A stretch of DNA of 64,000 nucleotides from Pseudomonadota bacterium. Lineage in GTDB: Bacteria > Bdellovibrionota_F > JAHFAK01 > JBDREC01. Where the stretch lies: positions 826 to 64,825 of the forward strand of contig JBDREC010000102.1 of the NCBI GenBank assembly GCA_043820105.1, read 5' to 3'. A program made the translations under genes and the position numbers. Numbering within the stretch: the stretch's first letter is position 1; each line of letters begins with the position of its first letter. Of this stretch, positions 1-64,000 are shown piece by piece. Below the pieces are notes generated by a model. It did not search any database. It was not told the origin of the DNA and was given only the letters and a program-made list of their open reading frames with translations.

Positions 1-7
1 CCCAAAG

Positions 8-946
8 ATGATGGAGGTTTTATCCTTGGTTGATAAAATCACAGAATCAGATTTGCCAATACTCGTGAATGGCGAAAGTGGAACAGGAAAAGAGCTTGTG
101 GCACGAGCTATACATTATAATGGGCCTAGAAAAACTAAAGCCTTTGTTACTGAAAATTGCGCTGCTTTATCGGAAACTTTATTAGAAAGCGAACTTTTTG
201 GTCATAAAAAAGGTGCTTTTACTGGAGCAAGTTCAGATAAAAAAGGACTTTTTGAGATTGCTGACCAGGGAACAATATTCTTAGATGAAATTGGCGATAT
301 GTCTTTAAACATGCAAAAGAAGCTTTTGAGAGTTTTACAAGAAGGAGAAATTCGAAAAATTGGTGATGATCGTATTATTAAAGTTAATGCAAGACTTGTT
401 TCTGCTACACATAGAGATCTTACAAAACTAGTTAGCACTGGTCAATTCAGAGAGGATTTATTCTATAGAATAAATGTTGTGAAAATTGAACTTCCTCCTC
501 TTAGAGAAAGACCCGATGATGTGCCCATTTTAATAAAATACTTTGTTGAAAAGTTTTGCGAAACAAAAGACATTCCAACTATTGAAATCTCCCAAGAAGT
601 TTATGCAATTTTAAAAAGCTATCCTTGGCCTGGTAACATAAGAGAACTTGAAAATGAAATTAACAGGCTCATCACCATGAGCGATAAAGAATATATCGGA
701 ATTGAGCTTGTAAAAGATGACATAAGATTTCAAAAAGATGATATTATACATGAACCTATTTATAATGAAGTCGAAACAGAACATGATGTTAAGCAAGTAA
801 ACAAAACCCCACAAAATTCAGAGAAGGCGAGAATATTAGAATCCCTTGAAAAAAATAATTGGAATAAATCAAAGACTGCTGAAGAGCTTGATATTTCAAG
901 ACCGACTTTAGATGTAAGAATTAGGAAGCATAATATTAGTCGCTAA
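8..946 (+). CDS. Sigma54-dependent enhancer-binding transcriptional activator (AAA+ and Fis-type HTH); 5' part probably lies before the window
   Basis: GESGTGKE Walker A, ESELFGHKKGAFTGA (GAFTGA loop), FLDEIGD, FREDLFYRI, WPGNIRELEN, C-terminal HTH (NKSKTAEELDISRPTL). Confidence 0.95.
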   Translation: MMEVLSLVDKITESDLPILVNGESGTGKELVARAIHYNGPRKTKAFVTENCAALSETLLESELFGHKKGAFTGASSDKKGLFEIADQGTIFLDEIGDMSLNMQKKLLRVLQEGEIRKIGDDRIIKVNARLVSATHRDLTKLVSTGQFREDLFYRINVVKIELPPLRERPDDVPILIKYFVEKFCETKDIPTIEISQEVYAILKSYPWPGNIRELENEINRLITMSDKEYIGIELVKDDIRFQKDDIIHEPIYNEVETEHDVKQVNKTPQNSEKARILESLEKNNWNKSKTAEELDISRPTLDVRIRKHNISR

Positions 947-950
947 GGCT

Positions 951-2906
951 TTAATCAAATTCAATTATAAATACTTTATCATCATCATCTTCAGCATTTG
1001 TTGTATATATAATTTGATTCACATCAGATGAAGTACCCAATAAATTGCCAACTTTTATATCAGTAATCTTATCGCTTGATTCATCAGTATATCCTGCTAG
1101 CAAGGCGTTGGAAAAAATAATATCTTCATAAACAACAATTTTATCATCATCACCAGTATTATTTAATGCAACAACTACTTCTTCAAGAGTATCGCCATCA
1201 ACATCACCCGTAGTTAAAGCTATGGCCGAAGTCTCCAGATCAATTTCTTTGATTTCCTCTAAGCTAGTGCCGTCAAAATTTATTATATGAAGTTTGTTGT
1301 CATTGGTGATTGCAGCGATTTCAAGATAGCTGTCAGCATCGCCATTAAAAACATCCATATGAGTAACGGTCGCATTAATTTGAGATCTGGCTATAATATC
1401 AAAACCAGATTCTTTGTCATCGTAAACTACTATGCCATAAGCATTTCCACTTGTAGCTCTAATGGCGTCAATGTTTTTAAAGCCAGGAAGATTTAAATAA
1501 CCAGGACCTTTTCCAGCTATAATTACTTCCGCGCGATCATCATCATCAATGTCTTTTAAAATAATTGATACAATGGAGGTGAAGTCTTCTTCAAAATCTA
1601 CATCAATTTCATCGCAATCATCAAGATCACAATCATATGCAAGTACTGCTTCCATTGTTCCATCTGATGCATCATTTTTTGTTAAAACAAGTTCATCATC
1701 ACCATCGCCATCAAGATCACCTGTTGCCATAACTCTTGTTTCATAACCTGCTCCAAAGGATTCAGAGTAAACTATTTCTCCGCCACTTAAATAACTAGAG
1801 CCTATTCTAAAAGAAGTCATTTCATAGGTTTCAGCGTAGTCTTCATCTGACTTATCGTATAAGGCACATTCTGTTTCACTAAAACCAGTTAAATATTCCA
1901 TGGATAATACGAATTCAGGGCTACCACTTCCATCAAAATCTCCAGCTACGACTCCCAAAGAAGTATAATAAACAATGTCCAGTTCATCATTGAAACCATC
2001 TCCATCTACATCTTTTTCTTCATGGTCTTTATTAAAAATTAGCCACTCTGAACAGGCTTGATCTGATTGGATGTAGTAAGTGTATTCTGTTCCCTGATAA
2101 TAATTCTCAGTATAGTCATAATAATTTGAGGAATAATTTTTCATGCTTCCAATAATTGCAAACTCTTCTTCATCTGAGTCATAATCAAAAACAGTATAGA
2201 AATAGTCTTTCCCACCATTTGAATCTACAGAAATCATTGCTTCTTGAACGCCATCATCATCAAAGTCAGCTAAAACGATGTTTCTTGTGGTTGAATAATA
2301 ACTGCTATGGCCGAGATATTCATCATCATCATCTACATCATAGACATTTTTATAAGCAGCTAGATCTAAATTAACATCAAGGTCTGATTTTACAATGTAC
2401 AATTGTTCAGGAACCACTTCTATTTCTGCAGTTGAAGCAGAATTGACTTCTGGTGCATCAGCTGTTGTTTCATAAATTGTATAAGCTGAAACAACATAAG
2501 TATCACCACCAACTATCGCTTCACCATCAAGATCGCTAATATAAACGTATTCATATTCTGGTTCAATGGTTTGAGTATGTTCGGTGTCTTCACCGTCTTT
2601 TACTATTGTAATATAATAGCCGCGGTTCGTATAGCCTTCATCTGGGCTTGGGGTTTCCCACAAAATAACAAAGCTGTTACCATCACCCACACCATAGGCA
2701 CGGAAATTTCCAGGGGCTGGGGTAGGACTGTCTTCTTCTGCATCAGCTATAAAATCTTCGCATTCTTCGGCATCTGGATTTTCTTCACAATATTCTTCAT
2801 TTACTTCTGTGACAGAATTATCACAAGCAATCATGGTTAGGGTTAAAACATACAAGCCCATGACTAGAGTTAATAAAAGGGAAAATCTGATTAAAATATC
2901 TTTCAT
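951..2906 (-). CDS. Acidic lipoprotein with an FN3-like segment and FG-GAP/DxDxDG Ca-binding repeats
   Basis: Likely start ATG 2906 after GGAG; hydrophobic signal ending in the MIAC lipobox; PAPGNFRA..VILWETP FN3-like start; repeats ADFDDDG, DVDGDG, GDFDGSG, GDLDGDG, DIDDDD, GDVDGD. Confidence 0.75.
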   Translation of the reverse strand: MKDILIRFSLLLTLVMGLYVLTLTMIACDNSVTEVNEEYCEENPDAEECEDFIADAEEDSPTPAPGNFRAYGVGDGNSFVILWETPSPDEGYTNRGYYITIVKDGEDTEHTQTIEPEYEYVYISDLDGEAIVGGDTYVVSAYTIYETTADAPEVNSASTAEIEVVPEQLYIVKSDLDVNLDLAAYKNVYDVDDDDEYLGHSSYYSTTRNIVLADFDDDGVQEAMISVDSNGGKDYFYTVFDYDSDEEEFAIIGSMKNYSSNYYDYTENYYQGTEYTYYIQSDQACSEWLIFNKDHEEKDVDGDGFNDELDIVYYTSLGVVAGDFDGSGSPEFVLSMEYLTGFSETECALYDKSDEDYAETYEMTSFRIGSSYLSGGEIVYSESFGAGYETRVMATGDLDGDGDDELVLTKNDASDGTMEAVLAYDCDLDDCDEIDVDFEEDFTSIVSIILKDIDDDDRAEVIIAGKGPGYLNLPGFKNIDAIRATSGNAYGIVVYDDKESGFDIIARSQINATVTHMDVFNGDADSYLEIAAITNDNKLHIINFDGTSLEEIKEIDLETSAIALTTGDVDGDTLEEVVVALNNTGDDDKIVVYEDIIFSNALLAGYTDESSDKITDIKVGNLLGTSSDVNQIIYTTNAEDDDDKVFIIEFD

Positions 2907-2976
2907 TGATGACTCCAAAATAATGAACATTTCTTTTTAAATTGCTTAAGCATGCAGCAATTTCACTAAAATTATA

Positions 2977-2993
2977 TGCATTTATCATGCCAA
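2977..2993 (-). promoter_or_regulatory. Sigma54 -24/-12 promoter upstream of the FG-GAP lipoprotein
   Basis: Minus strand TTGGCATGATAAATGCA, exact GG-N10-GC spacing, intergenic and oriented toward the gene. Confidence 0.6.
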
Positions 2994-3111
2994 ATACAAT
3001 AAAAAACATAAGATATTGATATTTTATCATTTAATTATGTGGATAAAAAAAAGCGGCTTAATCTTTGGGACTAAGATGTCTAATAACTTAGACCTTGGGT
3101 TATTCATTGTC

Positions 3112-3894
3112 TCAGATTTCTGATAATATTTTTTGATTAATGAGATAAACCAACTCCTGCTCATTTCTAACCTGTTTAAAAAAGCTTTTCGCTTTAAAGT
3201 CAGTGTTTAAAAGCCTAATCAAGCCAGGAAGATTTTTCAGGTTTTCAGAAACAGCTTTTTTTGTGCCAAGATCACTTGCTATTTGTGTTAACTTATCTAT
3301 TTGATTTTTATCCAGCTCATTATTGATTCCAATTTTTAATGCTAAGTATTTTACTTTTGCTAAATATTCAATTTGCTCTAAATTTATTAAGGTTTTTGCA
3401 AGGGTTGTATTTCCAATAATTAGGCCATCAGCAATACTTGCAATTATTTTCGAGGCATTGAATATGTTTAAGATGTTTTCAAAAGAAAGCCCTGAAAAGC
3501 TATTAATAATTGGGATTTTTGGAACACTTAATATAGCTTCTGGAAGCAGGGAGCTAGATAAACTAATTCCTTTTTCCAGAAGTTTTTTGACATATTTGGG
3601 CTGATATACAAATATAGTATTTGTGTTATTTTGCTTTTTTAATAATTTTAACAAGTGTAAATATTTTATATCTTTTGAAAATTGTTTTTCAAGACCAAGA
3701 AAACTGTCATGAATTAAAGCTTTTTCTTGTTTTGGAAACTTATAATTTATATCATTAATAATACAAGCTGAGCTTGAAACTTTTTGCACAATTATTGGCA
3801 AGTTGCTTAAATCAGTGTCATTGGATAATCTTTTTGGGATCGAATTAATAAGAAAAAGTATATTTTCTTTTAAAGCTTTTTGCGTTGAAATCAT
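3112..3894 (-). CDS. Degenerate class II aldolase/adducin-like protein
   Basis: LLPEAILSVPKIPII and LEQIEYLAKV..ALKIG..LDKNQIDKL resemble the C-terminal half of class II aldolases; the Zn-binding His residues are absent. Confidence 0.45.
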   Translation of the reverse strand: MISTQKALKENILFLINSIPKRLSNDTDLSNLPIIVQKVSSSACIINDINYKFPKQEKALIHDSFLGLEKQFSKDIKYLHLLKLLKKQNNTNTIFVYQPKYVKKLLEKGISLSSSLLPEAILSVPKIPIINSFSGLSFENILNIFNASKIIASIADGLIIGNTTLAKTLINLEQIEYLAKVKYLALKIGINNELDKNQIDKLTQIASDLGTKKAVSENLKNLPGLIRLLNTDFKAKSFFKQVRNEQELVYLINQKILSEI

Positions 3895-3907
3895 TTATAT
3901 ATGTTTT

Positions 3908-4444
3908 TTAAAATGTATAGCCAATATTAAAAAGAAAGGAGATGAATTGGTGATATTTAAATCTATCTCCATCTTCAATTTTTTCTTCTGAATCAAATAA
4001 TACAGCATTATATTTAACCACTGGTCCAAGCACTAAACTATATTTATTTAAAATAAAGTTAATACCAAAAGCACCAAAGAGATGGCCACCATTTAAGAAG
4101 GTTGTTGGTGCACTGTAAAAAGCATAGCCTCCGCCAGCCATGAAATAAGGTCTTATTTGTTCAACTCCGACCTCTTTTCTGTAAGCAATATCAATGGTGT
4201 GTAAGGAAATGTGTCCAGCTGGATTTACTGAGTCTGCTACAACAGGATGAAAAGAATAAGATGCAACAACATCATCAAATTCAAATTTTGGTGTTAAAAC
4301 ATAGGCTGTTTTGTAATGACCATTTTTATGAATCGCTACATCAATGCCCTGTTCAAGGGAGAGTCTTTGTTGGGAAAAAGCAAAGCTTGTACAAAAAAGA
4401 GGTAATAGAAAACTAAATAGAATTAATTTTTTATTAAAATTCAT
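3908..4444 (-). CDS. Outer-membrane beta-barrel protein (OmpA/OmpW-like small barrel)
   Basis: Signal peptide (SFAFS), [11 protein letters not shown]-terminal IGYTF beta-signal. Confidence 0.75.
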
Positions 4445-4629
4445 TTTCCTAAAATTTTTCCTGCTTTAATACATTTTGTGCAAACAACAATTTTTTTGCT
4501 TGTTCCATTTAAAACAACTTTTTTATTTTGAAGATTTGGGCGAAAAATCCTCTTTGTTTTGTTATTTGCATGACTTACGTTATTTCCAAACTGTATGCCT
4601 TTACCGCATATTTCACATACTTTTGCCAT
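4441..4629 (-). CDS. rpmB: 50S ribosomal protein L28
   Basis: [31 protein letters not shown]. Confidence 0.98.
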
Positions 4630-4757
4630 TTTTTAAACCTTTTTTGCTATTTCTTTATTTGAAAGTTGCAAGCTATTAAATTATTTAAAGAAATATTGCA
4701 AGAACTTTTTCAAGTAAATAAATATTAATAAATTCTATAAATCGATCTTAAAGGAGT

Positions 4758-5042
4758 TTATTCCTGAAATGAATCAACTCTTTCTTTAAGGTCTTTTCCA
4801 ACTTTAAAAAATGGAAGTTTCTTTGGTTCTACTTCAACCCTATCTCCAGTTTTTGGATTCCTGCCTGTATAAGACTTATATTCTCTAATTGAAAAAGCTC
4901 CAAAACCCCTAATTTCAATGCGTCTGCCAAGGGATAATGCTTTGCACATATCATCAAAGATATGGTTTACAACATCTTCAGCCATTTTTTTTGTTGTTTG
5001 CATTTTTAGGCCTAAGATTTCTGCAAGCTCTGATTTTGTCAT
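4758..5042 (-). CDS. ihfB: Integration host factor beta subunit (HU/IHF family)
   Basis: MTKSEL, RIEIRGFG.F, GRNPKTG, PFFKVGK.LKERV. Confidence 0.88.
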   Translation of the reverse strand: MTKSELAEILGLKMQTTKKMAEDVVNHIFDDMCKALSLGRRIEIRGFGAFSIREYKSYTGRNPKTGDRVEVEPKKLPFFKVGKDLKERVDSFQE

Positions 5043-5176
5043 TTCTAATCTCCATTTACATTTAACTTGTTAATATAATGAATCAATTTCTTTGGCTTAA
5101 GTCAACTAAAAAAAAAGAAAATAATGATGTGCTTAAAAAGGCATAAAATGGAACATCCAGAGATTGATTAAAAATG

Positions 5177-7483
5177 CTATTTTATTAATTCCATTGCAGG
5201 ATCTCCGAGGAGTGAAAAAGCTTGTACAAAGTCCTCTGATGCTCCAAAATCCTCATATGCAGAAGTAATTGCATAGCTTGTCGCAGCGCCAATATGAGAA
5301 TATCCTTGAATAAAGAAAGCATCAAAAAGAGCATATGCCATTTTTTCATGATTTTCTAAAACATCCATGCTTGTGGATGAAAAAGTTGCAATAGCTCCTT
5401 TGTTTTCTTGCAGCATAAAGGCTTCAGCCAGGCATTCTCTGTAAGCCGTTGAATCAGGTGATGTAAGAACTAAGGGGAAAAAGCCACTTAAGCAGGAAAA
5501 AAAGGTAAGAAAAGTAGGTTTTGATTCATTTTCTACTTCAGCGACTTGTGCAACACTTTCAATCATTTGATTAGGCAGGGCTATAGCGCAACCATGACCA
5601 ATATAGTTAGTGATTAGAGTACCTGTGGCCATGTTTTCATACCAATCACTTCTTAAATCAGCTCCCACATCGCCATAGTCCTCTAAGTATAAGGTGTGAA
5701 CAGTATAATCCTCTGGAACATAATCACTAATAATCGTATTAGAAACATCTTCAAATCTATCTTCATCATCAGTAATAAACTGCATAGTTTGATTCCACTC
5801 AAAGGGTTGATTTAAATAATAATTAAGAATCTTATTAACTTGAATATCAACTTCTCCTGTATTCTGGGCTGTAAGCCTTCCAATGTGCATGTCTGGAAGG
5901 TTATCTGAGCCTGACACAGAAACAAACCAATTATCACTTGGTGTAGGGCCTAGGTCTGAAGTATAATAAAAATGTGTAGGAATAAAATTTTGGTTGCCTG
6001 CTGCATAATTATCTTTATGATCATAAGTTGCGTCTCCAACAAGCAGTACATATTGGGGAGCAGGCGATTGCCATGAAGAATAAGCATATTCTAAAAAGTC
6101 TTTTATTGCTTGAGGGCTCTCAATTCCATAGTTGAAATCATTATAAACTTCAGAAATTTTAACTGCTTTTACATTTAATCCCATTGTTGTGTGATAGTAG
6201 GCCAGGGGCTCAATGTTGTCATAAAAATCATCATAGACTATCATAATATAATCAGCCTGATTATCTAATCCTATGAGATTTGTTGTAAAAACAGTTTCAA
6301 TGTTGTCTACTGCCTGGGCTTTTGAGATGGCCTGAACAATAAAACTTGAGCTTGCATCTGTGCTTAATTCAAAAGTAACAGAATAAGTGTCAGCTTCATT
6401 GTTAATAGTAGGGTTAATAATTTTTTTCGTGTTTGCTTGATCAGTAATTTCAAAGATTTCTATGTCACTTGTTGAAAAGGAAGAAATTTGTAAATGATAA
6501 TTACCAGGTTCACTTAAAGTAAACTCAAGATAATCATCAATTGCAATGAATTGCTGATAATAACTTATTTCAAAATAATTCATATAAAGATAATCAACCG
6601 ATGCTCCAGTATCTCCAACTGATTCAAGTTTTAAGGAATTAGTTCCATTCATTAAAATAGAACTATCAAAAGTAGTTTCATGTGTAAATTCAATGGTAGA
6701 ATCCCAGGTCTGATCATCAATTAAAATGTCATTGATATATATTTTTGTATGATGATCTGGATTTTCAGTGTCACTTGATTTTCCTTTTAATAAAACCTCA
6801 AGGCTAGCGGTTTCAACAGTTGTGTCGATATTATTAATAGTGAATTCATAGTTTACTGAAGTTGATCCCTCATTGGCGTTTAAATAATCATCCCAAAACC
6901 AATGGTCAGCGCCTTCCTGGCTAGTATAAAACCTATAATATTTGCTGTTCTCTTCTGAGTGAATTGTTTTTAGATGATTGTTTAGAAGCGTGTAAGAATC
7001 AGTATTACTAGCATCAACTTCTTCGATGCTATTTCCACCGGTCCCTATTGTTAGTCTGTAAATATTTGTTTCTGTATATTCATATTCAGCAGCATTTTCA
7101 TCAATTTGCTTTGCATAAAATTTTATATAATCTTCTGGATCAAAGAAACCATTGGCATTTGCATCATAAACAAAAAGAGGAATAATATTTCCCCTGTTTT
7201 TCAATTGAACCCTTGAAAGGTCAGCTGAATCAGGATCAACACCACTTGCAAGCAGACCTGAATAAGTTACCTTATATATGCCACTAGTATTTATTGGAAA
7301 CTGTAAATAAATATTGAAACTAGCATTTCCAATTTCTGTTTCCCCTTCAGTAATTTCTTCTAAATCTAAAACAGCAGCAGTAGGATCCTCAGTAAGTATT
7401 TCTGTAATGTTATTTGAATTTTCAGTAGTACAAGCTAAAAAAACAGGTATTAATATTATAAAAAAATAATTTTTAATATTCAT
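5177..7483 (-). CDS. C25-family (gingipain/PorU-like) cysteine peptidase, lipoprotein
   Basis: Lipobox VFLA|C; GIYKVTY N-terminal motif; ADYIMI, YVLLVGDATYD, SDNWF, PDMHIGRL, catalytic YIGHG and FFSC, C-terminal LLGDP. Confidence 0.9.
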   Translation of the reverse strand: MNIKNYFFIILIPVFLACTTENSNNITEILTEDPTAAVLDLEEITEGETEIGNASFNIYLQFPINTSGIYKVTYSGLLASGVDPDSADLSRVQLKNRGNIIPLFVYDANANGFFDPEDYIKFYAKQIDENAAEYEYTETNIYRLTIGTGGNSIEEVDASNTDSYTLLNNHLKTIHSEENSKYYRFYTSQEGADHWFWDDYLNANEGSTSVNYEFTINNIDTTVETASLEVLLKGKSSDTENPDHHTKIYINDILIDDQTWDSTIEFTHETTFDSSILMNGTNSLKLESVGDTGASVDYLYMNYFEISYYQQFIAIDDYLEFTLSEPGNYHLQISSFSTSDIEIFEITDQANTKKIINPTINNEADTYSVTFELSTDASSSFIVQAISKAQAVDNIETVFTTNLIGLDNQADYIMIVYDDFYDNIEPLAYYHTTMGLNVKAVKISEVYNDFNYGIESPQAIKDFLEYAYSSWQSPAPQYVLLVGDATYDHKDNYAAGNQNFIPTHFYYTSDLGPTPSDNWFVSVSGSDNLPDMHIGRLTAQNTGEVDIQVNKILNYYLNQPFEWNQTMQFITDDEDRFEDVSNTIISDYVPEDYTVHTLYLEDYGDVGADLRSDWYENMATGTLITNYIGHGCAIALPNQMIESVAQVAEVENESKPTFLTFFSCLSGFFPLVLTSPDSTAYRECLAEAFMLQENKGAIATFSSTSMDVLENHEKMAYALFDAFFIQGYSHIGAATSYAITSAYEDFGASEDFVQAFSLLGDPAMELIK

Positions 7484-7488
7484 TCCGC

Positions 7489-7593
7489 TTAATTCTTAAT
7501 TCTTAATTCTTAATTCTTACCACTTATCACTTACCACTTACCACTTACCACTTATCACTTACCACTTACCACTTACCACTTACCACTTACCAC
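7489..7593. repeat. Compound heptamer microsatellite: (TTAATTC)x4 then (TTAYCAC)x11
   Basis: Counted directly: 15 in-phase 7-mers, filling nearly the whole gap between the kinase stop and the C25 peptidase start. Confidence 0.95.
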
Positions 7594-8657
7594 TATACCA
7601 ATCCCTGAATAATATCAAGCGTCAAATCTAGCTTTCCAACCTGTAAAGTAAAGGACTGTGAATTTTTTGTGATATTTAATAGTTGGTCAAATAGCATTAA
7701 ATTTTTTGCTTTCTTTGATGTGGAAAGGTTTTCAATTGAACTTTTGTCTGTTTTTAAGTTAGGAATAAGCATTAAAGCAGCATCAATTGGAGAAATTGAA
7801 TTTATTTGAGGTTGAGCCTTGAAATCAGGGTTTAATCTTTCCTTTTTAAAACAGGTCCAATATTCATTTTCGTATTTATTTATTAAATCTTTTATTTCTT
7901 TTGTTTTACCAATATTTCTGGGATAAGAAAAATCGAAATTCAAATTTGTATTATCGCAAGGCTTTATATCTATATCCTTATATATAGTCTTTATCTTGGA
8001 TATGAAAGAGCTGGAATCTTTTTTAAATTTAATCTTAAAACAATAAGACGTATCTTTGGTGTTTTTTGCTGTAAGAAAGATTAGCTTATCTAGATGGCAA
8101 GGTTTGCTGCTTACAAGAAGGTTGTTTTTAAGAGGGTCAAAGGTTTCTTTCGTTAAGATAGCATTAGTTTTTTTAAGACCCTTTTGAATCACTTTTAAGC
8201 TTCTGGGAAAGGGATGGACAAGTTTTGTTTTTATGTTAAAGGGACAAAAGTCATCAGATAAGAAAGAAAAATTATTTTTTAGCAATTCCATTGTTATTGT
8301 GGTTTTGCCGATACCAGGGTGTCCTATAATAGCTAAAGTTGTATTGTCTTTTTGAATTACTGCCGCGTGTATAATGATAAAATTTTCAAATAATTCAAAT
8401 AGCTTTTTTAGTACATACTGATAAGAAAAAGAAGGCTTATTGGGATGTTCTTCTAAGGCAACGGTCTTGTTTTTTGTTTCAATTTTTGCCTCAGATTTCG
8501 GATCATTTATTGAAATTTTAAACTCATGGATCTTAGCAGGGCTAAAGCTTTTTACTTCAAACAGATGATAATCTTTATGGAAGCTACTAAGAAAATCATT
8601 AGAGTCAGATACAAGCTTAAGGTTTACATCAAGAATTTTATATTTTTTAATAATCAT
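7593..8657 (-). CDS. HPr kinase-related P-loop protein (putative RiPP-tailoring kinase)
   Basis: IHAAVI, Walker A GHPGIGKTT, FLSDD, PFPRSL motifs of HprK-related proteins. Confidence 0.8.
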   Translation of the reverse strand: MIIKKYKILDVNLKLVSDSNDFLSSFHKDYHLFEVKSFSPAKIHEFKISINDPKSEAKIETKNKTVALEEHPNKPSFSYQYVLKKLFELFENFIIIHAAVIQKDNTTLAIIGHPGIGKTTITMELLKNNFSFLSDDFCPFNIKTKLVHPFPRSLKVIQKGLKKTNAILTKETFDPLKNNLLVSSKPCHLDKLIFLTAKNTKDTSYCFKIKFKKDSSSFISKIKTIYKDIDIKPCDNTNLNFDFSYPRNIGKTKEIKDLINKYENEYWTCFKKERLNPDFKAQPQINSISPIDAALMLIPNLKTDKSSIENLSTSKKAKNLMLFDQLLNITKNSQSFTLQVGKLDLTLDIIQGLV

Positions 8658-8659
8658 TT

Positions 8660-9988
8660 TTATTCTTCCAAGATGCTATCAAATGCTTTTTTGTAAGCAA
8701 TTTTTTTGTAAGCACAAAATTTATCTTCAGCCCAAACTGTTTTAGAAGCTTCAAGTGCCTCACCCATGCATCCTGCCTGGCAAAGATTTTGCCAATGACA
8801 GGCCTGGCATTTTTTAATTTTTTTAGTTCTGTTTTGTAAGGCAAAGATTGATTTGTTCATTACTTCAGAATTATTGGTTTTGCTTAAGGTATCTTTATGT
8901 ATATTGCCAAGTAAAAAATCTTTATTCATCAATAAAACACAAGGGTAAACATCACCATTAATATCAATAACAAGTTTTTTTCCAAGAGGACACCAAAAAG
9001 CATCATTGCTTATTTGAGGTGTTATTTTAAATAGCAAACCACTTATTCCACAAGAGATTTTAATAGTTTTTTTCTGTGTTTTATTCAAACCTTCAACTAA
9101 ATTAAAAAAACTGTGATAATCTGAAGTTGTTAAAAAGTTTTTTTCCTTGCAAGCTTTACCTACGACCCTCAATGGCAGGAATCTTAATTGAGGAATTTTA
9201 TTTTTTTCTACGAAATTAATTATTCTAAGTAAATCATCAATATTGTCTTTCATGACTGTAGTTGCAATGGTTAAATTCTTAAGCATTCCAATTTCTTTCA
9301 AAATATCAATTGCTTTGATTACTTTTTTATAGCTTCCTTTTGATCTTATTTTATCATGGATTTTTTCATTTGATCCATCAAGGCTTATTTGAATGGAAAT
9401 ATTATGTTTTTTGAAGAAAGTTACCCACTTTTTATCTAATAAAGTTGCATTTGTTAAAACTTGAATATTTAGTTTTTCAGAAGAATGCTTAATGATTTCT
9501 TGAAGTTTTGGATGCAAAAGAGGTTCGCCTCCACTTAAGGTCAAGTTTTTACCACCACCTTTAATGAACTCATTTAAAGCTTTTTTAATTACATGCAAAG
9601 GCATTTCATCCTTAACTAAAGGAGACGATGACAAGTAACACTGTTTGCACGCCAAATTACATTTTCGGGTTATATGCAAATAAAGATCACTAAAAAAAGG
9701 TTTTCTAATGTAATTATTGGTACTTTGGAAAAAGCCACTTTTTGTTAATTCACACTGAATATTATCAATATATTCCAATGCTTTGCTTTGTGAAAAATTT
9801 AATTTTTTACATAATGTTCCAACTATATCTTGCTTATCTATATAATTTAAAAGACCTTTTATAATTATAAGTCCAGATTCATTAACCTTAATCCACATGG
9901 GTTTAGAAGATAGTAAAACAATTGAATTTAATTTTGATATAATTTTATTTTCGTAATGATAAAAAGAGCTTGTTTTTGATGAAGGCAT
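8660..9988 (-). CDS. Radical SAM/SPASM peptide maturase with an N-terminal PqqD/RRE-like domain
   Basis: CNLACKQC (CxxxCxxC), GGEPLLHP, QISLDG; SPASM C..GDVYPC...CQAC..QNLCQAGC...C; about 90-aa N-terminal extension resembling PqqD. Confidence 0.92.
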   Translation of the reverse strand: MPSSKTSSFYHYENKIISKLNSIVLLSSKPMWIKVNESGLIIIKGLLNYIDKQDIVGTLCKKLNFSQSKALEYIDNIQCELTKSGFFQSTNNYIRKPFFSDLYLHITRKCNLACKQCYLSSSPLVKDEMPLHVIKKALNEFIKGGGKNLTLSGGEPLLHPKLQEIIKHSSEKLNIQVLTNATLLDKKWVTFFKKHNISIQISLDGSNEKIHDKIRSKGSYKKVIKAIDILKEIGMLKNLTIATTVMKDNIDDLLRIINFVEKNKIPQLRFLPLRVVGKACKEKNFLTTSDYHSFFNLVEGLNKTQKKTIKISCGISGLLFKITPQISNDAFWCPLGKKLVIDINGDVYPCVLLMNKDFLLGNIHKDTLSKTNNSEVMNKSIFALQNRTKKIKKCQACHWQNLCQAGCMGEALEASKTVWAEDKFCAYKKIAYKKAFDSILEE

Positions 9989-10002
9989 ACTTTAAATAAT
10001 TG

Positions 10003-10143
10003 TTATGCTTCTGGAGAAGGAGAACATGCAAAAGCAGGTCCAAATCTATCTTCAATTTCACTGTCAGAAAAGATTTTCAAAACAGGTGCTTCATATTTTT
10101 TCTTTTTTTCATTTCTTTTTTCTTTTTTCACTATTATCTCCAT
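10003..10143 (-). CDS. Putative RiPP precursor peptide (46 aa from ATG 10143, or 42 aa from GTG 10131 after GGAG)
   Basis: MEIIVKKEKRNEKKKKYEAPVLKIFSDSEIEDRFGPAFACSPSPEA: basic N-terminus, YxxPxL RRE-binding motif, ends 14 nt before the rSAM start. Confidence 0.8.
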   Translation of the reverse strand: MEIIVKKEKRNEKKKKYEAPVLKIFSDSEIEDRFGPAFACSPSPEA

Positions 10144-10385
10144 TGTCTCAGTTTTGAAAAATAAAGTAATATATATCTTTGTTTTAAAGATGGATATAAA
10201 AAACAAAAAGAAAGATTATGCAAGAGAAAAAAGGAGGTTTAAAAAAAGTGAAATTTTAGAATAATTGCTTGATTGTTGGTGATAATTCACAAGAATGGAA
10301 TTTGGAAAGTAATACCAAAATATTTATCTTTACTTCTTTTCTTATTTCTTTGAATTATTATTTTTCATTTTATAAATAGATATTT

Positions 10386-12044
10386 ATGTTAAATCAAATT
10401 TACCATAACTGGCAGCTTTTTTTAAGATCTCTAAGTTTTTTAAGACCATATTGGAAACAGTTGCTGGGACTGATTTTACTTTCTCAAATTGTCGTGCTTT
10501 TAGGCTTAATAAGTCCTTATTTAACAAAAATCTTAATTGATGATGCTTATGTGAACAAAGATTTCTCACTGTTTTCGATCATAATTTTAACTATTGCCTC
10601 AATTATACTTGTAAGTGGAGTGCTTGGCGGCATTGTTGAATATTTTAATGGAAAAATAAACCAACGAGTTTATCTAGATATTAACAACAAAATCGTTAAT
10701 ATTCTCATGTCTTTAAGCCTTGATTATCATAAGAGTACTCAAGCTGGCAAAAATCTTTATAAATTATACTTTGATACAGAAGCCTGCGCTAGAATGTTAA
10801 CTGATTATGTAATTCAAGCCTTGAGGCTATTTTTAACTTTTTTAATTACTTTTATTATTGTCTTTTATTTAAATGCAAAAATTGCACTTTTAACATTTTT
10901 CTTGGGAATATTTTTTTATTTTCATGCACTATACTTTTCTAAAAAAAGAAGATCCGTTTTTAGGCAAATAATCTCACAAAGACAGAGTATATTTATAAGG
11001 TTAAAAGATGCTTTTGCTAAAATTTACATGATAAAAGCCTCAGCAAAAGAAGAAGAAGAAAAGAAAATGCATCTTGAGAAACTTAATAAAACAATAGAAA
11101 TAGCATTTGTAGACCTAAGGCTCAAGGTGATTTCATTTTTTTCAGCCCAGGTTATGAAAAGCGCCGTTATTGGTGTTGTTATTTTTTATGGTGGATATTT
11201 GATTTTTCAAAATGAGCTTAGTCTTGGTGTTTTAACTTCAATAATTGTTTATCTGGGAAGACTAGCTGGTTTTAATAGAGAAGTAGGACAACTTGTTCAA
11301 TGGCTAGGAGTTTCCCTGATTTCCTGCGAAAGGCTTGATCTTGTTTTAAAAGAAGAAAAAAGCAGCAACACAAAAACAGGAAAAAATAAAAAAACACCCA
11401 AAACTTTTTGCCCACATATCAAAATAGAAAATCTGTGTTTTTCTTATGATAATGAAAAACAAATTATTTCCAATCTCAATGGAGAAATTAAACCTTTTAA
11501 ATGGACCTTGTTCAGGGGAGATTCTGGATGTGGAAAATCAACAGTGATAAATATGATTTTGGGATTTTACAAACCTCAACAAGGAAAAATCTATCTTGAT
11601 AATGAAAACATTGAAACCCTTGATTCTAATTTTATAAAAGAAAACATTGCCCTGGTTCCACAAGAGCCCAATTTATGGTTTGGATCAATAAAATATAATG
11701 TTACATATTTTAATAGTAAGGCTAAAGATAGTGATCTTCAAAAGATTTTAAAAATAACTGAGCTTGAAAACTTTATTACAAGCCTTGAAAATGGCATAGA
11801 AACCGAAATTGGCGAAGATGCAGGCAAGGTATCAGAAGGCCAAAAACAAAGAATTTCACTTGCCAGAGCTTTATTAAAGAATCCAAAACTTCTTGTTCTT
11901 GACGAAGCATTATCCTTTGTTGACGATAAAACTTCATATAAAATATTAAAAAACATTAAAGACAATTATCCCAATATTACTATCTTATTTATTTCACATA
12001 AAAAAGCTGATCTTGAATTTGCTGATAAGATTGTTGAGTTTTAG
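10386..12044 (+). CDS. ABC exporter (fused TMD and NBD) without a C39 peptidase domain
   Basis: Multiple TM helices; Walker A GDSGCGKST, signature variant VSEGQKQR, Walker B LLVLDEA, ISH switch. Confidence 0.93.
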   Translation: MLNQIYHNWQLFLRSLSFLRPYWKQLLGLILLSQIVVLLGLISPYLTKILIDDAYVNKDFSLFSIIILTIASIILVSGVLGGIVEYFNGKINQRVYLDINNKIVNILMSLSLDYHKSTQAGKNLYKLYFDTEACARMLTDYVIQALRLFLTFLITFIIVFYLNAKIALLTFFLGIFFYFHALYFSKKRRSVFRQIISQRQSIFIRLKDAFAKIYMIKASAKEEEEKKMHLEKLNKTIEIAFVDLRLKVISFFSAQVMKSAVIGVVIFYGGYLIFQNELSLGVLTSIIVYLGRLAGFNREVGQLVQWLGVSLISCERLDLVLKEEKSSNTKTGKNKKTPKTFCPHIKIENLCFSYDNEKQIISNLNGEIKPFKWTLFRGDSGCGKSTVINMILGFYKPQQGKIYLDNENIETLDSNFIKENIALVPQEPNLWFGSIKYNVTYFNSKAKDSDLQKILKITELENFITSLENGIETEIGEDAGKVSEGQKQRISLARALLKNPKLLVLDEALSFVDDKTSYKILKNIKDNYPNITILFISHKKADLEFADKIVEF

Positions 12045-12106
12045 CTTCTTGACAATCTATCTTTGATTAATATTCTTGTTTTATATTTTTTTCTAGGAGG
12101 GGTCAT

Positions 12107-13357
12107 ATGACAAAATCACAGCATTTGTGTTTTTTTAAACACATTCTTTTCTTATCATTTATTATAGTTTTATTTGCAAAACCAATCATTGCCACGAATG
12201 CTATCGATTTTAAAGTTTATCAAATTTATGCTTCAGATAAACATGAAAGATCTTTAATCGCAAGCTTTGGAGCTGATATTGTTGAAGTTAACGATAATTA
12301 TGTAATTGCCTTTGTTCGAAAAGATCAAGAAACTTTGTTTGATGCTTTTAATGTCAACTATGTTGATATTACCGAAGACTTTATTGATTATTTTGAAGAC
12401 TTTCCAGCTGATGATAATGCTTACCATTCTGTACATGAAGTAAATGAGTTTTTACACGAAACAGCAGCGCTTAATCCTGAAATTGCAAAAGTTTTTAGTA
12501 TAGGAAAATCAATAGAAGGAAATGATATTCTAGGAATAAAAATTAGTGATAATGTTAATGATGAAGAATTTGATGAGCCTGCTGCATTGTTTCTTGGCAC
12601 CACGCACGCTCGCGAACATCTAAGCACTGAAGTGCCACTTTTCCTTGCTCGATTTTTGGTTGAGGGTTATTCTAAGCGCGATTTTCACCTTAAAGAATTA
12701 ATAGATACACGTGAAATATTTATTTTTCCAGTCCTTAATCCAGATGGTAAAATGTATGATATTGGTGAAGCAGGATTTTCAGGAACTAGAAATTACCAGT
12801 TTTGGAGAAAGAACAGAAGAAAAAACTCAGATGCTAGTCTTGGTGTTGATTTAAATAGAAACTATGATTCAAATTGGGGTGGTCAAGGATCTAGTTCAAG
12901 CCCCAGCTCAGACACTTATCATGGAGAGGCAGCATTTTCAGAGCCTGAAACAGCAGCAATTAAAGACTTTATTTTAGCTCAAAAAAACATTTCAGTTTGT
13001 CTTTCTTATCATACTTTTAGCAAGTTGATTTTATATCCCTGGGGCACAAGCAATGATCCCATTGCAGATGAGAAAGATTTAAATGCCTTTAAAAAAATAG
13101 CAGCTCAAATGGCCCAGTGGACAGGTTATAGACCTGAGCAAGCTTCTGATTTATATATTACTTCAGGTGCAATGATTGATTGGCTATATGCAGACCTCGG
13201 AATCTTTGGTTTTACCTTTGAGCTAGATCCAGCTTCAATGTGGAATGGTGGTTTTTATCCTGGAGATGAAATTATAGAAGAAGTGTTTTTAAAAAATATT
13301 AATCCTGCCCTTTATTTAATTTATTTAGCAGATGATCCAAGAAAGGCTGGAGACTAA
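12107..13357 (+). CDS. Secreted M14 zinc carboxypeptidase (carboxypeptidase T-like)
   Basis: Signal peptide; HARE, RKNR, GVDLNRNY, FSEPET, SYHTFS, FTFEL. Confidence 0.93.
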   Translation: MTKSQHLCFFKHILFLSFIIVLFAKPIIATNAIDFKVYQIYASDKHERSLIASFGADIVEVNDNYVIAFVRKDQETLFDAFNVNYVDITEDFIDYFEDFPADDNAYHSVHEVNEFLHETAALNPEIAKVFSIGKSIEGNDILGIKISDNVNDEEFDEPAALFLGTTHAREHLSTEVPLFLARFLVEGYSKRDFHLKELIDTREIFIFPVLNPDGKMYDIGEAGFSGTRNYQFWRKNRRKNSDASLGVDLNRNYDSNWGGQGSSSSPSSDTYHGEAAFSEPETAAIKDFILAQKNISVCLSYHTFSKLILYPWGTSNDPIADEKDLNAFKKIAAQMAQWTGYRPEQASDLYITSGAMIDWLYADLGIFGFTFELDPASMWNGGFYPGDEIIEEVFLKNINPALYLIYLADDPRKAGD

Positions 13358-13415
13358 AGCCCCCACCTTGACTCAAGCCTTTTTGATGCTTATATATATT
13401 AAGGAGGCGATAAAT

Positions 13416-14279
13416 ATGTTTAAAAATCTTCCAGAAACCACGACTTCTTTAAGTTTTTATTTGAGTTCAATTAATTCCATTCCTGTGCTAACAAGAGAGC
13501 AGGAACAGGATCTTGCAAGAAAAGTTTATGATTTTAAAGATATATCTGCTGCTCAAAAACTCATTATTTCGAACCTACGCTTTGTTGTTAAGATAGCAAA
13601 TGAATATAAAAAATATGGCTTTCACTTAATGGATATTATTCAAGAAGGTAATGTTGGGCTTATGCTGGCCATTAAAAAATTCAATCCCTACAAAGGAATA
13701 AAATTAATTTCCTATGCTGTTTGGTGGATTAGAGCCTATATCCAAAATTTTATTTTAAGAAATTGGTCTATCGTAAAAATTGGAACAACACAACTTGAGA
13801 GGAAACTTTTTTATGCCATTTCAAAAACCAAAAAGAAACTTTTAGGCTTTGGAGATGGTGTAGATTTTGATCGGGTCAAAAAACTTGCCTCTTCTTTAAA
13901 TACTGATGAGAAAAAGGTTAGTGAGATGATAACAAGGACTGAAAAAAATGATGTTTTTCTTAATTTGCCTCTTACTTCAGATGGCACGACTGAAAGAATT
14001 GATTTGCTCGAGGACTCAAATCAAGAAAACCTTGAAGAAGAATTATCCAATAATGAGTTAAAAGATATTTTTTCAAAAAGATTAAAAGATTTTCGGCCAA
14101 GCTTAAATGAGCGTCAAATACATATTTTAGACAATAGACTTTTAAGCCAAGAACCCGCAACCCTTCAAAGCATTGCAGATAAGTATGGCATTTCAAAAGA
14201 AAGAGCTCGGCAGTTAGAGGATAATTTAAAAAATAAAATTGCAAAAGAATTTGAAAACCTTAAGTGTGAAGTTGTCTGA
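13416..14279 (+). CDS. rpoH: RNA polymerase sigma-32 (RpoH-family) factor
   Basis: AAGGAGG RBS at 13401 before ATG 13416; NLRFVVKIA, DIIQEGNVGLM, SYAVWWIRA, RpoH-box-like TQLERKLF, ISKERARQLE. Confidence 0.85.
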   Translation: MFKNLPETTTSLSFYLSSINSIPVLTREQEQDLARKVYDFKDISAAQKLIISNLRFVVKIANEYKKYGFHLMDIIQEGNVGLMLAIKKFNPYKGIKLISYAVWWIRAYIQNFILRNWSIVKIGTTQLERKLFYAISKTKKKLLGFGDGVDFDRVKKLASSLNTDEKKVSEMITRTEKNDVFLNLPLTSDGTTERIDLLEDSNQENLEEELSNNELKDIFSKRLKDFRPSLNERQIHILDNRLLSQEPATLQSIADKYGISKERARQLEDNLKNKIAKEFENLKCEVV

Positions 14280-14283
14280 TTGT

Positions 14284-15102
14284 TTATTCTTCTTTATTGC
14301 GATCAAATAAATAAGCAAATCCACAAGATGCAAAATAAAGAATAATTAATGGTACTGACATTAAGCACATGGTTCCAACGTCTGGAGGGGTTAAAATCGC
14401 TGCAACAGCAAAGGAGCCAATGATCGCCCATCTCCAGGCTTTTAAAAATGTTTTAGCTCTTACAACTCCTGTTAAAGACAAAAAGGATATTACCAGAGGT
14501 GTTTCAAAAATAACTCCAAAACCAATCAAGAGTTTGGTTGTCAGTGATAAATATTCTTTTATTGTTAAAATTGGTTTAATGTCTTCTGTTGCAAAGCTTA
14601 AGAAAAATTTAAAACCAAGTGGAAAAACAATAAAATAGCCAAACATGGCTCCACACATAAAAAAGAAAGATCCCATTATAATAAATGGAACAACATATTT
14701 TCTTTCATTTTTATAAAGACCAGGTGCAACAAAGCCCCAGATTTGAGAGAAAATATAAGGGAAAGCTATAAAAAAGCCTGATAATATTCCTACTTTTAAA
14801 TAAGTAATAAAGGGTTCAATTAGTCCTGTGAAATGTAAATTGCCTTGTTTTGGTGGAAAAAGACCGATTATTGGCATCATTAATATATTAAAAATATTTT
14901 CTGCAAAATAATAAGAAAGAGCAAAACCGATGACAATTGCAATTACTATTCTAATAAGCCTTATTCGTAGTTCTTCTAGATGAGCCAAAAAAGGCATTTC
15001 TCTTTCTTGTGGCTTTGGAACTAGTTTTTCTGGGGCTTTAATGCTTTCTGCTTGTTTATTTTTGCTTTTTTTTGTCATTTTTATTATTAGTTTTCTTTTC
15101 AT
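14284..15102 (-). CDS. tatC: Twin-arginine translocase subunit TatC (start may be ATG 15078)
   Basis: MPFLAHLEELR, QIWGFVAPGLY..E, FETP, AAILTPPD. Confidence 0.96.
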   Translation of the reverse strand: MKRKLIIKMTKKSKNKQAESIKAPEKLVPKPQEREMPFLAHLEELRIRLIRIVIAIVIGFALSYYFAENIFNILMMPIIGLFPPKQGNLHFTGLIEPFITYLKVGILSGFFIAFPYIFSQIWGFVAPGLYKNERKYVVPFIIMGSFFFMCGAMFGYFIVFPLGFKFFLSFATEDIKPILTIKEYLSLTTKLLIGFGVIFETPLVISFLSLTGVVRAKTFLKAWRWAIIGSFAVAAILTPPDVGTMCLMSVPLIILYFASCGFAYLFDRNKEE

Positions 15103-15355
15103 CTTTTTCAGCTAGTTTTTCAAGATCATCAAGAGTTGGAATGTTTTCTTTTAGCTGCTTTTTCACATCTTTAATTTCTGAGCTAACATCTTCAGTTGCT
15201 TCCATTAGATTTTCTTTAAAATCTCTTGTTGCGCCTTTTAGTTCTGCTAAAGCTTTTCCAAGGTTTCTAGCCAGGCCTGGAAGCTGTTTAGGGCCAAGGA
15301 CAATTAGCACGATAATCAAAATGACAATTAATTCTGTTGATCCTATTCCAAACAT
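15056..15355 (-). CDS. tatB: Twin-arginine translocase TatA/TatB subunit
   Basis: MFGIGSTELIVILIIVLIVLGPKQLPGLARNLGK; directly upstream of tatC. Confidence 0.88.
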   Translation of the reverse strand: MFGIGSTELIVILIIVLIVLGPKQLPGLARNLGKALAELKGATRDFKENLMEATEDVSSEIKDVKKQLKENIPTLDDLEKLAEKDEKKTNNKNDKKKQK

Positions 15356-15425
15356 AATTATATTCTATAATTGTGAAGTTACTATGCATTTATAGGCATT
15401 TTAATTTTATGGCAAGGAAATTTTT

Positions 15426-15563
15426 TTAGATATCTATTTCAAGGATTATTAAAGGTTTATCTTTTTCATTTTTATTATTAACAGGATTGCGAATATTATC
15501 ATGAAGCGGTATTTGCACAAAAATATCTTTTGATTCTTTATTTTTTTTCATTTTATCTATCAT
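15426..15563 (-). CDS. Possible 45-aa small protein (not in the ORF track)
   Basis: Manual translation MIDKMKKNKESKDIFVQIPLHDNIRNPVNNKNEKDKPLIILEIDI*; fills the gap upstream of tatB; weak RBS. Confidence 0.35.
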   Translation of the reverse strand: MIDKMKKNKESKDIFVQIPLHDNIRNPVNNKNEKDKPLIILEIDI

Positions 15564-15601
15564 ATAAGGTCTTAACATTTTTATTTTCCCTTTTTTGCAT
15601 T

Positions 15602-15638
15602 AAAAAAAACCCGTGAAAAGAATTAACTTTTCACAGGC
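15602..15638 (-). terminator. Intrinsic terminator
   Basis: Minus strand GCCTGTGAAAAG-TTAATT-CTTTTCACGGGT followed by a T run. Confidence 0.8.
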
Positions 15639-15672
15639 TTTAATAAAAGGCTTTAATCTTGTCGAACTAATA
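15602..15672 (-). ncRNA. Candidate sigma54-dependent small RNA (about 70 nt)
   Basis: Bounded by a consensus sigma54 promoter (15683-15698) and a terminator; no ORF; ATTAAAGCCT occurs twice. Confidence 0.4.
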
Positions 15673-15682
15673 TATATCCTAT

Positions 15683-15698
15683 TGCAATTAGAGTGCCA
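15683..15698 (-). promoter_or_regulatory. Sigma54 -24/-12 promoter
   Basis: Minus strand TGGCACTCTAATTGCA, near-perfect TGGCAC-N5-TTGCA. Confidence 0.7.
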
Positions 15699-15907
15699 AA
15701 GCGGTCTTTTAATATAAGTTGTTGAAAACAAACAAGTTAGGAAAGCCGAACTTAGTTGGCCTTACTTATTTTATGCTCATTTTATTCTCAATTCCAGAAG
15801 AAGTGGTCATTTTTTGCACTATTATTAGCATCAATTGTTCAATGCCTAATAACGCATATTTTTTTATCTTTACTTACTTATTTATTAAATTTATTATCCT
15901 TTGTGTT

Positions 15908-16303
15908 ATGAAAGACAAAACAAAAACATGGCTTGAACTTGCGCAAAATGATCTTGATTTCGCAAAAAGTATTTTTGATAGTAAAAAAAGATACTGCTAT
16001 GTTGTACATTTTTGTCATCAATCGTTAGAAAAATTACTAAAGGCTATTATTCAAGAATATTCTGAAGAAACACCTAAAAGAACTCATAATTTTAAAACAT
16101 TATGGGAACAAGCTCAAATACCGTTAACAGAGAGACAGAAGCTTCAGCTTCTTGAAATCATGCCGCATTATATTGGAACAAAATACCCTGAAGATATTCG
16201 TCAATTGCACAAAATCTACACAAAAAAATATGTCGAAAAATTATTAATAAATACTATGGAACTTTTCAAATGGCTAAAAAAATATCTTCAATTAAAAAAA
16301 TAA
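15908..16303 (+). CDS. HEPN domain protein (HEPN/MNT pair)
   Basis: WLELAQNDL..A, HFCHQSLEKLLKA, PKRTHN, YIGTKYP; ATG 15908 preferred over the upstream TTG. Confidence 0.88.
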   Translation: MKDKTKTWLELAQNDLDFAKSIFDSKKRYCYVVHFCHQSLEKLLKAIIQEYSEETPKRTHNFKTLWEQAQIPLTERQKLQLLEIMPHYIGTKYPEDIRQLHKIYTKKYVEKLLINTMELFKWLKKYLQLKK

Positions 16304-16608
16304 TAAAAGTATACATTGAAATACTAAAGTCCAAAGGAATACATGTGGAAACAGTTATTTTATATGGCTCTCAGGCTACAGGATTTGCAAATGACGACAG
16401 TGATATTGATATAATTATAATATCTGACGACTTAAAACTTATCAGTTTCCCTGAAAGATTGGGTTTTTTATCGCAGGCAACATTAAACATACCTGAACCA
16501 CTGGAAGTAATAGGCTATACACGTGACGAAGTTAAAAATAAAAATGGGAAGAGTGTTTTTTGGGATGAAATTTGTTCAAAAGGCAAAATTATTTATACCG
16601 CTGCTTAA
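16270..16608 (+). CDS. Minimal nucleotidyltransferase (MNT) of a HEPN/MNT toxin-antitoxin-like pair
   Basis: LYGSQATG...DSDIDIII (GS-x10-DxD); overlaps the HEPN gene. Confidence 0.9.
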   Translation: MAKKISSIKKIIKVYIEILKSKGIHVETVILYGSQATGFANDDSDIDIIIISDDLKLISFPERLGFLSQATLNIPEPLEVIGYTRDEVKNKNGKSVFWDEICSKGKIIYTAA

Positions 16609-16730
16609 TCCATCGAGTTTTCCTGTCATTTTCAAATAAAAAACAAAAAATACGATAACTTTTTTACTTTACTAAAACTTCCTTTAAATGTTATTATCTC
16701 CGTTCGATTGATGTATAAGAAAGGTTTATA

Positions 16731-17597
16731 ATGAAGGTTTTCAGAAATGAGGCAGGACTTGCTTACCATGTTCCTGTAGCAAAATCGAGCTTGAATCCAA
16801 ATCTCCTGACATGCGGATCGCCGGAGCGGGTTTTGGAACTTGGATCTATGTTAAAGAACAAAAAAGTGTTGACTGAAAACAGGGGCCTGCCCGTTGTGAA
16901 CGGAGAATATGAAGGACTCCCAATAACAGTTTTTTGCACAGGCATGGGTCCTGCTACAACTTCGATTGTAATTCCAGAAATAATTGATAGCATTGATTTT
17001 TCTATTTCAAATACAGCTAACATTATAAGGCTTGGGACATCTGGATCAATGCAAGATCATGTAAAGCCATGTGATATAGTAGTTTCTTCAGCTTCAATTA
17101 GAGATGAAGGAACTTCTGATAAAATTATTGGAAAAGAATTTCCAGCTGTTTCAGATATAAAGCTTTCATTATCTTTAATGGCAGCTGGCGAAAAAAATGG
17201 TTTAGAAACAAATAAAACACTTTGGCTTGGAACAACACATGTAAAAGATGAACTTTACTTTACTGAAAATCCCGAAAACTCTCCTATTAAAAATCAGAGA
17301 GTTGAAGCCCTTGATTCATTTAAAAAACTTGGTTGCCTAGCAACAGAGATGGAACTTTCGCCAATGATTCTTATCGCCAATTATTATAATGAATTTTTTC
17401 GAAAAAATGGTGAAGATAAAAAAGTGAATGTATCAGGTGCTTTTTTAGTAATCTCTGGAAACCATGGTACTGATTCTGAAACAACACAATTCCAAAAATG
17501 CAACCCATCTCTTTTACTTGAACTAGGTCTTGATGCTTTAAAAATCTATAGAGAAAATAATATTACTAATTACGAAAATATCCTTAAAAATATCTAA
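16731..17597 (+). CDS. udp: Uridine phosphorylase (PNP/UDP family)
   Basis: GSPERV, TGMGPAT, IRLGTSG, IRDEGTS, ATEME. Confidence 0.8.
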   Translation: MKVFRNEAGLAYHVPVAKSSLNPNLLTCGSPERVLELGSMLKNKKVLTENRGLPVVNGEYEGLPITVFCTGMGPATTSIVIPEIIDSIDFSISNTANIIRLGTSGSMQDHVKPCDIVVSSASIRDEGTSDKIIGKEFPAVSDIKLSLSLMAAGEKNGLETNKTLWLGTTHVKDELYFTENPENSPIKNQRVEALDSFKKLGCLATEMELSPMILIANYYNEFFRKNGEDKKVNVSGAFLVISGNHGTDSETTQFQKCNPSLLLELGLDALKIYRENNITNYENILKNI

Positions 17598-17638
17598 AAG
17601 TGAGTGAATTGTTTTTTATAAAACTCGCTAGCTTCTCT

Positions 17639-18004
17639 TTAGTATTTATTACTAATAACAAAAAGGGCTGCCATTAGCTTACAAGTTGCATTTTGGCTTG
17701 CTACTTGGCTACCTTTTTGTGCAAGTGAATTGTTTTCACATACCTTTGTTAATTCTTCATAAATCATTTGAAGTTCAACATTTTCTGAAAATGTTTTTGA
17801 ACATATTGTCGATGCTTCATCTATTTTCTCACGCTTAAGTGAAAAAGGTGCTTCAATATTAGAAGCTTCTACTATAGCTGCGTGGCATGTACTTCCACCA
17901 AGATCAAGAATTTTAGCAATTGGATCAGAAATAGGGTTTTCAGCAAATGCCATAGACATGGTAATAATACTAAAAACACCAATCAAACATAATAATTTTT
18001 TCAT
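17639..18004 (-). CDS. Small secreted hypothetical protein (four Cys in the mature part)
   Basis: Signal peptide MKKLL...MAFA. Confidence 0.7.
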   Translation of the reverse strand: MKKLLCLIGVFSIITMSMAFAENPISDPIAKILDLGGSTCHAAIVEASNIEAPFSLKREKIDEASTICSKTFSENVELQMIYEELTKVCENNSLAQKGSQVASQNATCKLMAALFVISNKY

Positions 18005-18285
18005 AGTACTTTTCCTTTAAATAATTAATCTAAACTTAATAAAAAACCATAAGCTTAGTGTTAATTCTTACTCAAGATTCATTCCAAGTGCTGTTTATTT
18101 CTTTTTGGTCCATATTTTCATTAACTTACATGTTGCGAAATTTTGTTATAAACTAAAAAAAACCAATAGTGCACAAAACAAAAAGGCCAAGTGTCCCTAC
18201 CTTGTCTCTATTTTTATCATCTTTTTTTAATTGCTATCTTTAGCATCAATGCTATTATCTGGAGTCCGTTAACAAAGGATTTAAG

Positions 18286-19566
18286 GTGCGGACCATGTCT
18301 TTATTAATTAAAAACGCCAAGATTTATAAGTCTGATAAATTTCAAGATATTTATATTGAAAATAATACGTTCAAAGAAATATCGGATAAAATAGATGTTA
18401 AAGCAGACTTTAACATTGATGCTGATGGAAATTTAGTTAGTCCTCCATTTTTGGAATCTCACATTCACCTTGATGCAGTTTTCACATGTGGTGATCCTCG
18501 CTTTAATGAATCTGGCTCCTTAATTGAAGGAATAAATATTTGGAAGGAAAAAAAGCCTTCTTTAACAATTGAAGATATTAAATCAAGAGCAACAAAAGCT
18601 TTAAAGTGGCAACTAGCAAATGGTATTTTGCATGTTAGAACACATGCTGATATTTGTGACCCTGAATTAAAAGCCATTAAAGCATTAACTGAAATCCGTG
18701 ACAAGTGGAAGGACCTCATTAAAATTGAAATAGTTGCATTTCCTCAAGATGGAATTTATGCAAGCCATAATGGTGAAGAACAAATGGAAAAAGCAATGAA
18801 ACTGGGTGCTGACATTGTTGGTGGAATTCCTCATCATGAAATGACTCGAGAAGATGGCATTAAAGACATTGAATTTGCCTTTGAACTGGCCAAAAAATTT
18901 AATAAAAAATTAGATTTTCATGCAGATGAAACAGATGACGAGCAATCACGATTTACTGAAACTATTGCAGCTAATGCTATCAAATATGAAATGTTTGAAA
19001 AAGTTTCGGTTAGCCACGCAACTGCAATGCATTCTTATAATAATGCCTATGCTTTTAAGCTTATGGGTTATTTGAAAAAATCTCGAATAAATTTTATAAC
19101 AAATCCTCTTACAAATATCACTCTTCAAGGCAGGTTTGATTCATATCCAATTCGAAGAGGTTTAACTAGAGTTAAAGAGCTTAATGAAAATGGAATTAAT
19201 GTTTCTGTTGGTTATGATTGTATTTTAGATCCATGGTATCCACTCGGTGATGGAAACATGATAAATGCTCTTTCAATGATGCTTCATGCATGCCTTATGA
19301 CAGGACGTGATGATTTAAAAAATGCTCTTGATTTTATAACATATAATGGTGCAAAGACTTTTAATTTACCTGAAAATAATTATGGAATCGCTGAAGGGAA
19401 ACTTGCAAATATTTTAATCTTTGATAAAAATGATCCTGTCTCAATCTTAAGAAGACCAAGTCTTCCTCTTTACGTTATAAGCAATGGCAAACTCGCTGCT
19501 AAAAATGTTATGGAACTTGGCAAAATTATTATTAATGAAAAAGAAGAAAAAATAGATTTTAAATAA
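18286..19566 (+). CDS. codA: Cytosine deaminase (amidohydrolase family); start GTG 18286 or ATG 18295
   Basis: ESHIHLD, VRTHAD, VAFPQDG, GGIPH, HADETDD, SHATAMHSY, DPWYPLG. Confidence 0.93.
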   Translation: MRTMSLLIKNAKIYKSDKFQDIYIENNTFKEISDKIDVKADFNIDADGNLVSPPFLESHIHLDAVFTCGDPRFNESGSLIEGINIWKEKKPSLTIEDIKSRATKALKWQLANGILHVRTHADICDPELKAIKALTEIRDKWKDLIKIEIVAFPQDGIYASHNGEEQMEKAMKLGADIVGGIPHHEMTREDGIKDIEFAFELAKKFNKKLDFHADETDDEQSRFTETIAANAIKYEMFEKVSVSHATAMHSYNNAYAFKLMGYLKKSRINFITNPLTNITLQGRFDSYPIRRGLTRVKELNENGINVSVGYDCILDPWYPLGDGNMINALSMMLHACLMTGRDDLKNALDFITYNGAKTFNLPENNYGIAEGKLANILIFDKNDPVSILRRPSLPLYVISNGKLAAKNVMELGKIIINEKEEKIDFK

Positions 19567-19569
19567 ATT

Positions 19570-20915
19570 ATGAAAAAGCAAAAATCCTTTTCTATTATTA
19601 GCCTGGGCTGTCCTAAAAACCTGGTTGACTCAGAAGTTATGGTTGGAATAATGATGACTTCAGGTTATATCCTTGATCCAGAGTCCGAAAATGCGGACAT
19701 TGTAATTATAAACACTTGTTCGTTTATTGATAAGGCTGAAAATGAAGCCCGAAATATTATTGATGAATTCTGCGAATCAAAAAGAAACAAACAAATTGAA
19801 AAGCTGATTGTTACTGGATGCTTTCCTCAAAAGTATATTGATAAAATTGAAACAATGTATCCTGATGTTGATCTATTTTGTGGAACATCTAACTTCGAAA
19901 AAATAAGTGAGCTAATTGAAACTCAGAATTCGATTAAAAATATAGATAACGATCCACAATATTTATATGACCACACTACTCCAAGATTAAATACTCTGCC
20001 TCCACATACTGCTTATTTAAAAATATCTGAGGGTTGTTCTAGGAAGTGTAGCTTTTGCATTATCCCACAACTTCGGGGAAAACTTAGATCAAGAACCATT
20101 GATTCAATTTGCACAGAAGCACAAAATTTAGCCAATATTGGAGTTAAAGAACTAAATCTCATTTCCCAAGAAAGCAATCTTTACGGGGCTGACTTAAAAG
20201 ATAAAAATCAAAACCTCCTAGAGTTACTAAAAAAACTCTCTACAATAGACTCTATAGAATGGATTCGCCTCTTTATCTTTATCCTAATCTTAATCTTAAT
20301 CCAGAATTCATAGACTTCATTGGTACAAATGACAAAATTGTAAAATACCTAGACATCCCCTTTCAACACATAAGCGACCCAATTCTCAAGTCAATGAAAC
20401 GTGGTCATGACTCCAAGTTCATAACTGAATTAATTCAAAATCTAAAATCTAAAATCCAAAATCTCTTCCTAAGAACCTCTGTTATCGTCGGCTTCCCTGG
20501 CGAGACAGATGACGACTTTAATAAGCTATATAATTTTATCAAAGAACACGAATTTGACCATCTTGGCGTTTTTGAATACTCAGACGAAAAAATGGCAGCG
20601 TCTTATAATCTTAAAAACAAACTAGATCCCAAAATCATCAACCAAAGATATCACAAGCTAATGTCTTTGCAGCAAGAAATTATTTCAAAGAAAAATATGG
20701 AACTGATAGGAATGCAGTTTCAAGCTGTGGTAGAAGGATTTGACAACAATCAATTCTTTGGTAGAATCTCAGGACAAGCCTTTGAGATAGATGGAATTAC
20801 ATATTTTGAAAATAATAATCTTGCAATTGGTGATTTTATTGATATAAAAATAACAAGTGCAAATATCTATGATTTTTATGCAAAAAAAATTAACTTAGCC
20901 AGGGTAAAACTTTGA
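19570..20915 (+). pseudogene. rimO: Ribosomal protein S12 methylthiotransferase RimO, split by a single-base frameshift near 20272 (real or assembly error)
   Basis: SLGCPKNLVDSE, NTCSFI, GCSRKCSFC in ORF1; YLYP, YLDIPFQH, IVGFPGET and TRAM in ORF2; one extra base restores WIRL(F/L)YLYP. Confidence 0.9.
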
Positions 20916-20988
20916 AAACAAATTATAGTTACTGCAATTCAGGCACTACGGTTGCATCTTCGTCATGCAGCACGGGAACCGAGGGATA

Positions 20989-21766
20989 TTAAAAAATTTG
21001 GTGTGCTTTAGGAATTTCATAAATCGGCTCAAAGGCAATCTTTGCCATTCCAATTTGTTCAAAATAATAACAAAATTCTGAAATTGTCATTTTTATTAAT
21101 AGTTCAGGATGGTGTGGGTCACTAATCAAAATTGGTCTTTCTAGGCTTAGATCAACCACAACAGAATAAATATGAGACTCATATATATGAAAATTTCCAC
21201 CAGAAACGTATAAACCTTGCTCTAGTTCGTACCTAGTATCAGTCCTGGCTATTAATATAGTATTTTGCAGAAAATTACTTTTTCTATCAAGCATTCCTTT
21301 TACTGTATTCCACGCGACTTCTTCACTTCCCTTGTATAACCACTCATTTTGGAAATAAGGGATCTCAACAAAGTCTATTGTTTCTCCGAATGGCCCTAGA
21401 ATTAAACCTAAGTAATTAATTGGATCACCACCTCTTAAAGATTCCCTGGAACTTCGCCTAAAACCATGAAAAATATCTCTTAATTTTCCAGCTGCAATTT
21501 CAATTATTAAATCTTCTAATGAACCATTTATTGGTCTTACCAAATATTGCTTATCAGGCGGCATTTTTTTGTAACTTCTAATCCAAGTTTCAGGCTCTGT
21601 AACAATAATTGTTTTTTCAGGCATTCCTAAGAATGTAACGGCCCAAACACCATCACTTAAAATTTTAACTGTTGCATTAAATATCATTTGGAAAAATATT
21701 AAAAGAAAATAAAAAGATGATTAAAAAAAACTTAAGATTTAAACTTCTGCTATATCTAGAAATCAT
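20989..21766 (-). pseudogene. Calpain-like (peptidase C2) secreted protein remnant; signal peptide is out of frame and the catalytic Cys segment is missing
   Basis: GVWAVTF, LIIEIAAGKL, SLRGG, SHIYSVV, ISDPH, MTISEFCYYF follow calpain motif order; signal peptide from ATG 21766 is in another frame. Confidence 0.5.
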
Positions 21767-21907
21767 GACAACCCCTGCAGGATAAATTAATAAAACAATA
21801 ACTATCCCACGAGATTTATTTCCACATAATATCATCTCGTTAACATTTGTAAGCAAGTTAGCATCTGTTTTGCATAAGGAAAACATTATGTAACAAACAG
21901 CACATTG

Positions 21908-21947
21908 TGACATTGTCATTGACAATGTCATTTGCTTTTGATACAAT
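21908..21947 (+). promoter_or_regulatory. Sigma70 promoter with an overlapping palindromic operator for the TA operon
   Basis: TTGACA (21919-24), 17 nt, TACAAT (21942-47); inverted repeat TGACATTGTCA-T-TGACAATGTCA (21908-30). Confidence 0.75.
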
Positions 21948-21959
21948 TAGGAGGAACTC

Positions 21960-22236
21960 TTGTGGGAAATTAAAATATGCCCTAAATGTAAAAAACTATT
22001 TAGAAATTTACCCAATAAAATTCAGATAACTGCATCGGTTTTGATAAAAGATATGAAATACAGTGGTCCTGTTAAAGGGAAACTGGAGTAACTTTGGGAA
22101 ACTTAATAAAAACAAATATCATTGCCACTTAAAAAAAGGGAAGCCAACTTATGTATTGTGTTGGCGTGTTTTATGTAAACAGAAAAAAATAATTGAGGTA
22201 TATTATGTCGGAACTCATGAAAAAGCCCCATATTAG
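21960..22236 (+). pseudogene. RelE/HigB-like toxin with a +1 frameshift near 22080 (not in the ORF track)
   Basis: AGGAGG then TTG; MWEIKI...GPVKG / NWSNFGKL..YHCHLKKGKPTYVLCW...IEVYYVGTHEKAPY*; removing one A from GGGAAAC joins the frames. Confidence 0.8.
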
Positions 22237-22576
22237 TATAAAAATTAATGATGAAAATTATATCTTAGCCGTATCAAAGCTTCGCTCATTTTTGATTATC
22301 ATTGAAGCCCTTGGAGCTTATAAACAAACAGAAAAATCTATTGATTCTGAATTGTTATTAAAAGAATTATATGGTGATAAGCCTAAAGGAGCAACCCACC
22401 TCAAGGGAGCCCGCTACAAAGAAGGCTTATCTCAAGCGGAGCTTTCAAAAAAAACTGGAATTCAAGTGTACAATATTTCTAAAATGGAAAATGGCAAAAG
22501 GGCTATTGGTGAAAAGCTTGCTAAAAAGCTTGGAAAGGTTTTGCAGGTTTCTTATAAGGTTTTCTTGGAGAAATAA
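22205..22576 (+). CDS. XRE-family HTH antitoxin (HigA-like)
   Basis: LKGARYKEGLSQAELSKKTGIQVYNISKMENGKRAIG; overlaps the 3' end of the toxin. Confidence 0.88.
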   Translation: MSELMKKPHISIKINDENYILAVSKLRSFLIIIEALGAYKQTEKSIDSELLLKELYGDKPKGATHLKGARYKEGLSQAELSKKTGIQVYNISKMENGKRAIGEKLAKKLGKVLQVSYKVFLEK

Positions 22577-22579
22577 ATA

Positions 22580-23653
22580 TTATCTATCATAATTCTTAAT
22601 AGTTTCCTCAAAAGTATCAGGATTCACGCAATAAGCCAGAGCATTTTTATGTGAGATTAATTTTTTTCGGTAAAGAGCAGCTAGATATGTATCCATTGAA
22701 ATCATGCCGGCCTTTCTGCCTGTTTGTATACTGCTCATGATCTGATGAGTTTTTGCATCTCTTATATAATTTTTTATGGCTGAATTACAGAGCATGATTT
22801 CTAAAGCAGCGACACGGCCTCCCTTTTCAGAATCTCTTCTTACAAGCTGTTGCGAAATTACACCTTCTAAAACTGTTGAGAGTTGAATTCTTATTTGTTG
22901 TTGTTGGGCAACAGGAAAAACATCTATGATTCTATTAATTGTGTGTACAGCTCCTATAGTGTGAAGGGTACTTAAAACCAAGTGACCCGTCTCGGCTGCT
23001 GTTACAGCCGTTGAAATTGTTTCCAGGTCCCTCATTTCGCCAATTAAAATAACATCAGGATCTTGTCTTAAGGCAGCCCTTAATGCTTTCCCATAAGACT
23101 TGGTATCATGTCCTATTTCTCTTTGATTAACAACGCTCATGCCATGTTCGTGCAGATATTCTATTGGATCTTCTAAAGTTATAATGTGCGCATTTCTGTT
23201 TTTATTAATGTGTTTTATCATCGCAGCTAATGTTGTTGATTTACCTGAGCCTGTTTGGCCTGTAACCAAAACAAGCCCCCTTGGTCTTAAAGCTAATTTT
23301 TTCAAGGACTGAGGAAGACCAAGGTCATCAATAGTCGGAACACCAGGAGCAACAAACCTTAAAGCGATTCCTATGCTTCCTCTTTGCCTGTACACATTAA
23401 TTCTAAATCTTCCTGCTGATTCAATAGAGTGAGAAAAATCAACTTCTCCATCTTTTTCAAATATCTTTTTATGTTGTTCATCAAACAGTTCATATGCCAA
23501 TGCTTCAGTTTCACTGGAAATTAGCGATTCATACTGCCCCATTCTTTTTAAATTTCCGTCTATTCTTAAAATTGGAGGAACACCAACTGTAAGATGAATA
23601 TCTGAAGCTTCTCTTTCAATGCAAAAATCAAGGAGTTCTTTTATGTTAAGCAT
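22580..23653 (-). CDS. pilT: Type IV pilus retraction ATPase PilT
   Basis: ASDIHL, GQTGSGKSTT, TLEDPIE, ALRQDPDVILIGEMRD, AETGHLV.STLHT. Confidence 0.95.
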   Translation of the reverse strand: MLNIKELLDFCIEREASDIHLTVGVPPILRIDGNLKRMGQYESLISSETEALAYELFDEQHKKIFEKDGEVDFSHSIESAGRFRINVYRQRGSIGIALRFVAPGVPTIDDLGLPQSLKKLALRPRGLVLVTGQTGSGKSTTLAAMIKHINKNRNAHIITLEDPIEYLHEHGMSVVNQREIGHDTKSYGKALRAALRQDPDVILIGEMRDLETISTAVTAAETGHLVLSTLHTIGAVHTINRIIDVFPVAQQQQIRIQLSTVLEGVISQQLVRRDSEKGGRVAALEIMLCNSAIKNYIRDAKTHQIMSSIQTGRKAGMISMDTYLAALYRKKLISHKNALAYCVNPDTFEETIKNYDR

Positions 23654-23889
23654 ACAATGTCCCTACTAAGTAAATATATTGAAATTAATTTTAATCTTTC
23701 GATAAATTATTTACAATCATTATTTTTACAATAATTTCACATGCACCTATTTGAACGGTGAATACTCCAGACACAACTACCTTCTTATTTCAATTCCAGG
23801 TATTTTTGAACCATTATTTAACAAAATACTTTCATTTCTCAACACTTTAAGCACCCAATTTTATTCACATTACTTCTTTATAATTCCGA

Positions 23890-23905
23890 TGGCATGCTCT
23901 TTGCA
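23890..23905 (+). promoter_or_regulatory. Sigma54 -24/-12 promoter
   Basis: TGGCATGCTCTTTGCA, GG-N10-GC, about 70 nt upstream of the gene at 23974. Confidence 0.65.
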
Positions 23906-23973
23906 AAATATTTTAGCAAGAGACACTAAAAAAATTAACAATTCTTTAAAACCGATTTCAAGAGGGGGCGAAA

Positions 23974-24885
23974 ATGAAAGTATCTAGAATTTTAATCTTA
24001 GTTTTAACAATTTTATTCTTAAGCGCTCAATTATTATTCTCAATAAGTATTTGTGAACATAAACTAGGCAAAAGTAGTTTAATCCAGGGAATGGTTAACT
24101 TCTCTGATGCTGAAAAGTTTTTTGCAGGAGATACTTATTTTGGGAATCCAAGTGAAGATATAGAGTGTTACAAACATCCAAAGGTAAACAGGTTAATAAG
24201 CACTTACATGCATGATTTGCATGATGCTGCAAGGTATGCACACAAACACTATTGTGCTTTAGGCAAAGAAAGCTCTTCATTATGTGCTGATGCTAGCAAA
24301 AAGCTTGCAAAGGCCAAAAGATTCGTTAGGGCAATCGAGGATCCAAGGCTTTATAATCAAGAAACTCCAGGTGAATGTAAGGCTATTGCAAAAAAAGCTT
24401 TTGAAACAACAGATAACAATTTTGAATTTAATTCACCTGAAGCACAAAATGATGCTGTAATAGCAACAAATATTAGATCCTTTTTTCAAGATCCTAAAAC
24501 AGAGGAAATGAAAAAAGTAAATCCAGAGTGTTTTGCTGAACACGCAAAACAAATTAAAAAAGCAATTGATTACTTTAATGAAACATATTTAGGTGAAGGA
24601 ATTTTCAATCAGACAGAAGGCATTGCAAAACAAGAATGTGACACATATGGTGAATCTTCAAGAAGATGTATCCACGTTAAAGCTTTAGCAAGTCAATTCG
24701 AGCTTTTTGATAGAATGCTTACAGACTATAGTCAATTTGATTTTATGGCTTCTCTTGCGCATATACAAAACAATAAAGACCAAAGGCTTAGCTCGCTAGA
24801 TATTGGCAAAGCTAACTGTAATACTTGTCCACGTTCAGTAAGTGAGGATTTTAAGGGTAGTTTGAAAAGTGATCTTAGTTTATAG
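23974..24885 (+). CDS. Secreted Cys-rich hypothetical protein
   Basis: Signal peptide; many Cys including internally similar HYC..LGKESSSLC and QECDTYGESSRRC; C-terminal CNTC. Confidence 0.75.
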   Translation: MKVSRILILVLTILFLSAQLLFSISICEHKLGKSSLIQGMVNFSDAEKFFAGDTYFGNPSEDIECYKHPKVNRLISTYMHDLHDAARYAHKHYCALGKESSSLCADASKKLAKAKRFVRAIEDPRLYNQETPGECKAIAKKAFETTDNNFEFNSPEAQNDAVIATNIRSFFQDPKTEEMKKVNPECFAEHAKQIKKAIDYFNETYLGEGIFNQTEGIAKQECDTYGESSRRCIHVKALASQFELFDRMLTDYSQFDFMASLAHIQNNKDQRLSSLDIGKANCNTCPRSVSEDFKGSLKSDLSL

Positions 24886-25160
24886 CTTAAAAACGAATGT
24901 CACCATGCAAATTAATCTCGGTATAGGCCAAAAGACTATTTTAGATACAACATGGAATTTAGTCAGCTTTTCAGATCATTATCCATATCAAGGGGCTTCC
25001 CTGGAAAATCTTGGTGAATTATATTTAATATATTAATTAGCGCAAGCGTCTAGATCTTGATATCCATTTTAACCTTCTGCTTCCTCTAGATAAATAATTG
25101 TTTTCTTGCCAGATTAAAAGAAAAACATTATATCAATTTTTACTGTAAAACTATTATCAA

Positions 25161-25931
25161 ATGAGGATTAAAATGATTAAATCTAGTAACCCGGCTTTAA
25201 GTAAAAATATTTTCACAAAGGCTAAAGATCTTGCCTCACTAAACGCAGAACCTATGACAATAATGGGTACAGTTAATAAAACAGGTATTTTATTAGTATT
25301 GGTATTTGCCTCAGCCATGGTCAGTTGGTATATGTTTATGAATGCTGTTGCTGCAAACCAAGCTCCACCCATGGTTTTTATTTGGGTAGGTATGATTGGT
25401 GGACTTGTCTTGGCCATGATTACTATTTTTAAAAAAACGGTTGCCCATATAACTGCGCCCCTTTATGCTCTTTTTGAAGGCCTTTTTCTTGGATCTTTAT
25501 CTGCCATATTTGAGCTTCAATTTCCTGGGATTGTAACACAAGCTATTATGGGAACTTTTTGTGTATTCTTTGCAATGCTATTTATTTATCGCTATCGTAT
25601 AATCAAACCAACTGAAAATTTTAAACTCGGCCTCGCTGCAGCGACTTCAGGTATCTTTCTAATTTACTTACTAACTATGATTCTTGGTTTTTTTGGTGTC
25701 AACATTCCCTTTATCCATGAAAGTGGCTTGATAGGAATTGGATTCAGTCTGTTTGTCGTTGTTATTGCTTCCTTAAATTTGGTTATGGATTTTGATTTTA
25801 TAGAACAAGGTGAAGCTGAAAAAGCTCCAAAATTCATGGAATGGTATGGGGCCTTTGGTCTTTTAGTTACATTGATCTGGCTCTATATCGAAATTCTACG
25901 TCTTCTATCTAAACTTCGCAGTCGTAATTAA
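25161..25931 (+). CDS. Bax inhibitor-1/YccA-family membrane protein
   Basis: SSNPAL, MTIMGTVNKT, APLYALFEG, LNLVMDFDFIE, EWYGAFGLLVTLIWLYIEILRLL. Confidence 0.92.
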   Translation: MRIKMIKSSNPALSKNIFTKAKDLASLNAEPMTIMGTVNKTGILLVLVFASAMVSWYMFMNAVAANQAPPMVFIWVGMIGGLVLAMITIFKKTVAHITAPLYALFEGLFLGSLSAIFELQFPGIVTQAIMGTFCVFFAMLFIYRYRIIKPTENFKLGLAAATSGIFLIYLLTMILGFFGVNIPFIHESGLIGIGFSLFVVVIASLNLVMDFDFIEQGEAEKAPKFMEWYGAFGLLVTLIWLYIEILRLLSKLRSRN

Positions 25932-25976
25932 TTGGCTTGCATCAATAATTTTTCAAAAACTCTTTTATACCGTTTT

Positions 25977-27215
25977 TCAAACCAAGAATGGCAAGATAGA
26001 ATCAGCTGAAGCAAATAATATTTCAATATCATCAATTTTTTTATAATCCCAAACATCCTCTTCTAAAACTAATTGGATATAGTGTTTACAATTTACCTTT
26101 TTTATAAAAGCCAAATTATTATTATCTAATTCATGCTTTTTTAATTTTGCTTCAATAGCAAGCCATGGCAATTTGTCATTTGTGATTAGAAAATCTATTT
26201 CTCTTTTTTCTTTATCTCTTAAATAATGAAGATCAAAACTTCCTTTTCCTGTATCATTCCAAAAGTGAACAGATTTTAACAGATGTGAAGCTAGCATGTT
26301 TTCATACAAGGCACCTTTTTCTTTAAGCTCGGACCAATCCCAAAGATATATTTTTTCTTCCTTTTTCAGAGACCTTGAAATAGACTTATAATAAGGTTTT
26401 AATTCAAAAATAAAATATAGTTCTTTAAGATAATTTAGCCACCTTGAACATGTTTCATGCGCTACTTCTAGATCTTCTCTTAATGACTGAATGCTCATAG
26501 GGTTAGATACTTTGGCTGGCAGCAAGGTCATGAGCATTTCAACTTTGCTTAACTCAGAAATTCTACTTAGATCTCTTAAATCTTCTCTAACAATTTTTTC
26601 ATGTCTGCCTGATCTCCAAATTCTTGCTATTTCTTCAGATCCTTCTAAAAATGGTTCAGGAAAACCACCTAAATTCATTAAATCAATTATAGTTTTAAAA
26701 TATTTTTTGCTTTGATTTTGTGTTGGTATTTTTTCTTTGAAAATTTGCTTTATAATTTCATTTGGTTTTAGCTTTACTGTTTTATGTAATTCTCCAACAG
26801 TAAAAGGGTGCAGCCTGAAATTTAAATATCTCCCCATCAAACTATCGCCACCTTTTTTATAAACATTCAACCTTGCACTTCCAGTGACAATGATTTTGCA
26901 TGGAGATTTTGTGTCAAACAAACCTTTTAGCCTGTTTTTCCATGTTCTTTCTTTGTGAATTTCGTCTAACACAACTATAGATTTATTAATATTTTTTGAA
27001 TCTATGTTATCATAAATTAGTTTAGGATTTTTTGTCCAGATTCTTCTAAAATCAATATCATCCCAATTATTATAAGACCCTAACTTGTTTTCATTTAATA
27101 TCATTTTGGACAACACGGTCTTACCGCATTGTCTTGGTCCACTAATAAAAGCCATTTTATAGCGCTCAAGGGCTAATTTATTTATAAAATCTTTTAAATA
27201 TCTTTGCTTGTACAT
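25977..27215 (-). CDS. AAA+ ATPase (AAA_14 with a DUF4143-type C-terminus)
   Basis: GPRQCGKT, VLDEIH, VTGSA, GGFPEP, YLRDKEKREIDF, IEAK. Confidence 0.9.
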   Translation of the reverse strand: MYKQRYLKDFINKLALERYKMAFISGPRQCGKTVLSKMILNENKLGSYNNWDDIDFRRIWTKNPKLIYDNIDSKNINKSIVVLDEIHKERTWKNRLKGLFDTKSPCKIIVTGSARLNVYKKGGDSLMGRYLNFRLHPFTVGELHKTVKLKPNEIIKQIFKEKIPTQNQSKKYFKTIIDLMNLGGFPEPFLEGSEEIARIWRSGRHEKIVREDLRDLSRISELSKVEMLMTLLPAKVSNPMSIQSLREDLEVAHETCSRWLNYLKELYFIFELKPYYKSISRSLKKEEKIYLWDWSELKEKGALYENMLASHLLKSVHFWNDTGKGSFDLHYLRDKEKREIDFLITNDKLPWLAIEAKLKKHELDNNNLAFIKKVNCKHYIQLVLEEDVWDYKKIDDIEILFASADSILPFLV

Positions 27216-27298
27216 AATGACTATTATCCTTCATGTGTCTAAAAAAGTCAATGACTATTTTAGATACCATGTTAAGTTTGGTCAATCTTCGGAATTGG

Positions 27299-28507
27299 CT
27301 AAAATCTTCTACCAAGATACTTCAACCAATTCAAATTAGAAATCAGCCACTGATTTTCAGTTGGAATTGTTACATACTCTGTCCAACCTGTGCCTTCTGC
27401 ATTGAAATCGTCATTTGTTTCCCAAAAAATAAATTTGACATTTGAACGATTGTACATTGGATCATCTGCAAGCAAACTTTGAAATTGGGTTCTTATTTCA
27501 AAACCCAAATCTTTGCTTATTAATTTTAAATTATGAGGAAAGGCGACATTTAAAAAGGAATCAGTTTCCTTTTCCCATGGCTTTTCTTCTGGAATTATTT
27601 CAATATCCAGGTCTACATATGGTTTATATTCACCCTTTTTAGTATAATAGGCAAAATTCAAAATTCCATTATATTCATCCTGTGGAATCACATTTGCATA
27701 CATTACACTTACATCTTCTGCAAAAAGCCTGCCCCAGTGCCATTCGTGATAAGTGGCTATAAAATGATCGGTGTTCCAGGGATGATCATGATAGCCTTCT
27801 CCTGGTTCACTTTCATAAATATCAGTATGTTCATAAGTGTAAGCTGGATTACAGCCTGATCCTTCTGCTTCTTTTTTATAAACCACCCATCCCCAGCCTT
27901 TCATTCTTGGCGCTGCGAAGTTAGCACAACTTTTTAGCTCAGGATTTTCTTTGTGGTGAAAATAGCAGCCATCATCATTTACATAAAAGCCTTGATGGAT
28001 TGGTTTGAAATTGAGCTTTCCAGAAATGCCAGCCACATCAAAGCTTAATTGATATTCGTCAATTAATTCAGGATCACTGGACTTTGCTAGCATGCTAAAC
28101 TCATTTTTTTCATCCATATAAAATCTTGTTAAAGCTCTATCCTGAACAAGCTTATTATCTGTTGAAACCGGTTCATAAGTTTTAATAATCATCTCTCTAG
28201 TTTCCCGAACTTTTTTTACAACTTCCCCATTTTTTTCATATTCAATGTGTATGTAAGAACTTGCATCTTTATAAACCAAAGGATTTTGCCTGACATAAAT
28301 TACAACAAGAGAAAAATCCTCTTTTTGAATATCAAAATACCACCACTCTGTTGCACCTTTATATTTTTCTAGATCTTCTTCTGATAATTGTGGCAAATCA
28401 TCATTGTAATATGAAAGATGCCAGCCTTGATCCTTTGCATAAATATTAAAAGAAAATAAAATAAGAATAGTTAAAATGAAAAATACTGAACAATTTTTTT
28501 TAGTCAT
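27299..28507 (-). CDS. Secreted CrtC/AttH-like (lipocalin-fold) protein
   Basis: Signal peptide; EWWYFD, GEGYHDHPW, WHWGR motifs. Confidence 0.6.
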   Translation of the reverse strand: MTKKNCSVFFILTILILFSFNIYAKDQGWHLSYYNDDLPQLSEEDLEKYKGATEWWYFDIQKEDFSLVVIYVRQNPLVYKDASSYIHIEYEKNGEVVKKVRETREMIIKTYEPVSTDNKLVQDRALTRFYMDEKNEFSMLAKSSDPELIDEYQLSFDVAGISGKLNFKPIHQGFYVNDDGCYFHHKENPELKSCANFAAPRMKGWGWVVYKKEAEGSGCNPAYTYEHTDIYESEPGEGYHDHPWNTDHFIATYHEWHWGRLFAEDVSVMYANVIPQDEYNGILNFAYYTKKGEYKPYVDLDIEIIPEEKPWEKETDSFLNVAFPHNLKLISKDLGFEIRTQFQSLLADDPMYNRSNVKFIFWETNDDFNAEGTGWTEYVTIPTENQWLISNLNWLKYLGRRF

Positions 28508-28652
28508 AGCATGTTACCTTTAAGAAAACTTAGTAAAAAGATCTCTTTTTCATAACATGCTGCTTTTTCCATAGCACATGGCGTGCATCGCGTCAAGAAA
28601 ATGCTAAAAAACTAAAAACCGCTACTAAAGTGCAACCACTAACTCCAGTCAA

Positions 28653-29621
28653 TCACTTTTTTAATTCATTAAATATCAAAGAATGACTTTCTTTTATTGA
28701 ATAATATTCGATACCCGTCCAGATAACAATAGTTCCTGAGTCAACATATCCTTGTTGAAATTTCAAGTCCTTGAGAATAGTGTTTCGAATCTCATCTCTG
28801 TCTTTTGTAAACCAAACAATTGCTGGCACCCATAGCTTTATTATTAATTGCTTGCTTGTTTGCGATTCCCCAAAGGCACTTTTTGTTTCAGTGACCTGAA
28901 AATCCATTTCAAGTTTATGCCTAAAATTTAATTTTTGTGATATGAATTCTTCAGGTGATTGTCCCTCTGTCTCGCCTGTTGATTGCTGTGTGGACAGACT
29001 TGCCAAATCACCCATCAGCATTCCCGGAATTACCCTGGCTAAAGTAAAATTTACCAGAAAAGCAAAGATTATAATCATTATTAAAAGAGGTATATACGAT
29101 TGTTTTGAAAGCTTTTTAAATTCAATTTTATTAACTGTACTAAAATCAGTATCTCTTGGTACAATCCATGATTTTGATAAAACATCATGCAGCATTAAAC
29201 CATTTTTATTTAAAAAATGTAGAAAAATACTGTATATAATAAGTGAAATAGGCAATATGTTAATAAAAAGAATTATTGAAAAAGGAAGTATAGATAATAT
29301 CGAACCAAGGCTTCCCCATTTAAAAATAAAAATACACCCAAAGATTAATATTCTAAAAAGTTGTGATTTAAGCGCAAGTTCTTCATTTTGAAAGCTAAAG
29401 ATTTTAAGCTTAAAAATCCTTTTTCCAATGCCTGGCTTATATACATGATCAAGAAGGAAAAAATAGAAGCAGAATAATATTAACTCAATAAAGGCTATCA
29501 ATAAATCCGGAATCTTAAAATACAAACAAGCGTTAAAAACAAAAAATAAAATAACGAAAATTGAATAATCAATCAAAAAAGCCAATAGTCTAACAAAGGA
29601 TGCTGTTTTTATGTCCTTCAT
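28653..29621 (-). CDS. RDD-family membrane protein
   Basis: ASFVRLLAFLID, GKRIFKLKI, R, LHDVLSKSWIV. Confidence 0.8.
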   Translation of the reverse strand: MKDIKTASFVRLLAFLIDYSIFVILFFVFNACLYFKIPDLLIAFIELILFCFYFFLLDHVYKPGIGKRIFKLKIFSFQNEELALKSQLFRILIFGCIFIFKWGSLGSILSILPFSIILFINILPISLIIYSIFLHFLNKNGLMLHDVLSKSWIVPRDTDFSTVNKIEFKKLSKQSYIPLLIMIIIFAFLVNFTLARVIPGMLMGDLASLSTQQSTGETEGQSPEEFISQKLNFRHKLEMDFQVTETKSAFGESQTSKQLIIKLWVPAIVWFTKDRDEIRNTILKDLKFQQGYVDSGTIVIWTGIEYYSIKESHSLIFNELKK

Positions 29622-29693
29622 TTTTACCTCAATAAAACATTTTTATGGAAATATCTTTAAATAAATTTATAACTTTTTCAATCGATAAAAAAA

Positions 29694-32600
29694 TCACCTC
29701 TTACTCATTACCCACATAAAATCCGGCAGCAAATTGTGCCCTGGATCAAGATCCATTACAACTCCATTAACTGTTAAGAGGAAATTAATTGCTTCCATGA
29801 TTTCAGGGTCTATGTAAAGACCCGCTTGTCCTGCCAGATCAATAAGTAATACTAAGTTATCTGCAGGGGGCAAGGACCAGTCTAGTTGATCAATTCCCTG
29901 CCTTAAAAGCTCATCGTCAAAGCCAGTAGATAAAGAAGCCTCTGAAGCAATTTGCGTTAAGAATCTCTGCAAGGTTTTTAGTTGCCCGGAATTTTTAGCA
30001 CCTGGGGCATATAGAAACATTAATAAGGAAAATAATTTATTTAGTTTATCCTGTGTAATGAAGCCAGTAATTCCCCAGTCAATCCAGCTCAGGCCTGTTT
30101 CGGGTTCGAAAAACACATTTCCCGGATGAGGGTCTTTGTGAAAACTTTTGTCTATCAACAGCATTTTTAAAGCTTGCCGGGCATATAAAATTGCCGCTTC
30201 TTTTCTTTGACCAGGATCATCCAGTTCATTTAATTTTTTACCGGAAGCCGGCAACATAACCAAAACTCTTTGGGTACTCATCTCGTGAAGATATTCAGGA
30301 ACCAGGTATCCTCTTTGTCTAAATTTATCTCCGTTTCTCATTTCTTTTAAAAAACTTAATTGAATTCTATAGTCATTTAACCACCTTCTAATCAAGGACG
30401 GAATATCAATTCCCAGACTAAATCTGCCCATTTTTACTGCTGCTTCAAAGTCGTCTGCGACTTTTGAAAGTGTTTCAATTCCAACCTGCAGGTTTTGATT
30501 ATATTTGGAATCTGGTGCAACTTTTACAAAAACCTCCCTTCCATCAGGAAGCGTTGCTTTGAAAACATCTCCCATTGACGCTGAAGCAATTGGCACATCA
30601 TCCCAGGTGGCAAATAGTAGATGCATTGGTTTTCTAAGCTCCCTTTCTACGGTTCTTTTTATTTCAACACTGCTTGAAGGAGGCACCTGGTCAAACAATC
30701 TTGCAAAAACCTGTCTTTCTGCTGTTGGAATAATGCCATACATTGTTGAAAGAGCCTGTCCTAATTTAGGCAAACCAACTCTTTCGAACAAATAACAAAA
30801 GGTTTCTGCTCTACCTTGCGATTTCTCAATATGTTTCAAATCTTCAATCAATGAAAACAATTGATCCTGTGGCATTTGCTTAAAAAATCTTAGGGCAATA
30901 AATTTTAATTCTTTTGGCAAATCCATCAGGGCATTGGGAAGGTCTAATTTAAGTAAATCAAGAGTTTCATCTCTTTCCTGTTTTCTAAAATTTATTTTTT
31001 TCATTATTTGTCTGGCTTTTGCAATATTAGCTGTTGTCGGAGGAATAAGCTTTAATATGTCATCTTTAAAAACACAGCTATCAATAAAATTATGGGGTGC
31101 TTTTGCTTCCAAATATCTGCTTATTTCAGTAATAAATAAACTCGCATATTTCCCATATTTCAAGGATAAAGATTCCAGTTTAATTGCATCCAAATTAGCA
31201 ATAGTAAGCTCTTTATCACTTAAAGCTTCATCAAATTTTGAAAAATAATTATCAGGATCATTTTTATTTTCATCCAGAATCAGCATACCATAGTCATCTG
31301 GAAGTCTTCCAATTCTTTTCCAGTATTCACAAACCATGCAATAAAGTCTTTTTTCCTGAAGATGATTTGGATTTTTTTCATATCCTTCAATAAGAGCTGA
31401 TAAAACTTTATTGAAAGTACTGGCATATGCCAAACCCTTTGCCGCGATTCTTCTGGTTTCAATTGGATAACGTGAATCATTCACAATATATAAAAACAAT
31501 TCTCTTTTTCTTCTGGCGTCCGGGACATTTGAAGCTTCCAGCACAGAGGCCAAAACCTCTTTTTCAAAATCTCCAAGCTCTCCATGCGCAGAAAGGGTTT
31601 TCTCTGCTAAATCCAGAGCAAAGGCAATGGCAGGAATTTTTAAAAGCCCGGTCAACTGAACTTTTTCTATTGCAGAAAAGATTTTTAATCCCAGCGCAGA
31701 TCCAGAAACAGCCACATTTAATCTGGGGTCTTCGCCTTTAGTCTTTCTTTCCACAAAAGCCTGATAAGTATTAAGTCCCTCCTGCAATTCAGAAGATGGT
31801 TTAGCTGCTCTTTCTATCTCATTATTTACAAATGCTGTATAAACATTAAATATATTATTTTCTGAAAGATCAGGGTAAGCAGAAGTTAGACCACCTATGG
31901 CTAGTCTGATTTTCTCCCAGGCAGAAGTTGGATCATCCAATCCTCTTCTAACCATTACCGGATTCCATTTTCCAACGGGCATTGTTAAATCAACGCTGAC
32001 CTTTCTTGATGGAAAAACATCAGCAAGTGCTACCTGATAATCACTGTCTTTTGAAACCCTTCCTAATTTTTCCTCATTGCTTTCATTCTTAATTTCAGGG
32101 GAAACCCTGTCAATATAATGTTCAATTCTATAAGCAAGGTTTAAAATTCTTCCCCTGATATCCAGAGGTAATTTAGCGCTGCCAATTCTGTCTATGGCAT
32201 ATTTAGCTCTTGCAAAAATTAAGCTTTCAGTTTTTGCATAAATTGAAATTATTTCCAAAGTATCTCTTGTAAATATCGCAGTATCCATCCAGTCAAATAA
32301 AGCTATCTGTTCTCTGATGTCCAGGCCAATAGCCTCTTTCTTTACTTTGGGTAAAACTTTATCAAACAGCTCATAAAGCAGATTATCTTTTTCTTCATTT
32401 GTCAGGTTAGCAGCATTTACTATCTGAATAAAAAGCGTTACTCCTTCCCTGAATTGAAAGGAGGAAGGATTAAATTTAGCGATATGTTCAGATGCCAAAT
32501 GTAATAATTCATTTGCTGCCTGTCTGAAAGCTCTGTTAAGTGCAAATTCCTTAACAAACATTAACATCTCTGTAGGAGTAATTCCAGCTCTTCTAAGCTC

Positions 32601-35600
32601 AACCATTGTTTTATATTCTGAAATTATTTCCTCTAATTTGGAAATTCTATCCGCTTCTTTAGGTAAGGCAAAAAATGCGATAGTAAATAAGGCTGATTGT
32701 ATAGCCTCATTAAATAGTGTAAATATAGCTGGCAAAGATCCTCCCTGCCTACTCTCAATACTGCTATCCAGCATTGTCTGTGCAATATCCAGATAACCTT
32801 GCGTTGCAGCCATTTTCGAGGCTTCAACAATTAATCTCGCGATTACCCATATTGCAGTATTCTTAATCTTTTGGTTTAAATCAGAAAGCTCATCAGTACC
32901 AATCTCTGATAAGGCTAATTTAAATTCCTCATTCCACCTCAAAAACACAATCGGTGGTATTGCCTTTTCCGAATTCAGTTTATGCATCATAATTTCATAG
33001 TGTAATTGTCTAAGCATTTGGGCATAAGATGGTACTGCCAAGCCCTGTTCAATAAAGGCATTCTGAGAGCTGGGAAAAGTTACTACTGAATCAGGAAGAG
33101 GAAATGGCCCATCTAACCATATAAAAGTAGGCATATCTGAAGCTATTGTTTGATTATAAGTATTTGTATCTTTAAATGGGTGTTGTTTCGAGGGATTTTC
33201 CCACAGATTATACAACTGTCTATGATATTCCAAAGCTGAGTATAAACCTGGCAGATACCCTATTTCAGAATCATAATCATCGGCAACGGGAACAGATCTC
33301 CACCAGTCTTTATCATAGGGGGCATTAGAATGCAAAGGATCCTGCCCATAATTTATTGCGCCATATTTCGCAGCTTGTCCTGGAAGAGGCAATCTTAAGC
33401 CTCCTAATCTTGCCTGTAATAAAGCTGCTAAAATAGCAGGTGTAGTTGGGCTAGACCCCCATTTTTTCGATAAATTATAAGCTGCATCTGCCAATATGCC
33501 TTCCTCGTCATAGGCCAGTATTGTTATCAAAAAAGCTTCCAGGGCCTTTGGATCACCTTTATTAATTTCTGAATGATAAACTTTATATAAATACTTGTAA
33601 TATTTTTTTTGATTATATTTTCTAAACTTTGTAATAACTTTAAGAATAAATTTTTTAATTTCAGCTTTTGGAATATTACCTTTTACATAACTATCCTGCA
33701 AGGCTTCTGTTAATATCCTTAAGCCTAAATTTGTCCTTTGAATGCTTTTTTCTTTTTCTAAATATTCCTCATTATTTACTACAGCAATAGGAGTTAAGGG
33801 AAGTTGAAATAATTCAAACTGGGAAACGGAAATTCTGCCAAAATGATAAAGCATTTTTTCAAGATTTCGTTCCAGTCTTGCTCTTTCAAAATAAAGCAAA
33901 TCACTAACAACAATCTTGCTTCTTTCGATTTCTCCGCCAATCCTGTCAACTTTGGGAATATAGGCTAAATTCCTTTGTATAACTATAGCAATATTTTTAA
34001 TTAAATCTTCATAATACGTTTTTTCTTTTCCACTGGCTTGTCTTGCTATAAGTATGGTCATTCGGTAAAAGGCTAAAAGACCATTTGGATCACTCCAATT
34101 AATGTCTTTTGCAATACCCGTTGCCTTTTGAAGGGCTTCTTCAAATTCAAGCTTATATTTTTCATATTGCCTTCTTCCGGCTGAAAGAATTTTTACTTTG
34201 TTTTGGGTTGCCTCCTGCTTTCCCAAAAAAGAGGTGCTTTCTACATCCTTATTTCCGCTTATCAAATCTTTATACTCATTTACCCTGGACATTATTCCGG
34301 GAATATCTACTGACGGGGTAGCACCACTTCTCAATAATGTCCCAGTTAAGGCTGCCATATTTGCGGAGCTTGGTTCGTCAATAGCTTTTTTTGCCTGTGT
34401 CATTAATAAAGCAAGAGGGGAATCTGTTTTAATTTGTACTCCATGCTCGGCAATAACTGCTTCTACTGAAGGGTCTGCTAGTAAAGCAGGATTAGCTCTA
34501 GCTAAAGCTGCTAATTGAAGTAATTTTCCTTTATTATAATTCCTGGTGTGGTTGGCTCCCAGGTAAATTCTGCTTCTTATATAACCTGATATTCCTTCTT
34601 TATTTATTATGTCCAGAATTTTTTCAAAAAATTCCACTTCATCGGGAGCAAGCCAATCTTTTGGTATTCCAATGGCTATTAAATCCCTGTAGAGCAAAGC
34701 CGCTCCATAACTGGCCTGGGCTTCTTCCTGATAGCGGGTATCTAATAAATGAAAAAGGATGGCTTCAAAAGACGCAGCCCCTGAATAATCCGAAATCTCT
34801 TTATAAGGGAGAGCAGCGACTTCTCTGTGTCTTTCATTAATTGGCATAGCGTGAACGCCAAGTTCATGTGCCAGGGTGAAAACAGATGCATTTCGTCTTA
34901 ATCCAATTTCATCACTAAGTTCATTTCTTGTGTCTGTATATTTTCCTCTGCGTGACCAGGATGATTTGAGGTTAAAGCTTATTGGAAATGCATTTTCCTT
35001 ATCTTCTATTTCTGCTCCTCTTTTTTCTACCAGTTCCTTCCATTTCTTTATAACTCTTTGCCATTCAGGTGAAGCATGCTCTATGAGTCTTATCGCCAGA
35101 GCTAATTTTCCCTCATTTATAATTCCTGTTCTAAATAGATCCTTAAACTCCTGTGCATCAAAAGGAGGTAATATTTCATCTTGGCCGGGAATGGTATCTG
35201 GATCCATTGTAAAATGGGCTGCCTCAAGCCCTGACAATCCAGCTGTATTTTTTCTAAATTCCAATTGCAGATATCTGCTTTCATCATTTTCCAAAACATT
35301 CTCATCAAAACGAAAGCTGCTTATTTTTAAAGGACTTTCATAATATACTCTTATATCACCACTGCGAATCACATATATTCTAAATCCGCTAATATTAGAG
35401 TATTCGGTCAAAAGATCTTTTGCGATGTCCAGTACTTTAGCAAGCATTCTTTTTTTCCAGTTTCTCATGGCCTGTATTTGCCCGAAATCATTGAAGTCTG
35501 AAATATACTCGGGATCATATCCTGCAAATTCCACAGATTGTTCGATAACTAAAGGCACAGTAAGCGGAATCCCTGCTTCTTTTTTAAGCAAAGAGGATGC

Positions 35601-38261
35601 CAATTCAAAATTAGCCTTAACTTTTTTATAAATCTGCTGATTTTTATCATCAGCTCTCATGACTCTCCATCTGATGCCATCCTGACCCAGGGCTAGTTCC
35701 AATTCATGAGCCGGAACCATGGGAGTATTAAATTCAAGATGTTTTTCATAATGTTCATATTTCTCTTCAAAACCAAACAAGATTACATCACCAAAGCTCA
35801 ATTTCATTGGTGTTCTTAAGCCAATAAATTTCATTGGCGTTCTTCTACGACTTGGCTTGCTTATACTTCCATCAGAGTGCTTGATGGCTAAACTTACTTT
35901 TGAAGAAATTGGGGCCATGGTCCAATACCCTGGTAATGCAGACGGCTTTTTCCCGCCCTCTTCGTCCATTATTGGTTCAAGCTGCCATACAAACTGGATA
36001 TCTGCTGGCGTTTCAGCGGAGGGTTTTCTGACTAACATTATTTTTTCTTCAGTCACAATCCCGTAAACAGATGTTCCTGGCTTAAAATATGCATCCTTTA
36101 ATTTTGTTTTTATCCTTTCATCAAGCTGGATTTCTTTTTCTTCTGATACCTTGACCGCTGCAACTCCTTCAAACAACCAGTCTTCAAGCTGCTGTTTATC
36201 CATATTCAATGCAAGTGTAAACATAGAATCAAGCAAGGCATAAACAGAAACAAGCAGTTCTTCAGGTACATTTTCTATAATAATCTCTCTTATTAATTTT
36301 ATTTGATCAAATTCCAGATAAATTTTTAAACTCGCCCTTTTTCCATCCAAACCATATCCAAAAATTTCATGAACTCTGGGAGTATTTGGATTTAACACTG
36401 CATCAGCAATAAAGGTTTTAGCATCTTTTATAGATATTTCAGGTAAGCCCGGATGAATATGAGCAGAAGATAAAACAAGATCAGCTGCGGATTCTGCTTC
36501 ATCTGAAACAGCTAATAAGGCATAATCAGATTGACTTGCCCCACCTTCTAAAAAAGAAACTTCACCAGTATCGTCTTTTCTAACTGAGTATTCATGGCCC
36601 GTCCGTTCGTGATGTTCATAAAGTTTCTCAATATCATCATTTCCCAGCAGCAACGACTGAACCTGGAGATCTTCAAAACGATTATCGTCATCAAAATGCT
36701 CCTTATTGTTAGCTGCAAAGGGATCAAAGGTCTCAGCCGGATCCTGCGTTAATTCCTGATACGCTCTTTGTCTTTCCGCATTTGGCAAATTGAGATTCTG
36801 AGGCCTGGCAAGTGGAATGCTTGCAAATATATCACGACCAGCAGCAATTGTTGCCTGTGGCTCCTGGATTGGGGACTGCTCAGGAGAAACAGGTGCTCGC
36901 GGAGCCTCTGGTGAAATTGGCGAGTATTTCCCTTTTGGCAAATTGAGATTTCTGCCTCTATCCAGAGTAACTTCCATTATTATTTGTGGTTCTGGCCTGG
37001 GTTTCGGGGTCTGTCTGAGCAGTTCAGTTCTGCCGGGAATTTCTTCGTTTAAAAAAGGGTCCGCTGGTTTTTCTTTTAATAAGGTATCGGCCTCTACAGA
37101 TTGTATAGGGGCCCTGGAGGCAATTGGTTTCGGGACTTCACTGCCACCTTCTGTTAAGCCTTCGATAATATCAATGGTCGCGGGCATAGCTTCAGGTGCC
37201 TGCATGGTGCTTCCCGGAATTTCTGTTTTCGGAATTTCAAGCAAGGTTATTCGGTTTCTGGAGGCAATTTCAAGAGCTGCTGGAGCTAATTCCTGCGGAA
37301 TAGGAAGTGGCGAAGAAAATGTTTTTAAACCCGGATCCCAGATTAAATCCATAGGCTGCCTGATTGCAAGAGCATTGATTTCTGCTGGACTTCTCGCTGC
37401 GCTGGCGAAATTTAAAGATCTAAAAAATGAATACGCGCTTTTTAGGGCTCTTTCTCCTCTTGGAACTAAAATCAGGGCTCCTAAAAATTCACCGCTATCC
37501 ATTCCAAGTTCTTCAAGTATTCTATTGGTTTCAAGGTCAGCATCAGCCAGACCAAGTCTTACACTATCAATTATTATATCTAGTCCATTTTTAGCGGCAA
37601 TAAAGATACAAGCTATTCCAAGAGCATCAAGAGCAGCCATTACAATGGGCCTGGTTGGCGGACAAATAAAAAGAATAAGGGCTCCTGCAATTAATGCTTT
37701 TACTCTTAAAGAAGAAAAATCAAAAACTTGCAAAAATCCACGGGATAATCTTTGCAGACCACTGGCTGTTTCTTCATCCAGTCCATTTGTGAAAAAATCA
37801 TACGCTGTTAAGTAATCAGCTCCTTCCATTTCATCATGCAATATTCCAATTGTAACAGACCCCCCTCCAAGTTTTTCCAATCTTTGAATCTCTGTGTCGC
37901 CTAAACGTCTTTGGACTTCAATTTTCAGAGCTTTTTCAAAACTTTCATGTAAATCAAATTCATGAACTATATACATTACCAGAAAAACAACTTCCTCTTC
38001 AGTTCCACCAAGCGGCAGTTCCAAAGTTGCTGCAAGCAAGGTATCAGCCAAAACAAATACATTATCAAAAGAAACTAAAGAAGAAGGTTTTATATAATCA
38101 GGATTTGTTTGAGAAGAAACATACTCACCATCATCCAAAATTACATCTGTTGGGCTTTGATCATTGCTTTCGTATGGAAATATATTTTGAAAGAATATTA
38201 ATGAAAATACGATGACAAAATAAAAACATTTTTTAGTTAAATTTACTTCAAGATAAAACAT
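29694..38261 (-). CDS. Giant (2855 aa) secreted multidomain protein with JAB-like and HExxxH motifs and a C-terminal ABC1/UbiB atypical kinase domain
   Basis: Uninterrupted ORF; signal peptide; SAHIHPGLPEISIKD; LAHELGVH; KLGQALST, ASASMGDVFKATL.DG..VFVKV, FHKDPHPGN, IDWG. Confidence 0.85.
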   Translation of the reverse strand: MFYLEVNLTKKCFYFVIVFSLIFFQNIFPYESNDQSPTDVILDDGEYVSSQTNPDYIKPSSLVSFDNVFVLADTLLAATLELPLGGTEEEVVFLVMYIVHEFDLHESFEKALKIEVQRRLGDTEIQRLEKLGGGSVTIGILHDEMEGADYLTAYDFFTNGLDEETASGLQRLSRGFLQVFDFSSLRVKALIAGALILFICPPTRPIVMAALDALGIACIFIAAKNGLDIIIDSVRLGLADADLETNRILEELGMDSGEFLGALILVPRGERALKSAYSFFRSLNFASAARSPAEINALAIRQPMDLIWDPGLKTFSSPLPIPQELAPAALEIASRNRITLLEIPKTEIPGSTMQAPEAMPATIDIIEGLTEGGSEVPKPIASRAPIQSVEADTLLKEKPADPFLNEEIPGRTELLRQTPKPRPEPQIIMEVTLDRGRNLNLPKGKYSPISPEAPRAPVSPEQSPIQEPQATIAAGRDIFASIPLARPQNLNLPNAERQRAYQELTQDPAETFDPFAANNKEHFDDDNRFEDLQVQSLLLGNDDIEKLYEHHERTGHEYSVRKDDTGEVSFLEGGASQSDYALLAVSDEAESAADLVLSSAHIHPGLPEISIKDAKTFIADAVLNPNTPRVHEIFGYGLDGKRASLKIYLEFDQIKLIREIIIENVPEELLVSVYALLDSMFTLALNMDKQQLEDWLFEGVAAVKVSEEKEIQLDERIKTKLKDAYFKPGTSVYGIVTEEKIMLVRKPSAETPADIQFVWQLEPIMDEEGGKKPSALPGYWTMAPISSKVSLAIKHSDGSISKPSRRRTPMKFIGLRTPMKLSFGDVILFGFEEKYEHYEKHLEFNTPMVPAHELELALGQDGIRWRVMRADDKNQQIYKKVKANFELASSLLKKEAGIPLTVPLVIEQSVEFAGYDPEYISDFNDFGQIQAMRNWKKRMLAKVLDIAKDLLTEYSNISGFRIYVIRSGDIRVYYESPLKISSFRFDENVLENDESRYLQLEFRKNTAGLSGLEAAHFTMDPDTIPGQDEILPPFDAQEFKDLFRTGIINEGKLALAIRLIEHASPEWQRVIKKWKELVEKRGAEIEDKENAFPISFNLKSSWSRRGKYTDTRNELSDEIGLRRNASVFTLAHELGVHAMPINERHREVAALPYKEISDYSGAASFEAILFHLLDTRYQEEAQASYGAALLYRDLIAIGIPKDWLAPDEVEFFEKILDIINKEGISGYIRSRIYLGANHTRNYNKGKLLQLAALARANPALLADPSVEAVIAEHGVQIKTDSPLALLMTQAKKAIDEPSSANMAALTGTLLRSGATPSVDIPGIMSRVNEYKDLISGNKDVESTSFLGKQEATQNKVKILSAGRRQYEKYKLEFEEALQKATGIAKDINWSDPNGLLAFYRMTILIARQASGKEKTYYEDLIKNIAIVIQRNLAYIPKVDRIGGEIERSKIVVSDLLYFERARLERNLEKMLYHFGRISVSQFELFQLPLTPIAVVNNEEYLEKEKSIQRTNLGLRILTEALQDSYVKGNIPKAEIKKFILKVITKFRKYNQKKYYKYLYKVYHSEINKGDPKALEAFLITILAYDEEGILADAAYNLSKKWGSSPTTPAILAALLQARLGGLRLPLPGQAAKYGAINYGQDPLHSNAPYDKDWWRSVPVADDYDSEIGYLPGLYSALEYHRQLYNLWENPSKQHPFKDTNTYNQTIASDMPTFIWLDGPFPLPDSVVTFPSSQNAFIEQGLAVPSYAQMLRQLHYEIMMHKLNSEKAIPPIVFLRWNEEFKLALSEIGTDELSDLNQKIKNTAIWVIARLIVEASKMAATQGYLDIAQTMLDSSIESRQGGSLPAIFTLFNEAIQSALFTIAFFALPKEADRISKLEEIISEYKTMVELRRAGITPTEMLMFVKEFALNRAFRQAANELLHLASEHIAKFNPSSFQFREGVTLFIQIVNAANLTNEEKDNLLYELFDKVLPKVKKEAIGLDIREQIALFDWMDTAIFTRDTLEIISIYAKTESLIFARAKYAIDRIGSAKLPLDIRGRILNLAYRIEHYIDRVSPEIKNESNEEKLGRVSKDSDYQVALADVFPSRKVSVDLTMPVGKWNPVMVRRGLDDPTSAWEKIRLAIGGLTSAYPDLSENNIFNVYTAFVNNEIERAAKPSSELQEGLNTYQAFVERKTKGEDPRLNVAVSGSALGLKIFSAIEKVQLTGLLKIPAIAFALDLAEKTLSAHGELGDFEKEVLASVLEASNVPDARRKRELFLYIVNDSRYPIETRRIAAKGLAYASTFNKVLSALIEGYEKNPNHLQEKRLYCMVCEYWKRIGRLPDDYGMLILDENKNDPDNYFSKFDEALSDKELTIANLDAIKLESLSLKYGKYASLFITEISRYLEAKAPHNFIDSCVFKDDILKLIPPTTANIAKARQIMKKINFRKQERDETLDLLKLDLPNALMDLPKELKFIALRFFKQMPQDQLFSLIEDLKHIEKSQGRAETFCYLFERVGLPKLGQALSTMYGIIPTAERQVFARLFDQVPPSSSVEIKRTVERELRKPMHLLFATWDDVPIASASMGDVFKATLPDGREVFVKVAPDSKYNQNLQVGIETLSKVADDFEAAVKMGRFSLGIDIPSLIRRWLNDYRIQLSFLKEMRNGDKFRQRGYLVPEYLHEMSTQRVLVMLPASGKKLNELDDPGQRKEAAILYARQALKMLLIDKSFHKDPHPGNVFFEPETGLSWIDWGITGFITQDKLNKLFSLLMFLYAPGAKNSGQLKTLQRFLTQIASEASLSTGFDDELLRQGIDQLDWSLPPADNLVLLIDLAGQAGLYIDPEIMEAINFLLTVNGVVMDLDPGHNLLPDFMWVMSKR

Positions 38262-38313
38262 AATCCCATTTCTCCAATATCTTTAGCCATATTTATTGCG
38301 CAATATTACTACC

Positions 38314-38328
38314 GCATTTTTTATGCCA
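38314..38328 (-). promoter_or_regulatory. Sigma54 -24/-12 promoter upstream of the giant gene
   Basis: Minus strand TGGCATAAAAAATGC, GG-N10-GC; a second GG-N10-GC (38300-38314) abuts it. Confidence 0.55.
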
Positions 38329-38477
38329 GAGCAGCATGCTTAATATTGTCTGTTATTTTAAGCTGTTAGGTGGTTTTGTTTTGATTTTTTATGTTTAAAA
38401 GAGAATTATTTTTACTCTTATTGCATTGCTTGCGACAAAAAGCTCTCAAAAAAATGAAGCATATCCATGGAAATTCT

Positions 38478-38855
38478 TTATTGTGCAGGTAAAATTCTTG
38501 CTTCCAGCTTTTTAAAAATTGAAATTATGTAATCTTTTTCCAAACCTGTTTCTCCCGCTGCATAATCAATAAATCCACAGCCATTGCTGATACCTTCAAA
38601 AATATTATATTCAGACACATCATGGGAAGACTGGCTATTGGACTGAAAGAACAGCCATAGGGCTGCAATGTCCATAATTACATTGCTGTCAACCTCATTA
38701 AAACCATCTAAAGCTCTTGCAATCGCCTGAATTTCACGATACCGTCTCGTTGCCTCTTCCGGATCAACTGGTCTTGGGCCAACATATCTTTCTGTTCCTT
38801 TATCTATAAAGTACCTGGCAGGTAATTCGCAATGCCAGGGTAAGTGTATTCTATT
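38478..38855 (-). pseudogene. 5'-truncated gene remnant
   Basis: The frame of the 65-aa ORF stays open for 60 more codons upstream (..PWHCELPARYFIDKGTERYVGPRPVDPEE..) with no ATG, GTG or TTG start. Confidence 0.45.
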
Positions 38856-38886
38856 TTATTATTTATTCAATTAACTTAATTGATAA

Positions 38887-39348
38887 TTATATATTCAGAG
38901 CCTGTTCAATTCTCTCCGCGAATTCATATATTGAACCTGTTTCAATTATTTCTCCTTTTTCATTTTTTCTTTCAATATATGTTAGAGTTACATTTTTAAA
39001 AAGAACATCATTACGTATTGTTTGTTTGTTAAGAAAGCAGTTTCCTGTAGCAAAAAGGGGCAAAATTAAAAATCCAAAAAACCCTGAAACCTTCATACAA
39101 TCATTATAATAATTTCGTCTTTTTGAAATCTGTTCATATGAATACCATTTTTTTGATCCTAAATTTATGCATTTATCATCATCTGCCACAGGACATAATT
39201 CAAAACTGAAATTATTACCTTCTTGTGTAACTTTAATAAAATGAATAGCATTTATTTCATCCTTATCTGGATAAACATTTGCTTTTGAGAAAACAGGAAC
39301 AACCAATAAAAAACAAAGTAAAAAGATTAAAATTAATTTTAGTTTCAT
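38887..39348 (-). CDS. Secreted hypothetical protein
   Basis: Signal peptide (VFS|K), AAGGAG RBS upstream, internal hydrophobic stretch. Confidence 0.7.
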   Translation of the reverse strand: MKLKLILIFLLCFLLVVPVFSKANVYPDKDEINAIHFIKVTQEGNNFSFELCPVADDDKCINLGSKKWYSYEQISKRRNYYNDCMKVSGFFGFLILPLFATGNCFLNKQTIRNDVLFKNVTLTYIERKNEKGEIIETGSIYEFAERIEQALNI

Positions 39349-39859
39349 ATGGATTTTTCTCCTTTAATTCTTTGTAGAATAGGTCTAATAAAAAAAATCA
39401 GGTTTACACTTTTTGTTGTTTTCAATTCATCTCTTTTCCTTCATTAATGTATTTTAAGGCTTCCTTTGCCCACTCATCTCCTGCTTCAGCTTCTTGTATT
39501 AATTTCTCATGTTCCTGATCTTTGATTTCTTTGTTTTCTTCTTTTATCTTTTCTTTATCACGCAAAAATAATTTTTTTCCTTTATTAACAATAACACCAT
39601 TACACCAATAAACATCGCATAGAATTTCATGCTTTGGTCCTTTTATTAAATATTATTATTAAAATAAAATACAAAATAGAAACCAAACTAGAAATAGAAT
39701 TTTATTCTATAATATCTAAGCATTAATTCGTTTTTAATAAAATTATAGTTCTATATTGTGTTTTTTTTCATCATTTAATGGAAAATAATGTCCCAAATGA
39801 GTCTAGAAGTTGCCTGGCTGGCAATTCGCGATTCGAGGGTAGGCACTAAAAACAATTTT

Positions 39860-40558
39860 CTATATTATAAAACTAAGCTCAAACACTGTTCCTGTTTCAT
39901 TTAAATTACCATCTTCTTTTTTAATTTCTCCAGTATTTTTTATAGTCTTTTTTCTAGAAGGCGAAGATTCATGCTTTGTTTCTATTTGAATCATCAAAAA
40001 ACCAAGTTCTTGTGCATTTTGTAAAATAGTTATTACTCCAAGTTCTTGATCGCCAAGAGCTTGTGTTTTTGCTTTTCCCTGCCCTATTCTCTCTTCAAAT
40101 AATTGTTCAAAAATATCATCTTGAATTCCTTGTCCATTATCTTTTATTCTGAATATTAGTTCGCTGCCTTTTATTTTTATATCAACAGTTACAAGTCCAT
40201 CTGGGTTTTCTAAATCTACAAATGAATCAAGAGCATTTTTGTATGCTTCTCTTAATAATTCATTTAAGCTAAAATAGTCGTCTCTTGAAAATTTATTAAT
40301 TTCTAAATCTTCAATCATATCTCTTAACTTTGAAGGTGAAAATGTTTGCTTAAAATTATCCTGAGCTGCACTTAAAATTAAGTTTCTTGGAAAGAGGTCA
40401 TCTTCAAATTCGATTTCTTCTTTGTAAGTGGACATTATTTTTTCTTCTGATGCTTCAATTGAAGAAAAAAGATCGAGGCAGTTTGCAAAAGAACTAGAAA
40501 TTAAGATTAACATTAGGATTGGGATTAGGATTAAAATTTTTATTTCTGATACTTTCAT
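39860..40558 (-). CDS. Signal-peptide protein with a GHKL/HATPase_c domain
   Basis: SSSFA|NC signal; N-box EAYKNALDS, G1 IKDNGQGI, F-box LFEE, degenerate G2 GDQELG, terminal GTVF. Confidence 0.7.
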   Translation of the reverse strand: MKVSEIKILILIPILMLILISSSFANCLDLFSSIEASEEKIMSTYKEEIEFEDDLFPRNLILSAAQDNFKQTFSPSKLRDMIEDLEINKFSRDDYFSLNELLREAYKNALDSFVDLENPDGLVTVDIKIKGSELIFRIKDNGQGIQDDIFEQLFEERIGQGKAKTQALGDQELGVITILQNAQELGFLMIQIETKHESSPSRKKTIKNTGEIKKEDGNLNETGTVFELSFII

Positions 40559-40625
40559 AAATATGCCACTGTAAAGTTATTTTGCTCAAAACAAAAGGAG
40601 ATAAGCTCTTATATTATTTGTAATT

Positions 40626-40641
40626 AGCAAGAATTATGCCA
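40626..40641 (-). promoter_or_regulatory. Sigma54 -24/-12 promoter
   Basis: Minus strand TGGCATAATTCTTGCT upstream of the GHKL gene. Confidence 0.65.
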
Positions 40642-40870
40642 TTATTTCATTGGCAACTTTCATATATCCCTTTGTTTTTATTGGAAAAGCTCAAAACCAT
40701 ATATAATAAGAAAGAGACAATGATGCCTCGTTTTATAAAAAAAGGAATTATATGAATATAGAAACGAATTGATTTAATTTTTGACAATTCTGTTATTGTA
40801 TTTGATGAGTTGTTTTTATTAAGCGAGCTATAAATTTTATAATGTACACAATTATAGATAGGAACAATAA

Positions 40871-42559
40871 ATGTCAAAAACCCAAGAACCTGAAAAAATA
40901 ATATTTTCTATGATCGGTGTTTCACGAATGCACCCTCCTCAGAAAAAAGTTTTAAAAGATATTAATTTATCTTTTTTTTATGGAGCTAAAATTGGTATCT
41001 TGGGGCTTAATGGTTCAGGAAAATCAAGTCTGCTTAGAATTATTGCAGGGGAAGATAAAGAGTTTACAGGGGATGTTTCTTTTTCCAAAGAATATTCTAT
41101 TGGATTTTTGCACCAGGAACCCCACCTTGATGACAGCAAGACTGTTCTTGAATGTGTCCAGGAAGGCGTGAAGGAAACCATTGACCTGCTCAAGGAGTTT
41201 GAGCTTATCAATGCAAGTTTTGAAAATGAAATGAGTGCAGATGAAATGGATACTCTTATTGAAAAACAAGCAAAAGTGCAGGAAATGATTGATCATAAAG
41301 ATGCCTGGGAACTTGATCATCGCCTGGAGATTGCTATGGATGCGCTTCGTTGTCCTCCTGCTGACCGGATTGTCGCTACCCTCTCAGGTGGAGAGCGCAG
41401 ACGGGTCGCTCTTTGCAGACTGCTCATTGAAGAACCTGACATTCTTTTGCTGGATGAACCGACCAATCACTTAGACGCTGAATCAGTTTTTTGGCTGGAG
41501 AGATATCTACAAAAATACGCAGGAACAGTCATCGCAGTCACTCATGACCGCTATTTCCTTGATAATGTAGCAGGTTGGATTCTTGAACTCGACCGCGGTG
41601 AAGGAATTCCCTATAAAGGAAATTATTCTTCCTGGCTTGAACAAAAAGAACGCAGATTAAACATCGAAGCAAAACAGGATGATAAAAGAAAGAAAACTCT
41701 CGCCAGGGAACTGGAATGGGTGCGGCAATCTCCCTCTGCCAGGCGGGCAAAAAATAAAGCTCGTATCGCCCAATATCATAATCTACTGGCACAAGACAGA
41801 GAACAACTGGAAAAAGATTTGGAAATAGTTATTCCAGAGGCCCCAAGACTTGGTCAAAAAGTAATTGAAGCCGCGAATATTTCTAAAGCCTTTGGCGATA
41901 AACTTTTGTATGAAAACCTCAATTTCAGGCTTCCTCAAGGAGGAATTGTTGGAATCATTGGTCCAAATGGTGCCGGGAAAACAACTCTTTTTAAAATGAT
42001 TCTTAAACAGGAAAAGCCGGATTCTGGGGATTTTGCAATTGGAGATACTGTATCTATAAGTTACGTAGCGCAAGACCGTTTTCCCAAGGATGACAAACGA
42101 ACAATTTGGGAAGTAATATCCGAAGGTAATGATATTATCAAAATTGGAAATCGCGAGGTTAATTCCAGAGCCTATGTAGCGCGTTTTAATTTTTCAGGTG
42201 GCGATCAACAAAAACCCGTGGATACTCTATCTGGAGGAGAAAGAAATCGGGTCCATTTAGCTAATGCCCTTAAAAACCCAGGCAATGTCTTGCTTCTGGA
42301 TGAACCAACCAATGATCTTGATGTTAATACTATCCGTTCCCTAGAAGAAGCTCTGCTTACCTTTACAGGCTGCGCCGTAATCATCAGTCATGACCGCTGG
42401 TTTTTAGATCGTGTTGCAACACATATTCTTTCCTTTGAGGGTAACAGCCAAGCTTACTGGTTTGAAGGCGGTTTTTCTGATTATGAAAGTGATAAAGTGA
42501 AAAGACTTGGAAAATCAGCGAACCAACCGCATCGAATACAGTATAAGAAAATAAATTAA
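40871..42559 (+). CDS. ettA: Energy-dependent translational throttle protein EttA (ABC-F)
   Basis: LSFFYGAKIG.LGLNGSGKS, two ABC cassettes, AMDALRCPP, ELEWVR. Confidence 0.96.
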   Translation: MSKTQEPEKIIFSMIGVSRMHPPQKKVLKDINLSFFYGAKIGILGLNGSGKSSLLRIIAGEDKEFTGDVSFSKEYSIGFLHQEPHLDDSKTVLECVQEGVKETIDLLKEFELINASFENEMSADEMDTLIEKQAKVQEMIDHKDAWELDHRLEIAMDALRCPPADRIVATLSGGERRRVALCRLLIEEPDILLLDEPTNHLDAESVFWLERYLQKYAGTVIAVTHDRYFLDNVAGWILELDRGEGIPYKGNYSSWLEQKERRLNIEAKQDDKRKKTLARELEWVRQSPSARRAKNKARIAQYHNLLAQDREQLEKDLEIVIPEAPRLGQKVIEAANISKAFGDKLLYENLNFRLPQGGIVGIIGPNGAGKTTLFKMILKQEKPDSGDFAIGDTVSISYVAQDRFPKDDKRTIWEVISEGNDIIKIGNREVNSRAYVARFNFSGGDQQKPVDTLSGGERNRVHLANALKNPGNVLLLDEPTNDLDVNTIRSLEEALLTFTGCAVIISHDRWFLDRVATHILSFEGNSQAYWFEGGFSDYESDKVKRLGKSANQPHRIQYKKIN

Positions 42560-42567
42560 ACCTATAT

Positions 42568-42583
42568 TGGTACGAATTTTGCT
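42568..42583 (+). promoter_or_regulatory. Sigma54 -24/-12 promoter
   Basis: TGGTACGAATTTTGCT upstream of the AGGAGG RBS of the gene at 42619. Confidence 0.6.
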
Positions 42584-42618
42584 TTAACTTCTTTAGGTAT
42601 ATATCTTTAGGAGGAAAA

Positions 42619-43086
42619 ATGAAAAGCTTCTTTAGACAATACTTAAAAGATATTACCCTGAAAGATTGTTTGTTTGAGAATCCAACATTGACAGATCTAT
42701 ATTCTGCAGATGATAATCTTAGTTTACTTGTAACACGAGCTGATGGATTTACCGTTGAGAATTGTGAATTTATTAGAGACGAGAATCATGTTGGTAAAGG
42801 AGTTCATTTCTGGCAAACCCATAACAGTAAAATCATTAATTCAGTCTTTGATGGATTTTTTTTCACTTTTATAAATATTTATGGTGCGTTAAAAGATAGT
42901 GATAGCAACTTTCCAAGAGAATACAGAACATTTAACACCCTGATTGAAAATAACCTTATCGAAAACGGGTGTGTTTTATTATCAAACGGAACATTTGGAG
43001 AGGGTTTTATGATTTTAAATAATCAAGCAAAAGATTTTATTTATAATGACACATCTCCAGTTACTGTTAATAATAAAATATTCTAG
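42619..43086 (+). CDS. Right-handed beta-helix-like small protein, possibly a fragment
   Basis: Repeating xxENCxF / IINSVF / IENNLI patterns; strong RBS. Confidence 0.55.
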   Translation: MKSFFRQYLKDITLKDCLFENPTLTDLYSADDNLSLLVTRADGFTVENCEFIRDENHVGKGVHFWQTHNSKIINSVFDGFFFTFINIYGALKDSDSNFPREYRTFNTLIENNLIENGCVLLSNGTFGEGFMILNNQAKDFIYNDTSPVTVNNKIF

Positions 43087-43218
43087 GCAATAAGCTAAAA
43101 TGATCCTGAAAAATAAAATAACTTTTATTATGTAAAATTACCTGCCTGCTACTTTTCCCTTGCGTATTGCGTCATTTTATTATATGTGATTTTATCAAAC
43201 GTTATAAAGGTGATAAAA

Positions 43219-44259
43219 ATGGAATATATTAGAATTAGCGTTATATTAAGCATTATATTTGGACTTTTTTCATTCAATCAATTATTCGCGGACCAAGAGT
43301 CTTCATCAAGCAATTCTGCAAAAGAAATCTCAATTGTCAGGGATTGTGATGAACATATGATTGATCATTTATGGGAAAATTATCTGGGGCACTATTTTTA
43401 TAATGCAAGAAAACCGTACAAGGTTGCATCAAAAGATGTCTTTGAACCCTTCAGATCATCCAAAATTTTACAAAGCATTATTCAAATGGCAGCACAAGAC
43501 CTTGATAATAAAGGTTATAAAGGCGATTTAATAAAAAGAGAGCTTCAACGTCAGTCAGCTTGCTGGACGATTCCAAGTGAAAAAAACACTGTTTTATTTA
43601 ATTTAACAAAATCCGAAGACATTATCCTTACTTTGGATTTTGATAAGCATGTATATTCCGGCGGGAAAAAAAATATTCATATCCTTTTTTTTGAAGGAAC
43701 CTCTTTTTCTAAACAGCATAATATTACGGTTGATGTCGGAGAAGGCGAAACGATTTTTCCCATGTTAATTTTAAACCCTGGTAAAAATGAAGTGCATATT
43801 AAATCAAACACTGGGTTTTATTCGAAACATTTAGGAATCTCAAATGAAACCATCTTTCATTATTCACCAAAAGACGGTCCCTTTTTAACACAAATATATC
43901 CTGAAATCTGCGATGAAACAGCCAATTTCCTTTTGGAAAATCCATTCAAATTTGCAATTTCGGGGGGTAATTTTGTTATGGCAGAAGCCCTTGATAATAA
44001 CTTAAATGATGAGGTTATATCGCGCTGGATTGTATCACAATTTTTGGAAAGAAATTTATTTGATATGGATGGAAGAAATATTAAGTTCGGCTCCAAGGAT
44101 TTTCAGGTGATGTATTTGAATGCTTATCTGGTTGGAGTACCGACCCTTAAATCGTGCCTTATTGACAATGAACTCTTAGGAAAAAACACTTGTTGTTATG
44201 ATTATGAAAACGAGGTCTTCCTTTCTAATAAAGAAATGAAAGAATTTACGGGATTTTGA
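43219..44259 (+). CDS. Secreted hypothetical protein
   Basis: AAGGTGA RBS, signal peptide ending QLFA. Confidence 0.7.
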   Translation: MEYIRISVILSIIFGLFSFNQLFADQESSSSNSAKEISIVRDCDEHMIDHLWENYLGHYFYNARKPYKVASKDVFEPFRSSKILQSIIQMAAQDLDNKGYKGDLIKRELQRQSACWTIPSEKNTVLFNLTKSEDIILTLDFDKHVYSGGKKNIHILFFEGTSFSKQHNITVDVGEGETIFPMLILNPGKNEVHIKSNTGFYSKHLGISNETIFHYSPKDGPFLTQIYPEICDETANFLLENPFKFAISGGNFVMAEALDNNLNDEVISRWIVSQFLERNLFDMDGRNIKFGSKDFQVMYLNAYLVGVPTLKSCLIDNELLGKNTCCYDYENEVFLSNKEMKEFTGF

Positions 44260-44438
44260 ATAATTTTTAAAACATTGCTATTTTAATAATAATAAGATAG
44301 CGTCTTTTCATAGGTTTCTATTAAACTTCACTAAGACTCAGAATTCCATTTTTCTTAATGAAATTTCTAGTTACACATCCAAAGATAGCAATTGTACTTT
44401 CACCCAATCAGTCTGGACAAACATAAAGGAGAACAAGC

Positions 44439-45542
44439 ATGAAAACAACGGCACTCGTGTATAGTGAGAATGAATTTGGAAGAATTGACGGCAAGGTTGC
44501 AAATGGCCTTGTCAGGTTTTCTGAACTCTATAATATTGTTGGCGTTATCGATAGCTCAAAAGTTGGACTTGATGCAGGTGAATATCTTGATGGAATAAAA
44601 ACAGGGATACCGATTTTTCGTGACCTTGGTGATGCTATTGCAGCCTTGGGCTATATTCCAGAGTGTTTTATATATGGAATCGCCCCACTTGCTAAGTTTA
44701 TTGACAAAACCCAAAGAGCAATAATTGTATCCGCAATTGAAAAAGGTATGAACATTGTAAATGGCTTGCCTGAATTTTTCACTGATGATGATGAGTTTGT
44801 GCAAAAAGCACTTGAATATAAAATTAATATACATGACGTCAGGAAACCTCCGCTAAGAAAAGACCTGCACTGTTTCTCTGGACGTATTTCAAAAATCAAG
44901 ACTCCTGTAATAGTTTTAGCTGGCACAGATTGTGCCGTTGGAAAAAGGACAACAACAGTATGTCTTGTTAATGCTCTGAGAGACAAGGGCTTAAATGCAG
45001 TTTTTATAGCAACTGGGCAAACAAGCATACTACAAGGAAGCAAATATGGTATTGCACTTGATGTTTTAACTTCGGGTTTTGCCACAGGTGAAGTTGAAAA
45101 TGCTATAGTTGATGCAGATGAAATAGAAAATCCAGATATAATTATAGTTGAAGGACAAGGTGCATTAAGTCATCCTGCTTTCACTTCATCAAGTGCGATT
45201 TTAAGGGGAGCAATGCCTGCTGCCATAATAATGCAACATCCACCAAAAAGAATTAACCATTGTGATTACCCTGATATTCCTATGCCTACTCTAACAAGTG
45301 AAATAAAGCTTGTGGAAATATTCTCAAAATCGAAAGTAATTGCAATAACCTTAAACCATGAAGACATGTCAGACAATGAAATTGAGGAAACTATAGATAT
45401 ATATGAAAAAACCTTTAAACTGCCAACCACTGATGTTTTAAAGTTTGGATGCGAAAAGCTTGTTGATAAACTTTATGATATTTTTCCCGAATTATTACAT
45501 AGAAAGTGTAATTTATATGATGTCCCCCAGATTAGAAATTGA
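44439..45542 (+). CDS. DUF1611-family P-loop protein (DgcN-like)
   Basis: GKVANGLVR, GTDCAVGKRTT, ATGQTS, VEGQGALSHPA. Confidence 0.88.
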   Translation: MKTTALVYSENEFGRIDGKVANGLVRFSELYNIVGVIDSSKVGLDAGEYLDGIKTGIPIFRDLGDAIAALGYIPECFIYGIAPLAKFIDKTQRAIIVSAIEKGMNIVNGLPEFFTDDDEFVQKALEYKINIHDVRKPPLRKDLHCFSGRISKIKTPVIVLAGTDCAVGKRTTTVCLVNALRDKGLNAVFIATGQTSILQGSKYGIALDVLTSGFATGEVENAIVDADEIENPDIIIVEGQGALSHPAFTSSSAILRGAMPAAIIMQHPPKRINHCDYPDIPMPTLTSEIKLVEIFSKSKVIAITLNHEDMSDNEIEETIDIYEKTFKLPTTDVLKFGCEKLVDKLYDIFPELLHRKCNLYDVPQIRN

Positions 45543-46575
45543 TCTATTAAAAATTACCCATAATGCAATTAAACTCAAAAGTCTATATGCTTCAAAGGGT
45601 GTCGGTATTATGGGAGTCACTAAAGTAGTCTGTGGAGATCCCAAAATCGCGAAAGCTCTCGTAAAATCTGGAATCAACACGCTTGCTGATTCAAGAATTG
45701 AAAACATTCGAAAAATGTCTAGTGCAAAAATTAAAGCAAGCTTTGTTCTGCTGCGAACACCCCTTCTTAGTCAGGTTGAATCTGTTGTAAAATTTGCAGA
45801 TATTAGTTTTAACTCAGAACTTTCAGTAATAAATGAACTTTCAAAAGCAGCCCTAAAGCAAAATATTGTTCACAAAATTATATTAATGATAGAACTAGGT
45901 GATTTGAGAGAAGGACTTTTACCTTCAGACTTAGATAGCACAGTAATAGAGATACTGCAGCTTCCTGGAATTGAGCTAATAGGTATTGGAACAAATCTGG
46001 CCTGTCTTTTTGGAATCAAGCCAGATCAAAATAAGATGAAATATTTGTCAGCTCTTGCAATAGAGCTTGAAAAGAAATTTTCAATAAGCTTATCAATTAT
46101 ATCGGGTGGCAACTCTGCCAATTATACCTGGTTCAAAGAAACTTGCGATGCTGGCAAAATTAATAATTTAAGGCTTGGTGAATCAATCTTCCTGGGATGT
46201 GAAACATTATATAGAAAACCGATACCTGGATTATTTACAGATGCATTTACACTGTATGCTGAAGTCATTGAATCAAAAATTAAAGCCTCCGTTCCAAATG
46301 GAGAAATTTGTCAGGATGCGTTTGGAAATCTTCCAAAAATAAAAGATTCTGGACAAATGAGAAGAACAATTCTTGGACTTGGCTTACAGGATGTTTTGGT
46401 TTCTGGACTTTGTCCCAAATTGGAGGTTGACATAATCGGGATGACAAGTGATCATATTATACTTAATGCTAAACAAACAAACTTAAAAGTTGGGAATGAG
46501 GTAGCCTTTGATCTCAACTATGGAGCTTTACTATCAGCTATGACTTCACCATATATAACGAAAACATATAAGTAA
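45517..46575 (+). CDS. Alanine/ornithine racemase-family PLP enzyme
   Basis: GVTKVVCG (PLP Lys), ADSRIEN, GDLREG, GTNLAC, SGGNS, LRLGESI, SDH, SPYI. Confidence 0.9.
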   Translation: MMSPRLEIDLLKITHNAIKLKSLYASKGVGIMGVTKVVCGDPKIAKALVKSGINTLADSRIENIRKMSSAKIKASFVLLRTPLLSQVESVVKFADISFNSELSVINELSKAALKQNIVHKIILMIELGDLREGLLPSDLDSTVIEILQLPGIELIGIGTNLACLFGIKPDQNKMKYLSALAIELEKKFSISLSIISGGNSANYTWFKETCDAGKINNLRLGESIFLGCETLYRKPIPGLFTDAFTLYAEVIESKIKASVPNGEICQDAFGNLPKIKDSGQMRRTILGLGLQDVLVSGLCPKLEVDIIGMTSDHIILNAKQTNLKVGNEVAFDLNYGALLSAMTSPYITKTYK

Positions 46576-46579
46576 TTTT

Positions 46580-47260
46580 ATGCCTGATTTAAAATATTTT
46601 GAAACCGTTGACGAAAAAGAACGAATTCAACATGAACTTGTTGAAACTATTCCAATTAAAGATAATAATTCCCCATTAATAAGCTTAAAAGATTCTGGAT
46701 TTAATTTAATATTTGAACCATCTATCAAAAAAGATTATAGATATTTGGTAAGAAAAGATATTGTTGAAAAAATTGGTCGAATAAGCCAAATTCTAAACAA
46801 TCAAGAAAAGGTATTAATAATTCGATCTGTTTGGAGATCCTTTCACCACCAAAGACTTTTATGGAATGATCATTTTAATATCATTAAGAAAAATTATCCC
46901 AACAAACCTATTAAAGAAGTCAGAGAAATTGCCTCAAACTTCGTTGCTTCAAGAAAGAAATCAATGCATTCAACAGGAGGTGCAGTGGATGCACTTATCT
47001 TTGACTCAAAAACAAATCGCATTATGGATTTTGGAACTAATGATGGATATAAAATAACTCTTGATGAAAGGTGCTACCCTTATCATCCAGATATAACATC
47101 TGAAGCTAGAGAAAATAGAGACTTATTAATAAGTCTTTTTGAAAAGGAAGACTTTGTGGTTGATTTAAAGGAATATTGGCATTTTGATTATGGTAATGTT
47201 ATCTGGGCAATAGAAAAAAGCAAAGAATATGCAATATATGGGATTATCAAAACTTACTAA
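46580..47260 (+). CDS. D-Ala-D-Ala dipeptidase (VanX/M15 family)
   Basis: WRS...Q, SMHSTGGAVD (SxHxxGxAxD), EYWHF. Confidence 0.88.
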   Translation: MPDLKYFETVDEKERIQHELVETIPIKDNNSPLISLKDSGFNLIFEPSIKKDYRYLVRKDIVEKIGRISQILNNQEKVLIIRSVWRSFHHQRLLWNDHFNIIKKNYPNKPIKEVREIASNFVASRKKSMHSTGGAVDALIFDSKTNRIMDFGTNDGYKITLDERCYPYHPDITSEARENRDLLISLFEKEDFVVDLKEYWHFDYGNVIWAIEKSKEYAIYGIIKTY

Positions 47261-47369
47261 AACCCATTTCAGCTTTAAAGATGTATAGAAACCGTTCATT
47301 TTAACTTAAAAATTATTAATAAAAACCATATGTTATTGAATTTATTACTGTTTTTACCAAAAGCCCTTA

Positions 47370-47385
47370 TGGTACATTATGTGCA
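47370..47385 (+). promoter_or_regulatory. Sigma54 -24/-12 promoter
   Basis: TGGTACATTATGTGCA, GG-N10-GC, upstream of the metallopeptidase gene. Confidence 0.5.
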
Positions 47386-47434
47386 ACTATATCTCACGAG
47401 GTTGTTGTGGTGGCTATGGCTACTGTTTAAATAA

Positions 47435-47458
47435 GGAGGGGACAAGCCCCTCCACTAC
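47435..47458 (-). repeat. GTAG-type REP element
   Basis: Minus strand GTAG-T-GGAGGGG-CTTGT-CCCCTCC: a GTAG tetranucleotide plus a GC-rich palindrome. Confidence 0.6.
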
Positions 47459-47514
47459 AAAAGAACATAAAAATAAAACAACTCGTATGAGAGGTTTTTA
47501 AATTTTTTTTTTAA

Positions 47515-49296
47515 ATGGCAAAAAATAAGGGTATTAAGGCAATGACAAAAAAAAGTACAATAATATTAAGCATTCTATACATTATTATCTTTTTTTCTAT
47601 TCATGCCTTACAGGCAGATCAATCAAAAGTAAAAATATCAAAAGAAATGATTTTAAATTATTTAATGATAAGACATCCTATTTTATTACCTTTATTCTCA
47701 GCATCAGGATGTGCAAGTTATTGCTCTGTCCCTGAAATCTATATTGAAAGCAATAAAATATCTAATGATGTAATAAACAGAATTGAGGCCTATCTTTATG
47801 AAATGATATCAATATATCCTGAATTTACCTGCAATGTGAATAATATAAGAATTGTACTTGAGAGCAAGATAAACGATGAGTGTGATACAACAGATGAAAT
47901 TAAGGAAAAGTTTGGAGGGGCAGCGGGTTGCTTTCAACGCGGGCTTAAACAAGATATCATTTTGAGTGACGACATCCTTGTGCTTAATGGAATCAGCACA
48001 GAACTTTATCCTGATTTAGACAATTCTACGAAACATGTTATTTTGCATGAATTTGTTCATTCAAGGCAACATACAATTGGTGAAGGAAATGATGATTTTG
48101 GCTATGATAATTTTTTAAAGCAATTTGAGGATGATTCAAGGTATGGAAATGAATATTCAGAAGCAAATGAAGCCAGTTTTATTAATTCCTATGCCATTTA
48201 TAAACCAATCGAGGATCATGCAGAACTTATAAGTTATGGTTTTCATTTGCCTATTGAGTTTCAGTATTCCACAAATGCAAGCTTTCAAAAAAAACTTTCT
48301 TTTGTCGAAAAACAATGGCAAAAACGGGACTTCGAAATAAATCCTGTTAGCACAAAAAATTATAGCATTTCAGCAAGTGAGCCCAGTTTTTCTTCTAAAA
48401 ACAACAATATTACTGTGTATAATGGTGAGCCGGTTGAAGTTAGAATTGAAGCACATGGCTTTGATAACAGAACTCTTTCAATTAGAAATCTATCAAACTC
48501 GGCAATAACAGAAATTGAATTTCAATCCAGCTCCCATCCTGACAATGATGATTTCTTTTTCACCGATAAATATCTTATTTTTTCAGGCTTTTATCATCCA
48601 ACAGAAGGGCTCGGCGTAGATTGCTTTGTAATGCTTGATTTAGCAACAAAAGAAAGTGAAATCATAGCAATTCCTCAAGAAATCAGTGCCTATTTTGAAA
48701 ATAATCTTACTGTAGTAAATAATTATTATTTCCTTTATTTTCTGCCTGGAAATTTGGGGGTTATCTCTGGCACTCCAAAGGGATATGTATTAAATCTTAT
48801 AACAAAAGAAATTTCGTCATTTTCACTATTCGGTGAGCATTTAGACTTCACACATAATGAGGATCATTTCTTAAAATATAGTCATTGTGAATGGGATAAT
48901 CCCTACATTGGTATTTATAGTCAAAATAGTGCAAAAGTTTTTATTTTTGACCTGCAAAGACAAAAAATCATTGACTACGTGAACACACCTGGAATTGTCA
49001 CAAACCACTTAGTAGTAAATAAAAATAAAGAAGTGTTCATGATGGATATTTTTGAAGATCCTGAAACAAAGGCCTTTGATTATTTAATGTTGCACGGTGA
49101 TGCTGAAAATGGATTAAAATTTATCAATAAAAACCTTCCAGGATATGGTGATTTTAAAGACCATATCAAATACAACAGAGATCCAAAAAAAATAATAAGT
49201 GCCGCGAATAACTTTACAGTTTATTTTGACAACCTTATTTTTGAGGACCCTTTTGCAGAAGATGGTGGAAGAGTTTTGGAAATAAAACTTAATTAA
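47515..49296 (+). CDS. Secreted zinc metallopeptidase-like protein with a C-terminal beta-rich region
   Basis: Signal peptide (ALQA); ILHEFVH, then SYA...IEDHAE supplying the third ligand. Confidence 0.75.
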   Translation: MAKNKGIKAMTKKSTIILSILYIIIFFSIHALQADQSKVKISKEMILNYLMIRHPILLPLFSASGCASYCSVPEIYIESNKISNDVINRIEAYLYEMISIYPEFTCNVNNIRIVLESKINDECDTTDEIKEKFGGAAGCFQRGLKQDIILSDDILVLNGISTELYPDLDNSTKHVILHEFVHSRQHTIGEGNDDFGYDNFLKQFEDDSRYGNEYSEANEASFINSYAIYKPIEDHAELISYGFHLPIEFQYSTNASFQKKLSFVEKQWQKRDFEINPVSTKNYSISASEPSFSSKNNNITVYNGEPVEVRIEAHGFDNRTLSIRNLSNSAITEIEFQSSSHPDNDDFFFTDKYLIFSGFYHPTEGLGVDCFVMLDLATKESEIIAIPQEISAYFENNLTVVNNYYFLYFLPGNLGVISGTPKGYVLNLITKEISSFSLFGEHLDFTHNEDHFLKYSHCEWDNPYIGIYSQNSAKVFIFDLQRQKIIDYVNTPGIVTNHLVVNKNKEVFMMDIFEDPETKAFDYLMLHGDAENGLKFINKNLPGYGDFKDHIKYNRDPKKIISAANNFTVYFDNLIFEDPFAEDGGRVLEIKLN

Positions 49297-49473
49297 CTTT
49301 TTTATTTGGCATACTTAATTAACTATAAGTAATTCTCATTTACACTACATCAAACGTAATGTAATGCAATCATCAATTTTTTCAAGCACTTATACATTTA
49401 TTAGTTGCTTTTTAGATTTTTTGTGGTCATAAAAGTATTTCATTTCCTTAAAAATTTCATTTCGGATATGTTT

Positions 49474-50295
49474 ATGGGAAAAATAATTGCTATTGCAAAT
49501 CAAAAGGGTGGCGTTGGAAAGACAACTACTGCCATTAATCTTTCATCGTGTATTTCTGTTTCAGAAAAGAAAACTTTGTTAATTGATTTAGATCCACAAT
49601 CAAATGCTGGTTCTGGATTGGGAATTGTTTCACGTGAAACAAAAGGGAGTTTGTATGATCTTTTTTTAGAGCCAGGATTGGTAAGCGGCTCTATTTATTC
49701 AACAAATCTACCATATTTAGACATTATTCCATCTGATCAAAATCTTGTTGGTGCTGAAGTTGAATTAATAAACAAAGAGGGCAGGGAATTCATATTAAAG
49801 AATATCATAGCTCAGGTTAAAGATAATTATGATTTTATCTTTATTGATTGTCCCCCTTCTCTGAGCATGCTTACTGTTAATGCTCTAACAGCCGCTGATT
49901 CAGTGCTTGTGCCCCTGCAATGTGAATATTATGCTCTTGAAGGAATTGGGCGATTATTGAAAACAATAAAACTAATTCGCAAACATTTAAATCCTAATTT
50001 AGGAATTGAAGGAATTCTGCTAACAATGTTTGACAGAAGAAATAATCTTTCTTTTCAAGTTGAAAGAGACATTAGGCTTCATCTGGCTGACCGTGTTTTT
50101 GAATCTATAATTCCTCGGAATGTTAAACTATCAGAGGCTCCTAGCCATGGCAAACCTATAATACTATATGATATAAACTCAAAAGGTTCAATATCTTATT
50201 TTAATCTAGCCACTGAATTATTAGAAAGAAACTGTCTTAAAGGAATAAACTTTAAAGATTTAAAAATAAATGAAGTAGAAATAAACAACGATTAG
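49474..50295 (+). CDS. parA: Chromosome partitioning ATPase ParA/Soj
   Basis: NQKGGVGKTTT, DLDPQ, IDCPPSL, PLQCEYYALEG, IPRNVKLSEAPSHG. Confidence 0.97.
   Translation: MGKIIAIANQKGGVGKTTTAINLSSCISVSEKKTLLIDLDPQSNAGSGLGIVSRETKGSLYDLFLEPGLVSGSIYSTNLPYLDIIPSDQNLVGAEVELINKEGREFILKNIIAQVKDNYDFIFIDCPPSLSMLTVNALTAADSVLVPLQCEYYALEGIGRLLKTIKLIRKHLNPNLGIEGILLTMFDRRNNLSFQVERDIRLHLADRVFESIIPRNVKLSEAPSHGKPIILYDINSKGSISYFNLATELLERNCLKGINFKDLKINEVEINND
49626..49641. promoter_or_regulatory. parS centromere site inside parA
   Basis: Perfect palindrome TGTTTCACGTGAAACA. Confidence 0.9.
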
Positions 50296-50304
50296 GAGTA
50301 AATT

Positions 50305-51189
50305 TTGGCAACAAAACAAAAAGCACTTGGAAGAGGCCTTGCAGCCTTGATTCCAGACATTGAAGAAACTATTTTTTCTGACAGTGAGCCTCTAAAAACA
50401 GATAATTTAGTTGGATATGAAATGAAACCTGTTCTATCTTTAATTCCAAACAAAAATCAGCCTAGAAAAGATTTTAATGAAAATTCTTTAAATGAGCTAG
50501 CTGATTCAATTAGGGAAAAAGGCCTATTGCAGCCCATTCTAGTCAGACCCGCCAAAGATAAACTTGAAATTATCGCTGGCGAAAGAAGGTGGAGAGCTGC
50601 TAAAATCGCAGGCATTGATCAAGTTCCTGTTATAATTAGAAAAATAGATGATAAAAACACTTTGCAAATAGCTTTAATTGAAAACATTCAAAGGGAAGAT
50701 TTAAATCCAATTGAAGAGGCCAAGGCATATTTAACCTTGCAAAACCTTTATAATATTACTCATGAGCAAATTTCAAAAAAAATTGGCAAACAACGAGTTA
50801 CTGTTACAAATAGATTGCGCTTGCTAAAACTTCCTCAGGAAATCCAGGACCTATTGCTAAATAACGCTATTAGCGAAGGACATGCAAGAGCATGTCTTGC
50901 CCTAACTACATATAGTGAGCAAAGACAGGTTTGTGATCAAATTATAAAAAAATCATTGTCAGTAAGACAAACTGAAAATTTAATTAATAATTATTTGTCT
51001 GATAAAAAAGATAGCCCTTCAAAAAAGATTAAACAAGACCCCAATGTTCAAGCACTTATAGACAAAATGTGTCAAAAACTAGGAACAAAAATTGACTTAA
51101 GAGTTAGCAAAAAGGGTAAGGGTAAGATTATAATTGACTATTACAGCTTAGATGATTTAGATAGAATCCTTAAATTTTTTAAAATTTAA
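50305..51189 (+). CDS. parB: Chromosome partitioning protein ParB
   Basis: LGRGL.ALI, QPRK.F, IIAGERRWRA, IENIQREDLNPIEEA. Confidence 0.97.
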   Translation: MATKQKALGRGLAALIPDIEETIFSDSEPLKTDNLVGYEMKPVLSLIPNKNQPRKDFNENSLNELADSIREKGLLQPILVRPAKDKLEIIAGERRWRAAKIAGIDQVPVIIRKIDDKNTLQIALIENIQREDLNPIEEAKAYLTLQNLYNITHEQISKKIGKQRVTVTNRLRLLKLPQEIQDLLLNNAISEGHARACLALTTYSEQRQVCDQIIKKSLSVRQTENLINNYLSDKKDSPSKKIKQDPNVQALIDKMCQKLGTKIDLRVSKKGKGKIIIDYYSLDDLDRILKFFKI

Positions 51190-51217
51190 TACATAGTAAG
51201 CATAAGGAGTACAAATA

Positions 51218-51676
51218 ATGTTTAATAAAGGCGATAGTTTTGAAACAGATCACTCTTCAATTAATGCGCTACTTGGTAAAGGCAGTGAATTTGAAGGAAA
51301 GCTCGTATTTGAGGGAACCGTAAGAATAGATGGTGACTTTAAAGGTCAAATTGAATCAAATGCAAATCTTATTATTGGAGAAAATGCATGTGTAAAAGCT
51401 GAAATCACAGTTAACAATATAATAATTTCTGGTGAGGTTGAGGGAAACATTCATTCAAAAGGGAAATGTGAAATTCACGCACCTGGTAAAGTTGTTGGAA
51501 ATATAAAAACTCCTTCATTGATTATAGAAGAGGGCGTTATTTTTGATGGAACTTGCTCTATGCTTGAAAACACGGGCAATATTCATAAGCTTCCAAAGTC
51601 ACAAAAAAAAGATGACCCATCAAAAAGCGAAGATGATGAAAAAGACATGTTAGAGATTAAAGACAAGAAAAATTAA
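51218..51676 (+). CDS. Bactofilin (polymer-forming cytoskeletal protein)
   Basis: LLGKGSEFEGKL.F.G.VRIDG.F.G.I...IEEGVIFDGTC.M. Confidence 0.93.
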   Translation: MFNKGDSFETDHSSINALLGKGSEFEGKLVFEGTVRIDGDFKGQIESNANLIIGENACVKAEITVNNIIISGEVEGNIHSKGKCEIHAPGKVVGNIKTPSLIIEEGVIFDGTCSMLENTGNIHKLPKSQKKDDPSKSEDDEKDMLEIKDKKN

Positions 51677-51678
51677 AC

Positions 51679-52491
51679 TTGAATCATCCAAAAATAATTT
51701 TAAATAGTCTAAATAAATTTTCCTCAAAGAGTTTAGGCCAAAATTTTCTTATTAATACTGACATAGCTAAACGTATCGTTAATTTCGCTGATATTACAGA
51801 GTTTGATGCAGTTCTGGAAATTGGGCCGGGCCTTGGAATGCTCACAAGCCACATATGCAGGCAAGCTGAAACATGTTTTGCTATTGAAAAAGATGATATT
51901 CTTTATGAGCATTTAATTATAGCTTTTAGTGAATTTGATAATTTTGAAATAATAAATAAAGATATTTTAATTTTTAAGTTAGAGGATAAATTCGAAAAGA
52001 AGCTTAAACTTATATCTAATTTGCCTTATAACATTTCCAGCCAAGTTATTTTTTGGATACTAAATTATAGGGATCAGCTGGAAACATGCATTATTACAAT
52101 TCAAAAAGAACTTGCAGATAGACTTTTGTCAAAAGAGGGTTCAAAAGATTTCTCGCCAATAGGCATATTACTTTCTTTATTTTATGATATAAAAAAATGT
52201 ATGGATTTAAAAGGCCAGTCTTTTTTTCCAGCACCAAGGGTTATCTCAACAGTTTTGAAATTAACAAGGAATGATAATATTTTCGATGATCTTTATTATA
52301 AGGCTTTTTCTGGTTTTTTAAAATTATGTTTTCAAAATAGAAGAAAAACACTTATAAATAATCTTTCTAAATCTAAATATGATAAAAATGATATTTTATA
52401 TTTTTTAAATGAAAATATTTTATCTGAAAAAGTTAGAGCCGAAGAGTTAAGTTCTGACATTTTGCGTAAACTTTTTAATGAAATAAAATGA
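51679..52491 (+). CDS. rsmA: 16S rRNA m6(2)A dimethyltransferase
   Basis: LGQNFL, LEIGPGLG, IEKD, NLPYNISS, RRKTL, RAEEL. Confidence 0.95.
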   Translation: MNHPKIILNSLNKFSSKSLGQNFLINTDIAKRIVNFADITEFDAVLEIGPGLGMLTSHICRQAETCFAIEKDDILYEHLIIAFSEFDNFEIINKDILIFKLEDKFEKKLKLISNLPYNISSQVIFWILNYRDQLETCIITIQKELADRLLSKEGSKDFSPIGILLSLFYDIKKCMDLKGQSFFPAPRVISTVLKLTRNDNIFDDLYYKAFSGFLKLCFQNRRKTLINNLSKSKYDKNDILYFLNENILSEKVRAEELSSDILRKLFNEIK

Positions 52492-52510
52492 TCTTGAAAA
52501 TAATCAATAA

Positions 52511-53353
52511 TTAATAATTAATATTTAATTGATTCTTTAAAGTTTTTGTTTTTTTTAATTTCACCCTCTCAAACCCCTGTGCTATCTCGCCTACAGAGTG
52601 GGCGTCAGAATTGACGATATAAGGGACTTTTTTTTGCAAGACAAGGTCAAGTATTTCAAAAGATGGATACGGCTCTTGTAGGCCTTTTCTGAAGCCCGAT
52701 GTGTTAATTTCCAAAACCGATCCTATGCTCTTGATTTTATTGAGTTTATCCGAGGTCATTTCCAGGTATTTCTCTTTTTTAGCGTCAAAATACTTATTTT
52801 TAATATTAAATTTTTTATAAAGATCAAAATGTCCTAAAAATGAAAATATTTTTGTTTCAGCTGCTTTTAGATATAACTCGAAATAATCTTTTATTAGATT
52901 TTCAATATTTCCAAATTTCAATTGCAGCACTTCATTGAAATCTTCATCTGTATAATCTATTGCATAAAATTCATTGTTTGCTTTTTTTTGTGAAAACAAG
53001 TGAACAGATCCGATTAAGTAATCCACTTCATCAATTGGTATTTTTTTTAAATGTTCTTCACAATCAAGAAAATAATCGACCTCAAAGCCAATTAAAACAT
53101 CTATTTCCGCAGCAAATTTTATTTTAAGTGTTTTGAGTTCTTCTAGATACTCTCTAACCCTTGATTCATGCATGGTCCAGGGAGTTTCATAACTTATAGG
53201 ATAATGATCAGAAATTCCAACCTGTATTAAACCCTTTGATATAGCGCTTTTAATCATTTCCTCTGGACTATTTAAACCATCCGAATAATTTGTGTGCATA
53301 TGAAGATCTGATAGTTTATAATTTTTTTTGATCATTTTATATATATCTTTCAT
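52511..53353 (-). CDS. PHP-family histidinol-phosphatase-like hydrolase
   Basis: DLHMHT..SDG, SDH, IGSVH, GHFDL, EINTSG, SDAH. Confidence 0.85.
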   Translation of the reverse strand: MKDIYKMIKKNYKLSDLHMHTNYSDGLNSPEEMIKSAISKGLIQVGISDHYPISYETPWTMHESRVREYLEELKTLKIKFAAEIDVLIGFEVDYFLDCEEHLKKIPIDEVDYLIGSVHLFSQKKANNEFYAIDYTDEDFNEVLQLKFGNIENLIKDYFELYLKAAETKIFSFLGHFDLYKKFNIKNKYFDAKKEKYLEMTSDKLNKIKSIGSVLEINTSGFRKGLQEPYPSFEILDLVLQKKVPYIVNSDAHSVGEIAQGFERVKLKKTKTLKNQLNINY

Positions 53354-53362
53354 TTAAAAACC

Positions 53363-54127
53363 TTAATTTATTTTAATAAAATGATATATTAACCTTGTAA
53401 AGTTTTCCTGAGCTAACTCAAGGTTTTTATGAAATCGAATGACTGAATAAAATCTTTTTGGGTGTTTAAATATATATTTTATAATGCTAATAAATCCTTT
53501 TCTTGTTTCTTCTTCAATTTCTTTGGAAAAAGATATTGGCAAGTCTTGACTTAAAGTATCTGATACTGCTCTTATAGAAACAAAGGGTATATTATAATTT
53601 TTCATTATATTTGCCAGGTGATGATTTTCCATATCACAAGCGATTGCTTCATGATATTTATTTTTATATCTTTCCTTTATTTCTTTAGTATCTAAAAGTT
53701 CTGATACACTTAATGTTTGTCCGAGTTGAATTGGTATTCCAATTTCAAGAGCAGCTTTTTCAGTATTATTATTTATATTTTCATTTACCTTAATTTCATT
53801 AAGTTTATCGTTAATTATAATTTCAGATAAAACAATGTGACCAATTTTTATGTTTTTTCTAAAGGATGCGCAAAAGCCAGTGATAATAATGCTTTTAGGA
53901 TTGTTGTCATTTATTATTTTATCAATAGTGGTTTTTTTTATTTTATAACCAACGCCTGTTTTTATTATAAGAATATTTTTGCCTTCAAGACTACCACAAA
54001 TACCAAGGTGCTTATCAATTCTAATAACTTTTTTATTATCAAGTAATTTAATTAATCGATCGATTTCAGATTGAGTAGCAGCAAAGATTAGATATTGTAT
54101 AGAGACATCTTGCTTCCTTGTGCTCAT
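53363..54127 (-). CDS. Nucleoside phosphorylase/MTA nucleosidase-like (PNP_UDP family) protein
   Basis: KTGVG, ITGFC, CDMEN, IRAVSD. Confidence 0.75.
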   Translation of the reverse strand: MSTRKQDVSIQYLIFAATQSEIDRLIKLLDNKKVIRIDKHLGICGSLEGKNILIIKTGVGYKIKKTTIDKIINDNNPKSIIITGFCASFRKNIKIGHIVLSEIIINDKLNEIKVNENINNNTEKAALEIGIPIQLGQTLSVSELLDTKEIKERYKNKYHEAIACDMENHHLANIMKNYNIPFVSIRAVSDTLSQDLPISFSKEIEEETRKGFISIIKYIFKHPKRFYSVIRFHKNLELAQENFTRLIYHFIKIN

Positions 54128-54819
54128 GCGCTCTTGTTCTCTTTTATTACTGTTTCAAAGTTTTCACGTTTTACTTTTAAGATAGTATTTTCTGAATATA
54201 CGCCTCTTGCAATAGCACAAGGATAAATGATTGATCCTTTGCCGACTATTGTTCCTGGGCTTGTCACACTGTTGCAACCTGTTTCAACGTGGTCTCCTAA
54301 TATTGCGCCAAATTTTCTAAGTCCAGAGTCTATTTTTTTATTATCAATTAATAATTGTACAGACCCTGGAGTAACTTTTAAATTAGCTAGCTTTGTTCCA
54401 GCTCCTAAGTTTACGTGATTTCCAAGTATTGAATCGCCAACATAGGCAAAATGAGCGGCTTTGGCGTCATTGAGCATTATTGATGATTTAATTTCTGTTG
54501 CATGTCCAATTATACATCGATCGCCAACAAGAATGTCTCCTCTTATATAGGCTCCTTGTCTAATCTGACAATTTTTACCAATGTATGCTGGGCCCCTTAT
54601 ATAAGCTTGAGCTTCCACAATCGTGCCTTCATCAATGAAAATGCATTCTTCATTTTCTAGATATGCTTGATTTGAAACTTGTCCTTTAATTTCACCTTTA
54701 CATATTTCTTCTAAGTAAGCTTTAAGATTTTCACCTAAAACTTGCCAAACAAATTCATTGCTTTCAAAAAGACATGAATGCTCAAATTCCTTAAAATCAA
54801 AAAACTGAAACGCTTTCAT
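54124..54819 (-). CDS. Hexapeptide-repeat (left-handed beta-helix) GlmU-related acyltransferase
   Basis: IRGPAYIG.NC.IR.GAYIRG, HFAYVGDSILG..VNLGAGT, GLRKFGAILGD. Confidence 0.85.
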   Translation of the reverse strand: MKAFQFFDFKEFEHSCLFESNEFVWQVLGENLKAYLEEICKGEIKGQVSNQAYLENEECIFIDEGTIVEAQAYIRGPAYIGKNCQIRQGAYIRGDILVGDRCIIGHATEIKSSIMLNDAKAAHFAYVGDSILGNHVNLGAGTKLANLKVTPGSVQLLIDNKKIDSGLRKFGAILGDHVETGCNSVTSPGTIVGKGSIIYPCAIARGVYSENTILKVKRENFETVIKENKSA

Positions 54820-54882
54820 TATATTTCTCCAGTATTTTTTGTGATATTATTTTGATTAAACGAGTAGATAGAAATGGTCAAG

Positions 54883-55287
54883 CTATTTAGTTTTTACTTT
54901 TTTCTGATCTACAATGTAGGTGGTATATTCTCTTATTTTTTTAGAAAATAGTTCAACTTCTTTTGTATCTTGTTCCAAAATACCTACAAGTCTTCGATGC
55001 TGAACATTGGCAATTTCATCCATAATATTTTTAGGAGTTTCATTATTTACTTCAATAGCTTCCCAAAAAAGATCTTTCTCTAGACTTTTAAAATGGCCAC
55101 CAAGGCTGTCAGCTATGCGATACAAGAACTCAACCCCCTCATAAGGAGTAGGCTGAATAACCAATTTTACATTGCGTTGGTTATCAAGTTTTTCAAGAGT
55201 TTTTACTTTTCTTTGAAGAGCTTCATTGTCGATAAAAAGGGTGATCACAAACTTCCTTAGAGGATCACCAAAAAAGGAAATGTCCAT
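54883..55287 (-). CDS. Hypothetical protein
   Basis: 134-aa ORF in operon orientation with a GAGG RBS. Confidence 0.6.
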   Translation of the reverse strand: MDISFFGDPLRKFVITLFIDNEALQRKVKTLEKLDNQRNVKLVIQPTPYEGVEFLYRIADSLGGHFKSLEKDLFWEAIEVNNETPKNIMDEIANVQHRRLVGILEQDTKEVELFSKKIREYTTYIVDQKKVKTK

Positions 55288-55294
55288 ATTTACC

Positions 55295-55633
55295 TCAATT
55301 TACTGGGGTTAATTTTCTTAGGTAATTATCAATTTCACCATCTGTTGAAATTAAATTTGAAAAAGAAATAAATACATCTTCAAGCCTCACAGTTGCAATA
55401 TCAGAAAGATGCCATCCTTCTTTCTTTTTCTTTCTTTCTTTAATTGGAACATCAAAGTTTGGAATATTTTTTGCTAATTGCTTAATATATACATTAAAAG
55501 GAATATCTGCTACATTAGCTTCTCTTTCCTTGTCTCTTCTCCAGTTTTTTATATAGTGAAACCTACAATATCCATTTGTAGAAGCACTACAATCGCACCC
55601 TGATTCTTTACAAAGTTTTATTACGTTTCCCAT
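55295..55633 (-). CDS. Hypothetical protein with an N-terminal C-x4-C-x8-C-x2-H putative Zn site
   Basis: CKESGC...GYCRFHY. Confidence 0.65.
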   Translation of the reverse strand: MGNVIKLCKESGCDCSASTNGYCRFHYIKNWRRDKEREANVADIPFNVYIKQLAKNIPNFDVPIKERKKKKEGWHLSDIATVRLEDVFISFSNLISTDGEIDNYLRKLTPVN

Positions 55634-55919
55634 TTTAGTACCTTTCCTTTTCGATTTCCCAGTGTATATAGAAAATATTTAGCGAGAATTCAATCTTATT
55701 TTTCATGTTTAGCCCGCCAACTCTGCTATTCTTTTATACAAAATTCATACCAACCTTGTCAACCCCATAAGTAGCTGATATTACAATTCTATTATTAAAC
55801 ACCCTTTAAACATTGCGACCGCGCTGGGACAAATAATTCTTTATTGGGGTCATCCAGCTCCCCTTTCGACTCAAGGCGTTATCATAAGATCTAAATCAAT
55901 AGCTGTTTTCTTTATAATA

Positions 55920-57392
55920 TTAACGACTTAATGTTGTTTTTATCTTTTCGATAATGTTGCTTGTTGACTTTCCTTTAACAAATTCAATAGTTACGACTTT
56001 GCCACCATTTCCTTCTACAATTTCCCTTCCAACAATCTGGTCTTTATTATAGTCGCCACCCTTGACCAAAACATCAGGTGTGATTTCTTTTATAAGTTCA
56101 AGTGGTGTTTCTCCATTAAAAATAGTAACAAAATCAACAAAGCTTAAAGCTGATAAAATTGAAGATCTTTCTTCCTCTGACAAAAGTGGCCTATCATCAC
56201 CTTTTAATTTTTTAACGGAAGAATCACTATTAAGACCTATAACAAGAAAGTCCCCTAGCTTAGACGCTTCTTTTAAATATGAAATATGACCAGCATGCAA
56301 AAGATCAAAGCAACCATTTGTAAATACAATTTTTTTATTATTTCTTCTTAGCTTCGCAATCTGGTTTTTTAAATCTGATAAAGAAAGCACAAGACCAGTA
56401 TTTTCATCACCCTGATGCTTTTTAAATTCATTAACAATTTCTCTGCAAGTAACCGTGCTTGTGCCAACTTTTGATACAACAATGCTTGCGGCATAGTTTG
56501 CAGCTAGGCATGCATCTTTAATTTCAGCATCCCCGGCAATCATGGCTGACAAAGTTGAAATAACAGTATCACCAGCTCCTGACACATCATATACTTCTTG
56601 TGCAAAAGATTTAATGTTTAATTGCTTTTCATTGTCTTTGGAAAATAGGGACATGCCATCTTTTCCACGCGTAACTAAAATGTATTTAAGATTAAGTTTT
56701 TCAATTAGTTTTATTGCTTCTAAAGAAAGCTCTTTTTCTTCTTTAATTTCTTTGCCAACAATAATTTCAAATTCTTTAAGGTTTGGAGTGATTAAAAAAG
56801 CATTTTTGTATAATTGTATGTTTTCAGGTTTGGGATCTATAATAACAGGAATATTTTTGTCATTAGCATTGGCAATAGCACATTCTAAAACTTTTTGAGT
56901 ACAAACACCCTTGTTATAATCAGAAATAATTAGCAGATCAAATTCCTTCATGTTTTTTTCAATATATGAAGTAACTTTTTCTTCAAATTCTGCAGATATT
57001 TTAGAAACAGTTTCTTTATCAATTCTTATAAGCTGTTGGTTAGAAGCTATTACTCGAGTTTTAATTCCTGTGTTTCGAGATGGTGATAAAAATAATCCCT
57101 GATAATCAACATTATTTTCATGAAAATATTTTTTTAATATCAAGGCTTCTTCATCATAACCAGTAACAGTAAGAGTTGATACTTTTATGCCAAGGCTAAT
57201 TAAATTTCTAACAACATTTCCAGCGCCTCCTGGAAATATTTCTTCATTTTTTAGATTCAAAATTGGAACTGGCGCTTCTGGTGAAATGCGACTAACACTT
57301 CCATATAAAAATTTATCGACCATAAAATCGCCTAGAACTAATATTTTCTTTTTAGGAAAAAGTTTAAAATAATTTTGCAAATTATAACTCAT
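55920..57392 (-). CDS. hldE: Bifunctional heptose-7-phosphate kinase / heptose-1-phosphate adenylyltransferase
   Basis: RISPEAPVP, GGAGNV, DVSGAGDTV; FTNGCFDLLHAGH, LVKGGDY. Confidence 0.96.
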   Translation of the reverse strand: MSYNLQNYFKLFPKKKILVLGDFMVDKFLYGSVSRISPEAPVPILNLKNEEIFPGGAGNVVRNLISLGIKVSTLTVTGYDEEALILKKYFHENNVDYQGLFLSPSRNTGIKTRVIASNQQLIRIDKETVSKISAEFEEKVTSYIEKNMKEFDLLIISDYNKGVCTQKVLECAIANANDKNIPVIIDPKPENIQLYKNAFLITPNLKEFEIIVGKEIKEEKELSLEAIKLIEKLNLKYILVTRGKDGMSLFSKDNEKQLNIKSFAQEVYDVSGAGDTVISTLSAMIAGDAEIKDACLAANYAASIVVSKVGTSTVTCREIVNEFKKHQGDENTGLVLSLSDLKNQIAKLRRNNKKIVFTNGCFDLLHAGHISYLKEASKLGDFLVIGLNSDSSVKKLKGDDRPLLSEEERSSILSALSFVDFVTIFNGETPLELIKEITPDVLVKGGDYNKDQIVGREIVEGNGGKVVTIEFVKGKSTSNIIEKIKTTLSR

Positions 57393-57406
57393 GATTTTTT
57401 CCTTTT

Positions 57407-58039
57407 TTATTTTTTTAAGTACAGCTTTTTTTCTTTGATATATTTCTTTACTTCATTACATACAAGCCCATCAATTTCAATATTTTCAAAAATCAATTCT
57501 CTAATATTTGAAGAGCTGACCTTAGGCATTTGTAAGGCAAAGTTCGTAAAATTTTCATTCCTTTTTTTTATTTTTAAATGTCTTTTTATTAAAATAATAT
57601 TAACTAGCTTTGATAGTTGTTCGAAGTCCTTCCATTTATAGGCTTCGTTAAGAATATCATCACCAATAATAAGATAAAACTCATTATTGGAATTTTGTTT
57701 TTTTAAATATTGTACTGTATCAATTGTATAATTTTTTTTATCGCTGCTTGCGAGCTTTCTTTCTGTATCTAAAACTTTTATTTTATTTTTTTTTAAATTA
57801 GAAAAGGCAAGTTTACACATTTTTAATCTGTCATTATATGATGAAGAATACTTTTTTTCTAAAGGATGACTAAAGCAAGGTAGAATCCATGTTTCATCAA
57901 TATTAAAACAAGTATAAACATAAAGACTAACAAATAAATGCCCCATATGAGGCGGATCAAAACTCCCCCCAAATATCGCTATATTCTTCCCCCCCCCTTG
58001 TTCTCTTGTTCTCTTGTTCTCTTGTGCTCTTGTCATCAC
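57407..58039 (-). CDS. nadD: Nicotinate-nucleotide adenylyltransferase
   Basis: FGGSFDPPHMGH, YTIDT, IIGDD, W, VSSSNIR, YIKEKKLY. Confidence 0.92.
   Translation of the reverse strand: MMTRAQENKRTREQGGGKNIAIFGGSFDPPHMGHLFVSLYVYTCFNIDETWILPCFSHPLEKKYSSSYNDRLKMCKLAFSNLKKNKIKVLDTERKLASSDKKNYTIDTVQYLKKQNSNNEFYLIIGDDILNEAYKWKDFEQLSKLVNIILIKRHLKIKKRNENFTNFALQMPKVSSSNIRELIFENIEIDGLVCNEVKKYIKEKKLYLKK
57989..58033. repeat. C9 tract plus an octamer tandem repeat (CTTGTTCT x3, CTTGTGCT, partial unit) in the nadD 5' end
   Basis: Read directly from the sequence. Confidence 0.85.
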
Positions 58040-59064
58040 TTGCTCGCCATTTGCCTTAACTTGTGAACCTGGTCTTGATCACCCATTACAATAAGTTTAT
58101 CATTTTCTTCTAAAATTGTATCTGATTTGGGGTTATATGAATAGTTGCCACCTCTTTTAAGTGCAACAACAATGAGTCCTGTTTTTTGAGGTATTTGTGA
58201 TTGGCTCAGATCCTTTTTTTCAATGCTTGAACCAGCTTGAATATCAACCTCTTCAAGCCTTAGGTTTCCTCTGTCATCTCTAAGCATTTCATCAAGAAAA
58301 TTTACAACTGCTGGTCGTATCATTAAGGAAGCAAGTCTCATTCCACCGATAAAATTCGGTGAAACAATTTCATCAGCTCCAGCTATAAGCATTTTTCTTT
58401 CTGATGATCTTTCAATTACACGAGAAGCTATTTTTAATTTTGGATTTAATTCTCGAGCTGTTAAAACAACAAAAAGATTATCTTTATCATTGCCAAGCAC
58501 AGCTACAAGTCCCTTTGCTTTTTCGATATTAGCGGCTTGCAGGGTTGAATCTTTGATAGCATCATCTATAATATAATAAAGCTCTTCATAGTTCTCTATC
58601 TGTTCAATTTTTTGCGGATCATTATCAATTATAACAAATTCAAAATCAGCTTTTGTAAATTCTTTAATAACATTTACTCCTGTGTCTCCTGCTCCGCATA
58701 CTATGAAATGATTAGATAATGTAGCTATTTCTTTTTTCATTTTTCTCCTCTTCATAATGTTGCTTAATTCTCCCTCAACAATGAAAGCAACTGACTTGCT
58801 TACTGAATAACCAATAACACCTATGCCCATTAGAACAAGTACTAATGTAAACATTCTTCCATATTGAGATAAATTGTGGGTTTCGCCATAGCCAACTGTT
58901 GTGATAGAAATAATTGTCATGTAAAGTGAATCAAATATTGACCATCCCTCAATAAGTGTATAGCCAACTACGCCAACTAAAATAACAGTAAGAATGGAAA
59001 CAAATGGGAAAAAATAAACAAAATGACTTGTTTTTTGAGTAGTCTCTTTAATTTTTTCAAGCAT
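58036..59064 (-). CDS. Potassium channel with an RCK (TrkA-N/TrkA-C) domain
   Basis: TTVGYGE selectivity filter; IVCGAGDTG Rossmann motif; C-terminal TrkA-C. Confidence 0.93.
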   Translation of the reverse strand: MLEKIKETTQKTSHFVYFFPFVSILTVILVGVVGYTLIEGWSIFDSLYMTIISITTVGYGETHNLSQYGRMFTLVLVLMGIGVIGYSVSKSVAFIVEGELSNIMKRRKMKKEIATLSNHFIVCGAGDTGVNVIKEFTKADFEFVIIDNDPQKIEQIENYEELYYIIDDAIKDSTLQAANIEKAKGLVAVLGNDKDNLFVVLTARELNPKLKIASRVIERSSERKMLIAGADEIVSPNFIGGMRLASLMIRPAVVNFLDEMLRDDRGNLRLEEVDIQAGSSIEKKDLSQSQIPQKTGLIVVALKRGGNYSYNPKSDTILEENDKLIVMGDQDQVHKLRQMASK

Positions 59065-59103
59065 CTTTTAAACAATCTCCTCGCGCTGTACGCTGTACGC
59101 ATC

Positions 59104-60003
59104 TTACCACACATAGCCATTATTAAAGATATAACCTAAAACCTTATAAATCATCTTAGCACAAATGAAATCAGATCCTTTAAGGTTTTCATTTGGAGCC
59201 AGTTCAACCAGATCAAAACCAACTATTTTTTTAGTTCTAGATAATCGCTTAACTAAAGTCATAAAGAGGTTCCAGTCAATTCCACCTGGCTCAGGGGTCC
59301 CAGCGGCAGGGATAATCGCAGGATCAAAACCATCCACATCAATAGTTAAATAAACATATTCGGAAAGCTTTTCTTCAATCTCATCAATAACATCATTTAT
59401 ATATTTATTATTCGCAAGTTGATAAGCAAAGTAAATATCTAAATCATTTTTTTCAATTAGATCTGCTTCTTCTTTTGAAAGGCTTCTAATTCCAAATTGC
59501 ACAATATTTCCAAGTGAATTTAATTCTCTAAGCCTTTTCATAACACAAGCATGAGAATATGGACTTCCTTCATATTCTTCGCGAAGATCAGCGTGAGCAT
59601 CAATCTGCAAGATAGAAAGATTATCAAAATGTTTTGAATATGCTTTTACAGCAGGGAGCGTAATCGAATGTTCTCCGCCAATTGGAATAGTGCATTTCCA
59701 TTTTTCAAGATTTTGGCTTATCGCATTCTCAATTATTTTGAGATTATTTTCATAATCATCCGTGAACTCTTGTTCGTAAAGTTGATAATCAGTTGAAATC
59801 CCTTTTTTGAATGTCTCAAATCTAAGTTCTTCATCATACAGCTCAACAAAACAAGATGCCTCTATTATTTTTTCTGGAGCTTTAGCAGTGCCTTTAATAT
59901 ATGACGTTGTTTTTTCATAGGGAACTGGTAAAATTGTAATAGCTGATTCTTTTGGATTATTATATGGGTCTTCAAGGCCTAGAAAATCGACTCTATTCGT
60001 CAT
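59104..60003 (-). CDS. speB: Agmatinase
   Basis: GGEHSIT, DAHADLR, SHAC, DVDGFDP, GTPEPGG, DLVEL. Confidence 0.95.
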   Translation of the reverse strand: MTNRVDFLGLEDPYNNPKESAITILPVPYEKTTSYIKGTAKAPEKIIEASCFVELYDEELRFETFKKGISTDYQLYEQEFTDDYENNLKIIENAISQNLEKWKCTIPIGGEHSITLPAVKAYSKHFDNLSILQIDAHADLREEYEGSPYSHACVMKRLRELNSLGNIVQFGIRSLSKEEADLIEKNDLDIYFAYQLANNKYINDVIDEIEEKLSEYVYLTIDVDGFDPAIIPAAGTPEPGGIDWNLFMTLVKRLSRTKKIVGFDLVELAPNENLKGSDFICAKMIYKVLGYIFNNGYVW

Positions 60004-60036
60004 GTTACTCCCTGGCTTTAATTTTTTAGTGCTTTT

Positions 60037-60585
60037 TTATTGTATAAACACAACACAAGATAAAACAGTAGTCCATATTCCATTTTTACCTCCAGTTGCA
60101 GACTGAGTAATAGACTTTGTTCTAAATATTTTACCGCCAATTTTCCAAATTTCCTTTTTTTCATCCCAACTTAAATCAGGGTCAAAATCATAACCTAAGA
60201 TTGTTGCAAGCATAGATGCCGCGAGGTCTTCAGCGTAATCACCAGCCACTTGATTTCTTTGGCCAAAAGCATGATGTTCTGAAATGTATCCATGTCTTGT
60301 TGCATCTTTTGGAATAGCCATGCCAACGGAAGCAGCCATTAACCTATGTGATTCATTTGATGCAGCTTCACTCATAACACAAAAAGCTATTTGTCCAGGA
60401 GCCATGTGTTTTAAGCCCTCTTCTTTGTTAATTAGTTTGCAATGTGGTGGAAAAATAGATGAAACTCTAACTAAATTTAGCGGGGCAATATCAGCGTTTC
60501 TTAGAGCCATTTCAAAACTAGTCAACTTATCTTTATGCCTTCCAACACCCTTGGTGGTGAAAGCCTTGGTTGGTACAAAACTCAT
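60037..60585 (-). CDS. pdaD: Pyruvoyl-dependent arginine decarboxylase
   Basis: SFEMALR.A.I..LNLVRVSSIFPP (Ser-Ser autocleavage site), GYISEHH, WTTV. Confidence 0.92.
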   Translation of the reverse strand: MSFVPTKAFTTKGVGRHKDKLTSFEMALRNADIAPLNLVRVSSIFPPHCKLINKEEGLKHMAPGQIAFCVMSEAASNESHRLMAASVGMAIPKDATRHGYISEHHAFGQRNQVAGDYAEDLAASMLATILGYDFDPDLSWDEKKEIWKIGGKIFRTKSITQSATGGKNGIWTTVLSCVVFIQ

Positions 60586-60678
60586 ATTCAGCTTCCTTAT
60601 AAGAGGTTATTTTTATGAGTGAATAACTATATTTTTTAATGTTATTTGTAAAGAATATTAATTGGTTAAATATTCAGA

Positions 60679-62394
60679 TTAATTTTTTTTAATGTCTTTT
60701 ATTTTAAGGCTTATACTCTCGAACCCTCCATAAGTATCAATCCTTGGGCTAAAGGCTATCTTAATAAAATCACCTTTTTCTAAATCAGAATGTTTTCTGA
60801 ACATATTAAAGGCAATGCCGTTAAATCTTTTCTTATTTTTTGTAACTACTATTTTCAAATGATTGTCGCCAACTTCTCTTATATTTTCAACTTGTACTTG
60901 TGAGCTTAAGATTGGTTCAAGATTTGAAGGACCAAAAGGTTCCATTTTTTCGATGTTTATAACCAGTTGATAATCAATTTCTGTTGCATCTACGTCCACA
61001 TCTATCTCTAAGCGCTGAATAAAGTCATCAGCTGTAGTTAAATCTTTTACTGTTCTGTCAAAACTTAAAGAAAAATCTTCGTAAGATTTTTTTAAAAGGC
61101 TAATTCCAGCGGCGTATTTATGACCACCAAATCCTTGTAAGAAATTAGAGTTTAATGAAATTGCCTCTAGTATATGAAAGTTTTTAATACTTCTTCCTGA
61201 ACCTTTACCCTTATCACCATCAAAAGACATTAAAATTGTAGGGACATAATATTTTTCAACAAGCTTACTTGCTACAATACCAAGCACACCTTCATGCCAC
61301 CCTCCATTACCTAAAACTATGGATTTTCTATCTTTTAAATAGGCACTTTTATCTATATAATTTGAAATTTCATTGAATATTTCTTTTTCAATGGCTTGTC
61401 TTTTTCGATTATGTGCATCTAGAATCTTTGCTTTTTCTAAAGAAGCTTCATAATCAGCAGAAAGCAAAATATTGATACTATCTTCAGCTGAAGAAATTCT
61501 ACCAGATGCATTAAGCCTTGGGGCCAGCATAAAAGCTATACTATAATAATCAATTTTTTTTGCACTTAAACCGCTAACTTCTTTTAAAGCATTTACTCCG
61601 GGTCTTTGAGAATTGGTAAGCATTAAAAGACCATTTTTTACAAATATTCTATTCAGATTTGTTATTGGAGCGATGTCAGCAACAGTTCCAAGAGCTACTA
61701 AATCAAGATACTCTTTCATATTTGGTTCAATTTTATTATTAAAATATCCCTTATCTCTTAAGCTTGCCCTAACTCCTGTAGCTAAATAAAATGCAACTCC
61801 AACTCCAGCGATATCTTTATAAGGAAACTCGCAGTCTTTTTGTTTTGGATCTATAATTGCATATGCTTCTGGTAAGGTTTCTGTAACTTCATGATGATCA
61901 GTAATTATTAAATCAATTCCCAGCTCTTTGGCAAGTTTCGCTTCTTTAATTGAAGTGATGCCACAATCTACGGTAATAATTACATCTACATTTTCCTTTT
62001 TTAATTTTCGAAGGCCTGCTTCTTTAAATCCATAGCCCTCATTAAATCTTGATGGCACATAGTATATTACTCTCGTGTCTAATTTTATGAAAAACTCATA
62101 CAACAATACAATAGAAGTAACACCATCAACATCATAGTCTCCGTAAATAGCTATTTTTTCTTTTTTTATAATTGCTTTTGAAATTCGTTCGCTTGCTTTT
62201 TCCAGGCCTTGAAATAGGGCAGGATCAAGCATATAAGATAGTTTTGCTAAAATATATTCTTCAAAATCTGAAGGCTTGAAAATTCCTCTGTTAATTAATA
62301 TCGTTGAAAAGATGTGATTAATGTTAAGTTTGCTTGCAAGATTTTTAATTAAACTTTTGTCATTTTGTTTATAAACCCACTTATATTGGGTCAT
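60679..62394 (-). CDS. recJ: ssDNA exonuclease RecJ
   Basis: YGDYDVDG, TVDCG, TDHH, GTVAD, PRLNA.GR, GGHKYAAG, EPFG. Confidence 0.97.
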   Translation of the reverse strand: MTQYKWVYKQNDKSLIKNLASKLNINHIFSTILINRGIFKPSDFEEYILAKLSYMLDPALFQGLEKASERISKAIIKKEKIAIYGDYDVDGVTSIVLLYEFFIKLDTRVIYYVPSRFNEGYGFKEAGLRKLKKENVDVIITVDCGITSIKEAKLAKELGIDLIITDHHEVTETLPEAYAIIDPKQKDCEFPYKDIAGVGVAFYLATGVRASLRDKGYFNNKIEPNMKEYLDLVALGTVADIAPITNLNRIFVKNGLLMLTNSQRPGVNALKEVSGLSAKKIDYYSIAFMLAPRLNASGRISSAEDSINILLSADYEASLEKAKILDAHNRKRQAIEKEIFNEISNYIDKSAYLKDRKSIVLGNGGWHEGVLGIVASKLVEKYYVPTILMSFDGDKGKGSGRSIKNFHILEAISLNSNFLQGFGGHKYAAGISLLKKSYEDFSLSFDRTVKDLTTADDFIQRLEIDVDVDATEIDYQLVINIEKMEPFGPSNLEPILSSQVQVENIREVGDNHLKIVVTKNKKRFNGIAFNMFRKHSDLEKGDFIKIAFSPRIDTYGGFESISLKIKDIKKN

Positions 62395-63536
62395 TGATTT
62401 TTGGCCTTTTTTCTAATTCCATCAACAAACAAAACGATAGGAGAGGCAATATATATTGAAGAATATGTACCAACTAAAACACCTATGGTTAGTGCTAAAG
62501 CAAAATCTCTAAGAATTCTTCCACCCAGAAACAATAAAGCAACAGTAACTAGTAAAGTTGTAACAGAGGTCAGTATTGTTCTGTTAAGTGTTTGATTAAT
62601 ACTTGTATTAATTGTTTGTGCAAGTTCTTTTCCTTTAAACTTTTTAACATTATCTCTAATTCTATCGTAGACAACGATGGTATCATTTAGAGAATATCCA
62701 ACAATGGCTAAAAGAGCTGCTAATATTTGAAGTGAAAAATCAAGTTGAAATACTGCAAAAATACCCATTGTAATCATAACATCATGAGCAAGAGCAATAA
62801 CAGCACCTGGAGCAAAGGCTATATCAAATCTGAAGGCAATGTATAAAAGAATAAGAAAAAGAGCAACGAGCACTGCATAAACACCTTTTTGTCTGAGTTC
62901 TTTTCCAACTTTTGGTCCAACCATTTCAACTCTTTCTACTTCAACAGAACCTTCCCCAAACTTATTTAATAAGGTATCATGAATTTTTGTTGGTACTCCT
63001 TTGAACTTAACTAAATATTCATTTTTTGTTTCTTTTCCAAATAAAGAAACTTGATCAATTACGTATTCATCTCCTAAATTTGCACCTTTAACAGCATTTT
63101 CAATATCAGCGATAGCTACCTTATCTTTAAAAGTTGCATATCCAGTATCGCCACCTCTAAACTTAAAACTAACAAAATTTTCAAGGTTTGTTTCCATCTT
63201 TTCAGTAATGATGGCTTCTATTTTATCGATTTTCTCAACTGAAGATTCGATTCTAATAAGAAATTCTCCAGAGTCTGCAGTTCCAAATTGTTGAATTGAA
63301 CTTCCTTGTAAGTTTAATTCTTTTAAGGAATCTCGTATTTGAGATACTGATGCATTTTTAGACCTATCAACTTTTATTTGCATTTCAGTTCCACCAGCAA
63401 AATCAATACCAAAATTGAGACCAAAAACAAATAAAGCGATAATGCTAGCTAGTACTAACAAGGTGGAAAAAACAAGAAATATTTTTCTTTTCTGAATTAT
63501 TTTAAATTCTTTTCCTTCTTTTATGAATTGAAACAT
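62391..63536 (-). CDS. secF: Protein translocase subunit SecF
   Basis: GIDFAGG, VGPKVG.EL, HDV, GYSLNDTIVVYDRIR, GTYSSIYIA. Confidence 0.97.
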   Translation of the reverse strand: MFQFIKEGKEFKIIQKRKIFLVFSTLLVLASIIALFVFGLNFGIDFAGGTEMQIKVDRSKNASVSQIRDSLKELNLQGSSIQQFGTADSGEFLIRIESSVEKIDKIEAIITEKMETNLENFVSFKFRGGDTGYATFKDKVAIADIENAVKGANLGDEYVIDQVSLFGKETKNEYLVKFKGVPTKIHDTLLNKFGEGSVEVERVEMVGPKVGKELRQKGVYAVLVALFLILLYIAFRFDIAFAPGAVIALAHDVMITMGIFAVFQLDFSLQILAALLAIVGYSLNDTIVVYDRIRDNVKKFKGKELAQTINTSINQTLNRTILTSVTTLLVTVALLFLGGRILRDFALALTIGVLVGTYSSIYIASPIVLFVDGIRKKAKNQ

Positions 63537-63564
63537 TTATAACCTCTTTATGTATAAATTCTAT

Positions 63565-64000
63565 TTAAATACTTAACTTTTTAAGTGTAAATTTTTGCGA
63601 AGCATAATCAAACACAACTCTTGTAATCCAAAGTGCTGTTATGTATGAGCAAATAATACCAATCATTAAAGTAACTGCAAAGCCTTGAATTGGGCCTGTT
63701 CCGTATTGAAAAAGAACTATTGCAGCTATAAGTGTTGTTAAGTTTGCATCTAGAATTGTTAGTTGTGCTTTTTCATAGCCTGTTGCTATAGCTGCCTTTG
63801 GAGACTTCCCCGCGCGCAGCTCTTCTTTTATTCTTTCAAAAATAATGACATTAGCATCAACTGCCATACCTATTGTTAGCACAATGCCTGCAATACCTGG
63901 CAAAGTAAGAGTTGCCTGGAAGGCTGTTAAAATTGCTAAAATAAAGAGTACGTTTAATAAAAGAGCAAAGTTTGCAATGACTCCAGAGCCTCTATAGTAA
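63565..64000 (-). CDS. secD: Protein translocase subunit SecD (3' part; gene continues beyond the window)
   Basis: [47 protein letters not shown]. Confidence 0.96.

What the first reader, a model, noticed from the sequence alone, without database searches (positions are those of the whole stretch)
5177..13357. Apparently complete RiPP cluster: precursor, RRE-rSAM/SPASM, HPr-like kinase, gingipain-family lipoprotein protease, exporter and carboxypeptidase
Seen: four co-oriented genes, precursor (10143-10003), rSAM/SPASM (14-nt gap), kinase (2-nt gap) and C25 peptidase, plus a divergent ABC exporter followed by an M14 carboxypeptidase. Established: YxxPxL leader motifs bind PqqD/RRE domains; SPASM rSAMs make peptide cross-links; HPr-kinase-like enzymes phosphorylate Ser in paeninodin-type lasso precursors. 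The SynChlorMet cassette also pairs SPASM rSAMs with PqqD-like proteins. Inference: there is no lasso cyclase and no C39 or B2 peptidase, so the product could be a short peptide that is both cross-linked and phosphorylated, then exported and matured outside the cytoplasm. I do not know a characterised RiPP class with this enzyme combination.
Basis: partly seen in the sequence, partly recalled or inferred. Interest (0 to 1): 0.9.

Follow-up and report, generated by a model that had tools for sequence, protein, structure and literature searches.

The report
Peptide-modifying gene cluster, new family
This is a real gene cluster for a small modified peptide: it belongs to a large, widespread and uncharacterised family that adds a radical-SAM enzyme and a gingipain-type protease to a recently described phosphorylated-peptide pathway.

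Summary

**Conserved core.** The 46-aa ORF, the RRE-rSAM/SPASM enzyme, the HprK-like kinase and the C25 peptidase recur in that order in about 30 loci from several phyla.
- The small ORF belongs to a family of 410 unannotated peptides. The leader reads Y-x-P-P-x-I...G-P-A and the usual core is x-A-C-S-P-x-P-C.
- Two natural rSAM-kinase fusions exist.
- The one clade without the rSAM also lacks the core Cys.

**Missing or unsupported parts.**
[quoted passage not shown] The window lacks it.
- The M14 carboxypeptidase appears in 0 of 29 other loci.
- A full-length exporter lies beside only one other locus.

**Closest known systems.**
- The linear polyphosphorylated peptides (LPP) of Bacillota, described in 2026. 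[quoted passage not shown]
- The untested SynChlorMet cassette.

Neither has a C25 peptidase, and the window's proteins fail every curated family cut-off.

**Likely product.** A short exported peptide, rSAM-modified at Cys40 and phosphorylated on a neighbouring Ser. The chemistry is inferred, not shown.

**Verdict.** A new variant of a known kind, worth experimental follow-up.

The parts
10003..10143 (-). Precursor peptide gene, 46 aa plus stop: MEIIVKKEKRNEKKKKYEAPVLKIFSDSEIEDRFGPAFACSPSPEA
   Evidence: ORF; sequence checked. Homologous small ORFs lie directly upstream of the rSAM in 9 of 11 assessable rSAM-seeded loci and in 12 of 19 kinase-seeded loci. 410 database peptides match the profile at E<=0.01.
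10078..10095 (-). Leader motif Y17-E-A-P20-V-L22, the predicted RRE-binding element
   Evidence: Y17 and P20 are invariant in 10 of 10 aligned precursors. Y is present in 118 and P in 119 of the 119 database precursors that carry the motif. The same [Y/W]xxPx[L/V/I] motif is bound by lasso and LPP RREs (PMC13381572, sections 6 and 12 read).
10033..10041 (-). G35-P36-A37, invariant end-of-leader motif and predicted leader cleavage site (small residues at -3 and -1)
   Evidence: G and A are invariant and P nearly so. Counts are G 119, P 118 and A 119 of 119. The cleavage site itself is inferred, not shown.
10006..10032 (-). Predicted core F38-A-C40-S41-P-S-P-E-A46
   Evidence: Family core consensus is [QMH]-A-C-S-P-x-P-C-x-x-x-P. 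112 of 119 have two Cys; the window has one, with Glu where the second Cys usually sits.
8660..9988 (-). RRE-radical SAM/SPASM peptide maturase, 442 aa
   Evidence: Pfam Radical_SAM and SPASM. All NCBIfam hits are below cut-off, the best being anSME at 146 bits against 349. 266 homologs at E<=1e-20. Model pLDDT is 92. Foldseek top hits are CteB 5wgg at 5.8e-22, then SuiB and anSME.
9740..9964 (-). N-terminal RRE (PqqD-like winged helix), residues 9-83 of the rSAM
   Evidence: The model shows strands 9-12, 21-26 and 32-36, then helices 37-47, 52-63 and 67-83. Family profile positions 14-83 match the lasso RRE TfuB1 (6jx3_B) at 5.6e-7. The window's own N-terminus alone gives no PqqD Pfam hit.
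9638..9661 (-). C110-x3-C114-x2-C117, the radical SAM cluster motif
   Evidence: Invariant in 35 of 35 aligned homologs; positions checked.
8714..8992 (-). SPASM domain with seven Cys (C333, C350, C394, C397, C403, C407, C425)
   Evidence: All seven are invariant in alignment A1. Pfam SPASM covers residues 336-398.
7593..8657 (-). HprK-like (PEPCK-fold) P-loop kinase, 354 aa; predicted precursor Ser/Thr kinase
   Evidence: HprK_rel_A 52 bits (cut-off 200) and Hpr_kinase_C 20.7 bits. Model pLDDT is 92. Foldseek finds ATP-PEPCK at 4e-6 and HprK/P at 1e-4. 571 cluster representatives match at E<=1e-30. Two natural fusions to PqqD-rSAM-SPASM exist, P0146 and P0211.
8298..8324 (-). P-loop G112-H-P-G-I-G-K-T-T120 of the kinase
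   Evidence: G117, K118 and T120 are invariant in 52 sequences. The region aligns to the HprK/P P-loop and the following ADD motif of 1ko7 and 3tqf.
5177..7483 (-). C25 (gingipain/PorU-like) cysteine peptidase, predicted lipoprotein, 768 aa
   Evidence: Peptidase_C25 at 1.9e-75 over residues 412-766. PorU model NF033707 gives 234 bits against a 420 cut-off. Lipobox at C18, catalytic H630 in YIGHG and C664 in SCLSG. A C25 gene follows the kinase in 8 of 8 and 17 of 18 assessable loci. The window's copy lacks the Propeptide_C25 N-domain seen in relatives.
10386..12044 (+). MsbA-type ABC exporter (permease + ATPase), divergent from the precursor; probable exporter of the peptide
   Evidence: ABC_membrane plus ABC_tran. 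No peptidase domain is present: 552 aa, and the C39-containing models match only from about position 150 onwards. A full-length homolog in the same divergent position occurs in 1 of 29 other loci, L224. An MsbA-like exporter is a core LPP gene (PMC13381572, section 6). Its membership of the cluster is inferred.
12107..13357 (+).
   Evidence: Peptidase_M14 at 5.7e-69. 0 hits in 29 other loci scanned with its sequence.

Best explanation
This is a RiPP biosynthetic cluster of a large, uncharacterised family. The family is built on the same scaffold as the linear polyphosphorylated peptides (LPP) and the SynChlorMet cassette. That scaffold is a YxxPx[LIV] leader, a PqqD-type RRE, an HprK-like kinase and, in most members, an SpI-like leader peptidase.

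Proposed steps for the window (all inferred unless marked):
1. The 46-aa precursor is made. Its leader motif Y17..P20.L22 is bound by the RRE at the N-terminus of the rSAM/SPASM enzyme.
2. The rSAM enzyme modifies the core at Cys40. The most likely reaction is a sacti- or ranthi-type thioether. The chemistry is not shown.
3. The HprK-like kinase phosphorylates a core Ser/Thr, with Ser41 as the best candidate. This follows LppK, which polyphosphorylates core Ser3.
4. The adjacent MsbA-type ABC transporter exports the peptide.
5. The leader is removed after the invariant G-P-A. In relatives the SpI-like peptidase would do this. In the window, which lacks one nearby, the C25 lipoprotein would do it outside the cytoplasm, or would trim or transfer the peptide further.

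Shown here: the genes, their folds and motifs, the conserved synteny, the precursor family, the rSAM-kinase fusions, and the joint absence of the rSAM and the core Cys in one clade.
For: **Conserved gene order.** Among 12 rSAM-seeded loci, counting only those with enough flank, the kinase follows in 9 of 9, a C25 gene in 8 of 8, an SpI-like gene in 6 of 6 and a precursor precedes in 9 of 11. Among 20 loci seeded independently on the kinase profile, the counts are rSAM 15 of 19, C25 17 of 18, SpI-like 12 of 13 and precursor 12 of 19.

**Precursor family.** 410 peptides match at E<=0.01, all unnamed or called hypothetical, with no Pfam family. 119 of the best 120 carry the motif.

**Fusions.** Two natural PqqD-rSAM-SPASM-kinase fusion proteins exist.

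**RRE.** Model and profile match to TfuB1. The discrete PqqD proteins of related loci match LppB (9X8Z) best, at 7.5e-8.

**Kinase.** PEPCK/HprK fold and invariant HprK motifs.

**Cys and rSAM.** All 19 precursors next to an rSAM have Cys after G-P-A. The 3 precursors in rSAM-less loci have none.

**LPP experiments.** HprK-like LppK phosphorylates core Ser3, and SpI-like LppS removes the leader with help from the RRE (PMC13381572, sections 7 and 11 read).

**C25.** The catalytic His and Cys are conserved, and the proteins carry signal peptides or a lipobox.
Against: - No chemistry, binding or expression was observed.
- The complex prediction could not be run.
- The three rSAM-less, Cys-less loci form one clade in the kinase tree (support 97/85). 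The covariation is therefore a single evolutionary event.
- No precursor was found within the fetched flanks of 7 loci that have rSAM, kinase and C25: L172, L215-L218, L220 and L226.
- The window's own N-terminus gives no PqqD Pfam hit.
- The window lacks the SpI-like peptidase and the discrete PqqD that most relatives have. Its core is atypical, with one Cys and nine residues.
- Every curated family model scores below cut-off, so no function transfers by equivalog.
- The precursor has no export signal, and exporters are not conserved across loci. How the peptide would reach a secreted C25 in most relatives is unexplained.
- The best-scoring curated rSAM model differs between members: anSME for the window, MftC for L171 and P0146.
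Confidence: 0.6

Rival explanations
1. The rSAM works like an anaerobic sulfatase-maturating enzyme. It oxidises Cys40 to formylglycine, giving an aldehyde-bearing peptide that could, for example, inhibit or regulate the co-encoded cysteine peptidase. No cross-link would form.
For: anSME is the best NCBIfam hit of the window's rSAM, at 146 bits and 1.5e-42. It is also the best solved-structure sequence match of the family profile, at 2.3e-37. The core C-S-P-x-P resembles the sulfatase C-x-P-x-R motif; that motif is recalled, not taken from a call.
Against: - The score is far below the anSME cut-off of 349 bits.
- anSME has no RRE, while this enzyme does. The best fold match is the sactisynthase CteB.
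- The residue aligned with anSME Asp277 (Y-P-C-D) is Val in the family consensus and in the window (Y-P-C-V). The catalytic role of Asp277 is recalled.
- The Arg of the sulfatase motif is absent.
- Other members score best against MftC.
Confidence: 0.08
2. The kinase activates Ser41 for elimination to dehydroalanine. In typical members the downstream Cys (S-P-x-P-C, i to i+4) then adds to it and forms a lanthionine-like ring. The rSAM would do something else to the first Cys.
For: The S-x3-C spacing is present in 89 of 119 cores, where Cys occupies position 8. Kinase-initiated dehydration is established for class III, IV and V lanthipeptides (recalled).
Against: - No lyase or cyclase homolog is present in the conserved set.
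- The window's core has Glu, not Cys, at that position.
- The rSAM-less clade keeps the kinase while its cores have no Cys at all.
- Characterised HprK-like RiPP kinases leave stable (poly)phosphate (PMC13381572, section 7).
Confidence: 0.06
3. The C25 peptidase is not a maturation enzyme of the peptide. It is a co-regulated partner or target, and leader removal is done only by an SpI-like peptidase. In the window that would be the single genomic copy on another contig.
For: - SpI-like genes are nearly universal in relatives, and the homologous LppS is a proven leader peptidase (PMC13381572).
- C25 proteins are secreted, whereas the precursor has no signal peptide.
- The own genome has one archaeal-type SPase I, at G000:C10:128565-129197.
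Against: - C25 is as tightly linked as the kinase, in 17 of 18 and 8 of 8 assessable loci. It stays in the rSAM-less clade and in the window, where no SpI-like gene is nearby.
- The C10 SPase sits in a different operon, next to another rSAM.
Confidence: 0.15
4. The arrangement is a chance neighbourhood: the small ORF is not a gene, and the enzymes act on unrelated substrates.
For: There are no expression data, no RNA holder is listed, and the Shine-Dalgarno sequence is weak.
Against: The small ORF is conserved at protein level across phyla with invariant motifs. Synteny is conserved in about 30 loci. Enzyme fusions exist.
Confidence: 0.02

Closest known systems
Linear polyphosphorylated peptides (LPP) of Bacillota: LppA/K/B/S/D/N (Popov et al., Nat Commun 2026, PMC13381572; outline and sections 6, 7, 11, 12 and 35 read)
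   Same: - Precursor leader with a YxxPx[VLI] RRE-binding motif.
- A PqqD-type RRE. The discrete PqqD proteins of related loci match LppB (9X8Z) best among solved structures.
- An HprK-like kinase.
- An archaeal-type SPase-I-like peptidase, in relatives though not in the window.
- An MsbA-type exporter.
- NTP_transf_5 in some relatives: L091, L224 and L232.
- Patchy phyletic distribution.
   Different: - An rSAM/SPASM maturase fused to the RRE is present.
- A PorU-like C25 peptidase is present. The LPP paper's main text has no occurrence of 'radical SAM' or 'C25'.
- The core is short, conserved and Cys-containing, where LPP cores are long and variable.
- The hosts are Gram-negative-type lineages such as Thermodesulfobacteriota, Acidobacteriota and candidate phyla. 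LPP is described as restricted to Bacillota.
- The leader continues differently, as ...T-Y-T-S-E-E-I-L-E-Q-I-G-P-A.
- The window itself has no SpI-like gene, no discrete RRE and no NTP transferase at the locus.
SynChlorMet cassette (ScmC/D/E/F; NCBIfam TIGR04249-04251), defined bioinformatically; I know of no experimental characterisation (recalled)
   Same: - PqqD, rSAM/SPASM and an HprK-related protein occur together. Homologs of the window's kinase carry PF27840 'ScmC'.
- Of the 8 true ScmC loci I fetched, 7 also hold an SpI-like gene and 6 an ABC hit.
- In 4 of the 8 I found small ORFs with YxxP[KE]L leaders and Cys-rich cores.
   Different: - SynChlorMet has two rSAMs without a fused RRE, where this cluster has one RRE-rSAM.
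- ScmC is about 300 aa, and the window's kinase does not match TIGR04249. Relatives score 12-21 bits against a cut-off of 125.
- The window's rSAM scores 91 bits (ScmE) and 83 bits (ScmF) against cut-offs of 400.
- None of the 8 ScmC loci has a C25 gene.
- The 17 ScmC genomes and the 15 genomes holding this kinase family do not overlap within the same 401-genome sample.
Paeninodin-type phosphorylated lasso peptides (HprK-like kinase PadeK; recalled, and as cited in PMC13381572)
   Same: An HprK-like kinase acts on a RiPP precursor that has a [Y/W]xxP leader and a PqqD-type RRE.
   Different: Genes 5177-13357 include no lasso cyclase and no B2 peptidase. An rSAM and a C25 peptidase are present instead.
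RRE-containing rSAM/SPASM thioether synthases (CteB 5WGG, SkfB 6EFN; PapB family)
   Same: - The domain order RRE, rSAM, seven-Cys SPASM.
- CteB is the best Foldseek hit.
- SkfB and CteB are sequence matches at 8e-32 and 4e-31.
- The PapB model is the second-best NCBIfam hit.
- The substrate contains Cys.
   Different: - All scores are below family cut-offs: PapB 137 against 340, StsB 126 against 625, AlbA 92 against 850.
- Known sacti- and ranthipeptide clusters have no HprK-like kinase or C25 peptidase, as far as my searches show.
PorU, the C25-family sortase of the type IX secretion system
   Same: PorU is the best NCBIfam model for the C25 protein (NF033707). The catalytic His/Cys motifs are present, and the protein is extracytoplasmic.
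   Different: - It scores 234 bits against a cut-off of 420.
[quoted passage not shown]
- Its relatives sit in genomes titled Acidobacteriota, Thermodesulfobacteriota and Deltaproteobacteria. That these lineages lack type IX secretion is recalled and was not tested.
- A search for T9SS C-terminal domains in the window's own genome found none, but the control also failed.

Membership tests
LPP (linear polyphosphorylated peptide) BGC | HprK-like kinase (LppK) | tested here: met
   PEPCK/HprK fold and invariant HprK motifs. Direct homology to LppK itself was not tested, because no LppK sequence was available.
LPP (linear polyphosphorylated peptide) BGC | SpI-like (archaeal-type signal peptidase I) leader peptidase in the cluster | tested here: not met
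   No SpI-like hit in window 1-24000. The only genomic copy is on contig C10. It is met in relatives, in 6 of 6 and 12 of 13 assessable loci.
LPP (linear polyphosphorylated peptide) BGC | Discrete RRE protein (LppB) | tested here: not met
   The RRE is fused to the rSAM. No discrete PqqD lies at the locus. Four discrete PqqD genes lie elsewhere in the genome, three of them next to other HprK-like genes (C89, C4, C76) and one next to another rSAM on C10.
LPP (linear polyphosphorylated peptide) BGC | Leader with YxxPx[V/L/I] RRE-binding motif | tested here: met
   Y17-E-A-P20-V-L22; conserved across the family.
LPP (linear polyphosphorylated peptide) BGC | Phosphorylation as the only primary modification (linear product) | tested here: not met
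   An rSAM/SPASM maturase is an integral, sometimes fused, part of the pathway. The phosphorylation itself cannot be tested here.
SynChlorMet cassette | ScmC (TIGR04249) at or above 125 bits | tested here: not met
   No TIGR04249 hit for the window's protein even at E<=10. Relatives score 12-21 bits.
SynChlorMet cassette | Two rSAM/SPASM proteins, ScmE and ScmF, each with a 400-bit cut-off | tested here: not met
   There is one rSAM, scoring 90.7 bits (ScmE) and 83.3 bits (ScmF).
rSAM/SPASM peptide maturase (generic) | CX3CX2C motif, seven-Cys SPASM motif and an RRE for leader binding | tested here: met
   C110, C114 and C117 plus seven invariant SPASM Cys. The RRE fold appears in the model and in the profile match to TfuB1.
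Sactipeptide / ranthipeptide | Cys sulfur to carbon thioether installed by the rSAM | not testable with these tools
   Only indirect support: Cys is present in 19 of 19 precursors next to an rSAM and absent in 3 of 3 without one, which is one clade. The PapB, StsB and AlbA models all score below cut-off.
Anaerobic sulfatase-maturating enzyme | TIGR03942 at or above 349 bits; catalytic Asp after Y-P-C (role recalled); no RRE | tested here: not met
   146 bits. Val stands at the aligned position. An RRE is present.
HPr kinase/phosphorylase and HprK-related kinase A | TIGR00679 at or above 240 bits, or TIGR04352 at or above 200 bits | tested here: not met
   25.1 and 52.2 bits, covering only the P-loop region at residues 61-156. 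The fold-level resemblance is met.
T9SS sortase PorU | NF033707 at or above 420 bits, and a T9SS with CTD-bearing cargo in the genome | tested here: not met
   234 bits. The CTD search found nothing, but its control also found nothing, so that part is inconclusive.
Lasso peptide | Asn-synthetase-like cyclase and a B2 transglutaminase-like peptidase | tested here: not met
   None of the six genes in 5177-13357 has such a domain.

The most novel reading that the evidence does not exclude
The PorU-like C25 enzyme is not a simple leader peptidase. It would be a sortase-type transpeptidase, as PorU is, that takes the exported, rSAM-modified and phosphorylated peptide and either ligates it covalently to a cell-surface glycan or lipid, or cyclises it. 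The family would then be the first RiPP class matured by a clan-CD transpeptidase in bacteria.

Two observations fit this reading. The short core is unusually conserved across phyla. Some loci (L171, L172) lie next to polysaccharide genes. Both point to a structural, cofactor-like or surface role rather than an antibiotic under diversifying selection.
Probability: 0.15. Interest if true: 0.9.

Novelty: new variant of a known kind. Interest (0 to 1): 0.72.

Why it matters
**A large unannotated family.** The precursor profile finds 410 peptides. The kinase profile finds 571 clusters (50% identity) at E<=1e-30. No Pfam or NCBIfam model names the precursor, and none of my literature searches found a description.

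**It links three systems.** The experimentally opened LPP pathway (Bacillota, 2026), Haft's long-uncharacterised SynChlorMet cassette and rSAM/SPASM chemistry would share one scaffold: a YxxP leader, an RRE, an HprK-like kinase and an SpI-like peptidase. That would carry the scaffold well beyond Bacillota.

**It adds a new enzyme.** A gingipain/PorU-type peptidase is not on the list of RiPP-processing enzymes in anything I read.

**It offers a direct experiment.** The strictly conserved core (A-C-S-P-x-P-C) and the joint absence of rSAM and Cys in one clade give a clear test of which residue each enzyme modifies.

Tried and rejected
- **Complex prediction.** Complex prediction for the rSAM (A1) with the precursor (A3) was unreachable four times and then declared unavailable. 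There is no result either way.
- **PqqD on the window's own N-terminus.** A Pfam scan of the first 100 residues found no PqqD hit. The RRE call therefore rests on the model and the family profile.
- **Expression.** No RNA holder is listed.
- **Type IX secretion.** The search for T9SS C-terminal domains in the window's own genome found nothing, but the control genomes also did not ring. Inconclusive.
- **Formylglycine idea.** It came from the anSME best hit and the C-S-P-x-P motif. It was weakened by the Val at the position aligned with anSME Asp277 and by the RRE/CteB-like architecture.
- **M14 carboxypeptidase.** Rejected as a cluster member: 0 of 29 other loci.
- **Missing precursors.** In L172, L215-L218, L220 and L226 a relaxed profile search of all six frames found nothing credible.
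- **Single-sequence kinase search.** The word-index search with the kinase alone found only 4 proteins. The profile search was needed.
- **LPP supplements.** The LPP paper's supplementary data (SpI homolog lists and domain co-occurrence) could not be seen. They might show rSAM or C25 neighbours that the main text does not mention.
- **Dropped rows.** L091:6800-9379 was left out of the C25 profile as a divergent repeat protein. L013, L016 and L094 were counted as not assessable for most features because of contig ends or frameshifted pieces.
- **Report submission.** It was corrected and resent.

Full report
**Observation.**
- Precursor: 10003-10143 (-).
- rSAM/SPASM: 8660-9988 (-), 14 nt downstream of the precursor stop.
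- Kinase-like gene: 7593-8657 (-), 2 nt further.
- C25 peptidase: 5177-7483 (-), 109 nt further.
- Divergent ABC exporter: 10386-12044 (+).
- M14 carboxypeptidase: 12107-13357 (+).

Pfam and NCBIfam confirm the domain calls. No curated NCBIfam model reaches its cut-off for any of them.
- rSAM: best hit anSME, 146 bits against 349.
- Kinase: HprK_rel_A, 52 bits against 200.
- C25: PorU, 234 bits against 420.
- Precursor: no hit at all.

GC content is uniform across the region. The window lies in a 3.8-Mb, 113-contig genome of a sparsely sampled lineage. Among 60 'relatives' only two share its order and one its class.

**The individual proteins.**
- *rSAM.* It has C110-x3-C114-x2-C117 and the seven-Cys SPASM signature, all invariant in 35 homologs. 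An AlphaFold model built on that alignment (pLDDT 92) shows three strands then three helices at residues 9-83, the RRE topology. Its best Foldseek hit is the RRE-containing sactisynthase CteB at 5.8e-22, followed by SuiB and anSME. The family profile matches anSME, SkfB and CteB by sequence. Its N-terminal positions 14-83 match the lasso RRE TfuB1 at 5.6e-7. PF05402 (PqqD) is precomputed on 52 of the 77 best full-length homologs. The window's own N-terminus alone gives no PqqD hit.
- *Kinase-like protein.* The model (pLDDT 92) hits ATP-dependent PEPCK and then HprK/P. H97, G117, K118, T120, S134, D135 and R152 are invariant in 52 family members. They align with the HprK/P 'H-G...G-x-S-G-x-G-K-S...A-D-D' region.
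- *C25 protein.* It has a lipobox at Cys18 and the catalytic motifs Y-I-G-H630-G and S-C664-L-S-G. It lacks the Propeptide_C25 domain that its longer relatives of 900-1200 aa carry.

**Comparative genomics, seeded on the rSAM.** The rSAM has 266 homologs at E<=1e-20. About 77 of them are full-length relatives at 30-43% identity. Scans of genome and metagenome contigs and of relatives gave 12 close loci. Counting only loci with enough flank:
- the kinase follows the rSAM in 9 of 9
- a C25 gene follows in 8 of 8
- a homolog of the small ORF precedes the rSAM in 9 of 11

A fifth gene family is present in 6 of 6 assessable loci but absent from the window. Its best NCBIfam model is archaeal-type signal peptidase I (TIGR02228), with SipW also hit.

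**Comparative genomics, seeded independently on the kinase.** A profile of the kinase finds 571 cluster representatives at E<=1e-30 among 1.84 billion. Two of them, P0146 (846 aa) and P0211 (850 aa), are natural fusions of PqqD, rSAM, SPASM and kinase.

In whole-genome samples the kinase occurs as follows:
- 3 of 5 genomes of one small phylum
- 7 of 7 genomes of another small phylum
- 2 of 69 genomes of the class of a SEEP-SRB2 genome
- 15 of 401 genomes of that genome's phylum

The distribution is therefore patchy.

I fetched 20 such loci and scanned them with my own profiles. Among assessable loci:
- rSAM adjacent: 15 of 19
- C25: 17 of 18
- SpI-like: 12 of 13
- precursor: 12 of 19

14 loci in all also carry a discrete PqqD protein. 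The canonical order is (PqqD)-precursor-RRE/rSAM-kinase-C25-SpI.

The M14 sequence hit nothing in the 29 other loci. A full-length ABC homolog in the same divergent position occurs only in L224, and ATPase-only ABC hits occur in five more.

**The precursor family.** A profile of ten precursors finds 410 small proteins at E<=0.01. All are unnamed or called 'hypothetical' and none has a Pfam family. Of the best 120, 119 carry the motif.
- Leader: Y-x-P-P-K-I-x-T-Y-T-S-E-E-I-L-E-Q-I-G-P-A.
- Usual core: [Q/M/H]-A-C-S-P-x-P-C-x-x-x-P, typically 11-12 residues.
- Two Cys are present in 112 of 119.

The window's peptide is MEIIVKKEKRNEKKKKYEAPVLKIFSDSEIEDRFGPAFACSPSPEA. It keeps Y17, P20, I30, G35, A37 and C40. 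Its nine-residue core has a single Cys, with Glu where the second Cys usually stands.

Both leader and core are strongly conserved across phyla. This is unlike most antibiotic RiPPs and closer to cofactor-type RiPPs; that comparison is my inference. G-P-A has small residues at -3 and -1, which fits a type-I signal-peptidase-like cleavage. The cleavage site is also an inference.

**Which enzyme acts where.** All 19 precursors that lie next to an rSAM have Cys after G-P-A. In L093 the Cys sits further downstream. The three loci that lack an rSAM but keep PqqD or precursor, kinase and C25 have cores without any Cys: L221 QTITSDAGV, L222 QTYNSFMEDELG and L231 HTVTSGGPRGVEFD.

In a kinase tree these three form one clade with 97/85 support. 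This is therefore one co-loss, not three. It fits the rSAM acting on the Cys but is weak statistically.

A Ser/Thr at core position 4 or 5 is kept in all of them, and the kinase is always present. That makes this residue (Ser41 in the window) the best candidate phospho-acceptor.

**Comparison with known systems.**
- *LPP.* A 2026 paper (PMC13381572; outline and sections 6, 7, 11, 12 and 35 read) describes linear polyphosphorylated peptides of Bacillota. The core genes are an SpI-like peptidase LppS, a discrete RRE LppB, an HprK-like kinase LppK, an NTP transferase LppN and an MsbA-like exporter LppD. The leader motif is YxxPxVLxHQxIxFETxxS. LppK polyphosphorylates core Ser3. LppS, presented with the leader by LppB, removes the leader. 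The discrete PqqD proteins of the loci studied here match LppB (9X8Z) best among all solved structures at 7.5e-8, ahead of TbiB1 and TfuB1. NTP_transf_5 genes flank L091, L224 and L232.
- *SynChlorMet.* The kinase family's nearest newer Pfam family is PF27840 'ScmC'. The window's protein does not hit TIGR04249, and relatives score 12-21 bits against 125. True ScmC loci occur in 17 of 401 genomes, none of which is among the 15 genomes with this kinase family. I fetched 8 of them. Most hold two rSAMs, ScmC, an SpI-like gene and an ABC or NTP_transf_5 gene. None holds a C25.

The three systems thus share one scaffold. The family studied here is defined by a single RRE-fused rSAM, its own kinase subfamily, the G-P-A/A-C-S-P precursor and a PorU-like C25 peptidase.

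Six full-text searches found no description of that combination. The LPP paper's main text does not contain 'radical SAM' or 'C25'.

**Mechanism proposed for the window.** Every step below is inferred except the presence of the parts.
1. The RRE of the rSAM binds Y17..P20.L22.
2. The rSAM modifies Cys40, most likely forming a thioether.
3. The HprK-like kinase phosphorylates Ser41 or a neighbouring Ser.
4. The MsbA-type transporter exports the peptide.
5. The leader is removed after G-P-A.

The window lacks the SpI-like gene. The genome's only copy lies on contig C10, in another operon next to a different rSAM. The C25 lipoprotein is therefore the obvious candidate for extracytoplasmic processing.

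Why a PorU-type enzyme is so tightly linked in all relatives, even those that have an SpI-like peptidase, is unexplained. A sortase-like transfer or cyclisation is the boldest reading the data allow.

**Weak points.**
- No binding, chemistry or expression data exist.
- Seven loci with the enzymes show no precursor within the fetched flanks.
- The export route in most relatives is unknown.
- The best curated rSAM model differs between members.
- The anSME-like formylglycine alternative is weakened, not excluded. Val stands at the position aligned with anSME Asp277, and the role of that Asp is recalled.

**Verdict.** The cluster is an atypical member of a large, undescribed RiPP family: a new variant combining LPP/SynChlorMet-type machinery with an RRE-rSAM and a C25 peptidase.

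Noticed in passing
L255:12818-12970(+), L256:10730-10939(-), L260:10933-11148(+), L262:5771-6034(-): Four of the 8 true SynChlorMet (ScmC, TIGR04249) loci I fetched contain small ORFs with a K/E-rich N-terminus, a Y-x-x-P-[K/E]-L leader motif and multi-Cys, Gly/Thr/Ala-rich cores. These are candidate precursors for a cassette whose precursor was, as I recall, listed as unidentified. Seven of the 8 loci also carry an SpI-like peptidase gene.
   Followed up: partly
G000:C10:128565-130280 (L239:8566-10280): The own genome's only archaeal-type signal peptidase I homolog (210 aa) lies directly upstream of another rSAM/SPASM gene (356 aa). Two ParA/ArsA-like P-loop ATPase genes precede the pair and two secreted proteins follow it. 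This may be another peptide- or protein-maturation operon.
   Followed up: partly
G000:C4:44625-46787; G000:C89:27255-28331; G000:C76:84177-86232: There are three more PqqD plus HprK-like gene pairs in the same genome. The one on C4 has an NTP_transf_5 gene alongside, which is the HPr-rel-A/LPP-like triad. The genome also holds 13 rSAM/SPASM-like matches, so it is rich in RRE-dependent systems.
   Followed up: no
P0146 (846 aa), P0211 (850 aa): These are natural single-chain fusions of PqqD, radical SAM, SPASM and the HprK-like kinase.
   Followed up: partly
L225:7359-12019: A Thermodesulfobacteriota-phylum locus holds a PqqD-fusion protein, the kinase and an SpI-like gene, but no rSAM and no C25. 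On the opposite strand lies a 153-aa ORF that starts with an F-x-x-P-x-I...G-P leader-like motif. This is an LPP-like arrangement outside Bacillota.
   Followed up: no
L171:6805-15229; L172:14210-15202: Some family loci are flanked by cell-surface polysaccharide-type genes: VanZ, GT1/GT4 and GT2 glycosyltransferases, a DegT aminotransferase, a GNAT, and an alkaline-phosphatase-superfamily phosphodiesterase next to a second rSAM. This recalls how LPP clusters are embedded in capsule loci.
   Followed up: no
L172:3189-9853; L092:10518-15149: Some loci carry two tandem C25-family genes. In L092 the gene upstream of the C25 clustered with the C25 family but has no Pfam hit.
   Followed up: no

Follow-up and report, generated by a model that had tools for sequence, protein, structure and literature searches.

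We propose that the short gene studied here is part of a four-gene operon belonging to a large family, and that it specifies the operon's substrate peptide, which is probably modified at Cys40 and Ser41 and then cleaved near a Gly-Pro-Ala hinge. The other three genes of the operon encode a radical SAM/SPASM enzyme with a putative fused RRE, an HprK/ScmC-like kinase and a secreted C25 peptidase (Table 1). This pathway is uncharacterised, although the peptide family includes at least 519 sequence clusters. All coordinates refer to the window, that is, the whole stretch of 64,000 nucleotides that was analysed.

Table 1. Features of the operon and of the neighbouring genes in the window
Feature	Position	Strand	Evidence or remark
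Precursor (substrate) peptide	10003..10143	-	Sequence, nine homologues, 519 representatives, column statistics
GGAG, Shine-Dalgarno-like	10138..10141	-	Six bases 5' of GTG 10131; overlaps ATG 10143-10141
Cys40 codon (10026-10024) and Ser41 codon (10023-10021)	10021..10026	-	Conservation and co-occurrence; proposed radical-SAM and kinase sites
Radical SAM/SPASM enzyme, 442 aa	8660..9988	-	Radical_SAM 99 bits, SPASM 39 bits; starts 14 bases after the peptide stop
Putative diverged PqqD-like (RRE) domain, N-terminal ~100 residues of the radical-SAM enzyme	9689..9988	-	PqqD matches in orthologues
HprK/ScmC-like P-loop kinase, 354 aa	7593..8657	-	Hpr_kinase_C E 3e-4; HprK_rel_A 52 bits (cut-off 200)
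Secreted C25 (gingipain/PorU-like) cysteine peptidase, 768 aa	5177..7483	-	Peptidase_C25 255 bits; lipoprotein-type signal peptide
ABC exporter, fused permease and ATPase, divergent	10386..12044	+	Domain matches; possible peptide exporter
Secreted M14 zinc carboxypeptidase	12107..13357	+	Peptidase_M14 233 bits; link to the peptide doubtful

The peptide is encoded within a 67-codon open reading frame on the minus strand, which runs from TTG 10206 to the stop codon at 10005-10003 and contains an internal ATG (10143-10141) and an internal GTG (10129-10131). The product from ATG 10143 is MEIIVKKEKRNEKKKKYEAPVLKIFSDSEIEDRFGPAFACSPSPEA, with 46 amino acids, or 42 amino acids if GTG 10131 is used. 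An earlier reading, made from the letters only (hereafter, the sequence-only reading), had described a frame with a single Cys, two serines in an SPSP and two Phe residues; this was confirmed, with Cys40 as the sole Cys, Ser43 encoded at 10017-10015, and the two Phe residues at positions 34 and 38. That reading had also noted a GGAG just 5' of GTG 10131, which we find at a gap of six bases, and had expected a true start much shorter than the 67-codon call, which is supported. The public gene call for the contig (P0007) also begins at the GTG and gives 42 amino acids; this is the choice of a gene caller and no proof of the true start. The peptide can be divided into a recognition region (Tyr17-Phe34), a hinge (Gly35-Pro36-Ala37) and a tail (FACSPSPEA).

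We built a profile of the peptide from nine homologues, all of them Cys-type peptides, and searched 1.84 billion proteins with it. At least 519 cluster representatives matched (E <= 0.001), and their hosts include Planctomycetota (anammox bacteria), Thermodesulfobacteriota, Acidobacteriota, Chloroflexota and candidate phyla. As a separate observation, small shares were recorded in three groundwater metagenome DNA runs. The recognition region of the family reads Y-x-x-P-x-[IVL]-x-[TS]-[YF]-[ST]-x-[ED]-[ED], and is followed by the nearly invariant G-P-A hinge and then by a short proline-rich tail. According to PMC13381572, [Y/W]xxPx[LVI] is the RRE-binding leader motif of RiPP-type precursors, and the window peptide matches it with Tyr17, Pro20 and Leu22. 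Among the 148 parsed representatives, which are the best-scoring 148 of the 519 profile matches, these three columns hold Y in 145, P in 146 and I, V, L or M in all 148. No Pfam or NCBIfam family matched the peptide.

The small frame might, in principle, be an untranslated chance frame, and a scan of positions 9800-10600 indeed found no excess of promoter-like sites (4 versus 5.4 expected) and no terminator, a result that we regard as uninformative. Against it stand 519 related representatives, a conserved position directly before a radical-SAM gene, and an amino-acid sequence, rather than a DNA sequence, that is conserved across phyla. When seven loci were reached via the radical-SAM gene, eight homologous small frames scored 66-80 bits against the peptide profile while the next-best frame scored 16 bits, and seven of the eight carry a Shine-Dalgarno-like purine run 5' of their ATG. 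We therefore regard a chance frame as extremely improbable and reject it as contradicted by the conservation data. Judging from sequence conservation, the peptide is a real, widely conserved gene of the precursor type. The claim that the frame encodes a precursor-type peptide beside its enzymes is supported.

Related loci were gathered with radical-SAM alignments and with a degenerate DNA pattern for the peptide. The order peptide, radical SAM, kinase and C25 peptidase occurs at six loci, namely the window, L014, L016, L100, L102 and L104; L016 is an Aminicenantes MAG and three other cassette loci are metagenome contigs. In a sample of 61 genomes, the peptide and the full-length kinase (>400 bits) were confined to the same three genomes (G000, G044 and G050). 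The association of the four genes recurs in several phyla. The close radical-SAM homologues L096-L099, L103 and L106 had no peptide next to them in the search, and a single-protein scan of genome contigs with the radical-SAM enzyme gave no match. A word-indexed search with the kinase returned only three relatives beyond itself, a number that understates the family as judged by the other searches. The ABC exporter and the M14 carboxypeptidase were also considered as possible core members of the cassette. A homologue of the exporter was found at only one other family locus (L223), the flanks elsewhere being short, and no homologue of the carboxypeptidase was found in any other fetched family locus. 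Both were rejected as core parts, since neither is conserved.

All three enzymes look intact by their conserved residues. The radical-SAM motif CxxxCxxC of the window enzyme corresponds to Cys110, Cys114 and Cys117, and these, together with seven cysteines in the SPASM region, are all conserved in the orthologues. Its best solved relative is CteB (5wgg, E 2e-17), followed by anSME (4k37, E 8.5e-15). The NCBIfam scores were 146 for anSME (TIGR03942; cut-off 349), 137.5 for PapB (cut-off 340), 130 for DynA, 126 for StsB (cut-off 625) and 92 for AlbA (cut-off 850), whereas ScmE and ScmF reached 90.7 and 83.3 against cut-offs of 400; because the leading scores are nearly tied and all lie far below cut-off, NCBIfam does not decide the reaction. 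PqqD (Pfam) was above cut-off in the N-termini of seven radical-SAM orthologues (six of seven in one test, plus L016). The N-terminus of the window enzyme gave no PqqD match at E <= 1, and its hhalign alignment to discrete PqqD was co-linear but weak (probability 3.5%).

In the kinase, the Walker A residues Gly117-Lys118-Thr119 and the Ser134-Asp135 pair are invariant in 10 of 10 sequences. Its structural model (pLDDT 81) matched ATP-PEPCK (E 4.5e-6) and HprK/P (E 7e-5 to 4e-4) in Foldseek. By its P-loop, its acidic residue and the fold of the model, the protein can be placed in the HPr kinase/phosphorylase superfamily (PEPCK-like P-loop kinases). A bona fide HprK, on the other hand, was rejected (TIGR00679, 25 versus a cut-off of 240). 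PF27840 ScmC was matched by the kinase homologues P0003 and P0004 and by the nearest named Atlas clusters, with no ScmC match on the kinase itself. The candidate catalytic residues of the C25 protein are His630 and Cys664, with Gly629-His630-Gly631 and Cys664 invariant in four of four sequences.

We then consider which residues these enzymes might act on. The sequence-only reading had offered the single Cys to the radical-SAM enzyme, and this proposal is strengthened by both conservation and co-occurrence. Cys40 lies five residues after the hinge Gly (hinge+5), and the same column is Cys in 114 of the 148 parsed representatives, a frequency that is biased upwards because the profile was made from Cys-type peptides; Cys is also present in nine of nine peptides found via the radical-SAM gene. 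A scan with the degenerate DNA pattern, in which no Cys was required, yielded 35 sites with an adjoining enzyme gene (flanks of 2 kb). Cys and the radical-SAM gene were both present at 21 of these sites and both absent at eight, with five sites having only the Cys and one only the gene. In other words, a radical-SAM gene lies beside 21 of 26 Cys-containing loci and beside only 1 of 9 Cys-less loci (Fisher p = 4e-4, for sites that are not phylogenetically independent, some genomes being related). The exceptions are the five Cys-containing sites that have no radical-SAM gene within 2 kb and one Cys-less site, L176, with a weak radical-SAM match (131 bits). All eight sites that lack both the Cys and the radical-SAM gene retain the kinase, and at three of them the peptide, kinase and C25 genes are in direct succession. 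The Cys at hinge+5 thus tracks the radical-SAM gene, as far as sequence comparison can show this, and we infer that the radical-SAM enzyme is an accessory that is present when the tail has a Cys. The constant enzymes of the family would be the kinase and the C25 peptidase.

What the radical-SAM enzyme would do to Cys40 has to be weighed between two chemistries. The sulfatase signature is C-x-P-x-R, and anSME recognizes the substrate motif C/S-x-P/A-x-R. Given that the window tail C-S-P-S-P resembles the sulfatase signature and that anSME is both the top NCBIfam match and the second-best solved relative, an anSME-like enzyme could turn Cys40 into an aldehyde of the formylglycine type, or into another product that is not cross-linked, with no thioether being formed. 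Pro is found at Cys+2 in 59 and at Cys+4 in 69 of the 114 Cys-type members, and a lone Cys without a conserved acceptor residue suits oxidation better than a ring. However, about half of the members have no Pro at Cys+2, there is no Arg at Cys+4, and a second Cys lies four to six residues downstream in 66 of the 114, as is typical of cross-linked peptides. In addition, the anSME score is far under its cut-off and nearly tied with those of the thioether-forming PapB and StsB, and CteB, the best solved relative, has an N-terminal RRE, as is probable for the window enzyme, whereas anSME has none. With TIGR03942 at 146 versus 349 and a tail lacking the Arg, the enzyme was not assigned to the anaerobic sulfatase-maturing class, and we judge oxidation to be quite unlikely. 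A thioether of the sacti or ranthi type would be the most likely product because CteB is the closest solved relative. The C-C cross-link through a Phe that had been suggested as another option was rejected, since neither Phe column is conserved: L, I or V fill the column of Phe34 in 134 of 148 representatives, with Phe in just 5, and the column of Phe38 is Gln in 90 of 148.

The two serines of the tail, which had both been named as obvious phospho-acceptors, behave differently. The column of Ser41 (hinge+6) holds S, T or Y in 118 of 148 representatives (80%) versus a tail background of 22%, and it is the only tail position that is enriched for hydroxyl residues. In the 34 members without a Cys at hinge+5, this position is Y in 11, T in 7 and S in 5, and a hydroxyl residue occupies it in 32 of 35 enzyme-linked sites, the exceptions being L177, L191 and L231; in 30 of the 148 representatives it is not a hydroxyl residue. 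The column of Ser43, on the other hand, is Ser in only 38 of the 114 Cys-type members, and the exact CSPSP occurs in 19 of 114, so that the SPSP does not hold as a unit. When the proposed check of Cys and Ser conservation across homologous precursors was run as column statistics, therefore, Cys40 and the Ser41 position were retained and Ser43 was lost. The sequence-only reading had further placed the boundary between leader and core before FGPAF; this is disfavored, because no other block of the peptide is as well conserved as G-P-A, which is therefore more likely to be part of the recognition or cleavage region. As a whole, that reading is partly supported. By conservation, Ser41 is the likeliest kinase site.

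Is the tail the target of the kinase at all? The kinase also occurs at loci whose tails contain no Ser or Thr and have Tyr at hinge+6 (e.g., L194 and L211), while LppK, the kinase of the LPP system described below, does not accept Thr or Tyr, according to PMC13381572; a strict Ser target is weakened by this. The kinase might instead phosphorylate a Ser or Thr of the recognition region, such as Ser26, whose column is S or T in 132 of 148 representatives and in nine of nine peptides of the first homologue set, or it might depend on ATP to serve the peptidase as a recognition protein or scaffold. Moreover, the recognition region is kept at loci that lack the radical-SAM gene and its RRE (e.g., L194), with the kinase directly downstream, and therefore another protein must read it there. 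However, the HprK-like kinases known from RiPP pathways phosphorylate core residues, and the T-Y-[ST] stretch falls in the segment that pairs with the RRE in lasso and LPP leaders (both from PMC13381572), so that its conservation can be explained without phosphorylation. The conserved catalytic Ser-Asp and P-loop also argue for a working enzyme. We thus consider a target outside the SPSP tail, or a scaffold role, to be unlikely, and retain Ser41 as the preferred site.

Taken in order, the proposed pathway would run as follows. The PqqD-like N-terminus of the radical-SAM enzyme would bind the YEAPVL strand of the peptide, and the enzyme would then act on Cys40. The kinase would phosphorylate Ser41 with ATP, a step proposed by analogy because LppK and the paeninodin kinases phosphorylate one core Ser. 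According to PMC13381572, RiPP precursors with YxxPx[LVI] leaders receive a phosphate on a single core Ser from HprK-like kinases, and a precursor that lacks it is a poor substrate for cleavage. Once the peptide has been exported, the C25 peptidase, which is extracytoplasmic, might cut at or just past the G-P-A hinge, which would release an octa- to dodecapeptide, for example (GPAF)ACSPSPEA. Since the Cys and the radical-SAM gene vary naturally within the family, we predict Cys40 as the residue of the radical-SAM enzyme and Ser41 as that of the kinase; the family variation amounts to a natural mutagenesis series and makes this a testable prediction at the level of single residues.

Among described systems, the nearest is that of the linear polyphosphorylated peptides (LPP; LppA/K/B/S/D/N) of Bacillota (Popov et al., Nat Commun 2026, PMC13381572). 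The two share a small precursor whose leader carries the RRE-binding motif Y-x-x-P-x-[VLI], an HprK-like kinase and, close by, an MsbA-like ABC exporter. Each also has its own non-classical leader peptidase, a role that is proposed here for the C25 enzyme. In LPP, the kinase modifies a single Ser close to where the core begins, which is only predicted here. Genes for S24/S26-type peptidases are also found at two loci of the window's family (L014:6247-6795 and L103). The two systems differ in that the putative RRE of the window forms part of a radical SAM/SPASM enzyme, whereas LPP clusters are without such an enzyme (the word 'radical' is absent from PMC13381572). In addition, the window peptidase is a large secreted C25 enzyme and that of LPP is SpI/SipW-like, the rest of the leader motif differs, and the window family occurs in uncultured phyla of the Gram-negative type rather than in Bacillota. 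A scan of 10 neighbouring window proteins found no SpI/SipW-like leader peptidase, no discrete RRE and no NTP transferase.

In the pathways of paeninodin-type lasso peptides, the substrate of an HprK-like kinase is a ribosomal precursor with a [Y/W]xxP leader that is read by a PqqD-like RRE (PMC13381572), an arrangement that resembles the one proposed here. However, the window has no lasso cyclase or B2 peptidase, and its peptide ends in Glu-Ala. In paeninodin-type lasso peptides, the phosphorylated residue is the C-terminal Ser. Like the window enzyme, the maturases of ranthi- and sactipeptides (CteB, PapB and StsB) are radical SAM/SPASM enzymes whose genes directly follow that of a short Cys precursor, and their N-terminal peptide-binding domain has a putative counterpart here. 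The window enzyme, however, scores far below the curated maturase cut-offs while reaching those of the Radical_SAM and SPASM domains, its substrate tail contains a single Cys without any recognisable acceptor motif, and the kinase and the C25 peptidase are foreign to those pathways. The SynChlorMet cassette, a bioinformatic family in NCBIfam and Pfam, combines an HprK-like ScmC, a PqqD-like ScmD and the radical SAM/SPASM proteins ScmE and ScmF, and homologues of the window kinase carry the ScmC domain PF27840. It differs from the operon described here, whose enzymes score below the Scm models and which has a single radical-SAM gene and a C25 peptidase. No paper on SynChlorMet was found in the open-access article text searched. 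Searches of the same text likewise found no paper in which a ribosomal peptide is the substrate of a radical-SAM enzyme together with an HprK-like kinase and a peptidase of the gingipain family. Searches of the literature with the peptide motif strings, with gingipain and RiPP precursor, and with HprK and SPASM returned nothing relevant.

Finally, we examined the genes upstream of the peptide in other genomes. Of the distinct peptide sites, 85 had 700 nt or more of upstream sequence, and at 46 of them the end of a cargo gene lies within 900 nt upstream on the same strand. The products of these cargo genes are surface proteins that have in common a C-terminal Fn3-like domain with a polybasic tail; this domain matched no Pfam or NCBIfam family. 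The adjacency introduces the possibility, which we hold only tentatively, that the peptide, once modified by the kinase (and by the radical-SAM enzyme in the forms with Cys), and the PorU-like C25 peptidase form an unrecognised sorting or tagging system for surface proteins outside Bacteroidota, with the Fn3-like-domain proteins as its cargo. In that case the peptide would not be mainly a free natural product; it could become attached to the cargo as an acceptor or tag, or it could regulate the peptidase or the processing. If the cargo link is functional, it would represent a new way to process or decorate surface proteins and would give PorU-like sortases a place outside type IX secretion.

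Adjacency of genes is no proof of a joint function, however, and in the window genome and in G050 the peptide sits with its enzymes while the cargo genes are on other contigs. At E <= 1e-5 the cargo domain occurs in 20 of the 61 genomes, far more than the cassette, although its matches of at least 80 bits fall in the three cassette genomes and one other (G052). In structure, the domain is a generic Fn3/Ig sandwich (best Foldseek E 7e-3), and because only such generic folds were matched, it is neither linked to nor separated from the T9SS sorting domain. The likeness to PorU of the Bacteroidota T9SS consists of a C25 peptidase, for which the T9SS sortase PorU is the best NCBIfam model, and of surface proteins that share a C-terminal beta-sandwich domain. 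The C25 domain itself is matched, but the PorU model reaches only 234 bits against a cut-off of 420, which also speaks against a sorting role, and the cargo domain has no T9SS sorting-domain match in Pfam or NCBIfam. Furthermore, the hosts of the window family are not Bacteroidota, and neither a small modified peptide nor a kinase or radical-SAM enzyme is part of T9SS. On the side of sorting, the N-termini of the cargo proteins differ (FG-GAP, Big_1 and beta-helix), as is seen with sorting signals, and the peptides of G044 lie between cargo genes and C25-like genes. There are also fused forms, in which the peptide constitutes the C-terminal tail of a protein after a membrane anchor (L183, L220, P0059, P0076 and P0094).

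The proposed precursor peptide is encoded in a 67-codon ORF that holds both ATG 10143 and GTG 10131. A GGAG at 10141-10138 lies six bases upstream of the GTG, which is also the start in the public gene call for the contig (P0007, 42 aa). Translation from ATG 10143 gives MEIIVKKEKRNEKKKKYEAPVLKIFSDSEIEDRFGPAFACSPSPEA, with a single Cys (Cys40), Ser41, Ser43, Phe34 and Phe38, exactly the residues described in the sequence-only reading. The peptide stop is 14 bases from the gene for the radical SAM/SPASM enzyme (rSAM), which among solved structures is closest to CteB (E 2e-17) and anSME (E 8.5e-15). Relatives of the kinase carry the Pfam domain ScmC (PF27840), and the His/Cys pair of the C25 peptidase is invariant. 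Neither the ABC exporter nor the M14 carboxypeptidase is conserved next to relatives. In seven orthologues the first ~100 residues of the rSAM form a PqqD-like recognition domain; the N-terminus of the window's own enzyme, which is too diverged, gave no PqqD score, and its profile comparison was co-linear but weak.

Coordinates of the peptide, its cassette and related features (L-numbers, loci from other genomes or metagenomes, or other contigs of the window's genome)
Feature	Position	Strand	Arrangement
Peptide ORF	10206-10003	minus	
rSAM	9988-8660	minus	first gene after peptide
P-loop kinase, HprK/PEPCK-like superfamily	8657-7593	minus	second gene after peptide
Secreted C25 peptidase	7483-5177	minus	third gene after peptide
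ABC exporter and M14 carboxypeptidase			transcribed divergently from peptide operon
Acidic secreted protein	951-2930	minus	downstream of cassette
Cargo genes with shared C-terminal domain	e.g. L239:1-1947, L212:369-1802, L255:403-1836		before peptide
Cargo genes of the window's genome	L275:3053-3883, L276:2293-3402, L276:3864-4256		other contigs
Related cassette with four precursors	L105:2383-5361		
S24/S26 signal-peptidase-like genes	L014:6247-6795, L103:1208-1801		within cassettes
Conserved stretch	L015:8499-8612, L032:1123-1218		upstream of PqqD gene

The operon appears to follow known RiPP-type logic in a new variant, in which an RRE-guided rSAM is joined by an HprK-like kinase and an unusual C25 peptidase. 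Our literature searches returned no description of this combination. Among described pathways, the LPP family (PMC13381572) comes closest: its precursors carry the leader motif YxxPxVL, its kinase LppK adds several phosphates to core Ser3, and its peptidase cuts unphosphorylated precursor poorly. Radical SAM, SPASM and C25 are mentioned nowhere in that paper.

Homologous loci were collected through the rSAM gene. In a sample of 61 genomes, the best matches were in G050 (34% identity) and G044 (29%), and scans with an rSAM alignment gave 485 relatives in species genomes (best 80 kept) and 87 in metagenomes (80 kept). Seven of these loci contained eight more small ORFs that scored 66-80 bits against the peptide profile, whereas the next best ORF scored 16 bits. 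A ribosome-binding motif was found at seven of the eight, and the order peptide-rSAM-kinase-C25 is the same at six loci, window included. No peptide-like ORF was found upstream of the close rSAM homologues at L096-L099, L103 and L106, and the kinase is likewise missing at L097-L099; the L017 sequence ends inside the rSAM gene. In G044, L029 and L032 the cassette has no peptide, and a separate PqqD gene is present. In a related cassette at L105, a discrete PqqD gene is followed by four tandem Cys-rich precursors with the same leader, [FY]-x-x-P-x-I-x-S-Y-S; next come an rSAM gene and a kinase homologue that matches more weakly (70 bits). The S24/S26-like genes of L014 and L103 are reminiscent of the SpI-like enzyme that serves as leader peptidase in LPP. 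A stretch shared by the distant loci L015 and L032 is conserved in more than one reading frame, which suggests a non-coding element rather than a gene.

A profile of nine peptides (A4) matched 519 cluster representatives at E <= 0.001, 53 of them at E <= 1e-10, among 1.84 billion proteins. The source databases label the family proteins hypothetical, and NCBIfam models matched none of 16 checked. Apart from a 7727-residue protein, which was left out, 149 listed matches were examined, and 148 of them could be brought into register. The recognition region is conserved at Tyr17 (Y 145/148), Pro20 (P 146/148) and Ser26 (S/T 132/148), as is the hinge at Gly35 (G 147/148), Pro36 (P 143/148) and Ala37 (A 138/148). 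Cys occupies the Cys40 column (hinge+5) in 114 of the 148 and occurs anywhere in the tail in 122, a frequency that is biased upwards among the top matches because A4 was built from Cys-type peptides. A second Cys follows 4-6 residues past the first in 66/114; the window peptide has none. A suggested C-C cross-link through Phe was not borne out, as Phe34 and Phe38 are window-specific: the former column holds L 65, I 50, V 19 and F 5, and the latter Q in 90/148.

Cys was also assessed, without being presupposed, with a degenerate DNA pattern covering the recognition region and hinge only. Run on species genomes, it gave 99 stretches, 80 of them with 2-kb flanks; these 80 held 82 distinct sites, of which 67 had at least 1500 nt downstream, and 35 of the 67 had an adjacent enzyme gene. 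Where the tail contained Cys, the rSAM gene was present at 21 sites and absent at five; where it did not, present at one and absent at eight (Fisher p = 4e-4, sites not independent). The single Cys-less site with an rSAM gene, L176, has a weak match (131 bits), and the eight others have no strong rSAM match anywhere on the 4-kb locus. All eight have the kinase, and three run peptide-kinase-C25 directly. The proposed pairing of Cys40 with the rSAM thus held up, and Cys40 is the residue that accompanies this enzyme; the kinase and C25 peptidase are constant in the family and the rSAM is optional. The remaining 32 of the 67 sites are orphan peptide copies, often several per genome. Near-identical orphan copies are numerous in some genomes, most without an enzyme gene within 2 kb. 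One Candidatus Brocadia genome (anammox MAG) has nine peptide loci (L176, L178, L187, L189, L190, L212, L238, L252, L255), and a deltaproteobacterial contig (L232-L234) has three copies ~1 kb apart.

The kinase had been assigned the SPSP serines. Taken as a whole, the sequence-only observation was confirmed and its interpretation partly supported. The Ser41 column (hinge+6) carries a hydroxyl residue in 118/148 (S 81, T 24, Y 13; 80%) versus a tail background of 22%, and in 32 of the 35 enzyme-linked sites (exceptions L177, L191, L231). Ser43 is particular to the window: its column (Cys+3) has S in 38/114, and exact CSPSP occurs in 19/114. Ser41, not the SPSP unit, is therefore the conserved candidate. 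Where hinge+5 is not Cys, hinge+6 is Y 11, T 7 and S 5 of 34. Some kinase-adjacent tails have neither Ser nor Thr and carry Tyr at hinge+6, so these kinases may accept Tyr, or the target may lie elsewhere, e.g., in the Ser26 column.

Many peptide genes come directly after a gene for a large secreted protein (among L176-L255, and at L279-L281, L286 and L287). These cargo proteins vary in their N-terminal parts (FG-GAP, Big_1, beta-helix) but share a single conserved domain over their last ~85 residues (alignments A7, A9). It has no Pfam or NCBIfam model; its structure prediction (pLDDT 91.5) gives a generic Fn3/Ig sandwich, with a best Foldseek E of 7e-3. Upstream sequence of 700 nt or more was available for 85 distinct peptide sites, and at 46 of these the domain lies on the same strand, no more than 900 nt upstream. 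Among the 61 genomes, peptide and full-length kinase occur in the same three (G000, G044, G050); the domain occurs in 20 at E <= 1e-5, with matches of at least 80 bits only in those three and G052. The G044 peptides sit between cargo genes and C25-like genes, and in G050 the C-terminal tail of the cargo proteins is rich in Lys/Arg. In L183, L220 and proteins P0059, P0076 and P0094, the peptide is fused behind a membrane anchor: an Fn3-like domain, Cys motif, hydrophobic helix and Lys/Arg-rich stretch precede the recognition region and Cys tail, which form the C-terminal end of the large protein. Together, these observations suggest that the surface proteins may be acted on by the peptide and the PorU-like peptidase.

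The window's genome encodes three cargo proteins (L275, L276), none adjoining a peptide gene. In each, the domain is followed by an [ST][AT][GS]-C-[GA] motif, then a membrane helix, then a basic tail, an arrangement that resembles a three-part sorting signal at the C-terminus. The 659-residue, very acidic protein downstream of the cassette has an FG-GAP-like repeat and lacks the shared Fn3-like domain. In G052 (L290, L291), a genome lacking the cassette, a classical C-terminal sorting domain of type IX secretion comes after the Fn3-like domain, and this tail is a weak second match to the cargo-domain profile.

Follow-up and report, generated by a model that had tools for sequence, protein, structure and literature searches.

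A 2855-residue protein ending in an ABC1/UbiB-type kinase domain belongs to a very rare family without earlier description and is its longest known member

The gene described here lies in a 64-kb stretch of DNA (the window) from an uncultured groundwater bacterium, whose genome of 3.81 Mb is 92.9% complete. It encodes P0001, and its ORF is the longest among the 44 ORFs of at least 1200 aa in that genome. An initial annotation, made from the DNA letters, had outlined this ORF and placed a series of motifs along it; the ORF is an intact, real gene, and a motif search of P0001 located all of the motifs where they had been placed. The features of the locus are as follows.

38314..38328, reverse strand: sigma-54-type promoter-like site TGGCATAAAAAATGC, TGGCAT-N5-ATGC, 53 nt upstream of the ATG
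29694..38261, reverse strand: P0001, 2855 aa, a single intact frame by ORF reading
38172..38228, reverse strand: N-terminal hydrophobic segment, residues 12-30, signal-anchor-like, with KK before it and an acidic stretch after it
37392..38066, reverse strand: N-module, residues 66-290, a helical part and a hydrophobic hairpin, common to P0016 and P0019
37587..37703, reverse strand: hydrophobic hairpin, residues 187-203 and 205-225, from hydrophobicity
36702..37394, reverse strand: Pro-rich linker, residues 290-520, 14.7% Pro vs 5.3% overall
36162..36683, reverse strand: JAB/MPN-like domain, residues 527-700 (E557, H601, H603, S610, D613), from the AlphaFold model and relatives
36588..36599, reverse strand: GHEY, residue 555, from the motif search
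36447..36467, reverse strand: SAHIHPG, residue 599, from the motif search
35199..35927, reverse strand: region X, residues 779-1021, colinear with residues 237-535 of P0007
34362..35198, reverse strand: zincin-like metallopeptidase domain, residues 1022-1300 (H1132, E1133, H1137 of HExxxH, and E1180), with AlphaFold model
34851..34868, reverse strand: HELGVH, residue 1132, from the motif search
34713..34727, reverse strand: EEAQA, residue 1179, from the motif search
30822..34361, reverse strand: family-conserved middle region, residues 1301-2480, no known domain, seen in P0006, P0008, P0010, P0011 and P0013
29697..30821, reverse strand: ABC1/UbiB-type atypical kinase domain, residues 2481-2855, Pfam PF03109

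The gene had been judged GC-richer by eye, with a suggestion that its composition be computed, and the computed GC of 0.375 against 0.321 for the genome bears this out, placing the gene at percentile 95.8 for GC and at the 93.6th percentile for GC3 (n=1662 ORFs of at least 300 aa in both cases). A sigma54 site had also been proposed; the promoter-like match named above is one of 6 matches to TGGCAY-N5-WTGC in the window, where 0.56 would be expected, and rpoN is carried by the host genome. Sequence reading places GGAG 10 nt upstream of the ATG at 38261, which has the best ribosome-binding context among the candidate start codons compared, and BLASTP of P0001 against itself found no internal repeats.

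ABC1/UbiB proteins are characterised by a KxGQ motif, an Ala-rich loop, a catalytic Lys, an HxDxHPGN motif and a metal-binding Asp. In P0001, residues 2522-2755 match PF03109 above its gathering threshold of 22.9 bits, scoring 114.3 bits (E 6e-33), with MGDVFKA at residue 2563, HKDPHPGN at 2708 and IDWG at 2727, and alignment to 5yjz and 7cy2 identifies K2499-L-G-Q2502, A2559-S-A-S2562, K2580, H2708/D2710/H2712/N2715 and D2728 as the corresponding positions. The KLGQ motif, the ASAS loop, K2580, H2708xDxHPGN and D2728 are invariant in 6/6 family members. The full motif set claimed for this region is thus present down to every catalytic motif, and, judged by sequence, the C-terminal domain is certainly an ABC1/UbiB-type kinase domain with complete motifs. 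The same domain scores 119.8 bits with the UbiB equivalog model TIGR01982, missing the cut-off of 487.55, and is not an orthologue of UbiB. Elsewhere the genome encodes two ordinary ABC1 paralogues, of 588 and 443 aa. When a profile of the whole core was compared with PDB, only ABC1 chains and a weak astacin match were returned, and a word search among proteins near P0001 in length gave ABC1-domain matches only.

The middle region found no match outside the family by segment-wise Pfam, by a search of shorter proteins with residues 1300-2490, by profile comparison with PDB or in ESM Atlas, where residues 1300-2480 gave no usable match. A candidate DnaJ segment at residues 1550-1594 (E 0.08) was rejected, the HPD motif being absent and the segment not being conserved in P0006.

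The family to which P0001 belongs is very rare and undescribed, and no longer member is known. What is new here is the family core, residues 1022-2855 in P0001, which consists of a zincin-like domain, a conserved stretch of about 1200 residues and the ABC1 domain, in that order; 1.84 billion representatives, searched exhaustively, yielded only nine other clusters. P0006 aligns with P0001 by BLASTP over 1909 columns at 31% identity, starting at P0001 residue 1024, P0010 is 36% identical over residues 1722-2851, and P0007 is colinear with residues 779-1298. Known relatives include proteins of 2130-2175 aa, family chains span 1800-2855 residues, and the core of about 1800 residues is 31-36% identical among hosts whose GC ranges from 0.32 to 0.575. 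The approximately 1020 N-terminal residues of P0001 are a gain relative to this core.

The distribution of the family is sporadic. It was found in one of the four genomes of the host phylum, the three nearest genomes lacking it, and in 1/13 genomes of the order of genome G041. Copies are decayed in two of the four contexts compared, broken in G041 and present only as remnants in locus L019. Scans of contigs with two peptide patterns gave at least one locus in genome contigs and at least two in metagenome contigs, counts which are lower bounds because P0001 itself does not fully match the patterns. No relatives were found in viral contigs in searches with alignments A1, A2 and A4.

At the start of the core, H1132, E1133, H1137 and E1180 are invariant in 10/10 aligned sequences. 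The motif is HExxH in eight of the nine relatives, most of which have the canonical HELTH, and HELIGH in the ninth, while HELGVH of P0001 is of the HExxxH form with a one-residue insertion. An AlphaFold model of the domain (pLDDT 80.2) comprises N-terminal helices, a three-stranded sheet, the HExxxH helix and a Glu-bearing helix, with E1180 located in model helix 144-175, the next conserved helix. Zinc peptidases make up about 36 of the best 50 chains in a VIA search with this model, the top match having Z 6.0 (rmsd 4.6, 145 residues aligned), a value below 8 and so within the range where, according to the tool's own warning, a match may reflect a common arrangement. Foldseek with the same model returned no match at E <=0.001 in PDB or BFVD, the domain profile reached only astacin in PDB, at E 0.047, and residues 520-1300 scored at most 0.82 in ESM Atlas. 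The earlier claim of a metallopeptidase with HELGVH and downstream EEAQA therefore holds in the conserved residues and in the nature of the best, though weak, model matches, with no Pfam match, and residues 1022-1300 are supported by the model as a zincin-like metallopeptidase domain. P0001 is an outlier at 8/24 near-invariant columns of this domain, which suggests that its zincin domain may be inactive.

Canonical JAB motifs are spaced E...HxH-x7-S-xx-D, a spacing found in 9/9 Prok-JAB sequences taken from other genomes. P0001 instead has HxH-x6-S-xx-D, a pattern identical in its relatives P0017 and P0020, while in a further relative, P0015, the second His is replaced by N (HxN). This JAB-like domain is common to the N-termini of midasin-like AAA-vWA giants. 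Its AlphaFold model was built from an alignment of 3 sequences and has a mean pLDDT of 62 (73-90 in the core), with the E...HxH...S..D residues at a strand end, a loop and a helix start. MPN/JAB chains fill 8 of the best 10 rows of the VIA search, the top one being 5ld9_A (PfJAMM1; rmsd 4.0, 107 residues aligned) at Z 6.3, to which the same warning applies, and the top Foldseek rows are MPN proteins (E 2.1e-3, probability 0.72). The Prok-JAB HMM had 0 matches in the genome of P0001, segment-wise searches of P0001 with Pfam JAB and peptidase models at E up to 10 returned chance-level rows only, and when JAB alignment A2 was compared by hhalign with the nine Prok-JAB sequences, P was only 0.06, across 22 columns. 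A search for longer proteins with A2 found no match among proteins of 378-2000 aa, a range that does not include the 2130-2175-aa relatives. A JAB-like segment had been recognised in the initial annotation; its motif residues recur in relatives and its best model match is JAB/MPN, albeit a weak one and with no Pfam match, so that residues 527-700 are supported as JAB/MPN-like on the strength of the model.

P0001 has three hydrophobic segments, the N-terminal one and the two of the Gly/Ala-rich hairpin module. The first of these, residues 12-30, has a hydrophobic core of 13-19 residues and is followed by five acidic residues. A signal peptide had been proposed here; the positively charged n-region (KK) and the h-region are present, but no suitable small -3/-1 pair could be spotted by eye and a cleavage site is not evident. 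With KK before the segment and the acidic residues after it, the positive-inside rule indicates that the downstream chain should lie outside the cytoplasm, and export therefore fits better than a cytoplasmic location. No signal-like N-terminus was found in any of the nine family relatives or in either N-module protein. Hydrophobic segments upstream of the zincin domain occur in three of the nine relatives (P0006, P0007 and P0010).

The hairpin, which had been placed at about 37705-37590, and the Pro-rich linker are both evident in P0001. The N-module is matched in P0016 (379 aa) and P0019 (441 aa) with library E-values of 2.8e-6 and 1.8e-4, these being small proteins with C-termini that differ from that of P0001 (alignment A4). 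It had been suggested that proteins sharing the first 300 or so residues but carrying other C-termini be sought; such proteins exist in other organisms, but within its own genome P0001 has none, a search with residues 1-2400 having found no paralogue. One small hairpin protein ends in a Tad4-like part. Pro-rich spacers behind a membrane anchor are typical of envelope-spanning proteins such as TonB and TolA; for the linker itself, neither the library search nor segment-wise Pfam found homologues.

The neighbours of the gene are ordinary metabolic genes, both in the window and at loci L017 and L019. No neighbour is common to all four contexts, an AAA_14/DUF4143 gene being present in two of them, and no structural or mobile-element matches to PHROGs or Pfam were found among the neighbours. 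P0001 itself matched nothing in PHROGs or PADLOC, and known defence families were unmatched. DUF4143/PDC-S01 genes lie beside 6/44 giant ORFs against 3.0 expected (P about 0.07). Markers for T3SS/flagellar export (FlhA/SctV), T4SS (VirB4), T6SS (TssC) and a contractile sheath were not found in the 92.9%-complete genome. Four secretins are encoded, which makes a type II-like route conceivable.

P0001 resembles several known systems in part. Its C-terminal 375 residues are like UbiB/ABC1/COQ8 proteins (ADCK; PF03109; PDB 5yjz, 7cy2, 4ped), with all motifs present, but known ABC1/UbiB proteins have a few hundred residues, whereas in this family the domain ends a chain of 1800-2855 residues in which it is preceded by a zincin-like domain and a conserved stretch of about 1200 residues. 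The JAB-like model is like JAB/MPN+ (JAMM) proteins, such as Pyrococcus JAMM1 (5ld9), Cap3 (9ild), Rpn11 and RadC (2qlc), in motif placement and fold, and differs from them in its loop shorter by one residue and its lack of an HMM or profile-profile match. Polymorphic toxins are defined by an N-terminal trafficking domain, a C-terminal toxin with an immunity gene beside it, and spare cassettes; P0001 is like them and like polyvalent proteins in having a common N-module with varied C-termini, several enzyme domains and a sporadic spread, but no known trafficking domain (Pfam), immunity gene, cassettes or injection apparatus were found. The zincin (MPTase) domains of polyvalent proteins, as described by Iyer et al. 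(2017; PMC5512222), have a core of a three-stranded sheet, an HExxH helix and a following Glu helix, include HEXXXH variants and occur in giant multi-enzyme chains, all of which is like P0001, and self-cutting (autoprocessing) has been proposed for them. P0001 differs from these proteins of phages and conjugative elements in the absence of a Pfam peptidase match and of any phage, conjugative or other mobile-element context around it, and ABC1 or UbiB occurs 0 times in PMC5512222.

The reading that we favour, tentatively and as somewhat short of probable, is that P0001 is a membrane-anchored, self-processing accessory (conflict-type) multi-enzyme protein, which acts in the membrane of its producer and is not injected. 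It would be a horizontally moving protein rather than a housekeeping enzyme, a view based on the rarity, sporadic occurrence and decayed copies of the family, the lack of a common neighbour, the GC percentile of the gene and the two ordinary ABC1 paralogues. The three hydrophobic segments, together with those upstream of the zincin domain in three relatives, suggest placement in the producer's own cytoplasmic membrane. There the zincin-like and JAB-like domains may cut the polypeptide or a bound partner, so that modules would be freed or activated, and the ABC1 module may spend ATP there, with a lipid- or quinone-like molecule as its ligand or as an ATP-dependent switch; peptidase cleavage, metal binding and ATPase activity of P0001 are all predicted. 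Injection into another cell lies outside this reading, given the lack of FlhA/SctV, VirB4, TssC and sheath markers and of signal-like N-termini in the relatives.

A less likely but serious rival reading is that P0001 is a Sec-exported multi-warhead effector whose hairpin enters a target membrane and which brings peptidase and ABC1-kinase payloads inside prey or host cells. Such an effector would fit the charge pattern around residues 12-30, the favourable start codon, the modular layout typical of effectors seen in P0016 and P0019, the polyvalent-like makeup with a zincin-like domain, the rare, sporadic and decaying family with its raised gene GC, and the secretins. Delivery into prey or host, which had been proposed from the DNA, found no backing, however, in the secretion markers, in the N-termini of relatives and N-module proteins, in Pfam trafficking domains or in the host genome, where neither a paralogue nor a cassette was found; the four contexts compared revealed no conserved downstream immunity-like gene, there was no phage signal in viral contigs or PHROGs and no plasmid context, and literature searches found no ABC1 effector, one paper listing ABC1 among non-effector kinases. 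It is also unlikely that P0001 founds a family of giant effectors with UbiB/ABC1 as a weapon, in which Sec export, entry by the hairpin and self-cutting by the zincin- and JAB-like domains would set free an ATP-driven module to upset the handling of quinones or lipids in prey or host; if true, the ABC1/UbiB kinases would have a role that has not been reported for them.

UbiB-family proteins work at membranes on lipid-like ligands, and P0001 might instead be a housekeeping, membrane-tethered scaffold in lipid or isoprenoid-quinone homeostasis, with ABC1 acting like COQ8/UbiB and the peptidase-like domains serving structural or regulatory roles. The fully conserved ABC1 active site, the conserved core in hosts of very different GC, the hydrophobic segments of several members and the metabolic neighbours would all suit this role, but it is improbable because the family is missing in the three nearest genomes as well as in 12/13 genomes of the order of G041, and in view of the broken copies in 2/4 contexts, the two ordinary ABC1 genes and the low TIGR01982 score. 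That misassembly joined unrelated genes into one long frame, or that the gene is dead, is highly improbable. No single relative matches the joins between N-module, linker and JAB-like domain in residues 1-780, and the public contigs mapped on the gene leave many bins uncovered and span none of the domain junctions; against this stand 8568 stop-free bases in 32%-GC DNA, the colinearity of P0007 over 779-1298 and of P0006 from 1024 onward, intact catalytic residues in all three predicted enzyme domains, and identical short contigs from four runs in three studies that are spread over the full length of the gene at a similarly low depth. Odd joints among the mapped contigs, where long contigs overlap the gene for some 20 bases, were taken as chance.

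ABC1/UbiB kinases are ancient, nearly universal and still poorly understood, and to our knowledge all those described so far are small membrane-associated proteins with ties to the handling of quinones and lipids. The hairpin module and the JAB-like domain tie P0001 to two unannotated sets, the small hairpin proteins and the midasin-like AAA-vWA giants. An intact ABC1 domain that ends a giant chain behind a metallopeptidase-like domain, in a family distributed like conflict genes, points to a second, unexplored use of this fold, and the family offers a natural construct for asking what an ABC1 domain binds.

The giant gene (29694-38261, reverse strand) is a single uninterrupted frame of 2855 codons, the longest of the 44 ORFs of at least 1200 aa in its genome (3.81 Mb, 113 contigs, 92.9% complete), and the motifs claimed in the initial annotation were all found at their positions. 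Its GC richness, first judged by eye, was confirmed by computation, with a GC of 0.375 vs 0.321 for the genome (95.8th percentile of 1662 ORFs of at least 300 aa) and a GC3 at the 93.6th percentile of the same set. GGAG stands 10 nt before the ATG; none of the other in-frame starts (TTG codons 42, 71, 75 and 80, ATG codon 96) has a better context, and initiation at codon 71 or further on would truncate the conserved N-terminal module. The sigma-54 site noted earlier was also located, rpoN is found in the genome, and the pattern TGGCAY-N5-WTGC has six matches in the window vs 0.56 expected:

53 nt 5' of the giant-gene ATG, (-): sigma-54-type site TGGCATAAAAAATGC
35588-35602, (-): sigma-54-like site TGGCATCCTCTTTGC, inside the giant gene, better than TGGCATAAAAAATGC
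23890-23904, (+): sigma-54-like site
40627-40641, (-): sigma-54-like site
2978-2992, (-): sigma-54-like site
15684-15698, (-): sigma-54-like site

TGGCATCCTCTTTGC lies about 390 nt 5' of Met1019, three residues ahead of the family core described below, and could serve as promoter of a core-only isoform like the shorter relatives. Two of the sites lie about 70 nt 5' of genes starting at 23974 (+) and 40558 (-).

Word-based searches gave no match outside the ABC1 domain, and no paralogue of residues 1-2400 was found in the genome. When residues 101-1300 were searched exhaustively with phmmer against 1.84 billion representatives, 15 proteins, including the query, matched at E of 0.001 or better, and nine of them (P0006-P0014) match residues 1022-1300 (E 1.5e-43 to 4.9e-17). 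The five longest relatives (P0006, P0008, P0010, P0011 and P0013; 1797-2309 aa) all carry an ABC1 domain at the C-terminal end; P0006 aligns from residue 1024 in a single BLASTP alignment (1909 columns, 31% identity), P0010 shows 36% identity across residues 1722-2851 and 30% from residue 1042, and P0007 is colinear with residues 779-1298. Residues 1022-2855 are thus the conserved core of a family, to which this copy adds about 1020 N-terminal residues. The ten clusters looked up were all singletons or pairs and all metagenomic, one being labelled Deltaproteobacteria MAG.

The C-terminal ABC1 domain is certain (Pfam, residues 2522-2755, E 6e-33), and the full motif set previously described (KLGQ, ASAS loop, K2580, HKDPHPGN, IDWG) pairs in alignments with the solved ABC1 proteins 5yjz, 7cy2 and COQ8B and is invariant across six family members. 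The protein is not a UbiB orthologue, because it scores 119.8 bits against TIGR01982, where the cut-off is 487.55; two ordinary ABC1 genes (588 and 443 aa) stand elsewhere in the genome. Contigs C10, C27, C49, C64, C82, C88 and C90 of this genome encode eight or more giant proteins of 1949-1993 aa that appear to form a paralogous family of their own; three (C10, C27, C88) show weak ABC1/kinase-like matches, and GC is 0.28-0.30 in seven and 0.366 in the C82 ORF.

The start of the core bears the HELGVH and downstream glutamate on which a metallopeptidase-like domain had been proposed, and this proposal gained support. H1132, E1133, H1137 and E1180 are invariant in a ten-sequence alignment; of the nine relatives, seven have HELTH and one HEIVH, both canonical HExxH forms, and the motif has one extra residue in this copy (HELGVH) and in P0014 (HELIGH). 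An AlphaFold model of the domain (pLDDT 80.2, pTM 0.74) runs from N-terminal helices through three strands and the motif-bearing helix to a long helix with E1180. Its top match in a structural search against representatives is oligoendopeptidase F (Z 6.0, rmsd 4.6, 145 residues aligned), a modest score, as Z below 8 may reflect a common arrangement, and about 36 of the 50 best rows are, judged from titles, zinc metallopeptidases of many families. Foldseek against PDB and BFVD gave no significant match, and a sequence profile retrieved astacin alone (E 0.047). Since the Z-scores are modest, the probable zincin-like identity of residues 1022-1300 rests jointly on fold, invariant ligands and secondary-structure placement. 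The zincin domains of polyvalent proteins, as described by Iyer et al. (2017; PMC5512222), have this same core and include HEXXXH variants with a bent helix, and autoproteolytic processing of giant polypeptides was proposed there. This copy deviates at eight of 24 near-invariant columns, four charged positions among them, which suggests that its peptidase may be altered or inactive.

Ahead of the core, residues ~527-700 have counterparts at the N-termini of P0015 (E 1.8e-8) and P0017/P0020 (E 1.6e-5), proteins of 2130-2175 aa whose two AAA_5 domains and vWA domain at the C-terminus give a midasin-like layout; these giants bear the same unannotated JAB-like domain N-terminally. E557, H601, S610 and D613 are kept in all three, and H603 is N in P0015. 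The spacing (HxH-x6-S-xx-D) is one residue shorter in the HxH-S loop than in nine Prok-JAB sequences of other genomes. In a model built from a three-sequence alignment (mean pLDDT 62; 73-90 over residues 81-170), HIH lies at a strand end and S..D where the next helix begins; the best structural match is Pyrococcus JAMM1 (Z 6.3, rmsd 4.0, 107 residues aligned), with a bacterial Ubl-deubiquitinase, Rpn11, Npl4, Cap3, BRCC36 and RadC among further top matches. MPN/JAB proteins fill eight of the ten top rows, cytidine deaminases coming next, and Foldseek likewise places MPN proteins first (E 2e-3 to 2e-2). Against the JAB/MPN-type domain initially called, Pfam JAB models do not match, and hhalign against Prok-JAB gives a P of just 0.06 over the motif. 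We consider a JAB-like fold probable, and an active peptidase less so.

Hydrophobic segments occupy residues 12-30, 187-203 and 205-225, the latter two being the hairpin seen earlier, and the Pro-rich linker also stands, with 14.7% proline in residues 290-520 vs 5.3% overall. Residues 66-290, hairpin included, match two small proteins, P0016 (379 aa, E 2.8e-6) and P0019 (441 aa, E 1.8e-4), which begin a few residues ahead of the conserved block without a signal-like segment, retain a hydrophobic hairpin (41-53 residues) rich in Gly and Ala and differ in their C-termini; proteins sharing the first ~300 residues with other C-termini thus exist in other organisms but not within this genome. P0016, a metagenome protein, fuses this helical and hairpin module to a C-terminal Tad4-like domain (anti-Thoeris family PF25186, 27.8 bits vs cut-off 25) and could act as a membrane effector that binds a signal, or in phage counter-defence. 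P0006, P0007 and P0010 likewise have hydrophobic segments upstream of the zincin domain, and those of P0010 include a Pro-Pro turn resembling that of the giant protein.

From the charges flanking residues 12-30, the part that follows is predicted to be translocated; no signal-peptidase site is seen, so the segment resembles a signal anchor. These charges and the Pro-rich spacer favour residues 230-2855 in the envelope, whereas an ATP-dependent domain favours the cytoplasm or a target cell. We tentatively favour a membrane-tethered, self-processing multi-enzyme protein. An exported effector, ranked second, is less likely: the predicted translocation is compatible with it, but the proposed delivery into prey or host was not supported, as FHIPEP (FlhA; T3SS/flagellum), VirB4, TssC and contractile-sheath markers were not found in the 92.9%-complete genome and a signal-like N-terminus is lacking in all nine relatives. 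This genome does encode four secretins and a PilT-like ATPase. No phage or defence-family signal was found for the giant protein, and the one paper joining ABC1/UbiB, effector and secretion system places ABC1 among non-effector kinases. A housekeeping lipid or quinone scaffold, ranked third, is improbable. That the ORF is an artefact ranks last and is very improbable, identical short contigs mapping along the whole gene (four runs, three studies; two labelled groundwater metagenome).

The family occurs in one of four genomes of the sparsely sampled source phylum, the only four species-level genomes in the collection searched, and, among 13 genomes from the order that includes G041, a complete MAG, in one; its hosts span GC values of 0.32 to 0.575. 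The G041 copy and the genes near the giant gene are:

L017 (CP064976.1) 9731-14252: family copy of G041, ORFs of 844, 484 and 181 aa in at least three frames, in-frame TGA stops
25977-27215, (-): AAA_14/DUF4143 ATPase, PADLOC candidate defence family PDC-S01 (E 1e-52)
28653-29621, (-): RDD-family membrane protein gene (322 aa), same strand as the giant gene and starting 72 nt past it

The G041 copy is a pseudogene or reflects sequencing errors; locus L019 holds family remnants alone (288 and 456 aa), and L018 an intact P0010. The RDD-family gene may be co-transcribed with the giant gene, and no counterpart was seen beside relatives in the four contexts compared. The neighbours are ordinary metabolic genes, and none is common to these contexts save an AAA_14/DUF4143 gene in two; DUF4143 has 23 matches in the source genome alone, and lies within 5 kb of 6 of the 44 giant ORFs vs 3.0 expected (P about 0.07). 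The L019 remnant likewise has such a gene nearby.

Full-text literature searches returned no paper pairing UbiB with a polymorphic toxin or a metallopeptidase fusion, and PMC5512222 has no mention of ABC1 or UbiB, although its authors' FTP domain catalogues could list such an architecture. On these literature negatives, the giant protein is taken to join known superfamilies in a conserved arrangement not described before. Because the gene is rare, sporadic, decaying and GC-atypical, with modular domain sharing, it fits better as an accessory conflict-type gene than as a housekeeping one.
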